From: Eledone cirrhosa | Lineage: Eukaryota | Assembly (NCBI GenBank): GCA_964016885.1 | Contig: OZ024743.1 | Coordinates: forward strand, 69,564,001 to 69,628,000 | DNA: 64,000 nucleotides | Direction: 5' to 3' | Part shown: positions 1-64,000 of the stretch, piece after piece | Position numbering within the stretch: the first letter of the stretch is position 1 | Layout: every line of letters starts with the position of its first letter | The notes under the pieces: generated by a model | What the model was told of the DNA's origin: nothing | Databases searched by the model: none | What the model saw: the letters and a program-made list of their open reading frames with translations, nothing else | Program-made: the position numbers and the translations under genes

Positions 1-1923
1 TTTCATGACCCACACATACAGACATATCTATCTGTGTGTACATATATATGTGTGTGCTTGTATGTATAGATTTAAAATGGCACGTTTTTAGCCGGTCCAT
101 TTCCTCAACTATTGCTGACTTTTATGGGAAATCAGCTCTCTTATCAATGCCAACCATTAAACATTTTTTTCTCTGGTGTGTTCCTAGTAGAATTTTTCTG
201 CGTGGAAAAAAAAAACATCACAAACAAACAAGACGTTTAGCTTATTAAAAAACTGGTTGTTAGCCAAAAATATTCTGTCTGTGTTGAATTTGCTAATAAC
301 ATATGTGTGATTTATGATTTCAGGAGGTAATATTGTTTTTACTATTACATATTTTTTCTATCCTGTGAATTTATCTTCATAATATATCAATAATATATGA
401 CAACTACACAGAGGTCAACAACGAAAGTACTACCACGATCTCCATCATCAGTCACGATATTCACGTTGCAATAATTCAAGAAACAGTCTTACTACTAGAC
501 TACAGGACACCAAACATTAAAAATTATATTGAAATGAGATCAGACGGCCACTTTCATTTTTATAACATACATAAAAATACATGAATTCAAACTATAGTTA
601 TTACAAATGACATTTGTAAAATAATACAGAACGACACTAAAAGAAAGACAAGCTTCCAAAATAAAAATAAAGACATAAACACAGACCAACACATAGTCAT
701 ATATTAATCATGGATAGATTATATCTCTGACCTTATAAACTATACTACAAGATTACACACAATAACTACAAAATATTAATGCTCTCACACTTATTATATC
801 TTGGGATTAGGTACCAAATAGTTAAGGTAATAAATGACTTAACATAATGGTTTCTGATTTAGGCAAAGGACCAACAAATTTAGGGAAGGGATGGTGCATT
901 ATTTTATCGACCTGGTAAGGATAAAAAGCAAAACTAACTTCGTCAATCTCTAACATAATATCATCAACACACGACTCCATTTATATCCTAAACAATCAAC
1001 GACACATTCACAGATGTTAGCCAGCTAACAACACTAACTCTTCCCCAGACGCCATTTTCTATTCAATGGTGAGATGGTCAGAGAGAAATAGGCTCTTCCA
1101 ACGTGAGACTAAATCAACTACAGCAGGCCACACATGCATAAAAAAATCATATACACGCAGAAATAATTACAATATCAATAATCACATTGGCACCAGACAT
1201 TGGACTGTGATACATAAAAAAATAAGTGCAGTCGAACATCATGATCACATACAATGTGACCACCAGGATCATTACCTATCGGGTTTTATTTTATTTTATT
1301 CATTTTTCTTATATAAAAATACACATTGGAAAATCTGGATATATTATGTATATAATAAATAGGAGGGTAACGACTGTCATTGCCTTTTGGTCTGCTGAAT
1401 CAAGGATGACACTAGGATAAACAACAAGTAGCATGAATACAAACTATAGGTCGAGGAGCCTCAACCTGATTGCTTTTACTGCTAGAAAATGCTGCAAAAT
1501 TCCCATCTAATCACCAACTATTTTGCTAAAAAGAATACGTTGGAAAATGTAGCCCTAGATGTCAGACTACCAGCGACTAAAGAACAAGAGCAACAACAAT
1601 CACACGCAAATAGATTAGATGGGGCAGAGAGTGCAAGAAGGTTACACTGTCCTCTATATAATTCAGCACTGTATGTTGTTCAGTATTTGTATTACAGAAA
1701 TAGGCTGGACATTGGAGAGACTACAATATGTCTAAACTGCCACATTAAGAGATAGAAAGTGAACACTATATGTTGTAGTGTGTAGTGTCTGCTAGAACAC
1801 AAACATTGAGGTGGCAGTGAAGACAGTAGCTTGATTTACATAACAAGTTGAGGATTTATTCAAATAGATTCATTAATGATACATTACACATAATTAATTA
1901 AGTGTTAATCGGTTGATTAAATT

Positions 1924-1980
<57 letters not shown>

Positions 1981-2247
1981 TATAGGTAAGTTATTCCGGG
2001 TTGAATCGGAGGTAACAACAGTAAGTAAGGTACACAGTACATAGCAGAGTATAAAAGTTATACATATATATATATATATATATATATGGGATAACAAGTT
2101 ATCGTTATAGTTAATCTACGCCGTGGATAGTTTTAACGTACGGCTTTGTTTGACTCAACAAGGTGCTCCCATAGTTATGCAGCGAGTTCGCGGTAATTTC
2201 TATGCAGGTTATACTTGAAGTAATAATAGTTAAAAAATGAAGAGTAC

Positions 2248-2358
2248 GTACTCTGATGTGTTGACCAGAGGTAAATAAAGTATTGGAAATCGAGTGACGC
2301 AACTTCAAGCGATTGGCGAACTCTAGACTCACCTGATCAACGAAACAATTCTCAGTAC
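2248..2358 (+). ncRNA. Degenerate type I hammerhead ribozyme motif
   Basis: GTACT-CTGATGT-(stem II GTTGA..CAG..GGT/ACCTGATCAAC with long loop)-GAAA-CAATTC-TC-AGTAC. It has an A9->U change and one mismatch in a CAATTG-like helix III, within a repeat flanked by (TA)n. Confidence 0.6.
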
Positions 2359-2408
2359 TTTAAATAAAGCCCCTTATTGTACAGCCAACCATGTTACTCT
2401 TCATTCTT

Positions 2409-2460
<52 letters not shown>

Positions 2461-2463
<3 letters not shown>

Positions 2464-2574
2464 TATGAAGAGAGAAGAAACATTTAGATATAATTAGTAA
2501 TAAAATGTATCATACAGTTGGGTGCGGATGCATTCATGTATATATGTGTGTGTCCGCATGTATCTGTGTGTTTC

Positions 2575-2580
<6 letters not shown>
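2461..2580. mobile_element. Short inverted+direct fragment of the 595-bp hammerhead repeat family
   Basis: 2461-2515 is the reverse complement of part of the 61346-62568 unit. 2516-2580 matches the unit end directly. Both sides are (TA)n. Confidence 0.8.
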
Positions 2581-2618
<38 letters not shown>

Positions 2619-3270
2619 CGTGTTGGATGTGTAACGGTAGTTACAGACAGCGCACGTTTTGAAACACTCAATGCTGTTACGAGGTCCGCATCGTGTAGAT
2701 TGTATTCCAGAATTAAGGTAGCTGTAGTGTGCAGGTTGTAAATGGATTGTGTAGAATCGGATTCAATGTTGCAGCACATGTACACACGTTATTGGCACAT
2801 TACAATTTGTTCAATATCGATCCGCTCAGGGTACAATCAAAATGGCATCTCGACATCTCGTCAGATATGTGAGTTTATATGCGCCATTAGATGTCTTCGT
2901 ACACATAAATTAGCATTTAACCCTTCTCTCGGAAACACAGAAAGTTGAAAATATAGAGTTAATTTAACGAATGATGTGCTCATGGGTGATGCTATATAAT
3001 AGCTCATAAAATAGGGGGAAGCCGCTTAAAAGAGTTTTGTAACAGTCAGAAAGATAGGCTACGTATAATGATGTTTGTTTATATATGATGTCTGTTCACA
3101 TCTGAAACTGTGTTTCAGCTATTTTAAGACAGTAAGAGTGTTCCCCGTCCCTTAGCATAATGGTTAAAAACACGTAACCAGTATCTGGGAGATATGAGGG
3201 TTCGATTCGGCATAGCGGCCGATGGCAACTTATATTTTAGACATTTGAGTGTGTTCAACATATATTATAA

Positions 3271-3647
3271 GGTATTGGATTGGCAGTATCGGTAGAGGTT
3301 CGGACGCCATGCTTTGACGCATAGAGTTACGGCCCTTGCCATTCTGAGTTCAAATCCCGCCGAGGTTAACTTTGCCTTTCATCCTTACGGGGTCGATAAA
3401 ATAAAGTACCAGTAATGTACTGGGTAATTTTCTGGCCTTGTGCCAATAGTAGAAACAATTATAAGGTATTAGGGCGGTGGATTGGTTGGACGCCATGCTT
3501 TGCAGCAAAGAGTTACGGCCCTTTATGATCTGAGTTCAAATCCTGCCGAGGTTAATTTTGCCTTTCATTCTTACGTGGTCGATAAAATAAAGTACCAGTA
3601 ATGCACTGGTTAATTGATGTCCTTGTGCCAAAAGTATAAACAATTAT
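3271..3647 (+). mobile_element. Two tandem tRNA-derived SINEs (family A, OK-like)
   Basis: A-box-like TGGCAGTATCGG, B-box GAGTTCAAATCC, conserved core GGTTAACTTTGCCTTTCATCCTTACGGGGTCGATAAAATAAAGTACCAG, and end GGCCTTGTGCC..AGAAACAATTAT. Confidence 0.85.
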
Positions 3648-3848
3648 AAGGTATTTCATAGTGTCTTCGCACAGGAGCATTCTGTATATTAAATCAAGGC
3701 ATATAGCTACATAAAATGATTAGCTATGTTTTTCTTCCATTGCCATTGCTATATTTATTTTGAAAATGAAATGAGATTTTTTCAAAACGCTCAGCTAGAT
3801 GCCTTTTTCTTCTGTCAAGGAAAGTGTAGAAATGTTCTCACACACACA

Positions 3849-3912
<64 letters not shown>

Positions 3913-5079
3913 TACACGCACACACAATATAAAATCCAAAGTTTTGTTATAATTTGGGAGATTCATACTGCCAATAAAATCGCACGCAGCTGCTGATTTT
4001 CACTTCAACCTATTATAAACTTCCAGTTGGTTAATTTAGTAAAGGGATGGTTGCTTATTTGTTTATTATTAAACCTCTTTCGTCACACAATCTGTGACCT
4101 CCTTAGTGACTAATTTATTTTGTGTTTGTCCTTTGTTCTGTCCTACACCATCAGATTGTTATATATATATATGACGAGAGTACATACACTGTTACATAGA
4201 AGGTACACAGTACTACTGCAGAGTGACTAAAGCTAATTTAAATTAAATAGCCAAAGGTTACGACTTTTCAGTTAACTGATGATATGAAGTACTGTAATAG
4301 GAGGGGTTTCGAATAGAAACAAAAGTAAAAGAATAAATCAGAAAATGAGGTTAGAAATAATGAAATTAAGAAGCAGACTGATATGACAGCACAATGAGAA
4401 AACAGATATATTGATTTTCGGAAAATAAATGGACAATATATAAATGAAATATGGCAAGGAAATGGAAAATATTTAACACAAGTATACAAAAATGTCATCA
4501 GCATTACATCTTGCAAACTTAAGAGTATATTTATTTCTGTTTTGTTTAGGCGCAAGTCCGGACAAGTTTGGGGCAGGGGAAGCATTCCGATTACATCAAA
4601 ATCAAGTACTTAATTCGTACATTGGATTTTGATCCCAGAAAGATGAATAGCAAAGTTGATACCAGTGAGATTTGAGCTCAAAACGTTAAGTGTAGCTTCG
4701 AGTTTTAAATACGAGATGGAAAAACATTTACAGCAGCTGAGAACTCTTTAATATAAACAGTAGATTTTACCACTGGAAATAGCAAACATCCCTTCTATCA
4801 ACCCAAGACAAAGAAATTCAGCCCTCAGCTAAACATTAGACTTATCGTGTCTGGCATAGACGAACTATTTTATATTTCATGAATCCTGATCCAATCCGTA
4901 AAACCTTAATGAATACCTTTCCTAAATAGGATAATACCTCAAGTGGTGTCATTAACAAACACCAAAACATCAAATCTATCTCACTTAAAAAGAGTAGATA
5001 CCCTTTTAACCTTAACATATTTTCCCTCTATATTTCTATAACTGATCTCACAACAGTCATAGTTTTTAGTAACATAATC

Positions 5080-6460
5080 CTCATCTTCCACATATTCACG
5101 GGAAGATCGTGGGGCTAGTCCCTAAACACGCCATCAAGCGAGTCCTATTAGAACCAACAGACTGCAATTAATCCGGCTGGATCCTCAAATAAGACCAGCT
5201 ACGCTCAGATATGTTATCCAGCCAGCTTGCTCGGTGTCTACCACTGGGCCTCGCATGGTCGTTATCCAATATTCATTACCATAGGTAGGTGTCGGCAAGA
5301 ATACACATTTGAAGATAGCGAATTTGGCCTTTACACCTACCCACGTTCTTCTGATAACCACATGGTGACGCTGGCGCATTACTGCACCAGCTTCAGCAAT
5401 TCTGGCACTTAATTCAGCCTCCTGCTTTCAATCACACGTGAAACCGGTCCCGCGATACTTGAACTTCTCAATCAGTTTTAATGAAAATCCATTCACATGT
5501 AGAGTGATATGCGCAAGCTGCCTTTAGAGGACGAGTCTCTCACACGTTACACCAATGATTTACTTTCATGTTGTGCAGCACATGGCAACACACCTACCAA
5601 GTGCATATCGGAGATCACCTTCTGATGATTTAAATGATATGATGTCATCCGCAAAATGGAGCCAACTGATCCTACACCCGCCTATTTTGATACCACTTGC
5701 AATGAGGCTGCTCATGTCAATCCTGTTCATGACAATTATATACAGGAGAAGCTACAGTAAGCATCCATGGACGAGTCTGCCACCCACATTGTATGGTTTT
5801 CACTTAATATGATTTACCCGTAGACCAGAACCAGGGTATCCATATAGAGATATCAGGGCGAAGAAGCTGACTACTGACCCCATACAGCTGTAGAAATTCC
5901 ACAACCATTTCCGCGGAACATGGCCATATGCCTTTTTTAAGGTCTTTGAAATAGGAATACACCTCTTGGCAATGTTGCCACAATTTCTCAAATATCTGAC
6001 GCAGCATTGTTAGTCAGCTAGTTTGGACTCAACAATATTCCAAAATCTATTTGCCAGACACTGAGCATAAAATTTAGTGGTATGGCTTAATAAGGAAATT
6101 CTTCTGTGATTGGATCCATTTCTCTTGTCTCCCTTTTTGAAAATTGGGATCATCATTCCCAATTGCCATTACTCAGGTGCATTTCCAGAGATCCAAGACG
6201 CCCAGCCCACACGAGTCAACCAGACAATACCTTCTTTATATGAGACTTTTAACATCACGGACCGAATTTCCTCTTCTCCAGAACCTGCCCATATTTGAGC
6301 AATTTAATTGCTCTGGTGAATTCAGACTCCGAAACCTTAGTCATCGTAATGATGTGCACCACGCGTCCATCGGAAGATGCTGTTGTCACCTGATTTAGGA
6401 AATCAGCAAGATATTCTCTCCACATCGCCACGATGCATCTCTCTTGATAAACCCGATATT
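5080..6460 (-). mobile_element. Decayed RTE-clade LINE, RT region and 3' end
   Basis: Frameshifted peptides LKKAYGHVPRKWLW, FADDII, KAKFAIFKCVFLPTPTYGNEYW. Homologous to 10398-11415 and 50390-51000. Confidence 0.75.
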
Positions 6461-6907
6461 TCTGAAATGGTGATTTCTACTCGCATGTCATTCACTATAT
6501 CATATATGCATTATAGTTTTCATTAACACAAATATTTCAATTTTCAATGTTTAAATTTCAGCAATTTATGTCATATATTGCAATTTTCAACATTAACTCA
6601 ATTTAATTTTATGCAATTCTTCACACAAAATATTGTATTTCTAAAAGATTTAATTGAACTTTTCGGTTTCATGCATTCTATTTCCTATTTCTATCTATGT
6701 CTTAAATATTGTTTCATATATTTACACTTATGTATTTCAAATAGTTTTTCAAATTTATATCAGTTTCATTAATTATCATCCATTCATAGACACTAATTTA
6801 TTTAATGTTAATTTTCTTTTTCAATTACCTTACGAACAACTCTCATTTTATACGTTTCAGTTTCAGCTTTCAATTTGATATATTCTGATTTTCAACATTG
6901 ATATAGT

Positions 6908-7286
6908 TTTCCCTCGCATCCATATATACCCATTTCCCTCGCATCCATATATACCCATTTCCCTCGCATCCATATATACCCATTTCCCTCGCATCCATAT
7001 ATACCCATTTCCCTCGCATCCATATATACCCATTTCCCTCGCATCCATATATACCCATTTCCCTCGCATCCATATATACCCATTTCCCTCGCATCCATAT
7101 ATACCCATTTCTCTCGCATCCATATATACCCATTTCCCTCGCATCCATATATACCCATTTCCCTCGCATCCATATATACCCATTTCCCTCGCATCCATAT
7201 ATACCCATTTCCCTCGCATCCATATATACCCATTTCCCTCGCATCCGTATATACCCATTTCCCTCGCATCCATATATACCCATTTC
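6908..7286. repeat. 25-bp minisatellite, ~15 copies
   Basis: Unit TTTCCCTCGCATCCATATATACCCA, nearly invariant. Confidence 0.97.
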
Positions 7287-7839
7287 ATACACATATATCA
7301 AGGCAAAAGAGATACAATATTTTGATACAACAATGCTCACCAAGGAAGACTAACTGCATAAATTCGAACAGAGATGGTCTATTTTCAAGCTTTAAAAATC
7401 GAGGAGGATGAATATTGATGTCTAAATTAGACATAAGCTCAGTGAAATAGAGATAAAGCCAGAGTTCATTTCATCTGACCCAGCATTTGACTGGTATTTT
7501 TGCTTTGTCAACACCAGAAGGAGGAACGGTAAAGTTGATTTAGGTATTTGAACTCAGATGGTAAAGAGCCAGAACAAATAGAAACATATCATTTAATCCG
7601 GCACACAACAGATTCGGCAGATCTCGGGTGTAAATATTACAGCGATGAAAGGTTGACAGGAAAAAATGTTTACCCCAAAAAAAGCACATTAAACAGTTGA
7701 TAGATGACATAGACAAGAAACATACAGACGAAGAGTTACTGCAAAGCAATTAGGGACAGTTACATAAAAAAGGAAGGTTTTACAGTGACTATTTCATAAT
7801 TGATGGACAAATGTATGCTAAATATTCGAATTCTAGTGT

Positions 7840-7940
<101 letters not shown>

Positions 7941-8198
7941 TCTCTGTTGTATATATATATATGCAAAAGGAAAATAGAAATAACAAAAAAAAGGACACAG
8001 TACCCTGAATAAATATACTATTAGTTTTACACTTGATATAGTAGGGAAACAATCTTAACCTTCAGACGCTAATCCTTCATCGGAAAGTAGAATGAAAAAT
8101 CAAAAAAGAAATAGAAATATAGAGGGAAGTGGGCAGTGGCAGATACGATAAAAAAATAATTCTTAGAGAAAAAACACGTCCTTTCAAATCGCAATATA

Positions 8199-8242
<44 letters not shown>

Positions 8243-8319
8243 CAAAGAAGGTGTGGTAAGATACCAGGTGGACCATAACGCACCAGAGTACTCGATACTT
8301 AGGGTAGTAGAGTCGCTAA

Positions 8320-8384
8320 TAGGAAAAGAGTCGGGACCCCGACGGCTGAGCTCCAGCCTTTTCGACAGCTAGATCCGACTCTTT

Positions 8385-8388
<4 letters not shown>
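8320..8388. repeat. Short hairpin element, member of a dispersed family
   Basis: AGGAAAAGAGTCGGGA...TCCGACTCTTTCCT inverted repeat. Related starts occur at ~28319 and ~31933 next to (TA)n. Confidence 0.55.
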
Positions 8389-8427
<39 letters not shown>

Positions 8428-9371
8428 TCACCCAGTCCCAAAAGAGTTACATAGTTCCACTGAAGATGACAAGACATAGGTTGATCTGTGTCTGTTAAAT
8501 GACTCCTGCCCCAAATGCTATGATATTTTATGAAATCCAGGGCCTAATGATATTGAAGCGACCCTCTTAACCATTCGACTACGCTACGTCCACATCATAC
8601 ATATGTATTAAAATAAAGTGCTTTTACAATTTTAAACAGTAACTGTTCCGACATTTAGGATTAGATATGGAATTAAATTTTGAGAAAAGATTTGCAGATG
8701 TGATGAATAAATGTTAATATCGTCAATGAGAATATTTCTATTGTTTGTTAAATATTTTTAAAAATATCAATTAATTCAACTTCATGTAAAGACGACTGTC
8801 TATTCAAGTAAATTATTTTTTTAGAAGACTTGCGGGATAGAATGGCTAATGTACAGAAACGAGAATCAGCTGCAAAATATATTTATAGAACTTCAGAATC
8901 ACATCAAGGTTTGTGTACATGATAACATTTGGCATGTTGAAAATTAGTAATTTCAAAATTTAATCTAAATAAGCAATAAATTATTTCACTTATCCTAACA
9001 AATGAATTTTACAATACACACACACACAGGCAGGCACACACGCACGCACGCACACACACATATATAAGTATATGTATATACAGTATATATTAGATATTAG
9101 TTTAACAATGATTGATAATAATAAAGAAGGCAAGTTATTGTTCATATCCCTTTCATTGTTTTGCGATCGTTTCGGGAGGTTAATCATATACATATATTGA
9201 CTGATCTATAGCAGTTAAAGAACTGTATACTATCAAACATTATATATGTGTTCGATCGTACGTCTTCTTCGAAAACAAAGTATATATATACATATACAAA
9301 GTATATATATATATATATATATACTTTGTATATGTATATATATACTTTGTATATGTATATGTATATATATA

Positions 9372-9858
9372 TATGTATATATAGTGTATTTTGCAATGTA
9401 CTGTATGCTTAATTAAAAACATTTCGAAGACCTTACGCTATTGTTTTAGAGTAGTGACAGTCTCACTTACTTTACATTTTCAGCAAACAGGGGAGATAAA
9501 GCTGAGAGAGTTCTGTTTCGTACTGATTGGTACTTATCAAAGCCAAGTACTCCACCTGTTTGCTGAAAAATCATGAATGTTTGATTCTTATAGTATTCTA
9601 GTAACAATCAGGAACTGATTATACAGAGTGGTTGCCGGTCAAGCAGAAATTGAAAATTAGAATTGGTGCTCTGAAATAGCGATATATATATGAATGTATA
9701 TATAGTGTATTTTGCAATACACTGTTTGCTTAATTAAAAACATTTCGAAGACCTTATGCTATTGTTTTAGAGTAGTGTCAGTCTCACTTACTTTAAATTT
9801 TCAGCAAACAGCGGAGATAAAGCTGACAGAGCTATGTTTCGTACTGATTGGTATTTGA
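9372..9858 (-). mobile_element. 321-bp-period hammerhead-bearing repeat (~1.5 units)
   Basis: AGTGTATTTTGCAAT recurs at 9383 and 9704 (321 bp apart). Homologous to 55003-55368. Confidence 0.8.
9500..9544 (-). ncRNA. Type I hammerhead motif, U3-A8 core variant
   Basis: Minus strand GGCT-TTGATAA-GTAC caatca GTAC-GAAA-CAGAACTCTC-TC-AGCT. The second copy (9821-9855) has CATAGCTCTG, so the consensus helix III is the palindrome CAGAGCTCTG. Confidence 0.7.
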
Positions 9859-9988
9859 CAGCGAAGAGAATAGAGTTATCAATATCGATGTAGAATTTTA
9901 ATATTAATTTTATTAGGGCTAAATATTGAGTCTTGTTACTCTGGAGACACAAGACTCTCTATTTAGCCGGAATAAAATGAATTATATA

Positions 9989-10072
9989 TACATATCGGGT
10001 GTCTCAAATGTTATTTTGAATAGCAATATGTAGACCGAAATAGATTATAACGTTTGCGACACCCACTGTATA
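9989..10072. mobile_element. Tiny Tc1/mariner-like MITE remnant
   Basis: Imperfect TIRs TACATATCGGGTGTCTCAAA / TTTGCGACACCCACTGTA flanked by TA. Confidence 0.45.
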
Positions 10073-10204
10073 GGGGTATATGTATAATTGTGAATTAAAG
10101 TCAACTTATGTGTAGATGTGCACGAAATTCTTTTCCCCCGCTTCCCCTGTTGTTTCACGATCATACATATACTGTGGTGTTTGGTTTGTTATTTCTGTTT
10201 ATTT

Positions 10205-10296
<92 letters not shown>

Positions 10297-10351
10297 GCGC
10301 ACACACTTACACACACAGACTCATACTTATACACAGACACATATATATATG

Positions 10352-10382
<31 letters not shown>

Positions 10383-10397
10383 TTCACACAAAGATGT

Positions 10398-11415
10398 AGG
10401 GATATTGTCGAGACCAATCTAACGGATGAACAGTGGGGTTCTCGCCCGGACGCAGCACAGTCGACCAAATGTTCGCAATGCGGCAGTCGTTCGAAATATC
10501 GTGGGAATATTGCTAAGAGGTATATTATTGTTTTGTAGAACTCAAGAAGCCATATGACTACTTTTCTCTGGACTTGCTGTGGAAGGCTCGACAGTTTTAT
10601 GGGGTCGATGGTCAGCTTCTTGCTGCTCTGATGTCTTTATACGAATCCCCGTGTATTTGTGTCCGGATAAATGGTGCTAAATGTAAACCATTAAAAGTCT
10701 GAGTTGGACTACGCTAAGGGTGCGTATTGTCACCCCTCCTTTACATTATTTTCATGAACAGGATTGAAATACGCAGCCGGATTGGAAGTGGTGTCATGAC
10801 TAGCTGTAGTAAAATCAGTAGGCTGAAATTTGCATACGACATGGTATTACTTAACTCGAGATTTGATGCCTAGTGCTGCATGGTTGGAATTAAAATCAGT
10901 GCTGCTGTTATAGACACTCGTCCTCTCAAGGAAGCCTGCTCAGTGCACCCTACATGGGAATAGAGTTCCACTGAAGCAGGTGGAGAAGTTCAAGTATCTC
11001 GGGACGTGTTAACGATTGACGGAAGGGAGGTGGTGCAGTAATGCAACAGGTTCCGTAGTCAGTCATCAAAGAAGGTGGGTAGGCGAAAATCTAATGGCAG
11101 CAAGAATACGAAAGCGAATACAAGCAGCCGAAATGGGGTTCTCCGAAGGGTCTGCGGAGTAATGTTACTTGATAGTATGCGTAGCTCGGAGATCAGAGAG
11201 TCAATCCAGGCAGAAACACTACTTCTCCGAATTCAGAAACAATAGCTCCGATACTATGGGCAAGATTGTTGGATAACATCCATGACCTTGGCTGGTCCTA
11301 CTTAGGGATCCAGCCGAATCATTTGGAAACCATTGCTTCTGACAAGACCTGCTGGAAGGAGTGTCTGATCACACTGCTCCCACGACACTCTTAGGAATAC
11401 GTGGGCGACGAAGAT
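10398..11415 (+). mobile_element. Decayed RTE-clade LINE, RT to 3' end
   Basis: Peptides DIVETNLTDEQWGSRP, GCVLSPLLYIIFMNRI, LKQVEKFKYLG, IQAAEMG, with many stops and frameshifts. Confidence 0.8.
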
Positions 11416-12037
11416 ATATATAAATAGATAGATATTCAAATATATGGACACTTAACTCTTAACGGGGTCTTATCGGTGACATATGAATATTCTGGGTATC
11501 TTGGATATTTGGAACAAGATGAAGTTCATTCTCTCTCCAGATCTGAACACAGACGGTTTTATCAGAAAAAGGATAAAGTTTGAAAGAAATTAATATAGAG
11601 GAAATGGGAAAGAGATTAAGAGGAAGCATCTATTCAATATTAGATTACTAATTCATTTATCGAACTCGAAATAATGAAAGGCAATGTTGACCTTAACATG
11701 CTTCGGATTCACCTCACAGAAAGCTAGAAAGGGTATGGCAAAGCATTCTATCAGGCGTTCTAACAAATCGTGTCCAAGCGTGTACGAACAAAAATAAAGA
11801 TATTCAGAGCAGCAGTGCAACCTTTAAGAATAACCACCAATAGACGACAGACGCCGGCGTTGTTGAATACCTTTGTAGTTGTGTATAGTGGCTGTCTTCC
11901 TCATGCTACTCCCATCGCAACCACAGCTCCTCATACTACTCCTCTTCCTACCTGAACCACAACATTGCATGAATTCCTAAGCAACATAAAATAGGAAATA
12001 CTATCTGCCAGCCAAACAATACTTATAAACAGAGGCG

Positions 12038-12103
<66 letters not shown>

Positions 12104-12466
12104 TATATATGTGTGTGTGTGTGTGTCTAGGTGTTTGTGTGTATGTGTATATATATAGATATATATGTATGCGTGTGGGTACCCATATGAATGGACGTGT
12201 TTAATGAGGTTAACAATAATGAATGAAAGACTACGTCAATTTATGTGAAAGCTACGCCCTGGCTATATCCTCATTCATTTTTCTTTATGGGTGTGTGGGC
12301 GACACACACAAACAAATGCTCTGATATTATGGGAAAATGATTGATATTAATTTGTGGCACAAAGCCTAAAGTTGGTTTTGAGAACGTCTGTAAAGCGTAA
12401 CTGGACAATAATTTGGCTGCTAATAATTATAGCGCCGCTTGCATGGTGAGGAAACAGAAGTCATCA

Positions 12467-12567
<101 letters not shown>

Positions 12568-12956
12568 ATTTATGTTGTGTGGTTTACCAGTGGACAGAGC
12601 TGGTCATTTCGTTTTGTTAACTATGATGTACAAAGTAGAAAAGCATTCTACGATATGTAACTCATCCATTGATGATGTGGTATTCCGTGGCTAGTGCAGG
12701 ATTAAAACTTTAAAGGGACATTTCAAGCCCGGCATTTTCGAAAGACGTTGCAACCGATGGAAAACAGGAAGACGATACTTTGGTTCGTAAGGACGCTCCC
12801 TGGCAATGAACGGAAAAAAACGAGGATTATTGCGTCGTTATGTGATGCGAGGAGAACAATTTCTTGCAAAGACAAAAAAACATTTATGGTATAAATGAAG
12901 TCATTAGACTAATATTCTATTTAGGAAACCGAATGTTTCTAGGCTCGCAGTTTAAG

Positions 12957-13076
12957 AATAATTGTTTCTACTTTTAGCACAAGGCCAGTAATTACCCCAG
13001 TGTATTACTGGTACTTTATTTCATCGACCCCATAAGGATGAAAGGCAAAGTTAACCTCAGCGGAATTTGAACTCAG
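12957..13076 (-). mobile_element. SINE family A, 3' half
   Basis: Reverse complement of the family A core and tail. Confidence 0.85.
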
Positions 13077-13637
13077 TTTAAGAATAATGTAAATAAATTA
13101 GTTGAACGAAAATGACAGGTTATTTAAATCGTAATGTTAGTAATAATAGTTGATATAGGCCTGTGTATATATATATATATATAATATAAGATCAAAAGAT
13201 GGTTAAAGGAGTTCCATATATTTTATTATGCGCATTTCAAAAACAAACATCATCAAGCAATAATATTTGTGTTTTCATCTGATAAAACAGGAGAACATGA
13301 TATGAAGGCTAAAAAACACTTGTTGATAGTGCAGTTTTAAATCAACATATGAAAAGTGGTTTTAGATTGATGTGTGATATTGGGAAAAATATTTTATTTA
13401 GAGAGGGGGGGGGGAGGATGAAAAGGGAAGGAGATGAGAGGGAGAGATGGGTGATAGAGAGAAAGAGATAGTTTTTATAACTGAGAGGAGATATATTTTT
13501 TACATAGAGGGGTTGAAAACCGTTGGAAGATACTGTATAAATTAAAAATTTTGAAAATTAACGAAGGGAGGATATGTGCGAGGAAAAAATATCCGATATC
13601 TGCATTGCTTTATTGTACTACAATAAAACTCACCTCC

Positions 13638-13690
<53 letters not shown>

Positions 13691-13972
13691 GTACATACAC
13701 GTGCATATTCGAATACGCACGCAATACATACATATACACATTCGCATAAACACACGCTCACGTACGTATATCATGCAAAATTATACACATATACCCACGA
13801 ACATACGATCGTATACGCCTAAATACACATACATATATGTGTGTAGACATATAATTATATATGCATATATATACACACATGCGCGCATACCTACATATAA
13901 ATACACATATGTTCAAACATACGTACAATTATATATATATATATACATACGTACTCGTATACACGTATATAT

Positions 13973-14054
<82 letters not shown>

Positions 14055-15683
14055 GTTCAACTCTGCCTTCCATCCTTTCCAGGTCAATGAAAATAAAATC
14101 AATCTCATATTGTTGTCGCTTCCCTCTTTCGCTCCCTCCACCCTCTCTCTCATTCTCTCTCTCACCCCACCCCCACCTCCCTCCCTGGACGAAGACCTGG
14201 AAATGCGATTGGTTCCGCTAGGTTCAAAGTGCTGTGGACACTATCTTACCGGCGCCCCGATGACACAATTATATATGTATGTATATGTATGTATGTATGT
14301 ATGTACGTATGTAAGTATGTATGTATGTATGTATGTATTTATGTATGTATGTATGTATGTATGTATGTATGTATATATGGCCATACTCGATAACGAGGGG
14401 GCAGCCATCATGTATGTATGTATGTACACATATATATATTGGCCGGGGCATATGTGTATGTGTGTCTATTGCCAGCGATATGCTCTGGTTATATATTTTT
14501 TTTATTTCTTTTTAATGGAAAAAAATCATGAATGAATAGACAGGCAGGTTGTTAATGTGAATACGAGTAGAAATTATAAAGCCATGGTTTATAATAATTA
14601 ATAAATATGTTATTGTTTGAAGGAAACAAGACATCTGTTGTCAACAGACAAGCTTCACTGGAGTTATATACACTCCTACTGATGCTATCTAGCTTATACA
14701 CTGTGTTGACGTAGTTAGGATGTGTAGATATTACCTGGGTAGACACACTGTTTAAAAGAATATTTTGTTTCTTTTTTAAATATAGATGTGAATTTGAATG
14801 ATAGTCACTACATTACGTCTAAATAGATGGAACGATGGATTTTAACTGTGTCAATGTTTACAGTATGTAGATATTGTGAAAATAGTTATACTGTATATAC
14901 ATTAACCTTTCTTTTGATATAATGATCAACTTAGAAACGTTTATATATGGTTTGATGAGATCTATATTTAGCCGTAGAAATGTGGCCATGGATTTGAATA
15001 ATAGATACCAGATTATGTGTAAATATCTACAATGGTAAAACATTGACTGGGTAGATCATCACAATATGGCGTTGTTACTGAGTAAATAAACAGGTGTAAA
15101 TGTCTGAATATATACAATGTGTTAACAATAACCCTTAGTTAGATGTAACGATCAAGTTAGAGACTTTGAGAGATAGATGAATGGATGGATATATATGTTT
15201 TTAAGCGAGAAACGCTGAGACCTCGAGTCACTGCTATATCTTCCTTTCTATAATAAGATATATATATAGATGTGCCTTTGAAGATCATGATATGTGTTTA
15301 TGTGTGTGCGTAAGTATGTGTGTGTGTTCATGTGTGTTACTGGTGTTACTGTCTTATCTCTCTGTACAAATGCTAGAGGCAAAAACGAAAGATAAAGAAA
15401 AGCTTAATACAAAATACATTGCTGCTGTTGCTGTTGTTGTACTTTTTCGTTTTCTTGTCTTTTACTTCTTCCTATTCTTCTTATTTTCCGTCTCTTCCGA
15501 CTCTCCGCACCTCCCCTTCTCACATATCTACACAGACCCACCATCACCACCATCTTCGGGGATTGTCCTCACGCAGTTTCTTGTTACTTTACAACACACT
15601 ATAACATACAATACAACAGAACGTATCCTACCACATTACATGCGAATCATACAACGCCATAACACCCACCCACCCACCACACA

Positions 15684-18545
15684 ATACCACAACACACCAG
15701 AGTATATTACATTACAACACTACACACTATACCAAAACACACCAGAGTATATTACATTACAACACTACACACTATACCACGACACACCAGAGTATATTAC
15801 ATTACAACACTACACACTATACCAAAACACACCAGAGTATATTACATTACAACACTACACACTATACCACGACACACCAGAGTATATTACATTACAACAC
15901 TACACACTATACCACGACACACCAGAGTATATTACATTACAACACTACACACTATACCACGACACACCAGAGTATATTACATTACAACACTACACACTAT
16001 ACCACAACACACCAGAGTATATTACATTACAACACTACACACTATACCACGACACACCAGAGTATATTACATTACAACACTACACACTATACCACGACAC
16101 ACCAGAGTATATTACATTACAACACTACACACTATACCACGACACACCAGAGTATATTGCATTACAACACTACACACTATACCACAACACACCAGAGTAT
16201 ATTACATTACAACACTACACACTATACCACGACACACCAGAGTATATTACATTACAACACTACACACTATACCACGACACACCAGAGTATATTGCATTAC
16301 AACACTACACACTATACCACGACACACCAGAGTATATTACATTACACCACTACACACTATACCACGACACACCAGTGTATATTACATTACAACACTACAC
16401 ACTATACCACGACACACCAGAGTATATTACATTACAACACTACACACTATACCACGACACACCAGAGTATATTACATCACAACACTACACACTATACCAC
16501 GACACACCAGAGTATATTACATTAAAACACTACACACTATACCACAACACACCAGAGTATATTACATTACAACACTACACACTATACCACGACACACCAG
16601 AGTATATTACATTACAACACTACACACTATACCACAACACACCAGAGTATATTACATTACAACACTACACACTATACCACAACGCACCAGAGTATATTAC
16701 ATTACAACACTACACACTATACCACAACACACCAGAGTATATTACATTACAACACTACACACTATACCACAACACACCAGAGTATATTACATTACAACAC
16801 TACACACTATACCACGACACACCAGAGTATATTACATTACAACACTACACACTATACCACGACACACCAGAGTATATTACATAACAACACTACACACTAT
16901 ATAACAACACACCAGAGTATATTACATTACAACACTACACACTATACCACAACAGACCAGAGTATATTACATCACAACACTACACACTATACCACAACAC
17001 ACCAGAGTATATTACATAACAACACTACACACTATACCACAACACACCAGAGTATATTACATTACAACACTACACACTATACCACGACACACCAGAGTAT
17101 ATTACATTACAACACTACACACTATACCACGACACACCAGAGTATATTACATAACAACACTACACACTATATAACAACACACCAGAGTATATTACATTAC
17201 AACACTACACACTATACCACGACACACCAGAGTATATTACATTACAACACTACACGCTATACCACGACACACCAGAGTATATTATATTACAACACTACAC
17301 ACTAAATAACAACACACCAGAGTATATTACATTACAACACTACACACTATACCACGACACACCAGAGTATATTACATTACAACACTACACACTATACCAC
17401 GACACACCAGAGTATATTACATTACAACACTACATACTATACCATGACACACCAGAGTATATTACATTACAACACTACACACTATACCACAACACACCAG
17501 AGTATATTACATTACAACACTACACACTATACCACGACACACCAGAGTATATTACATTACAACACTACACACTATACCACAACACACCAGAGTATATTAC
17601 ATTACAACATTACAACACTACACACTATACCACGACACACCAGAGTATATTACATTACACCACTACACACTATACCACTACACACCAGAGTATATTACAT
17701 TAGAACACTACACACTATACCACGACACACCAGAGTATATTACATTACAACACTACACACTATACCACAACACACCAGAGTATATTACATTACAACATTA
17801 CAACACTACACACTATACCACGACACACCAGAGTATATTACATTACACCACTACACACTATACCACTACACACCAGAGTATATTACATTAGAACACTACA
17901 CACTATACCACGACACACCAGAGTATATTATATTACAACACTACACACTATACCACGACACACCAGAGTATATTACATTACAGCACTACACACTATATAA
18001 CAACACACCAGAGTATATTACATTACAACACTACACACTATATAACAACACACCAGAGTATATTACATTACAACACTACACACTATACCACAACACACCA
18101 GAGTATATTACATTACAACACTACACACTATACCACGACACACCAGAGTATATTATATTACAACACTACACACTATACCACGACACACCAGAGTATATTA
18201 CATTACAACACTACACACTCTACCACGACACACCAGAGTATATTACATTACAACACTACACACTATACCACAACACACCAGAGTATATTACATTACAACA
18301 CTACACACTATACCACAACACACCAGAGTATATTACATTACAACACTACACACTATACCACGACACACCAGAGTATATTACATTACAACACTACACACTA
18401 TATAACAACACACCAGAGTATATTACATTACAACACTACACACTATGCCACAACAGACCAGAGTATATTACATTACAACACTACACACTATACCACAACA
18501 CACCAGAGTATATTACATTACAACACTACACACTATGCCACAACA
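15684..18545. repeat. 45-bp minisatellite array, ~63 copies
   Basis: Unit ACACCAGAGTATATTACATTACAACACTACACACTATACCACGAC, with occasional 8-bp insertions (~17605, ~17795). Confidence 0.97.
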
Positions 18546-19465
18546 CATCAAGGTATATTACATCACACCACACAACTCCACGCTACACCAGGCTACATCA
18601 AACACCACATCACAGAAGACCACACATCATCACACCACACATGATTCATCAGAATAAACAACACTACGCAGCATATAACATCACATTGCACCACGCTACA
18701 CCACACCACACCACACCACATCACACCAGACACCACCATACTACACCACACCACACTACACCACACTACATTACACCACACTACATTATACCACACTACA
18801 CTACACCACACCACATCACACCACACACCACCATACTACACCACACCACACTGCACCACGCTACATTACACCACGCTGCATTATACCACACTACACTACA
18901 CCACACCACACCACACCACACCACACCACACCACATCACACCAGACACCACCATACTACACCACACCACACTACACCACACTACATTACACCACACTACA
19001 TTTTACCACACTACACCACACCACACCACATCACACCAGACACCACCATACTACACCACACCACACTACACCACACTACATTACACCACACTACATTTTA
19101 CCACACTACACTACACCACACCACACCACATCACACCACACACCACCATACTACACCACACCACACTGCACCACGCTACATTACACCACGCTACATTATA
19201 CCACACTACACTACACCACACCACACCACACCACACCACACCACACCACACCACACCACATCACACCACACACCACCATACTACACCACACCACACTGCA
19301 CCACGCTACATTACACCACGCTACAGCACACCTCACCACATTACACCACACTGCACCGTACAACACCACACCACACTACACCACACTACACTACACCACA
19401 CTACACCACACCACATCACGTCACTACCACACCACTATCCATACTAGCACCGCTACCACACATTA
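18546..19465. repeat. Degenerate pentanucleotide (CACCA/CACTA/CATTA) satellite
   Basis: Continuous 5-bp periodicity with local higher-order blocks. Confidence 0.9.
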
Positions 19466-19695
19466 CTGTAGGTTCCAATTATTTAATGACAGAATCAACT
19501 ATCTGTGGTTGTAGATAAAAGTTATAAGTAATTATACATTTCACTAAATTAAATTTCCTCGCCACCACCACACCACCACCACACCACGCCCCCTATCCGC
19601 CCTTCTTACAGGAGACAAAGACAAAAACGAAGAACGAAATGAATACAAAATTAATTAAATATTTTTTCCATCCATAATTATATATGTATATATAG

Positions 19696-19727
<32 letters not shown>

Positions 19728-19778
19728 CTGTGTATATATGTGTGTGTGTGTGTATGAATTCATATGTATATAGATATG

Positions 19779-19850
<72 letters not shown>

Positions 19851-20033
19851 TATGTATATAGATATGCATATAGATATGTACAGATGTATATTGATACTAT
19901 ATAGATATCTACATATGTATATATATATGTATATATTGGTAAACGGAATAGAAAATGCTGACAAATTGTTCATATATATGTACATATATATATGTATATA
20001 GATATGTATATATATGTTTGTGTGTATATATAT

Positions 20034-20107
<74 letters not shown>

Positions 20108-20286
20108 GTACATGTATATGTAGATGTGTTCATGCATATATGTAAACATGTATATATGTACGTGTATATACATATGTATAGCTACATATATACAAATCGT
20201 GTGTGTCTCAGTGCTGTGTGTATTATACAAATAAAAAACTCAATAGCTGTAAAGATGTCATAAAGGGAGTGCATATTATTGATATA

Positions 20287-21461
20287 CTAGCAGTGCTACA
20301 CGGCGTTGCACGGGATAAGGTATTTTAGAACGCGGGCCGCCAACAGACCTAATCGTGGAAAAACTGCATGCCTGGACAATATGTAAAGAAAATAAACCGA
20401 ATACTCTGATGGATGGATATTCTTTAAGATTTTTCTCGATGAAGCAGGAAAAATGCAGGTTTTCACCTAATGCGGACCCTAGGGCATCAAGAAAATGAAT
20501 TTTTTATGTGCAATCGCCTAGACGTAACGCCTAAAAATAGGCTTAAAAAGCTGAAAAAATGAATTTTTTCAACAAGTTCTATTTTCTTTGCTCACGGTAT
20601 GAAGAAGAGACTCAGTAATACATAGTTACAATTTCAAGGAATCGGTCTGACGTATCGCCTCAAAATACCCCTAAAAATGCACGTAAGTAAGCAACACTGT
20701 GAAAACTGAAGCTATTATAGCGATGTTTTTCTTTACCGGCTTTAATTTTTAGTGTGGTGTGAAATATATAACCTGCAAACCTCATTTTTGAATCGCAGGA
20801 TGATCGACTTTATTTCACTCGCGCCACTAAAAGTTGTATTTTTTTTGCTCACGGTATGAAGAGACTGACTAATACATAGTTACTGGCATTCATTTTTAGT
20901 GTTGTGTGAAATATATAACCGCCTTAGCTAAGCTTAGTATTGCCACAACCACGGCTGGCAAAGAAATAAGGGTCTGGTGGTACGTAAGTAAGCAACACTG
21001 TGGCTTAAAACGTGAGGAAGAAGTTCTGTGCACTTACCAACTGTTTGGGGAATGAGTGTGAGATTTGTCTTGAGCAAGAGTGGCGGAATAACCGGAGGCA
21101 GCAGACAGCTAGACATACAGACATATATTATAAGGGCGCGTTCTGGACGCAGACGGAATTGTGGAAAGTGACGTAATGCAGACAGCCAGACATACATACA
21201 GATATTATAAGGACGCGACGATATATATATGTATCTATCTAAAAACAGAAAGACTAAGAATTATAGAGAGAGATCGTTAAACCGCCCAATTGTGTCTCTA
21301 GAGCATTGAAAATTTGAAATTCATTTTGTTCAGAACCCTCCCTGAAACATAAGTATTACATGTGTAAAGTTTGAAAACAGTCGGTTGGGTGCTTCTCGAG
21401 TTTTAGGGATCCAAACTCACACACACAGACAGACATCCTCAGATTTATATATATATATAGA
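20287..21461 (-). mobile_element. Non-autonomous Helitron
   Basis: Minus strand starts A|TCTATATATATATAAATCTGAGGATGTCTGTCTG and ends CCCGTGCAACGCCGTG-TAGCACTG-CTAG|T, i.e. 5' TC, imperfect 3' hairpin, CTAG end and AT target. It has internal short duplications. Confidence 0.75.
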
Positions 21462-21538
21462 TTATACACACACAAACACGCACACACACACACACACCCA
21501 CACGTACACAAAAACGCACATATATGTATGTATATATA

Positions 21539-24500
21539 TCATCATCATCATCATCACCGTTTTACGTCCGTTCTTCCACGCTAGCATGGGTTAGACGGGT
21601 TGTCCTGTTGTGGGCAGTGTCTGGTCGGCTGACCATGCCTTGCTCATACAGGAACTGATTTGGCTTGATTTCTACAGCTGGATGCCCTTCCTAACACCAA
21701 CCTCATTTACAGTGAGTGCTGGGTGCTTTTTCGTGGCGCCTACACGTCCACTTTACAGTGTGGGCTGGGTGCTTTTTTGCCGTGGCACCTCCACGACCAC
21801 CTTGCGGTGGGGTGTGTGGGGGCATATTGTCTATATGCTTCAGCTTGTACCCAAGGGAGGTCGGGTACTCTGTATTACTGCGTGACGCCAGAGGTCATGG
21901 TCGTGTGTCATTGCCTTTGAGAGGTGTAATTGTGTAAGGTCGGCTTTTATCACCTCATCCCAGGTCATCTTGGGTCTCCCCACTCCGCGGTTTCCATCGA
22001 CTTCTAGTGCTCTGCACCTTTTTTTGCAGCTGTCATCCTTCATACGCATCACATGTCCATACCAGCGCAACCGCCTCTCCTGTACACATCATTTGATTCC
22101 TCTTATGCTCAGTCTCTCTCTCAATTCATTTATGCTTTGTCGTTCACGTATATTACTGTTACACATCCATCGGAGCATGCAGGCTTCGTTTCTCTCTAAT
22201 CTACGTAAGTCTTCCACCTTCAGCGCCCAGGTCTCACTACCATGCAACATTACTGTTCGGATACACGCATCATACAGTCTGCCTTTCATTCTGAGGGAGA
22301 AGCCTTTTGCAGCTAGCAGTGGTAGGAGTTCCCTAAACTTCTTCCATCCCGTTCTTACCCTAGTGATTGTACTTTCTGAACACCCACCTCTGCTGCTTAT
22401 TCGGTCACCTAGGTAGCAGAAGCTGTCTACTGTTTCTACAGAGCCCTCCCAAAGATTGGTGGTTCTTGTTTCCTGTGGCTGTTTGTTGCTTGCTATCCCA
22501 GCACAGCTGCTGCATGTGAAGCCTACATTCTTAATTAAGCTTCCTGAGATCCCGCTACATCTCTTGTGTACCCATTGTTTGCATTTGGGGCAGAGAATGG
22601 AGTTCCTACCTACACCTTTCCTACATACTGAGCAAGGCCATTTCCCTGATGGGATCTGGGTTCTGTTTTCTCGTCTACTTACAAGGACCTTAATCTTTGT
22701 CATGTTGACTTTGAGACCCTTTCTTTCTAGTCCCTGCTTCCAAGTTTGGAATTTATTCTCTAGTTCTACCATAGATTCAGCTATGAGTGCGAGGTCATCA
22801 GCATACAGGAGTTCCCATGGGCATCCGGTCTTAAACTCCTCCGTTATTGCCTGCAGGACTATGATGAACAGGAGGGGGCTAAGAACAGAGCCCTGGTGGA
22901 CCCCAACCTGTACGCTAAATTCCTCACTATACTCATTGCTAATCCTAACATTGCTGACTGCTCCCCTATACATGGCTTGTACCGCTTTCACAAGCCATTC
23001 ATCTACTCCTAGTTTTCTAAGATCCCACCAGATTATAGCACGTGGAACTCTGTCAAAGGCTTTCTCAAGGTCGACAAATGCCAAGTAGAGTGGCTTACAT
23101 TTAGCTAGGTACTTTTCCTGTAACTGCCTCACAAGGAAGAGGGCATCAGTGTTGCCTCTTCCTGGTACAAACCCAAATTGCATCTCGTCTATTTTCACCC
23201 GGTCCCTAATCAACTGTGCTATAACTCTTTCTGTTACTTTCATGACCTGGTCCATCAACTTTATACCTCTATAGTTTCCTCTATCTAGTGCATCGCCTTT
23301 ACCTTTGTAGCAGTTGACAATGATGCTACTGCACCAATCTTTTGGTATGACACCTTCTAGTATTACCTGGTTAACAATACGTGTGGTTATGGTGTGACCT
23401 ACAGACCCAGATGCCTTCAGCATCTCGGCAGCTATACCCGATGGACCGGTTGCCTTCCCCATCTTCATATCTTTGATTGCCTTACTTACTACGTTGCTGC
23501 AGACTTGTACTGCTGGCCCCTCTATAGGGTCTACTTGGGGTAGGGTCTCTTCTTCCCATGCATTCTCCTCATTTAGTAATCTATCATAATGACTCTTCCA
23601 TGCATCTTTCTTCTCAGCACTTGTGAGGGCAAGCTCACCTTTATCATTCCGGATACACTTCTCTCCAATGACATCACAACTATCTCTGACACACTGCCTC
23701 GCAATCTTGAACACCTCCTGTTTCTGGTCCTCACGTTGCAAAACATGCTTGAATTTTCTATCCTCTGCTTCCCTCCTAGCTAAGTATACTTTTCGCCTAG
23801 CTTCCCTCTTGGTCTCTATGTAATGTACCCTGCTCCCCCCGTTCTTCCATTCTTTCCATGCCTGTCTCTTGGCCTTAACTGCTTCATCTACCTTATTGTT
23901 CCACCACCAAGTCAATCTCCTCCTGCTTGAGGTCTTACTCCAGCCACAGACCTCATCCGTCGCCTCTAGTAAATTATTTTTTAGGAACTCCGAGTTCTCT
24001 TCTACATTGAATGTCTCTATCTGTTCTTCTTTACTGTCGTAGGCGTTGAGTAAAATATCTTTAAATCTGTTACTGGTTGAGGGGACTTTCAGCTTCCACA
24101 TCTTTTTTCTCCAGGTTGGCCTCTGTTTCCAGGTTCGTCTAGTTCTGACCGTGAGGTCGCTGACAACTAAGCTATGTTGGGATGTACATACCTCACTAGG
24201 GAAGGCTTTTGTGTTTACGACCGTCCATCTGTCACGTCCTCTGATGAGGATAAAATCTATCTGACTGGAGTGCTCCCCTGATCTATAGGTGATCAGGTGG
24301 TTGTCGGGTTTTTTAAAGTTTGTGTTACATATCGACATGTCATTGGCGTCGCAGAATTCTAGAAGTCTGAATCCTTCCTCATTTCTTGTGCCAACCCCAT
24401 GGCCTCCATGTACTCTATTGAAGCCGTCGCAGTGTTTACCTACGTGTCCGTTAAAATCTCCTGCGATGATTAGGAAGTCATTGTCGTCTGTTAGAGCAGT

Positions 24501-25104
24501 AGTGTGCATTAGGGACTCGTAAAACATATCCTTAAGTTCGTCTTGCAGCCCCGATTGGGGTGCGTAAGCTGATATTATTGTGGTAATTGTTTTATTCAGG
24601 ACTAGTCTGAGTTTAATGATTCTTGCATTTACCCTGTACACTGAGATTACTTTATCTACCCACTTGTCAGCTAATAGTATACCTACACCACCCATCCCAT
24701 CGTCATTTCCCACCCAGAAAAATTTGTAACACCGACTTTTTCCTACAAGGACTCTGGCAGACTCTCCTCTCCATCTAGTCTCTTGCACACAGCATACATC
24801 AATTTCCTTTCGCTCTAGCATTTCTACGATTTCTCCTGCTCTTCCTTTCATTGAGCCTACATTGATGGTACCAACTCGGAGTTTTGGCCAGTTGTCGACA
24901 CTCGTAGGGGAGGGTCTTTGGGTTGGCGCTTCACATGGGTGCTTGGTAGTTCGCAGATTCATATTTCATCTATTGATTCAGAGTTGCTCAAATTTATTCT
25001 CAGCTCATCCATCCATAACGGTGGGAAAATTGAGGGCTAGGAGAACAGTGGTGGTGGGATAATGGCAAGGTGTGTTGGGCTGAGACAGGGGAGGAGAGAG
25101 TTAG

Positions 25105-25150
<46 letters not shown>

Positions 25151-25173
25151 CAGCAGAAGAAATGGCATGCTGA

Positions 25174-25177
<4 letters not shown>
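21539..25177 (-). mobile_element. Near full-length RTE-clade non-LTR retrotransposon
   Basis: Single APE-RT ORF, 3' UTR ending GGACGTAAAACGG followed by a (TGA)n tail, and 5' region with (CTA)n. The 5' boundary is approximate. Confidence 0.9.
21840..24962 (-). CDS. RTE ORF: APE endonuclease + reverse transcriptase with PHD-type finger; one in-frame TGA at 22089-22091
   Basis: APE motifs INVGS, VQETRW, SAYAP, GDFNGHVG, QIDFIL; RT motifs FVDLEKAFD, QGSVLSP, YADD; C4HC3 finger at 22503-22634. The C-terminal RLRWYGHVMRM..GRPKMTW continues in the same frame after the stop. Confidence 0.92.
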
Positions 25178-25227
<50 letters not shown>

Positions 25228-25230
<3 letters not shown>

Positions 25231-25680
25231 GTGGTTATAAGAGGCTTAGCTCTGTTTCTCGACCGTTATATCGCGTGACTATCTCCCCCTCCGCCTTTTG
25301 GGATTCTTTCTCACGTCGTGTAGACGCGTTCTTGAGACTAGTAAAATGAGGTATCCTCTTGATAAGTTGGCAGACCTCGCAAGGACTCTATATCTTTGAT
25401 ATATTGTTTTTGTTTATGCCACGAAACTACGTAGTCGAGGAATTTAGGAGCAGTTTAGGTATGATACATTTTATTACTAATTATATCTAAATGTTTCTTC
25501 TCTCTTCATAATGTATTTTTAACTCTGATACTGGTTCAGTCTGGTTCAAACTGAATTGGTCTGTCCCAGTCATTCATTGAGCAACATCGGTGAAGTTGGC
25601 ACCCTTAACTCACAGTTGGGTGCGGATGCATTCATGTATATATGTGTGTGTCCGCATGTATCTGTGTGTTTCTAAATATA
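25228..25680 (+). mobile_element. 5'-truncated copy of the 595-bp hammerhead repeat
   Basis: Nearly identical to 61517-61968; flanked by (TA)n. Confidence 0.9.
25354..25441 (+). ncRNA. Type I hammerhead ribozyme, U3-A8 core variant
   Basis: TCCTC-TTGATAA-GTTGGCA...TGCCAC-GAAA-CTACGTAG-TC-GAGGA. Confidence 0.75.
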
Positions 25681-25760
25681 TATATATATATATATATATA
25701 TTTAATATAGAAGAGCTTCTACAGGACTAGAACTATTTCATTCGGGAGAAATCATCACGT

Positions 25761-25809
25761 GCTTCCTGATGATTTCTACCGAATGAAACAGTTCTAGTCC
25801 TGTAGAAGC
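25761..25809 (+). ncRNA. Type I hammerhead ribozyme inside a fold-back palindrome (25700-25824)
   Basis: GCTTC-CTGATGA-tTTCtaccGAAt-GAAA-CAG ttctagtc CTG-TA-GAAGC. The downstream tail 25826-25897 matches 1985-2060 on the minus strand. Confidence 0.7.
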
Positions 25810-26221
25810 TCTTCTATATTAAATATTTATACTCTGCTTTGTATTGAGTACCTTACTTACTGTGGTTACCCCCGAATGAACCCGGGATAAACTTCATATA
25901 TATATTTATACACACACACACATATATACATCCACTGGTTACTGTCATCAGACACTGGTCATACTGGTCCACTATTTCGATTTCATTAATTTCATCAACC
26001 CTGGGGGAAAATATCTGAAGTCTGGTACTTGTTCTTTTGTTCTCAATTGTTTGTCGAACCACTACATTACAGAACATAAAGATAAACACAGGCGTAAACA
26101 TAGACACAAACACATACTTATATATGACGGGCTTCTGCAGTTTCCTTTTACCTGATTCCACCTAAAAGCATCATCTGATGCGACGTATGTATGTAACTGA
26201 GCGATCTCTAAAAACATCTGA

Positions 26222-26612
26222 CTGATGAAATGACAAGTCAGTCACTCATATTGGTGGCCTCCCCACAGCCCCGGCGGACAGAATGGAATAGGCGTTTCCC
26301 CGGAGGACGGCAAGGGAGACGCGCTAGAAAAGCCATTGCAACTCGCGAGGCTCATATCTGCGAGGACACCAGAAGTCTCACACCAGGGCCGAGGACACCA
26401 GAAGTCTCCACTGTCAGGGGTACAACTACAAACCTGTCGGAGAGCGACCGCTGTTTGATGAGTTTGGCCTCCTCAGCCCGATATGCAGCAGAACCAGGGT
26501 TAGTCGCAGACTGCACCAGGTTGCGGCTGGAGAAAGTGTCGGTGCAAGTGGCATCCCAGACGAGGGGTTTGGCCCCGAGAAGCGGGAAGATGGTCATGCC
26601 GTCTGATGCTAT
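26222..26612 (-). mobile_element. CRE-like non-LTR retrotransposon 3' fragment (restriction-like endonuclease)
   Basis: DGMTIFP..KPLVWDATCTDT..GSAA..AEEAK..VPLTVETSG..LRGNA, the typical C-terminal RLE of CRE-type elements. Confidence 0.75.
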
Positions 26613-27026
26613 AGCAGAAGATATATGTTCAAAGGTTCCATGCAAGAACCTCATGGTTACGTGTCGAACGCTTTGTCCACGCAGCTATTCTCTATATGCA
26701 TCGCTTGTACTATTTTATTCTTGCTCTGGTTTCATTCACTGTAATTAACTATTATTTATTATATCGCTCAGTGCGAAACTCTCTCTCTGTATACATATAT
26801 ATGTGTGTGTAGAGTGAGAGAGTGTGTCTCTGTGTCGGCGTGTGTGTGTGTGTGTGTCTGTGTGTGCATGAGAGAAAATGTGATGCATGCATACACACAC
26901 ATATATACTTCTACAAACATAATCACACACACACGCATATATATGCACATATATATGCATGCATATATCAATATGTATGTATGCATGTATGTATATATAT
27001 AAGTATGTATATATATCAATATATAT

Positions 27027-27063
<37 letters not shown>

Positions 27064-27269
27064 AGCATATATATATATGTATATATGTTTATATATACGT
27101 TGTATATATATATATATATATAGCATATATATATGTATGTATATATGTTTATATTTACGTTGTATATATATATATAGAGAGAGAGAGAAAGAGCATATAT
27201 ATATGTATGTATATATGTTTATATATACGTTGTATATATATATATATATACTTATGTACGTATATATAT

Positions 27270-27329
<60 letters not shown>

Positions 27330-28030
27330 TACAAAAAAGCCAAATATAATATAATATAAAACCAAACTGTTTTCGAAGATAATTCTCTGCAGTTAAAATA
27401 GTCTGGAAGACGAAAATTGGTGAAATCTCTTTGCTCTAGGCTATAGGGGAATAATTTCTCTGCTTGGCACCACACACTTACCATTGTTAAAAGATGTTCT
27501 ATATTTTCAGGAAGATATGGTTTTAGTAGAGGTTTGTAATTGAATTCGAGATAAATGTATATAATTTTATTATGTTGTATGTTATCCTTATTTCATTCAG
27601 TCGAAACCGAACATCTTTCTCTGTTCTTTCGTTTTTCTCTTTTCTCTTCAAGTCTTTGTCTTCCACATTTCATCTGCTTGTCTGTGTATCTGTCGGTCAG
27701 TTTGTCTGTATCCTTTGCAGTCTGTCTTTCTGTATAATACAGATGTTACCACATGGTTAAAATGCTTGTTATGCGACTGGTTTGCTATGTGGATTTTGGT
27801 TCGATCCTATTGCGGTGCAACATGGACCCCCGTCATCTACAACATCATAGGGTTGACCCGCTGCCGTGGGAAGTTTGTTTGATAAACAGAAACAGCAAAC
27901 GCTTATCGTACACATGCACACATACACACACTCATATATATATTTACACACACCCAAACACACACACTCCGATATCTATATATTCACACACACAATCACA
28001 TATATATATGTTCATACACACACACTCCTT

Positions 28031-28275
28031 GTGAAGGCGCATGGCTTATGGTTAGAGCATTGGGCTTAAAATCGAAAGGTTGTGAGTTCAATTCTTGGAC
28101 CGGGTGATGTGTTGTTTCCTTGAGCAAGACACTTTCTTTCACGCTGCTCCAGTTTACTCAGCTGTAGAAATGAGATGATAGGACTGGGGTCCCTATCATT
28201 AAATTACCCAAGACACATCCAACGACATATACCTTGCAGGAGGCCAGCTAAACCTGCATAGGTGTGAGCTGTCAC
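28031..28275 (+). mobile_element. tRNA-derived SINE family B (CORE-like centre, CA tail)
   Basis: A box TGGCTTATGGTTAGAGC, B box GAGTTCAATTC, and CCTTGAGCAAGACACTTT. Other copies at 34577 and 58389. Confidence 0.85.
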
Positions 28276-28772
28276 AGCAACAACTCCCATATATTCAAAT
28301 ACACACATATATATATATGAAAAAATCGGGACCACCATGGCTGAGCTCCTGCCGTTTCAAATATATATATAAACGTACGAAAATTAACAAAGATAGGACA
28401 AGACAACGAAGGGAACAAAACGAAAAAGAATTTTTGAAGGGGAAACCTTAAAAAATTATTTTTTAAAATAAAAATACAAACGAAAGACACATAACTCCAG
28501 GGTCATCGGCCGTTGAGATGGACTTAGGCAGTTATATATACCTATGTTCTAGGGTATATTCTAATTGGTAGCTGGGGTTGTGATCGTGTCGCACCAATCA
28601 CCAAACCATATTGTAATTAAGAGGAAATACTTGATGTCATCTATACCACAATTTTCAACATGTTATCTAATGGGTAACGCAAGACAGGGTAAAATACATT
28701 AATAATATATTACGAAAGCAAGATCTTATAACTTCTGTAATCCCATATTTTTCATAAACATCCCGTATATTA

Positions 28773-28971
28773 ATGGCAGAACCTATATACTGCTTTACAG
28801 TATATAGTTACGGCTTTTACGTTCTAAGTTCAAATCCCACTGAGGTTATTTTCACTTTTCATCTTTACGTGGTTGATAAAATAAAGTACCAGTCACATAC
28901 TGGTTCTCGATTTAATCGACTTTTTCCTCCCCACAAAAATTGCTGGCCTTGTTCTGAATCAGAAATCAATA
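28773..28971 (+). mobile_element. SINE family A, diverged copy
   Basis: B box, core and GGCCTTGTTCTGAATCAGAAATCAAT end. Confidence 0.75.
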
Positions 28972-29258
28972 TACAATACGTACATTTATATGTACATCGC
29001 TATGAAGGGGCATAAATATATATTTTTTTATTCACTATTAATTTCATATCAGTTCTCTATCAGTTACTACTAGGTGGTTTTATACTGGCCTAGTTATAAA
29101 TCTTTATTTACGGATTTCCTCTTTATACCCTTAGGACCCTATCCCATTTTTTAAATTTTACTTATCTTTATATTCGCAAATAGTCTATCAATTTATCTAT
29201 TTACGTAACTGTGAGCAGCGGGTAATTATTTTTTACTTATTTATTATCATTATATTGG

Positions 29259-30222
29259 AAGGTTAACTTTGCCTTTCATCCTTACGGGGTCGATAAAATA
29301 AAGTACCAGTAATTCACTGTAATTGCTGGCCTTGTGCCAAAAGTAGAAACAATTATATTGGAAGAATCAGTAACGTGTCGGACATCATGCTTTGCATCAG
29401 AGAGTTACGGCCCTTTACGTTCTGAGTTAAAGTCCCGCCGAGGTTAGCTTTAAGTTTCATCCTTGCATGGTCCATAACATAAAGTACCAGTAATGCACTG
29501 GGTAGATTTAATCGAATTTCCCCTCCTCCAGAATTGTTAGCCATGTGCCTAAATCAGAAACCATTATTATTAGGCAGTATCGGTAGAGGGTCGGACGCCA
29601 TGCTTTAACGCAAAGAGTTACGGCTCTTTCCATTCTGAGTTCAAATCCCACCGAGGTTAACTTTGACTTTCATCCTTACGGGGTCAATAAAATAAAGTTC
29701 CAGTAATACACTGAGTAATTGCTGTCCTTGTGCCAAAAGTAGAAACAATTATTATTATTAAACAGCGGTATGGCGGTGGATTTGCAGAATCGGTAGAGCG
29801 TCGGACATGGTCAGCGGAACTGAGTGATGGCCCTTTTCGTTCTGAGTTAAAATCCCGCCGATGTTAGCTTTTCCTTTCATGCTTCCGGGGTCGTTAAAAT
29901 TAAAACTATAGTAATGCACCGGGGTCGATTTAATCGACTTTCCCTTCCCCTCAAATTACTCGCCTAGTGCCTATACTAGAAATCATTATTAAAGGGCAGT
30001 GGATTACAGTATCGGTACAGGGTCAGACACCATGCTTTGCAGCATAGAGTTACGGTTTTTTAAGTTCTGAGTTCAAATCTCGCCGAGGTTAACTTTGTCT
30101 TTCATCCTTACGGGGTCGAGAAAATAAAATATCACTCACGCTCTAGGGTCGATTTAATAGACTTTCCCTCCCCCAAAATTGCTGGCCTTGTGCCTGAATC
30201 ACAAGCCATTATTATTATTATT
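29259..30222 (+). mobile_element. Head-to-tail array of five SINE family A copies
   Basis: Five cores, each ending in AGAAACAATT/AGAAACCATT-like sequence plus (ATT)n. The copies differ from one another. Confidence 0.9.
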
Positions 30223-30764
30223 GTTTACCTCTTGCATTTCTCCCATTTTCTGGTATGTACTTTCATACTGGTAGCCATTGTGTGTGCGAAGTGGCAAAAG
30301 ATGTTTGTGCGTTGGTGTGTGAGAACGTTTGCTCAAAGATCAACTATTATATAATTATATGTATGGCCGTTTCTCTTACATGTCAGCGTGTCCACGTGGA
30401 AGATATTGTTGCTTGTTCAATATTTGGTATTGGAAGGCATATATACATATTTATGTTTTCCATAAATGTAAACCTCCATTTATGTGCTCCTTGGTAGACT
30501 TTCAGTAATATGACAGTGGAGGTATTCGTCTTGGATTATATATACGGTTACTTAAGGGGGCGAGTAGAGGTGTTGGGTGACCCCCACTTGGCTTCTGTGT
30601 CGTTGTCTGTGGTGTGGGGCATTCCAAGGACATATAGATTATTCAGACAGATTACCGTCATGTTTCATGTTGGGTTCCTTCAGATGTAAAATTTGCAGGC
30701 AGTCCCCGTGTCGAATTGTAATGTTCAATGTCTTATTCTCCTGTGGGTGTATCGTGACCATGGT

Positions 30765-31516
30765 CATTTTTTCATTTATTCTCTCAATATTACATCTCTT
30801 TAAGTTAATGTATTGTTGTTTGTCTTTGAGTATTTTAAATGCTATAGCTCAACACAATTCTTTTTTTTTATTAACTGTTATACATAAACATATTCTCATC
30901 TATATTTTATGGACTGAAGCTACACAATGATGGGAATAGTAAAAAAATATATAAAGGCAAACTAAGTAATGAAAAAGGTGGATGGAGTAAAGAAGAACAG
31001 ATCTGGTCGTATATGAAACAACTATAAATACCATAGATATGAAGTAACGGAGAGAAAGACTAAGGAGTATTTGGCAGAGTAAATATATTATTATATCTCA
31101 TAACTTACATTTATTTTCTTCTTAATTTTATATATTATATCATTTTTAATTATTGTTTCTTATATATCATGTCCATGTTTTATATTACGTAGTATCAACT
31201 GAAAGTTTCAAAGCGAGAAACACCTGCTATTAATGAACACTGTGCTTGTTGTCTGGTATATATATATACAATGATATTAAATAAATAATGAAAACTATAC
31301 TTTTAAAACTATTTATTTCATTATATATATTTCATGGGTAACCAAGACAACATTGAAATATATATAATACAATAAATATAGTTTCCATTTATTTAATATC
31401 ATTGAATATTTACTCCAGTAATTTGTTGAGTGCTCTAAATCAGTTATAAACATTTATGTTTGTCGGACTTCCAACAAATTAAATACCACTTCCACTTATA
31501 TATATATATATACATA

Positions 31517-31594
<78 letters not shown>

Positions 31595-32848
31595 CGGAGA
31601 AAGCTAATAGCGATACTCGGGGCAAATTCCAACTCACTCAACAAACATTAGGAAATACCTGAGTATATTCCTAATTAACCTTTCGGGGTGATAACTAATT
31701 GTATTGTGTGGAAAATTGGCTGTATCATTTCATATGAGATATATCAAATATATCACTTCCCAGACGACTCGTTTCATTATAAGATTTCTACAAGTTGGGT
31801 GAAATTATATCAAATTTTGTAGAAGCTTGTATAAGATCAACAAATACTTATTCAAGTGGGCTCTTATAATTCTTCACTGGGTGCCCAATAATATTAATAT
31901 TGATAACCAAATCAAAATATATATATATATATAGGAAAAAGTATGACCCCGACGGCAGAGTTCAAGCCGTTGCGACGGCTATTTCTGGACTAAATTTGAA
32001 TTTTCAGCCTGGTGAAACGGTTCCATCATGATACCGTGACGCAATCTATGACACGACGTCTTCAGATGGCCTATTAGGTAATCCATTTGTAAGGCACTGT
32101 AATGTATCGGTATGGACATATACTTGCTTTTTTTTATTTTACCACTCACTATTACCATGTCTGCTTGCCCCTCGATGTGAAGTTTTTTGGTGGTGTTACT
32201 GGCAAGCACTTCTCTAGCTATAACACCTTATTCTTTGTCAGAATCTTTCGCATGAGGCTTCCGCTTTGATGTGGTTATAGCAGTCAACACATTCGTTGTC
32301 TCCATCCACAGTATTATCTTTTAAGGGGGGCTTGTCCGACTACTGTATGTGTTTGATTTTTCTGGCACCAGACAACAAGCATAACGGTGTTTAACTTTAA
32401 TAGTAGGTGTTTCTCGCTTTGAAACTTTAGGTTGATACTATGTAACATAAAATATGGACATGGAATATGAGCAACAATAATTAAAAATGATATAATATAT
32501 AACATAAGAAGAAAATAAATGTAAGTTATGAGATATAATTTATATTTACTCAGCCAAATACTCCTTGGTCTTTTCCTCCATTTCTTTATATCTATGTAGT
32601 AGTTTCATATACGACCAGATCTGTTCTTCTTTACTCCATCCACCTTTTTAATTTAGTTTGTCTTTATCTATTTTTTACTATTTCCAAAATTGTATAACTC
32701 CAGTCCGTAAAATATGGTTTAGAATGTTTATGTATAACAGATAATAAAAAAGAAGTCTGTTGAGCTATAGCATTTAAAATACTCAAAGACAATCAACAAT
32801 ACATTAACTTAAAGAGATGTAATATTGAGGGAATAAATGACAAAAAAA
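30765..32848. repeat. Long inverted repeat, arms ~30765-31257 and ~32368-32848
   Basis: Arms are reverse-complementary over ~490 bp with scattered mismatches, e.g. GGTGGATGGAGTAAAGAAGAACAGATCTGGTCGTATATGAAAC and its complement. Confidence 0.9.
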
Positions 32849-33009
32849 ACAGTAACATATACAGGTACTTATGTTTCGTTCGTTGGGCTGTACGACACAA
32901 CTCATTCAGCCAGTTATATAAATTAAACTTAAGCCATTCTAAGCACTAGGTGCTCTTACCTTTGGATAATTCTTCCAAAACTTATACATAAATATATATA
33001 TATATATAA

Positions 33010-33049
<40 letters not shown>

Positions 33050-34576
33050 TAAAAACAACTATGCACGTTTATACATTATAACATTAATGGAACCACTATA
33101 TCCTGTAATTTTGTCGTTGTTGTGGTTATCGTTGTTGTGTAGCACACAGTCCATACTACATCGAGCACTTTCTATCCAAGACTATTGTATGGTAAGATTT
33201 GTAGTAGGTTACTTTGCCAGGAGTCTACCAAGCTAACAAGCAGATGGTTCCTCTTACTTATTGCTGTTGCTGCTGTTGTTGTTGTTGCTGCTGTTACTGT
33301 TACTGTTGTTTTTACAAATATATGTTGAAGAACTTCAGGAATTCTTTTTACAGTTTGTCAACCACAATATGACAAACACTTCCTGCAAAACCTATTGAGA
33401 TACGCCAAAAATATATGAGCTAAAATAATAACAAATATATGAATAAAACTACTATAAACGGCAACTAAAACCGCAACAACAACATCAACTACAATAGAAG
33501 CACAACTATATCAGCACCAACAAAAATAAAATACTGTGTCAGCAGTCGTTCCACTTGTTATAGACGCCATATCCTTTTCCAAATCCCACGCTAGATAGGA
33601 CATATTGGATAATGCTGTCCTAACTATGTGTGGAGTCGTAGGGACATGATAGTGACATTTCATAGGTATTTTTTAAACCTGGTGGAGCCCATCTCCTTTC
33701 CAGGTTTGAAAACATGATTTCTTCCAGATAAGAAAAGAGGTAAAGACATATAGAGGAAGAATCGACCCCAGTGAAGAACTGTCATTTATTTTTACCAACT
33801 TTGAAAGGATGAAAGGTAAAGATGACCTTAGTGGGAGTTGAACTCAGAGTGCAAAGAATAGTAACGAATACTGCCAAACCACGGCCATGTTCTAAATAAA
33901 CTATCTACTAAAATATAAAAGCCTTGTGTATTTGTCAGTGACATACTAGAGATGACTGAGGAAGGAACGGGTGATTACGCCGCATGAGGAAGGAAGGGGT
34001 GTGTTTGTGTGTTTTTATCACTTTTGTGAGTGAGTGCGAAGGAACTAACAAACAAACATGCCTCTTTTATAATATGTATAGATATAACAATTAGCCGTCA
34101 TTTTTGACGACACGGGTCCAGCTTGTATATATATATAATAAATAAGAAGAGATAACACAGGCTGGAAAACCGTTGATTATAAATCAATTAGTTCATCTGA
34201 GCAGATCATATTATCATATAACAGTTACAACAACATTGGCTATAGAGATATATATTAATTATAAAACTAATATGGATTTCTATTTTAGACACAAAACCAA
34301 TAATTTTGTCGGTAGAAAAATTGTCACGTTTTACCTATACAAGAAATCCTTTTGTTTATTAATGTAGTCATATACAGCGACAAAAATTTGTCATTTGCTA
34401 CTTATAAAACCATTACAATGTGATAATTTAATTAATATAATATTGTTGGAATTTTATAATAAAATTGTTAGTTTCCAGGCGAGGAATTGGAAATTTCGTT
34501 TAGATATCAAGATAAATGTTTCGGTATTGGTACCAGTTCATTGTACTTTGATTTTAAGTTCGGCAAAGTTAAGCAT

Positions 34577-34832
34577 GTGAAGGCGCATGGCTTAGTGGTT
34601 AGAGCATTGGACTTGCAATCGAAAGGTTGTGAGTTCAAATATCGGACCGGGTGATGTGTTGTTTCCTTGAGCAACACACTTTATTTCACGTTGCTCCAGT
34701 TTACTCAGCTGTAGAAATGAGATGATAGGACTAGTGTCCCTATCATTAAATCACCCAAGACACATCCAACGAGATATACCTTGGAGGAAGTCAACTAAAC
34801 CTGCATAGGTGTGAGCTGTCACACATACACAC
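34577..34832 (+). mobile_element. SINE family B
   Basis: Full tRNA-like head, CORE-like centre, internal hairpin TGATAGGAC..GTCCCTATCA, and (CA)n tail. Confidence 0.88.
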
Positions 34833-35114
34833 AAAGTTAAACATAGCTTTTCCCACTTTGCGTTCGATAAATAAAATACCAGTCCTGTGAAGGTCTTTTC
34901 TTTTCCTTTTTCTTTTTTTTTTGTTCTTTCTCCCTTTTTTCTAACTTTTCTTCTTTTTCTGAAGACCTCGGGAGAAGCTTCCTCAATTACGCTTTCCAGA
35001 GGCTTCCGTGGCATTGGATTTTTGTAAGTGTCGCTATCTGATCCGGCACTGTTCAATTCCTGCCACTTCTATCAGATACTAATTGGAAATGTCCAAAATG
35101 GAAAAAAAACAATT

Positions 35115-35350
35115 GAAACATAGTTTCCTTTGTACAATCTGACGATCAGCTCTTTTATTCTGCCAGAAGCTGCGATTGACTGACTATCAACAATGCAAAT
35201 ATCAATGGAAACATAGTTTCTTTGGTCCAATATGATAATCAACGTCTTTCATTTGCCAGGAATTGCGAACCGTTTATTTTATCAGCAATTAAAAGAACAA
35301 AATGACATCGTTTCCTTCGTTCGAACTCATGATCGACTCCTTTGCCATAA
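35115..35350. repeat. Degenerate ~94-bp tandem repeat, 2.5-3 copies
   Basis: ACATAGTTTC-like starts at ~35118, ~35211 and ~35305 with similar downstream sequence. Confidence 0.6.
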
Positions 35351-36219
35351 TTTCCTGGGCAGCAAAGTCTGATCAGACAATTTAACAAGACTGTTTAGCT
35401 TTCACTTCATTTACTAATTATTTCCCCGATAAATTGGAGGGACGACCAAACAGAAAAGTAAAGCAATTTCAGCTCAGATCTGCTGTATCCATATCAAGAA
35501 AGCATTTAGATGTTAGAGTCCTGTATTTTCTCGATCTCCTCTAACGTTTCCCTTCTCCACAAACATCAACAACAATACCACCACCACCATCAAGAACAAC
35601 ACTACACACAACAAATGCTCCAACTTTAAGCGTATATACAGTACATGTAGTCCGACTTCTAAATGATATCTAAGAAATACTGTAATTTAATTGTTTAATT
35701 GATATAATCTATCAAATATCTGACAGATTTCGTGTGGCAGACAATCAAAAGAAACTGATTTTTTCCTTTCCCCACTTCACGATACCCTTAATCCGACCTG
35801 TTAATTATCGCTAAAGGCATGACATTATCCATTAATAATCTGCAATTTCTACGTCTAAATCTTCATTGAGGATAAGTGTCTAACACAGATTTGTATATGT
35901 ACATAAAGCTTGAGATTAAGTGTTGCTCTAGGTATATAGTGATGTATTTCTAATGTTATTGTTGCCGTTGTTATTTTGTTGTTGTTGTTGTTGTTGCCGT
36001 GGTAATGATTTTCGGTTTAATTCCATGCTACTAATGGTGGCGGTAGTCATGATGGACAAGTTCAGTTGTGGGTGGTGATGCCTGGTGGTCTTCAACAGGT
36101 TGTCTCTACTTATTATATATTTAGGGAATACAAATCACTCTAAACAACAACAACAACAACAATGCATGGTGTCCAACGCTCTACCAATATAATAATAATA
36201 ATGATAATAACAATAATAA

Positions 36220-36414
36220 TAATAATAATAATTGTTTCTACTTTAGGCACAAGGCCAGCAATTACCCAGTGCATTACTGGTACTTTATTTTATCGACCCC
36301 GCAAGGATGAAAGGCAAAGTCAACCTCGGCGGGATTTGAACTCAGATCGTAAAGGGACGTAACTATGCTGGAAAGCATGGCGTCCGACCCTCTACCCATA
36401 CTGCCAATCCACCG
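36220..36414 (-). mobile_element. SINE family A
   Basis: Full reverse-complement copy between (AAT)n tracts. Confidence 0.88.
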
Positions 36415-36424
36415 ATAATAATAA

Positions 36425-36511
36425 TAATATCTGAGGCTGCAGGTAGTGGCTTGATATTCATTTCAACAAATTTTCCAGTTAACTAACATCAATGACTGAG
36501 ACTCAAAGAAC

Positions 36512-36540
<29 letters not shown>
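36425..36540 (+). mobile_element. 3' tip of the R4/Dong-like element plus (AAT)n
   Basis: Nearly identical to 42593-42712. Confidence 0.88.
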
Positions 36541-36543
<3 letters not shown>

Positions 36544-39500
36544 TTTCTTTATTGGCCACAAGGGCTGACATCAAGAAAAATATTACAGACGGCACAGGAC
36601 GGTACAGGACGGTACGATGTGGGTTTTGTGCGTGTAAATATTTTTATTATTTATATAAGAAAAGAAAAAAAAGGACATAGATACATATATATATATATAT
36701 ATATAAATAATAAAAATGAAAATTGAAACAATGAAAAATTCCCTAATAGGGGGGAAACCTCCGAGGGTTACTCGTGGCGAAAACCACACAAAAGACCACA
36801 GCGACCCTGACCACCAGGGCAAGCGCCCTCTCTCAATTTTTCCATCTCTCAAACTACAGACGTATATTCAGAGTTCACTCGGACCATTCTCGCTACATTC
36901 ACCCACCTTTCAACAAACTTGCTAGAAAGCAGCACTTGCCTCTCCACCCTGATTTTCCTCTTCAAGTGAAACTTGAAAAAGTTAATTAGGGATTCGCCGA
37001 AGAGGAAAGTGTCTGTCTTTAACCCTTTTAACCTTGTCCACCGCACAATCTCTTTCGCCATGGCCACCAGGCAGATGAAAACCGCCTGCCCTTCTTCCTC
37101 GAAGGTAGACAGCGAGACCATCTGCACAATGGACTCAGTCGACAACCGGATCAGTCCCACACGCGCAGCAACTGTTCGACATAGCTCCACAAGTCAGCAA
37201 TGCTCGGGCGCTGAACGTGTGCGTGCACGACGGTTTCGTCGCTCTGCGCGCATCTCCGACAGGCTCGGCTGACGGCACTGCCGTACCCGTAGAGTTTATC
37301 TCGAACCGGCAACGCTCCCCGGTAGCACTGTTAGGCCAGGGATTTTTGGAAGTTATTCATAGGCCCCGGGCTGAAAGTCCTCCGGAAGAGAGCAAACAGC
37401 TGATCTTCTTCGACGCCCAGGATCTCTCCGAGAATGTCGTCGCTCTTCCCCTCCACTAGTCCTCTATAGAACGCCGAGGTGGATGTTCCACCGATACTGG
37501 TTCCCAGCTGGGAGAGGGCAGTGAGCGCCTGCAGACATTCCAGTTTCCAAGCGCTATCCCTCGGTCTTTTTCTGACCCAGGACTGCAGCTCTGTCAAGGA
37601 GACGAGCTGTGGGAAAACGTGCCTGGAGAACGGCGACCACACCTGTTCACCATCAAGGATGCACCAGAGATGTCGCAGCCTCAGTGCATGTTTGCGCATC
37701 ATCAGCCATGGCATGCCCAATCCTCCACGCAACGGGTGTTGACAGCAGATGGATCGTCTGACCATGGGAGCGCGTCCCTTCCACAAAAAGCGGAAGAGGA
37801 GGCGCTCCATTTTGGCGAGAGTTGGGCTGGAGCAAAGGACGACAGTGAGGCGGTAGCAGATGACGGATGCGATGTACGCATTCGCCACCTCCGCCAGGCC
37901 TTTCAGGGACAGCTTCTCTCAACCCATTTCTGGGTGAGCGAGGCCACCCTGCTCGTCACATCGTTCCAGTTTTTCTCCATCTGGAGGTCCGGTCCGAACC
38001 AGACCCCGAGCAATTTAACCAGTCCGTCCGTCCAACGCTAAACGACGCTGTCGGACGGCATGGACTTGCCTCTCCAGGTGCCGTGCTGCAAGCCCACCGA
38101 CTTTTCATGGTTTATCTTTGCTCCTGTCACCGCTTCGTATTCATTGAGAGCGGTGCCGAGCATCTGGACGTGTCTGGTGCTCGACACCACCACCCTGACG
38201 TCGTCAGCGTAAGCCGACTCGGATTTCCCGCATCAACGTTCGCGTGGGACGCCCCTCATCGCCCCCAGTTTGTGCAGTAACGGCTCGAGAGCCAATACGT
38301 ACAAGAGGGACGAGAGGAGACAATCCTGGCGGACTGAGCGCATGATGCTGAACGGCTGCGACAGGTGACCGTTCACCCTCACAACTGAGCAGATGTCGTT
38401 GTTCATTGCTGCGATCCAACCCCTGAAAACGGGCCCGAAACCCGCTGCCTCGAGGACCGCCGCCAGGTACCGATGGTCGACCCTATCGAATGCTTTGGAT
38501 TGATTCAATTTGATCAGGGCCCCACCCGTGCCAGGTTCCTTAACCACCCTCTCTATGATGTATCGCATGAGGTGGAGATTGTCGTGTATGGATCTGTCAG
38601 GAATGGCGCATGTCTGCGCCTCTCCCACCAGACTGTTGACGACAAGCGCTAACCTCGTTTCTAACACCTTGGCCAAAATCTTGACCTCTGCGTTTAGCAG
38701 GGTTATGGGCCTGAAATTATCGATAACATCCCCCTTGTTTGGGTCTTTTCTCAGCAGCGCCACTGCTCCTCCTCTCACAAAATTGGGAATGCTGCCGTTC
38801 TGCTGCCATTTGCAGTAGACGTCTCCTAAGAGGGCACCGAACAAGTCTGGCATAAATGCATAAAGCTTGTAGGCAGACCATCCAAACCTGGCGATTTACT
38901 TCTTGTGCAGTTAACCATTGCTTCCCGTATTTCACCGACTGTTATTGGCTTTCGCAACACTGTGCTGCGGTCTTCGGGAGCCGAGGCAGTCAGTAGATGT
39001 ATGCACTGAAGTCCATGCCCCGATCCGGGCCGCCGCCGCTCCCGAACAGTTCAGCAAAGTGCTGCTGAAAGGCTTCACACATCCTCTCGGTTTCGAGCAT
39101 CACGCACCCGTTTTGGTCAGACAAAGACCGAATTGTGGCTTTGTTGCCACGTCGCGCCTCTGCCACCCGGGCCCATTGGACGGCTTTTGTCCCCTCATGT
39201 TTCAGAGCACGCGCTCTAGCTCTGACAACGCAGCCTTCGTGTTTTGCGTTGAAGAATTGGTCGAGTGCCAATCTCGCCGCAAGCACGTCGGATGCGATGC
39301 CTTTCCTAAACGCCTCTTCTAGCTTTCTGACTAGCTCTCCCTCTACTCTATTTTCCTCTATCACTACTCCTTTGCTAAACCTAATTGACTCTCCCTTAAT
39401 TGCCCTTTTCAGGCCTACCACCACCTGTTGTTGATGATCGCTCCCGTCAACGCCCGCTTAACTAATACGCTAATCCTGTCTCTGTAGGCTTTGCACGCCG

Positions 39501-40806
39501 GGAATGACGCGTTCAGCTTCCAGTAACCAGGCCCTTGTCTATGAAGTCTGTCTATGTCGATCTCATAGATCACAAATTTGTGGTCTGTGTAGTCGACTAT
39601 TTTAAATTGTGGACAACTTATACTAGCCTTATCTAGTTCTCTGCAGAAAACCCCATCGAGATACATCTGGATGACCCGATGCGGTTTGTCCATGTCCACA
39701 TTGGCACATTCGGGTGATCCAGTCGATACCTGTCAGAAAATTCAAAACGTCTGAGCAGGTTGGTGAGACTCTTGCACCCTCCTTCCCTATCCACTAGCCC
39801 AACACGATTCCAGCGTGCATCCAAGATACCGTTCCAGTCGCCCACTAACACTAAAGAGCGGGATGTTCCAAGAAAGTTCTCTAGACGTCTGAAGAAATCT
39901 GGCCGTCCTGCCCCTGTTGGGGCGTAGACGGCTACTAGCTTGAAAGCATTGCCTTCGCTGCCGGTCACGTCCAGCACCACCGACTTACCTTCTGGTTCTA
40001 GGAAGATGGCTCGTGTCGCGAGATCCAAGCCTCTCCGAAAAAGGACGGCAACCCCCTCCCTCGATCCTGGACGGCTGGGAGATGCCTATACATCGTAGTC
40101 GCCGAAGATCTGTGCGAAGGCTTGTGCTTCTGAGATTCTGGTTTCACTGATGGTCACCACATCTATGTTTAGTGACCTGTGGTCGTTGAGCAGGTGACCC
40201 TGCTTCCAAGATGACCCCAGGCCATGTGCATTTATACTGCCTATTCTGAGTACGGCAATGTTGGATGAGGAACGGGGCAAGTGAGAAAGGGTCACTTACC
40301 TTGTTCCTGTGGTGAAGGGACAGTAGAACCGTCCCTTTCGCTGGTCATGGGTGTTTCCAAGAGGATGTCAGTGTATATCCTCTTGGTACCCGACCCTCTG
40401 AGGGTCTCCAGCTGCGTTGGGGAATTTTTGTTTTAAAGGTTTGTACTGTTCTATTTAGATTTCGATGATGCTTATGTTTGTCGGGAGAGTTCTTAGTGTT
40501 GGTGGGGTCTAGTAGTTTTTTTCTGTGATATGTGTGCTGTTTTATATATTGTATGAGTTCTTTTTTTGCCATGTTTATGGCTGTGTACTTTTTGGTGGAG
40601 GGGTGATTTTGTTGCTGCTTTCTTCTTGTTGCTGTTTGGTGTGTGTGTCTTGTTGTGTTTGCGTTGTTGGTGTTTTGGGTGATGCTGGTGGTGGTGTGGT
40701 TGTTGTTGTCAGTGGTATTTGTGGTGGTGATGGTGGTGGTGTTGCTGCAAGTTTGCTTGCTGCCTTTACCCCACTTTGTATGCCTTCGCTTTTGGAGGGT
40801 GAATCT
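36541..40806 (-). mobile_element. Tx1/L1-clade LINE, frameshifted ORF2 with probable ORF1 remnant
   Basis: APE LRIGSINAHGL, ISETR, VAVYAP, VGDWNGILD, TDHK, GPGYWKLNAS; RT NFRPITLLNAEVKILAKVL, SKAFDRVDH, AYADDV; GGLGMP; AATAAA and (ATT)n tail. Assignment of 40345-40806 to ORF1 is inferred. Confidence 0.88.
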
Positions 40807-40816
40807 AATAATAATA

Positions 40817-41159
40817 AGGAGGTGATTGATGGTAAGCTCTCCCTTTCCCAACTTGTATCCTGCTCTCACGTTCGCAGTATAATGGTCAGGGGCATCAGGG
40901 CAAGGACAAACAACAGAGGGGACAGACTATCTCCCTGGAAGATACCTCTCTTGATCTTCACGCCTCCCAAGGATTCTCCAGAGTTAACATCAGCTGAAGA
41001 ATCCTTGGGAGGCGTGAAGATCAAGAGAGATATCTTCCAGGGAGACAGTCTGTCCCCTCTGTTGTTTGTCCTTGCCCTGATGCCCTTGACCATTATACTG
41101 CGAAAAGTGAGAGCAGGATACAAGTTGGGAAAGGGAGAGCTTACCATCAATCATCTCCT
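40817..41159. repeat. Fold-back inversion at the 5' end of the R4-like element
   Basis: 40817-40981 is the reverse complement of ~40995-41159, with only a few mismatches and a ~13-nt spacer. Confidence 0.95.
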
Positions 41160-42683
41160 CTTCATGGATGATCTTAAGCTCTTCGGGAAGAATGGGAAGG
41201 AGTTGGATGTGCTTGTTGACACTGTCCGTATTTTCAGCAATGATATATGTATGAAATTTGGTATTAGTAAGTGTGGAGTGCTTGTGATGAAGAAGGGTAA
41301 ATTGAGCAGAAGTAACGGAATCCGGATACCAACAGGTGAGATAATAAAGGAAATTGACACTGAAGAATGATACAAGTATTTGGGTATTCTGGTGGCTGAT
41401 GACATCAAGAACATAAAAATGAAACAATTGATAAGATTTGAATACATTCGGAGAGTAAGGAGTGTATTAAAGTCACATCTGAACAGTAGGAATGCCATAA
41501 GTGCAGTAAATTCCCGAGCTGTGTTTATTATTGGGTACAGTGCCGGAATTCTTAGATGGAATGTTGCTGAACAAAAAGAGATGGATAGGAAGACTAGGAA
41601 GCTATTGACTATCTACAACATGTTCCACAAGAGGAGTGATGTGGATAGACTCTACTTAAGGAGATCTGAAGGTGGAAGAGGTCTTATCAGCTTAGAGGAC
41701 TGTGTTCAGATGGAACTAAACAACCTACACAAATACGTGACTGATAGTAAGGAGCCAATGCTCAGAATTGTACTGAAGGAGAGGACAATAAACCAGGGGA
41801 TGTTGAAGGAGCAAATAACAACGAGGAGAAAGAGCAACCTTCATGAAAAATCCCTTCATAGTACCTTCTTTGAGAAAACTGAATTCAGAGATCCACAGAC
41901 ATGGAACTGGTTGAAAAGAGGAGACATTAAAAAGGCTACAGAAGGAATTCTAATGGCTGCGCAAGAGCAGGCCCTCAAAACGAAGTGGCTGAAACACCAT
42001 ATTTACAAGGAGGAGGCTAGCCCACTGTGTAGGATGTGTGGAGAGAGAGAGGGGACTGTGGCTCACATTGTATCCGAGTGTAAACACCTAGCCCAGACTC
42101 ACTATAAGGGCTGGAGACATGATGTGATGGGCAGGGTGATCCACTGGCACATATGCAAAGTAAACAATTTACCACATTCTGAGAAGTGGTATGAGCATAA
42201 GCCAGAGTCGGTGATAGAAAACGATCAGGTGAAGGTGCTGTGGGATTTTAGGATACAGACGGACAAGAAACTGGAACACAATACACCTGACCTGGTGGTT
42301 TTGGACAAAGGAAAAAAGATCGTGCCTGATTGTGGATGTGGCCTGCCCATTCGACACGAAAGTGCAAGAGAAGGAGAGGGAGAAAATTAACCGATACCAG
42401 GACTTAAAGTGGGAGGTAAAAAGAATTTGGAACTGCCATGATGTCAAAGTGGTCCCGATTGTCATAGGCGCACTAGGTACTATCTCAAAACGTTTCCAGG
42501 GATGGTTAAAGAAAATTGGGCCCGCCCCGCTTTTTGGAACGCTTCAAAAGGCATGCTTGCTGGGAACAGCAAGAACCCTCCGATACGTCCTGAATATCTG
42601 AGGCTGCAGGTAGTGGCTTGATATTCATTTCAACAAACTTTCCAGTTAACTAACATCAATGACTGAGACTCAGAGAACAATAA

Positions 42684-42712
<29 letters not shown>
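40982..42712 (+). mobile_element. 5'-truncated R4/Dong-like (RLE) non-LTR retrotransposon
   Basis: RT IFQGDSLSPLLF, LLFMDDLKL; GGRGL; zinc knuckle CRMC..HIVSEC; RHD; RLE PDLVV..DVACP..KEREK; (AAT)n tail. One stop at 41368-41370 and one frameshift at ~42315. Confidence 0.9.
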
Positions 42713-42715
<3 letters not shown>

Positions 42716-43104
42716 ATTTCTTTATTGGCCACAAGGGCTGACATCAAGAAAAACATTACAGACGGCACAGGACGGTACGATGTGGGTTTTGTGCGTGTAA
42801 AGATTTTGTATTATTTATATAAGAAAAGAAAAAAAGACATAGAAACATATATATATAAACAATAAATTTGAAAATTGAAACAATGAAAAACAATTGAAAC
42901 AATGAAAAATTCCCCAATAGGGGGGACACCTCCGAGAGTTGCTCGTGGCGAAAAACACACCCTGACCACCAGGGCAAGCGCCCTCTCTCACTTTTCCCAC
43001 TCCTCAGTCTACAGGCGTACACTCAGAGCGGGCCCGTTCACTCGGACCAGACTCGCCACTTTCACCCACCTTTCAACAAACTTACTAGAAGACAGCACTT
43101 GCCT
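42713..43104 (-). mobile_element. Second Tx1-family 3' end fragment
   Basis: Aligns to 36541-36941 with substitutions and indels. Confidence 0.88.
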
Positions 43105-43767
43105 TGGTCTTGCTGTTCGTGCCGAGATCGCTGTTACTGGTATTGATGTCATTGTTGTTGTTTTCGTTGATACTGTTGCTGTTGTTACTGTTATTGGGGC
43201 TGTTATTATTGTTGTTGTTTATTTTATACGGTTCCCACTATTATTGTTGTCGTGGCTGTTGTTATTGTCATTCTTATTGTCTTTCTCGACCTTACCGTTG
43301 TTATTTTTATGTTGCTGTTGTTATTGATGGTGTTGTTGTTGGTGTTATTGTTGGTGTTGTTTGTGTTAGTAATATTTGGAAATTTTAAATCTTTAAAAAT
43401 GATATTGTTCCTCTTCCATCCTAATATTTTGTTTAATAATTACCTTCGCTAGAACGCTGTCTTCTTGACATGTTGACAAAGTCCTCCTCTCTCTGCGTTG
43501 TCTGACAGTGCGCTCTCTCTCTCTCTTTCTTGTGTTATCCATGTTGAAAGAAATTTGGTTTCAAAAGAATTTTTACAGCACCCCATAAAGGGGTGCCGTA
43601 TTATTTATGAGTGAACCCCTGTATTAGGTGGATCACTTCTTCTAAACTTTTATCAAGTTTAAAACTTGAATAAAAGGTTTAGAACGGTTGAAAACTAGGT
43701 AAACTGTTGAAAACTAGGTAAACTGTTGAAAAAAAACTGGAGCCGATAAGAAGCGTGGCTTCACCTT

Positions 43768-43951
43768 CAATAATAATAATAATTGTTTCTACTTTTGGCA
43801 CAAGGGCAACAATTACACAGTACATTACTGGTACTTTATCTTATCGACCCCGTAAGGATGAAAGGCAAAGTTAACCTCGGCGGGATTTGAACTCAGTCCA
43901 TAAAGGGACGTAACTGTGCTGTAAAGCATGGCGTCCGACCTTCTACCGATT
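43768..43951 (-). mobile_element. SINE family A
   Basis: Reverse-complement copy with (AAT)n. Confidence 0.88.
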
Positions 43952-44172
43952 AATAATGATAATTGTCCTGATAGCAAGAAGAAATATCTAAGAGTGAAGA
44001 CCTAATTAGGTCTATCGGTACACCTAACTCATATTGATAAGAAGACAGCTGCTGACAGATAGTGAAATGGGGGAATTGAAGGTAGTTAATATAAGGTGGA
44101 ATGTTCGTACTCAATAAATAGGTTTAGTGTCTTGGATTCGATGTCCTGTTTGACATGATTTATTTACATAAA

Positions 44173-44278
44173 CAATAATTGTTTCTTCTTTTGGCACAAG
44201 GCCAGCAATGAACCTGTGTATTACTGGTACTTCATTTTATCGACCCCGTAAGGATGAAAGGCAAAGTTAACCTCGGCG
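44173..44278 (-). mobile_element. SINE family A, 3' half
   Basis: Core and tail only. Confidence 0.82.
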
Positions 44279-44423
44279 TTACATTAACAGTAATGTTGTA
44301 AACATATTCATAGTTCATATTTACTTACCTAAATATCTAGGAGGTACACACACACACACACACACTCTCTCTCTCTCTCCCTCTCTCCCTCTCTCCCTCT
44401 CTCCCTCTCTCCCTCTCTCTCTC

Positions 44424-44590
44424 GATTTCGATAACTTTTCTTATTAAGTATTCTCCACTTTTCGGCTCCATATTATATATATATATATATATATAGGATA
44501 TATATATAGGATATATATATATATATAGTATATATATATAATATGGAGCCGAAAAGTAGTTAATACTTAATAAAAAAAGTTATCGAAATC
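44424..44590. repeat. Inverted repeat centred on a TA microsatellite
   Basis: GATTTCGATAAC...CTTTTCGGCTCCATATTATA / TATAATATGGAGCCGAAAAG...GTTATCGAAATC. Confidence 0.85.
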
Positions 44591-44923
44591 CTTGTTGTTA
44601 TTGTTATTATCAGTATTATTATTAAGAGAAATGCTACATAAAAACTGGTGACGGATTCACAGCCTTATCAACAAGTCATATGGAATTTATCTTAAACTTT
44701 CTGTGGATTCACACTGTCGATGCACTTATAATCTTAACACTAAAAAACAGAAACACACATATAGACACACAAACACATATATACAGAGAGGGATTCATGC
44801 ACATATACACTCACACACACATGCATACACACATACACATATCCTACAAACGCAATAACACATATATATTATTCATGTTATGTAACTTTATAGATATTTG
44901 TATATGAATACCCATATAACTAT

Positions 44924-44999
<76 letters not shown>

Positions 45000-45044
45000 A
45001 TATGGAAAACGAAGAACCAGTGTTGCATCGGAACACAATTTATT

Positions 45045-45137
45045 ACGTATTACAATTGTTTCTCCGACGAACAGCTGGAGGTGCGATCTGTTTGTGGAGC
45101 AAACCTGACTCTGCATTCGCAACTTCTTCAGATACAT
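45045..45137 (-). ncRNA. Type I hammerhead motif in an inverted-repeat element (arms ~44997-45112 and ~45334-45450)
   Basis: Minus strand ATGTAT-CTGAAGA-(imperfect stem II GCGAA/TTCGT)-GAAA-CAATTG-TA-ATACGT. Confidence 0.62.
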
Positions 45138-45513
45138 CTAGTGATTTCGAAGCAAATCCTCTTCCTGCTGGACTCTGACTCTTCGAATTTCTAACATCTG
45201 CCATCATCCTGTTTGCGCGGCACTTCGATTGGTTGATAGTTCGCGACGTCATCTTTTTGCTCGACGATTTAAATCTGCCTACTGACCATTTCCAATCAGG
45301 TGTGAGCAGTCACTTATCCTAATCCCGTGAATCCAGAGTCAGGTTCGATCCACAAACAGATCGCACCTCGAGCTGTTCGCCGGAGAAACAATTGTATTAC
45401 GTAATAAATTGTGTTCCGATGCAACACTGATTCTTCGTTTTCCATATTATCTTTCCGTAGGAGCATAGAGTGCTCAACCGGCATACAGCCTATGGACGCA
45501 TCCAAGTAACCTT

Positions 45514-45552
<39 letters not shown>

Positions 45553-45570
45553 AACAATACAATATAATTA

Positions 45571-45638
45571 CCTCATTACCAGAGGTTTCCCGAATAAGAC
45601 GAATACAAGAAACTTCCTCATTCATTCGTCAGACAAGG
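45571..45638 (-). ncRNA. Type I hammerhead motif
   Basis: Minus strand CCTTGT-CTGACGA-atGAATGAG...CTTATTCgg-GAAA-CC tct GG-TA-ATGAGG, located between (TA)n tracts. Confidence 0.62.
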
Positions 45639-45701
45639 CAATTTAAAACAGTGAGCTATTTGAAATATATTGTGGTTCCTTACCACATCTCCTTCGTTAT
45701 T

Positions 45702-45777
<76 letters not shown>

Positions 45778-45784
<7 letters not shown>

Positions 45785-46432
45785 ATACTTTGGGAGGGTC
45801 ATGTTGCCAATAAGAAACACACGCACCAGTCGTTTGACTCCAATTTATTATAAATTAAATTGATAAATTTAAGAATTTATACATTTCCGGTTCGTTGGTT
45901 GGTTCCGTAACCGGACGGTTGTTCATATATTGTCAAACTTCTTTCGTCACACATTCTGTGACCTCTTCAGTGACTGGGGATTCTTTTTTTGTTTTGTGCC
46001 TGTCCTTTGTTCTGTCCTACGCCATCTTGTTATTTGTGTGTGTTGTGTGCTTAGTTTGCGCATGTGTTACAACCAACTAGTAACATGTAAATAAACAAAT
46101 AAATAAATACAAATAAAAAAACACACAGACACCCGGATGTAACAAATGCGCAAACTAAGCACACAACACAAACAAAACAAGATGGCGTAGGACAGAACAA
46201 AGGAGAGGCACAAAACAAAGAAAAGAATCCCCAGTCACTGAAGAGGTCACAGAATGTGTGACGAAATAACTTTGACAATATATGAACAACCGTCCGGTTA
46301 TGGAACCAACCAACCAGCCGGTAATTTATAAATTCTTAAATTTATAAATTTAATTTATAATAAATTGGAGTGAAAGCAACTGGTGCGTGTGTTTCTTATT
46401 GGCAATATGACCCTCCCAAAGCATAACAATAT
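45778..46432. mobile_element. Inverted Penelope pLTR-like repeat pair with minimal hammerhead in each arm
   Basis: Arms 45778-46074 and 46135-46432. Motif GTCA-CTGAAGA-gGTCACA gaatg TGTGAC-GAAA-NAAN-TT-TGAC at 46234-46276 (+) and 45932-45974 (-). Relatives at ~4070-4160 and ~63015-63260. Confidence 0.75.
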
Positions 46433-47786
46433 CGGTTTCAACACACGTTTTCAGATAAAGAATCTTGCTAAACAAATTCAGAAACGAAATATATATATAT
46501 ATATATAGTAATAATAATAATAAATTTGAAGACTAAAATCCAAAGAAGATCCCGTTAAGGGTGAAATACCGATTCTTTGCTTAAACTTTAATCTGTTATT
46601 TTAATATATATATATATATATATTATATACCAGCAGAGTTGTCCGGTAATTCTCGGATATTTTTGTGAAAGTAACGATATATTTTGGCACATATTACAAA
46701 ATATTTGAGCAACCAAATAATATTACTATGTTTTCATTGAAGTAGGAATACAAATCAAAATACAAATACATCAGAAATACAAATCAAAATACTTGAAGGC
46801 TATTCTGAAAACCATAAAGGAAATTATATTCGGGGAGAGTCATGTTGTCCTGACATCGCCACTTTAGTTATAATAATATACATAATATAGTTAACATTGG
46901 CTCATGAATGAACTAATATGAAGCATTTACTTATTGATTTCTGTAATTCAGGAAAGTGTATTTAGATGTTTACATTGTAGTTTTCACCAACCTTTGCCTA
47001 AAAGACAGTAGAGTCGTGTTTGAGGGAGATTCGTTCTTTATTACTTTCACGTACACCAATAATTATAGTGGTTCCAACGTCGTACTTACAACCACGCACA
47101 CACACGCACTCATACACACAAACACATACACGCACATGTATGTATGTCATGTGTGTGTAAGACAGTCGGCTGTGATTTGAGAGGGATTTTACTGATATCT
47201 CTAGGAGATCGAGTTATCACATAGAACATTTCCGTTTTGATCCATATATTATACATACATGAGACAGTAGGGAGTGAGGTGAAGGAAATATTGCTAATTC
47301 TAACAAGTCTATTTACCACAAAAAGATCTCATTTAAACTGCTTAATATAGCAGAGGTACCCGTGGATGCCTGCATATTCTCCCACAGTAAAACTATGCAG
47401 TTCAGTTAGGACTTCAGAATTCCTTACAACCTACATGACTAAAGAAATAGGTTATATGTCTATTGTCATTGAAGAAGGATTACGATACTGTCTTGCTCAT
47501 AGACATTTCCATTTCAAAAGCTCTAGATAAACAATATTCTTGGTTTCACAGTATGGTGCTACAATGAAGAGACAATAAGGATTTCCAATATATGTAGTAT
47601 CAACATAAAGTTGACTGTCTGAAATGACAGGATCTGTGGGCTTCAACCCAATGACTTCAAATGATTGCTTTTGAGATTTATTGATGGTCATGACAAAACT
47701 GAGTCTGATAGGAAATTGATACCTTTGAAACTCAAAAGTATTCCGGAAGTGAAACAATTGTCACCCGCAAGATTGTATGGTATTAT

Positions 47787-47979
47787 TGGGTGGTGTATTG
47801 GCAGTATTGGTAGAAGGTTGGACGCCATGCTTTTTAACATAGTTACATCCCTTTACGGTCTGAGTTCAAATCCCGTCGAGGTTAACTTTACCTTTCATCC
47901 TTACGGGGTCGATAAAATAAAGTACCAGTAATACACTGGCGTAATTTCTGGCCTTGTGCCAAAAGTAGAAACAATTATT
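47787..47979 (+). mobile_element. SINE family A nested in the Helitron
   Basis: Full copy interrupting helicase sequence at an ATT. Confidence 0.88.
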
Positions 47980-48379
47980 GCAGTTTCTAGGACATGGGGC
48001 ATAATATTTTTGATGATGAGTGTTCTGCCATTGCAAAGATTTGGAATATCTAGATAATGAAGTTACATATCCGATGTTTCAGCCTTCAGAATCATGTTGT
48101 GTGGAAGATTTCCTGTCCGTTCAATACTGTTCAAAAATTCAGTTGGATAGTTAACAATCTGGTCTTGGGAAGTGATTCTGTCAACTGAGTAGTAGTAGTA
48201 TCCTTTCTCTCTAGGTGATATCTCCAGCGGGCTTCTGTTGATTTCTTTCAAAGCAACATTTTCGGTGCTAAAATTGCTCGATCACAGATTCATTTGGGAT
48301 CACAGTGTCTGTTTTGAATATTTACCAGAACGGATTGTCAGAATCTTTCAGATTCTCGCAATCCGCTCTTGTTCCATTT

Positions 48380-48568
48380 TAATAATGGTTTCTACTTTTG
48401 ACACAAGGCCAGCAATTATCCCAGTGTATTACTGGTACTTTATTTTATAGATCTTGTAAGGATGAAAGGCAAAGTTAAACTCGGCGGGATTTGAACTCAA
48501 ACCATAAAGGGCCGTAACCTTTTGCTGCAAAGCATGGCGCCCGACCCTCTACCGATACTGCCAATCCC
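48380..48568 (-). mobile_element. SINE family A nested in the Helitron
   Basis: Full reverse copy. TTTTAAT on both sides is a possible TSD. Confidence 0.88.
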
Positions 48569-50389
48569 GTTTTAATGATATGGCCAAATGACAACCGAAT
48601 TTAGCATTTGGAGTATTTTCAAGAAGGGCATTTCAAAAATTGAGTAGCTGAAGGTCAAATTTACCGACACATTTATCAAAAGTCAAGTGCAAGCATTGCC
48701 CTGATAAACTCGAGACCCTCGAGAAAGTACAGGCATTTGTCTGAAATCTCCTGCAAGAATCATTGTCACTCTTCCCATTATGCAAGCATTATATTTCAGA
48801 TCCCTCATAGCCCAGTTCAACGCTTCAGCTGCTCGTATAAGGTTCATGGTTGCTTCATCGCACATTATCATCTTGCATGTTTGCTAGAGCTTACACTATA
48901 TTGGCCATGCCGTGTGAGGTATATGGAGAGTAAAATTTAGCAGAAAAAGCACTATGAGGAATGTCTTCCCTGTGTCAACAAGAGTATCGGCGGGGAAAGC
49001 TCAACCCTTGTAATTTTCAATGTTTTTTCCATTATGTTGTAGTAGGCATATTTCTGGTCATTCACCGATCGAAGTTCATTCTAATCCACAAACTTACGCA
49101 ATGCTTCAATATCGTATTTTTATCCAGAAAATGTCTTGCGGTCCTTCCATTCCTTTATCTGGCTCTGGAATCCCACAGTTAGCTAATGTGCTATTAATTT
49201 CCTGAACACTATGGGAGAGGTCGCAGAGGACTTGATTGTAAATTCTGGGTGGTGGATATTCCATATATGTATTGTGCATAGGTGTATATAGTCGTGTGAC
49301 ATATTGTTTTTGTACCCCTGCCAGAATAAAGCTTCATCAATTATACAGGTTGTGACCATAGTAGCAAACGACTGTCTTGACTGACTACTCGAATGATTGC
49401 TGAATCCTCGAGAGTCTTCTTTGAATGTCCATTGTCATTCAGGCGTCATGTTATTTACATGCTTCTTGATATGTTGTGCACAGCCTTCCTCCCAGCACTT
49501 CAGATCCCCAAAAGATGTTCGTCCTTGAAAGGTATGCAAAATTAACTGTAAATGAAAAAACATTCTCTGTTGTTAAGGTGATTGTAAACACGCCGAATAG
49601 CATCAGTCATCTTGACTGCAAGATCTTACACTAAAAGACCCTTCCTCCTTCGATTCCATTTCTTGATTTTCGTCTTAATCTAGTATGTTGAAATATCAGC
49701 TTATAAGTGGGATCAACCGAATTCATCATTCAGTCAGAGTTTAATAAAGAGCAGATAGAATTGCGTCAAGTTCTCTTTGTACCAAATGCTGAAGAGTGGA
49801 CTCGGTGAATCACACTCTCTATACATTTTTCAGATAGACTGCTAGTTTGAACACTGTTGGGTGGCGTTTTTGGATATCAAATCCAATAGACAATTTATAG
49901 TCATAAGATTAAGCCCACATGTTAACTGTAAAACTAGAAACTTAGTATTTAGCAGAAAATGCACGGAAAGACAATGTAGGAATAGGAACACGATATAAAT
50001 AGGTGAGACAGCCCGTAGCATAGGATAAAGGATAAATAATACTGGCGAGGACTCCAAAATAAGTAAAACTCGTCAGAACACCACCAACATGCCGGAATGA
50101 AATATGGGAGCTCCCTAGGGAACATCAAGATAAAATTATATCTACACACAAGGCTGACGCAATGCCCCGACAGATTATTGAAGCAACAAACATAAACGAA
50201 CTCTAAACGAAACTAAATAGAAAGCACGAGCAGAATAGCATAGTAACTAAGGACAATATAAGACACATAATAACTAAAGTAATAATATAATCCAGACTCA
50301 AACAGGCAGAACAAGTAAACACCGAATGACAAGTAGGAAAGACAGAAAATAAATAAATATATAAATGTATAAATAAACAAATACTCATA

Positions 50390-51000
50390 CTGTGGCAGGT
50401 CATTGGAAAATTGTGGAAGTATTTCCAAAAGGTGTATTCTTGTTTCGTAAGCCATAAAAAGGCATGTAAGCACATTCCGCGTGACCTGTTGTATAAGGTT
50501 CTCCAGGATTGTGCAATCGATGGACAGCTTCTTGTTGCCCTGATGCCTCTATACGAGTTCCCTAGTATTTGTTTTCGGATAAATGAAGCTGAATTGAAAC
50601 AATTCAATGTGAGTGTGTGACCTCGCCCTATGTGCGTACTCTCACCTCTCCCATTCATAGGATTGACATGAGCAGCCGTGCTGGAAGTTGTATCGAGAGT
50701 GGTACGTGTAGGATCAATCGATCGATATTTCGGGGTGACATGGTACCTATTTGCTCTTCAGAAGGTGATCTCCGACATGTAATTAGTAGGTTTGCTCTGG
50801 AGTGCTGCATGACAGGAAGGAAATTCAGTGCTGCGAAGACATAGACATTCGTCTTCTGAAGGGAACTTGTGAAGCCCATTATACATGTCACTGCAGTTCC
50901 ACTGAAGCAGATGGAGAAGTTAAAATATCTCGAAGCCGTGTTAAAGTGATAGATAGTTGGAAGCTGATTACAGTGCAAGAATTGCAGGAGCTGGTTCAGT
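50390..51000 (+). mobile_element. Decayed RTE-clade RT fragment
   Basis: KVYSCFVSHKKACKHIPRDLLYKVL..IDGQLLVALMPLYE and LKQMEKLKYL; same family as 10398-11415. Confidence 0.75.
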
Positions 51001-53935
51001 AATGATAAATATTATTTCTTAATACGTGAAACTGCAGGTAGCGAGATGATGTGAGTGAAACCTTCTAATGTAAATGTGTCTAACGTTTTGGTATTAGTTA
51101 AAATTCTCTGATGCTTTTCATTCAGATATCCAAGAGTTTCAAATATCTTTCTGTCTGAAATTTCCTACATCTTAATTGATAGACGGCCATAATGTGTGCT
51201 ATTTCTAGCGTTACTTCGAACCTGTTGTATTGTCCTGATACACACACACATTCGTTTGATAGGCAAAAGATGCAGGAGTTATTCAAAACACAAGTTTCAT
51301 ATGCTATCTAGTGACTCTATATGAAAAGAATCACTCTGATGATGGAATTTCTTCCCATATTGGTCATAATTTATTTGGATAATTAATATTGTTTTTTTAA
51401 TTCCAGATATTGCAGTGAGAGAGGCAATATCAGCGAAACTTTCTAATATAGTTTGTCTCGTTTGTATTCCCCAATAACTGTTTTGGTATTAGTAAAACTA
51501 AGGTTTACATGCTTCTCTGATTCTTTTCATTGAGATGTTCAAGTATATTAGTGACTGCCTAAAATTTATTTAGGAGTTTGTGTTTATATGTTGAGGTAAA
51601 AGGCGTTACTTCTATTTAATATAATTCTATTATTATTTCATGTTATAGTTAGAAGAAAATTCATTGGTGTTTATACAATATACATATAAAAGAGAGTGGG
51701 AAGTAGGAAACAAAGCGAAATTAATTCAGAGGCCGCGGTAAGTTGTTCGCGTAAATAGATATATATTATGTAGAAAACATACGTAGTTATCACAAATATT
51801 AGTCGGGTTTGAAGATCAAATAAATTTGGAGAACCGAAGTAAATTACATTCTATTCTGTTAGTAGTTATAACCATTTGAAATTTCGATTTCACTCGGCAA
51901 ACTCAAACCAGTGGAGCGTTGTCGTTGAATTTGGCCGTGTTTTTCCTTAATGTAAGCAGTTAAAAGTTTTCCCTGAGTTACAGTTTGTCAAATTTTAATT
52001 AAATTACCCAATGAATATATAATTGGTGCTGTTCCTTTAGAAATGTGTTGACAGAGCTAACATATTAATAGTAGAGGTGTATATACATGCAAATACACAC
52101 TCACATATATATACACGCATATACGAGAAAAACCACAAACCCTCCATCTCAACTCTACTTTTGAAAAGCAGAAGAACTGCGAAACCGGTAAAGTAACCAA
52201 ATAAATATATTTAAAAAAAAAAAGACTCCAGTTACATTTTCGATTTCATCTTTTTTCCTCATGCTTTCACTCGTGTAGGACACCTCGCTTTTTTTTTCAT
52301 TTCGTAAAAAAACCTCACTTTCTAATATATATATTCATACAAACAGAGATACACTAATATGTATATATGCCTATAGACAGACATATGTATATATGTATAT
52401 AGGTTAATATTGTCAACACCCATCATGGAAAATATGCTCTTTGCACTATTTCAGGAATGTTGACATCAAACGGAACACCCACACGTATTAACATACATAA
52501 ATATGTAACTCTGTATTTATTTGTAAATATTATGTCTGTGTGTATTCGTAAACATATTTATATCAGTGTGAACTCGCAATATTAAAGATAGCACATTTGA
52601 CTTGTTACATATGTTAGTGAACATGGTGATAGATAGAACCTGTGGAGATTGATAGGTAGATAGATACATAGAATCAGAATATTGTTGCTGAATATACCCT
52701 TCATCAGTTATCTGCAAGAGATGTCATCATTTTTAGAACATTCTAATTGCATCGGTCCCTCTAGTTCCATAAACAGAATTGATGTTACAACTACATATCA
52801 TGATCCTTTGGCTCCCCACTGTAACACACATTGTCCTTTTATGACCAATCAGCTTCATTGATAATTTAGATGAAGCTGCGAATGCCAGCCCCCTTAAATA
52901 AGTAAACGCCAGCCTTATAGGAACTATGCAGTTGTTACCGTCACTAAGAATTACTTTGTTGCTTCTACCTCGAGTCTTTCTCTTAAATTCTTCTGTCATA
53001 TCGCCATTTTCCTTTCTATGTACACTGCTATTGAGAACAACGTCAGAGATTGAACAGAGGAAATGTACTCTCTCAGTTGAGAATAAAACAAGCAGTAAAT
53101 ATATTTGACGTACTGACTTCTACATATGTTCATTTATCGCTGAAAATGAAATATACAGAACCATATGAGCCGGCAATATAACATACTCTATGAGTTACAA
53201 TGGGGAGCAAATTGAACTTATTTTATATCTTCATATTTTCTGTTTATGCATGTCAATGAGTTGCAAATTGAGTTTCAAGGGATCACTGCTCTTTGGTGGT
53301 CTGTGGCATTCCATGAAATATCTACATGGAGTTGGTGTAAATGTATACAAGAAGTATATCAGTATATAGCTGTCCAGGATCACAGACGAGCTTAATAAAT
53401 CCAAAGGAGAACATAGATGTCTAACTCACGTCGCCATCGTTGTCCCACTAATGAAGGATGGCCATAGAAAATATAGCAATAATTGAGGTGCCTCCATATG
53501 AACTGGAAAATGTGAAATAGGATGTACCACTTAGTAAGCTTTATGCGATTGATCTGCCAGAAACAGAAATTGTAATTATATTATGTTTGAATTAATTCAA
53601 GGAAAGGTCATGGCTAGAAGGTTTTCATCATAGGCCAGATCTATACCAGAGGAAGGAACAATGGGATAAATCAAATACAATATTTTACTTGAACATATTT
53701 AATACATCTAACTCATAAAGTTGAAACATTATATTGTCCGTGGACGGAAATAAGTCGAAATTCAATTGAAACTATCTAAAAACAGTAACATATTAGCTAC
53801 CACTCCCGTCATTTTCTATCAATCCAATAGTAACAGGAAACTAACGTTATAGTGTCAAACTGAAAAAACAAACGAAAAGGAAGAAATAGTATTGATAAAC
53901 GTAAAGAATCCCTGGTGAATAAATAGGGGTTTTCC

Positions 53936-54126
53936 CCCTGACACACTGCATATCTTGGGCATGTTGATCCAGGTGGAACCCGAACCAATCCTGGTCGGAG
54001 CCCTGGCACGCTGCATAACTTGGGCATTTTTATCTAGGTGGAGCCCGAAGCAATTCTAATAGGAGCCCTGACATACTGTATATCTTGGGCATGTTGATCC
54101 AGGTGGAACCCGAACCAATCCTGGTC
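53936..54126. repeat. 65-bp tandem repeat, 3 copies (A-B-A)
   Basis: CCCTG starts at 53936, 54001 and 54066. Copies 1 and 3 are nearly identical and copy 2 is diverged. Confidence 0.9.
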
Positions 54127-54514
54127 AAACACTTTCATTTTTTTTCGGCGCCGAATAAGAAAAAACAACCCCAGTACTAGTACCATATCTTTCTACCTCG
54201 AACGTATGACGCGAAAGTTGGCATTGATGATATTTGAACTCAGAGTGAAATGAGCCAAAACAAATTCCAAGGGGTTGTCAATTCGGCTTTCTCACGATTC
54301 TGCCATTTTACCACATAATAGCATTTATTGATAATGTACTAGTAGTAACTTCACCACGGATTGTCCCTGGTTTGAGGTATGGTAGTGTGGGTACGAATTT
54401 GCTGTTTTCAACCACGTAGCTCTACGTCCAAACTTATAGAACGATACTGTAAGCAAATAACTTATTTCTGATTCTCGACATGTATGAGGAAATCTGGGGT
54501 TACATTCCTAGACA

Positions 54515-54601
<87 letters not shown>

Positions 54602-54871
54602 ATTATATATACAAAAACGTCAGAGTGTTGGATATGTGTTCCTGGTTCCTGCGTTCAAATACCGCTGTGGCTCGAGAAAAGTGTACCAACCCAGCGTTGG
54701 TATACCTTCTCTCCTTCCAGGTGCCACATCCTCATTCTAGCGTTGGATCAAGACAGGGTGGGTTGAGAGTGTGTTTGTGTCTGCTCGCGGTTGCATAGAC
54801 ATCTAAAACCCTTTGCTAAAGCATTATAAATGCTAGCAAGATATACCTGATAGTGAGGAGTTATTTTTCAC

Positions 54872-55368
<497 letters not shown>

Positions 55369-55748
55369 CACCCTCCCCCCATATATATATATTTATATAT
55401 ATAGGGATGCAATAGGACGTTATGTATTAAAATATTTACAACTTTCTTTGAATATAATTGGAAAAGATCACTTTGTCTTTAACATCGTAACAAGTTTGTT
55501 ATCGGTATCTTTGCCGTTTAATGTCCTATTAATATTTCTGTAGCCCTCTAACAAGCATTATTTGCTGCACTTACTTCAATACTTGCAGTCAACCAGATCA
55601 TTATATTATATTAACAACACGTAGGAATCCCAACGGAAGAAAACTTTAACCACATTCGATTGCTTAGAAAGTCGGGTAAAATACCCCCTTTTAGAAGGAC
55701 ATGAGCGGCACTGGCCACGACGAATCGAATTCTATAAAGTTTATTATG

Positions 55749-55805
<57 letters not shown>

Positions 55806-55877
55806 GGTAAACAGGCGCAACAAAGCAAACGACACAGAACTTTGAAGAAATATATTAGTTTATATATATATGTATAG

Positions 55878-56038
55878 CGTATTTCGCCAAAAACGTTTCG
55901 TCCTCGAGGACGCATCCTAATTTTAACAACAAAAATATGAAAAAAAATAATAAACAACGTTCGGCCTCCAGAACGCACGGTAGCTTTTTGAGATTTATCT
56001 TAGAAAAAAAGTAGCGTCATCGACGCCGGGAAACACAC
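55878..56038. mobile_element. pogo/Tc2-like MITE remnant
   Basis: CGTATTT..GACGCA / TAGCGTC..CGCCGGGAAA ends. An inverted relative lies at 59512-59783. Confidence 0.55.
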
Positions 56039-56927
56039 CATTATGGCATTAAGTTAAATAAGGCCACATGATTTATTGTTGTTGTTGTTTCTATAGCTGA
56101 CCTACTATATTGGCGTCGTGGCTAATATAAGTACACACCCATTCGGACCACAAACCCCATTCTCGACATTTTTCCTCTTATGATCTTTTGTTCATAGGTC
56201 TCCTCCCTTTGCCTCAATAACTTTCCGATGTTATGATGTAATTAGATGTAAATTTAGGTACTACTTCTAACAGGTCAAGCGATAAAACACACGCTCATTT
56301 TATAGTTTGTCTCATAGGCGTCCTTGTTGTGACCATTCAGGTTTTGTTTTTCCTTTAGACAATATATTTCGGATCACATTATGAACATTACCCAAATATT
56401 TTATGGATTTTTATTTCCTAAATCTAGCAGCTTTATGACTTGACTTAAGCTTGTTACATAACTATTGTTTCACAATCTAGCTAATTTTATTTCCTACTCT
56501 CCTCAATCTTCACTCACCACCTCAACAGCGTGTGAATTTATTTCTACATCATTATCTGTCTTAATATAGCAACAGAAAACTTTAATCACATCGTGAATTA
56601 AATTAATCAATAGCCATAATATGTGAGATTTTTGTGTTGTTTCTGCAGTAGAAAATATAACATCTTCGTTAACAAGGATTGGATTTTAGCGATACTGAGG
56701 AGAGTTAAATTGAAAGATCTTTCCTAACTGTATAATTATCGAACATGGGAAGATCCAAAGAAAAATTGAGGCAGATGACGGCTAAAGTTAGTAATAAGTT
56801 CTGGTTACAGTGTAGCAGCAACTGAGCTATTTTGGTTACAGAGTCGCAGCAGCTGAACTATATACATACTGCCCCTTCTTCAATGACTATAAGAGTCATT
56901 GAGGAAGAGACATTATGTATATATGTA

Positions 56928-57322
56928 TGTGATGAATTAACAAGTCAGTCAATCATATCGGTGGCCTCCCCACAGCCCTGGCGGACAGAATGGAGAAGGC
57001 GTTTCCCCGGAGAACGGCAAGGGAGACGCGCAGGAGGAGCCATTCCAGCTGGCGAGGCTCACATCTGCGGCTGGTCAGCTCAGCGCCTATGGTGGTGAGT
57101 AGGGAGGTAGCTCTAGGGCCGAAGACACCAGAAGTCTCCACTGCCAAGGGTACAACCGCAAACCTGTCGGAGAGCGACCGGTATTTGAAGAGTTTGGCTT
57201 CCTCAGTCCGACGTGCATCAGAACCTGGGTTAATCACAGACTGCCCCAGGTTGCGGCTGGAGAAAGTGTCGGTGCAAGTGGCACCCCAGAGGAGGGGCCT
57301 GCGATCGCGGAACGGGAAGGTT
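56928..57322 (-). mobile_element. CRE-like RLE 3' fragment, second copy
   Basis: EEAKLFKYRSLSDRFAVVPLAVETSGVFGP..RVSLAVLRGNAFSIL; homologous to 26222-26612. Confidence 0.8.
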
Positions 57323-57991
57323 ACAGAATAACAGCAGCTGAACTATTCTGTTTAGAGTCGCAGCGGCTCAAGGAAATATTCGAGAGGTCTTCCGCTTCGT
57401 CGTGTCCACCAACGAAACACTTGTTAGTTCGTAGCCGCCAAAGAGCAGACAGTGTCGTTTAACCTGCTAACAATAACAGCCAAATCTCTCTCAAATCAAA
57501 TCCCACCGTATTTTGCAACAAAGGGTTTTCTAACATTACATATACCAATGTAAATGTAGTGATAGTCAACTGTGAAAAGACGGGTTGGTCATGGTAGGAA
57601 ATATGGCTGTTAAGATGGAGGTGACAATATGAGGAGAGTATGAGTGTATGAGTGAGTATCTGTGTGTGTGTGTGTATGAGAGAGTATGTGTGTGTATGAG
57701 AGACTATCTGTGTGTGTGTGAGCGAGAGAGAATGAGATAGTGAGGGAGAGTGAGAGATGGAGGTGTGAACATGATAGATTTTGCACTAGTAATTAAAGAG
57801 AGGACAGAGAGAATGAGGGAATGGAGAGTGAGAGAGTGAGGTACATCTAGATTTTGTAAGAGAAAGCGAAATGCAGAGAGAGAGGGAGAGTGTGTGTGTG
57901 TGTGTGTGTGCGTATGTGTTTGTGGGTGAGAGAGAGATTCGCAGAGCAGGATAGAATAACACATTGAGAGAGTAAGAATGTGTTTGTGTGT

Positions 57992-58113
<122 letters not shown>

Positions 58114-58388
58114 TTGTGTGTGTGCGTGTGCTTGTGTGTGTGTGTGTGATGTGGGCAGGGTGCGATGTGAAAGGTAATGTGTTCCATAAGTAATTCAGCT
58201 GTAAAATTAATAGGACACGATCTACACTGAAAGAGGAAGACGAGACATAAACTAAGATATTAAGGCAATGCGAGTGTGTTGAAGGAAACGAACTAAACCT
58301 TTGATCTTGTTTCCCTACAAAACTAACTTTGTTGTAAGTCACCAAACCAGCTGATCTGCATCCAATTATTGTTATGCTATTCTCGGTC

Positions 58389-58680
58389 GTGAAGGCCCGT
58401 GGCCTATTGGTTAGAGCATTGGGCTTGCAATCGAAAGGTTGTGAGTTCAATTCTCGAACCGGGTGATGTGTTATTTCCTTGAGCAAGACACTTTATTTCA
58501 CGTTGCTCCAGTTTACTCAGCTGTAGAAATGAGATGATAGGACTAGGGTCCCTATCATTAAATCACCCAAGACACATCCAACGAGATATACCTTGGAGGA
58601 GGCCAGCTAAACCTTCGTAGGTGTGAGCTGTCACACACACACACACACTCACATAGGTGTGAGCTGTCACACGCACACAC
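58389..58680 (+). mobile_element. SINE family B with duplicated 3' tail
   Basis: Full copy; TAGGTGTGAGCTGTCACAC is repeated after the (CA)n tail. Confidence 0.88.
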
Positions 58681-58828
58681 TCAGTCGAGCTTCAGATCTA
58701 AATTTCACTATAAATAGAGACGTTACTGTTATAAGATACACGTTGCAATAGCTTTATCGTTTAGCTTTCTCATATAACCACTGTTTGTCGTCTTTGTTAT
58801 AAAGAAATACTGTATTATTGTTGTTACA

Positions 58829-60015
58829 GGGTTAGCAGGAATGGGTAGAGCGTCGGGAAACATGCTTCGCGGCATAGAGATTCGGCCTTTACTTCCTGAT
58901 TTCAAATCCCGCCGAGGTTTGCTATGCCTTTCAGCGATACGATAAATAAAGTACCAGTAACGCACTGGGTCGGATTACTCGACTTTCCCCTCCTCACAAA
59001 TTGTGACTAAATCAGAAACCATTATTGATGTTGTTGCTGTTGTTCTTCTTGTTGTTGCTGCTGTTATTGTTGTTGCTGTTGCCATTGTTATTGTTGTTGT
59101 TGTTGTTGCAGTTGTTATTGTTGTTGTTGTTGCAGTTGTTATTGTTGTTGCAGTTGTTATTGTTGTTGTTGTAGTTGTTATTGTTGTTGTTTTTGCAGTT
59201 GTTATTGTTCTTGTTGCAGTTGCTATTGTTGTTGTTGTTGTTGCAGTTGTTGTTGTTGTTGCTGTTGTTGTTGTTGTTGTTGCTGTTATTGTTGGAGGAG
59301 GAGATTTGACAGTCTTAAGAGCGTAGGCGGGCTGTGCATTGGTGAAATCGTTGGAGCGTAGAGGAGAAAAAGTTTGCAGCAATTTTCCGGTTCTTTGGGT
59401 TCTGATTTCGAATCTCGCCGACGTCCACTTTGCCTTTCTTCTTTCCATCTTTCTGAGATTGATAAGATAGAGGACCAGTAAATTACTAGTGTCAACATAA
59501 TCGACAATATGCTGTATTTCCTGGAGTCGAAGACGCTACTTTTTTCCTAAAATAAGTCTCAAAAATCTTCCACGCCTCCTGGAGGCCGAAGGTTGTTTAC
59601 TCTTTTACCCTTTTACTTGTTCCAGCCATCCGGCTGAGGCCATGCTGGGGCACCGCCTTTGAAAGTATTTATGCATCGGCCGGGAACATTTGTTGATGTT
59701 TATCATTTCTTTTTTAACTTGTTGGTTGTCAAAATAAGGGTGCGTCCTCGAGGACGAAGCGTCTTTGGCGACGGATAATACGATATCCCCTATGAAACTC
59801 TTGTGCCAAGGTAAGAAACAATTAAGGGCGGTGGATTAGCAGTATTGCTAGAGCCTTGAACGAAATACTTCTTAATATTTGCTTCCGGCTCTTTACGACC
59901 TGAGTTCAGATCCCACTGAGGTTAAATTTATCTTTCTTTCTTTCCGAGTGGATAAAATAATCGACATCCCCTTTCTCCTAAATTACTGGCCTTGTGGCAA
60001 TATTAGCAATAATTA
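58829..60015 (+). mobile_element. Cluster of three diverged SINE family A copies, a (GTT)n tract and a MITE remnant
   Basis: SINE cores at ~58829-59026, ~59325-59490 and ~59826-60015; MITE at 59512-59783. Confidence 0.7.
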
Positions 60016-60199
60016 AGAGTATTGTTGTTCTTACATTGGCTGAGCAGTTCGACCATGGGAGGGCGCTGTATTAGCTAAGACGTTATAGAGTAGGACAAAA
60101 TACTTTGCAGCATTTATTGAAGTTCACTAAGTCTTGTATTCAAGTCGGCCGAAGTCAACTTTACCTTACGTTAACGTTTCTCTATGTTATATATATATA

Positions 60200-61022
60200 T
60201 GAGAGACGTAAAATAAGAACATTTTAAAAATTAAAAATTAACTTACTTACTAAAATTTTCACTCCAACTAATTAGTTTCTGTAATGGGATAAAGATAGTT
60301 ACGCAATATAACCATCGAGAATTCATTACGTCATCAGGGAGTCTATTCTCAGCTAAGTCTCCAGGGAATGCGCAGACACTAGGGACTCATAAAAAAATAA
60401 TAATTCGGTGGATGGAACAGCTAGCGGGGACTAAATTACATAGCACTGAAAAAGTTCACTGTCTCTGGTCAAGTGGCAGATTCTAAAGAATCAATCACGT
60501 GACACTGAAGCTAGTCAGAAGGAGTGGGATGGTATTATGACAAGAGCCTACTACTACTACAATGAATTAGTAGTGGATTTGGCAAGTTTGCTCAACAAAT
60601 AAATAATTTGGAGATAAATATAGAGAATTAGTATATTTACCAACATATGCGTACAGATGTACACTAATGCTAGCAAATACATAAGTTATATCAAAATACC
60701 TAGGTGGTTCAATGCAGGGGGATGTAGAACGATTATATGAAAGACGTAAAATAAGAAAATTTTAAAAATTAAAAATTAACTCAGTGCTATGGAATTTAAT
60801 CCCCGCTAGCTGTTCCATCCACCGAATTATTATTTTTATATGAGTCCCTAGTGTCCGCGCATTGCCTGGAGACTTAGCTGAGAATAGACTCCCTGATGAC
60901 GTAATGAATTCTCGATGGTTACATCCCCCTGCATTGAACCACCTAGGTACTTTGACATAACTTATGTATTTGCTAGCATTAGTGTACATCTGTACGCATA
61001 TGTTGGTAAATATACTAATTCT
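60200..61022 (-). mobile_element. Penelope-like pLTR with rearranged inverted partial copy
   Basis: 60781-60920 and 60920-61022 are reverse complements of ~60310-60450 and ~60625-60725. 60737-60780 repeats 60200-60243. Minus-strand HIIVLHPPALN resembles a GIY-YIG C-terminus (weak). Confidence 0.7.
60261..60342 (-). ncRNA. Type I hammerhead motif
   Basis: Minus strand ACTCC-CTGATGA-cGTAATG...CATTACa-GAAA-CTAATTAG-TT-GGAGT with palindromic helix III. Confidence 0.72.
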
Positions 61023-61103
61023 ATATATATACATTATGAAGAGAGAAGAAACATTTAGATATAATTATTAATAAAATGTATCATACCTAAACTGCTCCTA
61101 AAT

Positions 61104-61193
61104 TCCTCGACTACGTAGTTTCGTGGCATAAACAAAAACAATATATCATAAAGATATAGAGTCCTTGCGAGGTCTGCCGACTTATCAAGAGGA
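61104..61193 (-). ncRNA. Type I hammerhead, U3-A8 variant (inverted copy)
   Basis: Reverse complement of 62236-62325. Confidence 0.75.
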
Positions 61194-61640
61194 TACCTCA
61201 TTTTACTAGTCTCAAGAACGCGTCTACACGACGTGAGAAAGAATCCCAAAAGGCGGAGGGGGAGATAGTCACGCGATATAACGGTCGAGAAACAGAGCTA
61301 AGCCTCTTATAACCCCGAAGAAAATACCACGGAGGCGGAGGGGCATTCATGTATCTGTGTGTTTCTAAATATATTGTTAATAACTCCCTCTGGTCGAGCA
61401 ATCTTTGAAGTGTGGGGACAGCTGGAAAGCTTCCATTACTCATACTTCTCGCCTTCTTCACCACCTCTTCTACGGCCTCGATATGAATACCCCCTCCGCC
61501 TCCGTGGTATTTTCTTCGGGGTTATAAGAGGCTTAGCTCTGTTTCTCGACCGTTATATCGCGTGACTATCTCCCCCTCCGCCTTTTGGGATTCTTTCTCA
61601 CGTCGTGTAGACGCGTTCTTGAGACTAGTAAAATGAGGTA

Positions 61641-61730
61641 TCCGCTTGATAAGTCGGCAGACCTCGCAAGGACTCTATATCTTTATGATATATTGTTTTT
61701 GTTTATGCCACGAAACTACGTAGTCGAGGA
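61641..61730 (+). ncRNA. Type I hammerhead, U3-A8 variant (one stem I mismatch)
   Basis: TCCGC-TTGATAA-GTCGGCA...TGCCAC-GAAA-CTACGTAG-TC-GAGGA. Confidence 0.7.
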
Positions 61731-62235
61731 ATTTAGGAGCAGTTTAGGTATGATACATTTTATTACTAATTATATCTAAATGTTTCTTCTCTCTTCATAA
61801 TGTATTTTTAACTCTGATACTGGTTCAGTCTAGTTCAACTGAATTGGTATGTCCCAGTCATTCATTGAGCAACATCGGTGAAGTTGGCACCCTTAACTCA
61901 CAGTTGGGTGCGGATGCATTCATGTATATATGTGTGTGTCCGCATGTATCTGTGTGTTTCTAAATATATTGTTAATAACTCCCTCTGGTCGAGCAATCTT
62001 TGAAGTGTGGGGACAGCTGGAAAGCTTCCATTACTCATACTTCTCGCCTTCTTCACCACCTCTTCTACGGCCTCGATATGAATACCCCCTCCGCCTCCGT
62101 GGTATTTTCTTCGGGGTTATAAGAGGCTTAGCTCTGTTTCTCGACCGTTATATCACGTGACTATCTCCCCCTCCGCCTTTTGGGATTCTTTCTCACGTCG
62201 TGTAGACGCGTTCTTGAGACTAGTAAAATGAGGTA

Positions 62236-62325
62236 TCCTCTTGATAAGTCGGCAGACCTCGCAAGGACTCTATATCTTTATGATATATTGTTTTTGTTTA
62301 TGCCACGAAACTACGTAGTCGAGGA
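62236..62325 (+). ncRNA. Type I hammerhead, U3-A8 variant
   Basis: TCCTC-TTGATAA-GTCGGCA...TGCCAC-GAAA-CTACGTAG-TC-GAGGA; predicted cleavage after C62320. Confidence 0.78.
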
Positions 62326-62567
62326 ATTTAGGAGCAGTTTAGGTATGATACATTTTATTACTAATTATATCTAAATGTTTCTTCTCTCTTCATAATGTAT
62401 TTTTAACTCTGATACTGGTTCAGTCTAGTTCAACTGAATTGGTCTGTCCCAGTCATTCATTGAGCAACATCGGTGAAGTTGGCACCCTTAACTCACAGTT
62501 GGGTGCGGATGCATTCATGTATATATGTGTCCCCCCGCATGTATCTGTGTGTTTCTAAATATATTGT

Positions 62568-62601
<34 letters not shown>

Positions 62602-62694
62602 AACAATGAGTTATATGGTTTGTTGATTATTATTCAATAGAGTTAATTTTATAACAGAATTGAAGCACTCTACACTATTTATCTGGAGTATTAT

Positions 62695-63017
<323 letters not shown>

Positions 63018-63379
63018 ACATAGTGTTATACTTGGGGAGGGTCATATTGTTGTATTAATATTGCCAGAAATAATAACAGAACACATTCACTTGGTTTTCG
63101 CTTCTGTATCTTTTATTTGTTAATTTATTAGTTAATTTATTTGGCAATCAATGTTTATCATTGATTGACCAACGGTTAAAAGTACAGATATAAATATATA
63201 TAGTCTATCAAAGTTCTTTCGTTGCACATCTGCAACATCATCAGTGGTACTGTTATGTTCCCTCCTATTGTATTGTAATCTCTACGCCATATAAGGGCGT
63301 TAAGCAGAAGTTCACGATAAAGTTAAATTTGTTTATATATATATATATATATATATATACGGTTACCCACTGTCTGTAT

Positions 63380-63429
<50 letters not shown>

Positions 63430-63514
63430 GGTGCACTCTCCGATCTGTGTAAGATGTGACCTAGAAGTTCTGTATGCTGCCCCCGACCAACCATATATTT
63501 ATATTGTTGTTGAC

Positions 63515-63813
63515 CTTACTATTGTTCTTGCTGTTGTTATTGATGTTGTTAATGTTTCCATTGTTGATGTTTTTGTTACTTATGTTGTTGGTGTTGTTGC
63601 TCGTGTTGTTGTTGTTGGTGTTGTTGACGTTGTTGTTGTTGTTGTCGTTGTTCTTATTATTGTTGTTGCTGACGTTGTTGTTGCTGATGTTGCTGGTGTT
63701 GTTGCTGATGTTGTTGCTGTTGTTGATGGTTTCGTTGATGTTGTTGTTGATGCTGCCGCTGTTGCGGTTTTGATGTTGTTGTTGATATTGTTTGATGTTG
63801 TTGTTGTTGATTT

Positions 63814-63852
<39 letters not shown>

Positions 63853-64000
63853 ATGATGCTGCTGCTAAGGCTGATGCGGATGTTAGTATTCCTGATGTTG
63901 TTGTTGATGCTGTTGTTATTGTTATCATTGTTGATATTGTTGATCTTGCTGTTGATGTTGTTGTTGTTGATGTTTTTTTGTTGTTGTTGACGTTGTTGCT
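63515..64000. repeat. Degenerate (GTT/GAT/GCT)n trinucleotide tract
   Basis: Direct inspection. Confidence 0.9.

Follow-up and report, generated by a model that had tools for sequence, protein, structure and literature searches.

A probable non-autonomous retrozyme family of Eledone cirrhosa with Penelope-type insertion ends

Two diverged loci, A and B, within the 64,000-nt window of Eledone cirrhosa DNA (the whole stretch that was analysed) are members of a single repeat family present in thousands of copies. Judged from its sequence, this family is very likely a non-autonomous animal retrozyme inserted by a Penelope-like reverse transcriptase. The ends of its copies are set by two internal reverse transcription start sites of Penelope type, a feature that the first-pass annotation of this DNA had overlooked. 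Animal non-LTR retrozymes have already been described, with Penelope-like elements proposed as their mobilising partner (PMC7229834), and retrozymes have been argued to be non-autonomous partners of Penelope elements (bioRxiv 10.64898/2026.07.22.740005). The retrozyme class itself is therefore known; what this family adds is the quantified insertion anatomy.

Each window locus is a single inserted arm (Table 1). Copy A (L001, 1484-1974) has a minus RNA sense and its RNA 3′ end at the short start site (S); it is 5′-truncated within a second hammerhead, and its microsatellite runs into the ATATATAT patch of the element itself at 9362-9372, the S site. As first proposed, both loci begin adjoining (TA)n in the same register of the unit, and both run past one unit with a period of exactly 321 nt (locus A, 9362-9532 against the sequence 321 nt further on, ungapped, 159/171 matches; locus B, 55004-55047, ungapped, 43/44 matches). 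Against scores of 135 for locus A and 41 for locus B, the runner-up periods reach 14-15. The two loci are also diverged yet alignable, as claimed (71.9% identity over 374 columns, 20 gap positions); copy B is 88% identical to other copies of its subfamily, and A and B copies share a mean of 75%. The view that 321 bp is a conserved constant of the family had to be dropped, as unit lengths range from 309 to 326 nt and mostly lie between 317 and 323. Distinct units measure 309-323 nt in subfamily A (mode 320, 13/27), 318-322 nt in subfamily B (mode 321, 3/6), 317-318 nt in subfamily C (3/3) and 318-326 nt among nine unclassed units. Copy A carries a private extra base near position 9566 that most relatives lack, so the equal value at both loci is partly coincidence: unit length is tightly kept, and the figure of exactly 321 is partly chance. 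No stop-to-stop frame of at least 100 aa overlaps either locus, indicating no coding capacity there, and the 2-kb bins around the two loci have 31% and 36% GC.

Table 1. Features of the two retrozyme copies in the window
Feature	Position	Strand	Details
(TA)-rich microsatellite, target of copy A, next to its RNA 3′ end	9281..9372	none	
Copy A, subfamily A	9363..9853	-	One inserted arm, ~1.5 units
Long hairpin that extends stem I and encloses the hammerhead	9477..9569	-	Fold z -5.7
Type I hammerhead core of copy A	9500..9544	-	Predicted cut between 9504 and 9503
L start site TTCTAAT in copy A	9656..9662	-	Read through here
Second, incomplete hammerhead of copy A	9821..9853	-	Has stems II and III but a truncated core; cut site 9825/9824
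(TA)n target of copy B, next to its RNA 3′ end	54875..55000	none	
Copy B, subfamily B	55003..55368	-	One arm, ~1.1 units; 3′ end at S site
Hammerhead core of copy B	55131..55176	-	Predicted cut between 55135 and 55134

The window holds other repeats. Two homogeneous minisatellites were found, a 45-bp array of 64 copies (15678-18571) and a 25-bp array of 15 copies (6908-7286), together with a recent repeat unrelated to the retrozyme, present in direct and inverted copies with 96-99% identity (61029-62597 and 25228-25709). Long LINE-like frames lie at 22089-24965 (minus strand; 958 aa, with endonuclease- and reverse transcriptase-like motifs recognised by eye), 36849-39732 and 40516-42601. A further repeat of ~190 nt (3263-3660, 12953-13077, 29260-30225, 36215-36426, 43769-43966, 47781-47980 and 48380-48579) is partly tandem, ends in (TTA)n and shows no visible hammerhead; we take it to be probably a SINE on account of tRNA-like motifs resembling A and B boxes, again seen by eye.

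Across the 3.0-Gb genome (1796 contigs), DNA searches with the two loci returned 2619 and 2324 first-look candidates, 40 of each being scored. An exact core pattern matched 2041 times and its reversed control not once; for a 33-nt 3′ motif the figures were 2930 and 0. At least five subfamilies can be told apart by core and stems: those with a TTGATAA core have a stem II of GTAC/GTAC, GCAC/GTGC, GCTT/AAGC or CGCT/AGCG, and those with a CTGAGGA core one of ATAC/GTAT or ACAC/GTGT. Multimers reach 14 units in L174, a single S-primed arm with star-like divergence, and 17 units in the L173 array, whose block duplications show that DNA-level expansion also produces multimers. In L178 (983-1610), one arm holds three tandem 164-nt units from which the hammerhead is wholly absent, head-to-head with a fragment of Penelope-like family F7; tandems can therefore arise without the ribozyme. 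Two sets of near-identical insertions with shared, inverted flanks (L020/L021, 320 kb apart; L158/L160, 2 kb apart) reflect either segmental duplication or an assembly artefact. Private changes occur in the ribozyme core at 2.9%, against 1.8-3.9% in the rest of the unit, indicating that inserted copies decay neutrally. In RNA sense, dispersed copies show no A-to-G excess (0.91%, against 0.98% T-to-C) and hence no editing imprint.

The unit carries one predicted type I hammerhead, and the family presents the complete type I core (C3/U3-U-G-A-N-G8/A8-A, G-A-A-A, U16.1-H17 and three helices); many individual copies are damaged. In copy A the core comprises stem I GGCT/AGCT, TTGATAA (with U3-A8), stem II GTAC/GTAC, GAAA and stem III, so that the stems first read there were correct, as was the minus-strand TTGATAA...GAAA...TC core at both loci. 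Penelope-like elements of Schistosoma have been reported to carry a U3-A8 variant of the core (PMC4209133). In copy A, stem III is damaged by private changes at 9506 and 9511; position 16.2 (9506) is a C where ~98% of the relatives, by depth, have a G. The enclosing hairpin, which reaches a fold z of -7.0 in a better-preserved copy, folds equally well on the plus strand in copy A and is thus uninformative on strand. Stems I and III of copy B contain private changes, and the copy has a fold z of -2.0, against -4.8 in L032 of the same subfamily. The suspicion that individual copies may be inactive was well placed, given the C at 16.2 and the cut-off second core of copy A; together with the weak fold of copy B, these defects indicate that both window copies are probably dead. 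A strict hammerhead scan missed both window copies, which are damaged, and an Rfam search of the whole window returned no hammerhead match, only simple-repeat microRNA matches. On the better copy L007, Rfam model HH9 aligned the core correctly at 17.8 bits (E value 0.051), below its gathering score of 52, and the Rfam hammerhead families gave no match on L125. Other hammerhead-like motifs, with a C3-G8 core, occur in L101 (8067 and 8578, 511 nt apart) and on the minus strand of L097, and possibly represent further retrozyme families.

Covariation between loci A and B had been offered as a sign of selection on ribozyme structure. Two of the three stems named for locus B proved to be peculiar to that copy. 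Its stem I, GTGGGC/GCCCGC, is private: among 29 other B copies, 22 carry GGTC ahead of the core, mostly pairing with GGCC; likewise, 25 of 29 keep CAGA in helix III, and the CGGA of copy B is a private A-to-G change. Stem II does pair at locus B, not as GCT/AGC but as CGCT/AGCG; the A-A mismatch at the foot of this stem in subfamily B is a point against the overall reading favoured below. Helix III does not covary between A and B, but it does in a further subfamily (CATG/CATG in L111). In an alignment of 12 hand-picked related sequences, 95.8% of the cells were paired and 9 of 14 pairs had changed on both sides, against at most 2 in slid controls; this set spans few events, its shuffle control ignores kinship and it is not an R-scape analysis. 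Core pair 3-8 reads UA in 8 of 12 and CG in 4 of 12, a change between C3-G8 and U3-A8. The argument from covariation to selection accordingly stands across subfamilies, although it draws on a handful of events at lineage level and in part on pairs different from those first cited, and the ribozyme is quite likely functional in the master templates.

We surveyed the ends of the insertions at 70 loci, the first listed matches to the 3′ motif on contig C1. These loci gave 89 anchors; once 25 internal ones had been set aside, 64 terminal arms remained. This count includes both L158 and L160 and leaves out arms with an inexact last anchor, among them both long arrays. Among these arms, sampled by their 3′ motif, RNA 3′ ends are bimodal: 34/64 lie at S, an ATATATAT patch located some 130-143 nt beyond the cut site, and 30/64 at the long start site (L), the motif TTCTAAT ~168 nt past it. 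The two classes are ~26-36 nt apart, both downstream of the hammerhead, as in the two-end tails of Penelope-type elements, and RNA 3′ ends thus fall at internal sites and not at the cut site. At least three TA repeats follow 29/30 L ends and 24/34 S ends, in keeping with a microsatellite or AT-rich target. Short-read contigs also break into TA at 9656, the L site (41-54 per run), in three runs that come from no more than one sample, which may be that of the assembly itself, and so are not independent and cannot reveal circles. The 5′ ends are ragged, with no position holding more than 2/64 arms. The cut site is reached by 53 arms, of which 50 cross it, 10 of them twice, and 3 stop there; 24/64 arms are longer than one unit. 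Read-through of the cut site is therefore routine, and a cleaved linear monomer cannot be the usual template. Reconstruction of empty sites yielded too few homologues to call target duplications, which in animal non-LTR retrozymes are longer than 4 bp when they occur; TA targets also mask them.

Many insertions consist of two arms joined head-to-head. Across 127 loci we counted 52 such pairs, 11 with an unclassifiable end; among the 41 classifiable ones, 37 combine L with S, 4 combine S with S and none L with L (binomial p 5e-8 against 0.5). The inverted, 5′-truncated second arm with a tail at one end only, seen in these 37/41, is a Penelope-type feature. Solo arms number 32 L, 31 S and 7 other. 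The S arm is the longer one in 21/37 L+S pairs; either arm can be longer, so we reject simple cDNA fold-back as the origin of the inverted arms. The two arms are of the same subfamily in all 35 typed pairs. Minor-allele discordance affects 16/80 sites between passes within an arm and 15/80 between arms, compared with 7105/8120 (88%) in random pairs, so a haplotype is shared both by successive passes within an arm and by paired arms.

These features recall autonomous Penelope-like elements. In AT-rich DNA, the Poseidon protein of the anole nicks both strands; it begins reverse transcription at two adjacent internal sites that lie past the hammerhead, which accounts for the 30-40-nt tail. For this protein, the one Penelope-like enzyme assayed in vitro, unprocessed RNA was the main substrate, and hammerhead mutants were not impaired in insertion (PMC11167929). 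Partial tandems, inverted truncated arms, a one-end tail and a microsatellite bias are described as traits of Penelope elements (PMC8557442, PMC3846280). We consider Penelope-type insertion of the retrozyme family highly probable.

The Eledone genome offers many potential partners, with 10,597 GIY-YIG candidates and several families combining reverse transcriptase and GIY-YIG domains. Family F1 (L091, G000:C1:145868500-145877500) is represented by a near-complete pLTR-ORF-pLTR element with a 938-aa frame, in which Pfam GIY-YIG scores above and RVT_1 just below the cut-off. It has a U3-A8 hammerhead and a CX4CXXC linker, which is tied to Neptune elements (PMC8557442), and its 3′ end, TTCTAAT followed by (TA)n 145 nt past the predicted cut, resembles the L site. 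Of six F1 pairs, four are clearly L+S, one is S+S and one is cut by the locus edge. An F1 3′ fragment also lies in the window (52125-52402, plus strand), with a minimal U3-A8 hammerhead at 52161-52190 and a TTCTAAT end running into TA. At least six other pLTR-ORF-pLTR Penelope-like families exist besides F1, of which F5 also has a U3-A8 hammerhead. Palindromic elements derived from the F3 pLTR (L148, L184, L198 and L112) have two arms starting at nearly the same position, which suggests a fixed RNA 5′ end and fold-back for these F3 elements.

Retrozyme 5′ ends are joined to Penelope-like DNA in four cases, two involving F1 (L111 and L174), one F3 (L112) and one F7 (L178). In L111 and L174, an S-started retrozyme arm directly adjoins, with no TA between them, F1 sequence whose end is the F1 L site, and the L111 joint has twin-priming geometry; in L199, F1 abuts the TA at the retrozyme 3′ end, probably as a separate insertion. 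TA is likewise absent from 55/63 solo 5′ joints, so that co-insertion and later resection are inseparable here. We had taken F1 to be a proven partner from the joints in L009/L111 and L174, and lowered this assessment after the F3 and F7 joints and the TA-less 5′ joints came to light; Neptune-type F1 is now a tentative candidate for a partner. Comparison of the retrozyme unit with the autonomous pLTRs of four families (local alignment against shuffles) revealed no homology, and a profile search of 70 GIY-YIG loci, a small sample of the 10,597 candidates, found no homologous pLTR. The repeat contains no reverse transcriptase/GIY-YIG ORF, such ORFs occurring only as neighbours. The pLTR homology expected of a deletion derivative of a resident Penelope-like element was thus not seen in the sampled families and loci.

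Overall, we favour with moderate confidence a ~320-nt non-coding hammerhead repeat that spreads by Penelope-type target-primed reverse transcription, probably from an RNA circle. Multi-unit copies would be transcribed, and the hammerhead, probably dimerising via its palindromic helix III, would free monomers (PMC4209133, PMC7229834). A host ligase could then circularise these, as other retrozymes have been circularised in vitro with RtcB (PMC7229834). A Penelope-like complex of reverse transcriptase and GIY-YIG endonuclease would cut (TA)n, both DNA ends would prime synthesis on the RNA, S serving one end and L the other, and reverse transcription would run for one to many turns. A more specific version, in which a viroid-sized circle without kin among autonomous elements is taken up by Penelope-like enzymes of more than one family, with both ends of a cut (TA)n primed on a single circle, each at its own fixed site, up to 14 turns and an occasional jump to the helper's RNA during that insertion, appears doubtful.

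The nature of the template is where the principal alternative differs. Penelope-type insertion could start from a linear, uncleaved multimer transcribed from arrays or multi-unit copies, with the hammerhead trimming read-through or acting later and circles arising as by-products. Such a multimer, if homogeneous, would give an identical genomic trace, so haplotype sharing and read-through fit both templates; for the same reason, the equal period at the two loci, from which copying of a circular RNA had been deduced, is no proof of it, as an uncleaved linear multimer gives the same terminal redundancy. The existence of 14- and 17-unit arrays, one with DNA-level block duplication, the 3/53 arms that stop at the cut site and the preference for unprocessed RNA in vitro (PMC11167929) all speak for a linear template, and of nine frog retrozyme dimers one was cleaved in vitro (bioRxiv 10.64898/2026.07.22.740005). 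However, 5′ ends pile up at no transcript start or cut, a linear lineage would only lose length yet 24/64 arms exceed one unit, one TA-primed arm holds 14 star-like units, and a ribozyme with compensatory change in every subfamily would be expected to cut the multimer. We therefore regard the linear template as rather unlikely. The circular template is favoured because there is no fixed 5′ end, because the cut site is read through despite a selected ribozyme and because of the 14-unit star-like arm, and we hold it to be reasonably probable.

Readings that dispense with Penelope-type insertion fare worse. The family could be a SINE-like element moved by a LINE, with the hammerhead serving as a processing signal; LINEs, too, show 5′ truncation and inversion, and LINE-like ORFs occur in the window. 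The arms nevertheless overlap and both start at fixed internal sites in TA, unlike those of LINE twin priming, Rfam finds no tRNA-like head at locus A or B, and one-sided tails with partial tandems are described as Penelope traits (PMC8557442, PMC3846280), which makes a LINE-driven origin very unlikely. Least probable of all is a DNA-level repeat, such as a MITE, a Helitron-like element or a dispersed satellite, whose hammerhead-like fold would be incidental. The inverted arms of many copies do resemble terminal inverted repeats, and tandem arrays exist; against this, the arms differ in length and end site, the 5′ ends are ragged and a catalytic-core pair covaries between C3-G8 and U3-A8.

The way in which animal retrozymes move is still a hypothesis, based on co-occurrence with Penelope-like elements and on pLTR homology. 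The Eledone family adds a Penelope start-site signature in thousands of copies, near-strict pairing of one S with one L end and routine read-through of the cut site. This anatomy makes two questions testable, namely whether a Penelope-like reverse transcriptase copies a circle made by a ribozyme, and whether a dimeric enzyme gives each DNA end its own start site. We found no start-site mapping for a retrozyme in the literature, although end maps or related families may be present in the supplements to PMC7229834 and to the preprint; the one-end tail has already been noted for autonomous elements (PMC3846280, PMC8557442), and the family may already be catalogued in repeat databases.

With the animal non-LTR retrozymes of coral, mussel and axolotl and newt satellite 2, the family shares a non-coding, AT-rich unit of 150-450 nt, a single type I hammerhead and a range from monomers to long tandems (PMC7229834); its own units of 309-326 nt are non-coding, carry one hammerhead and form tandems (10/64 arms cross the cut site twice). 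It differs from them in that its cleavage and circles are predicted, in occurring mostly as dispersed insertions of 0.3-2 units in (TA)n, in its mapped internal start sites, which are not described in the sections of PMC7229834 consulted, and in the U3-A8 core of most subfamilies. Vertebrate retrozymes likewise co-occur with Penelope elements and have units near 320 nt, dispersed monomers and local multimers; they are linked to Penelope by pLTR homology (24/57 frog families), whereas the Eledone family is linked by insertion anatomy (bioRxiv 10.64898/2026.07.22.740005). Penelope-like elements themselves (Poseidon PAc of the anole, the Neptune clade and rotifer Penelope) share with it two reverse transcription starts past the hammerhead with a 30-40-nt tail (PMC11167929, PMC8557442, PMC3846280), as well as a tail on one inverted end, partial tandems, 5′ truncation and microsatellite or AT-rich targets (PMC8557442, PMC3846280). 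In contrast to these elements, the Eledone repeat has no ORF, its whole unit is ~320 nt and its hammerhead departs from the minimal form through a full, palindromic helix III and a long extension of stem I.
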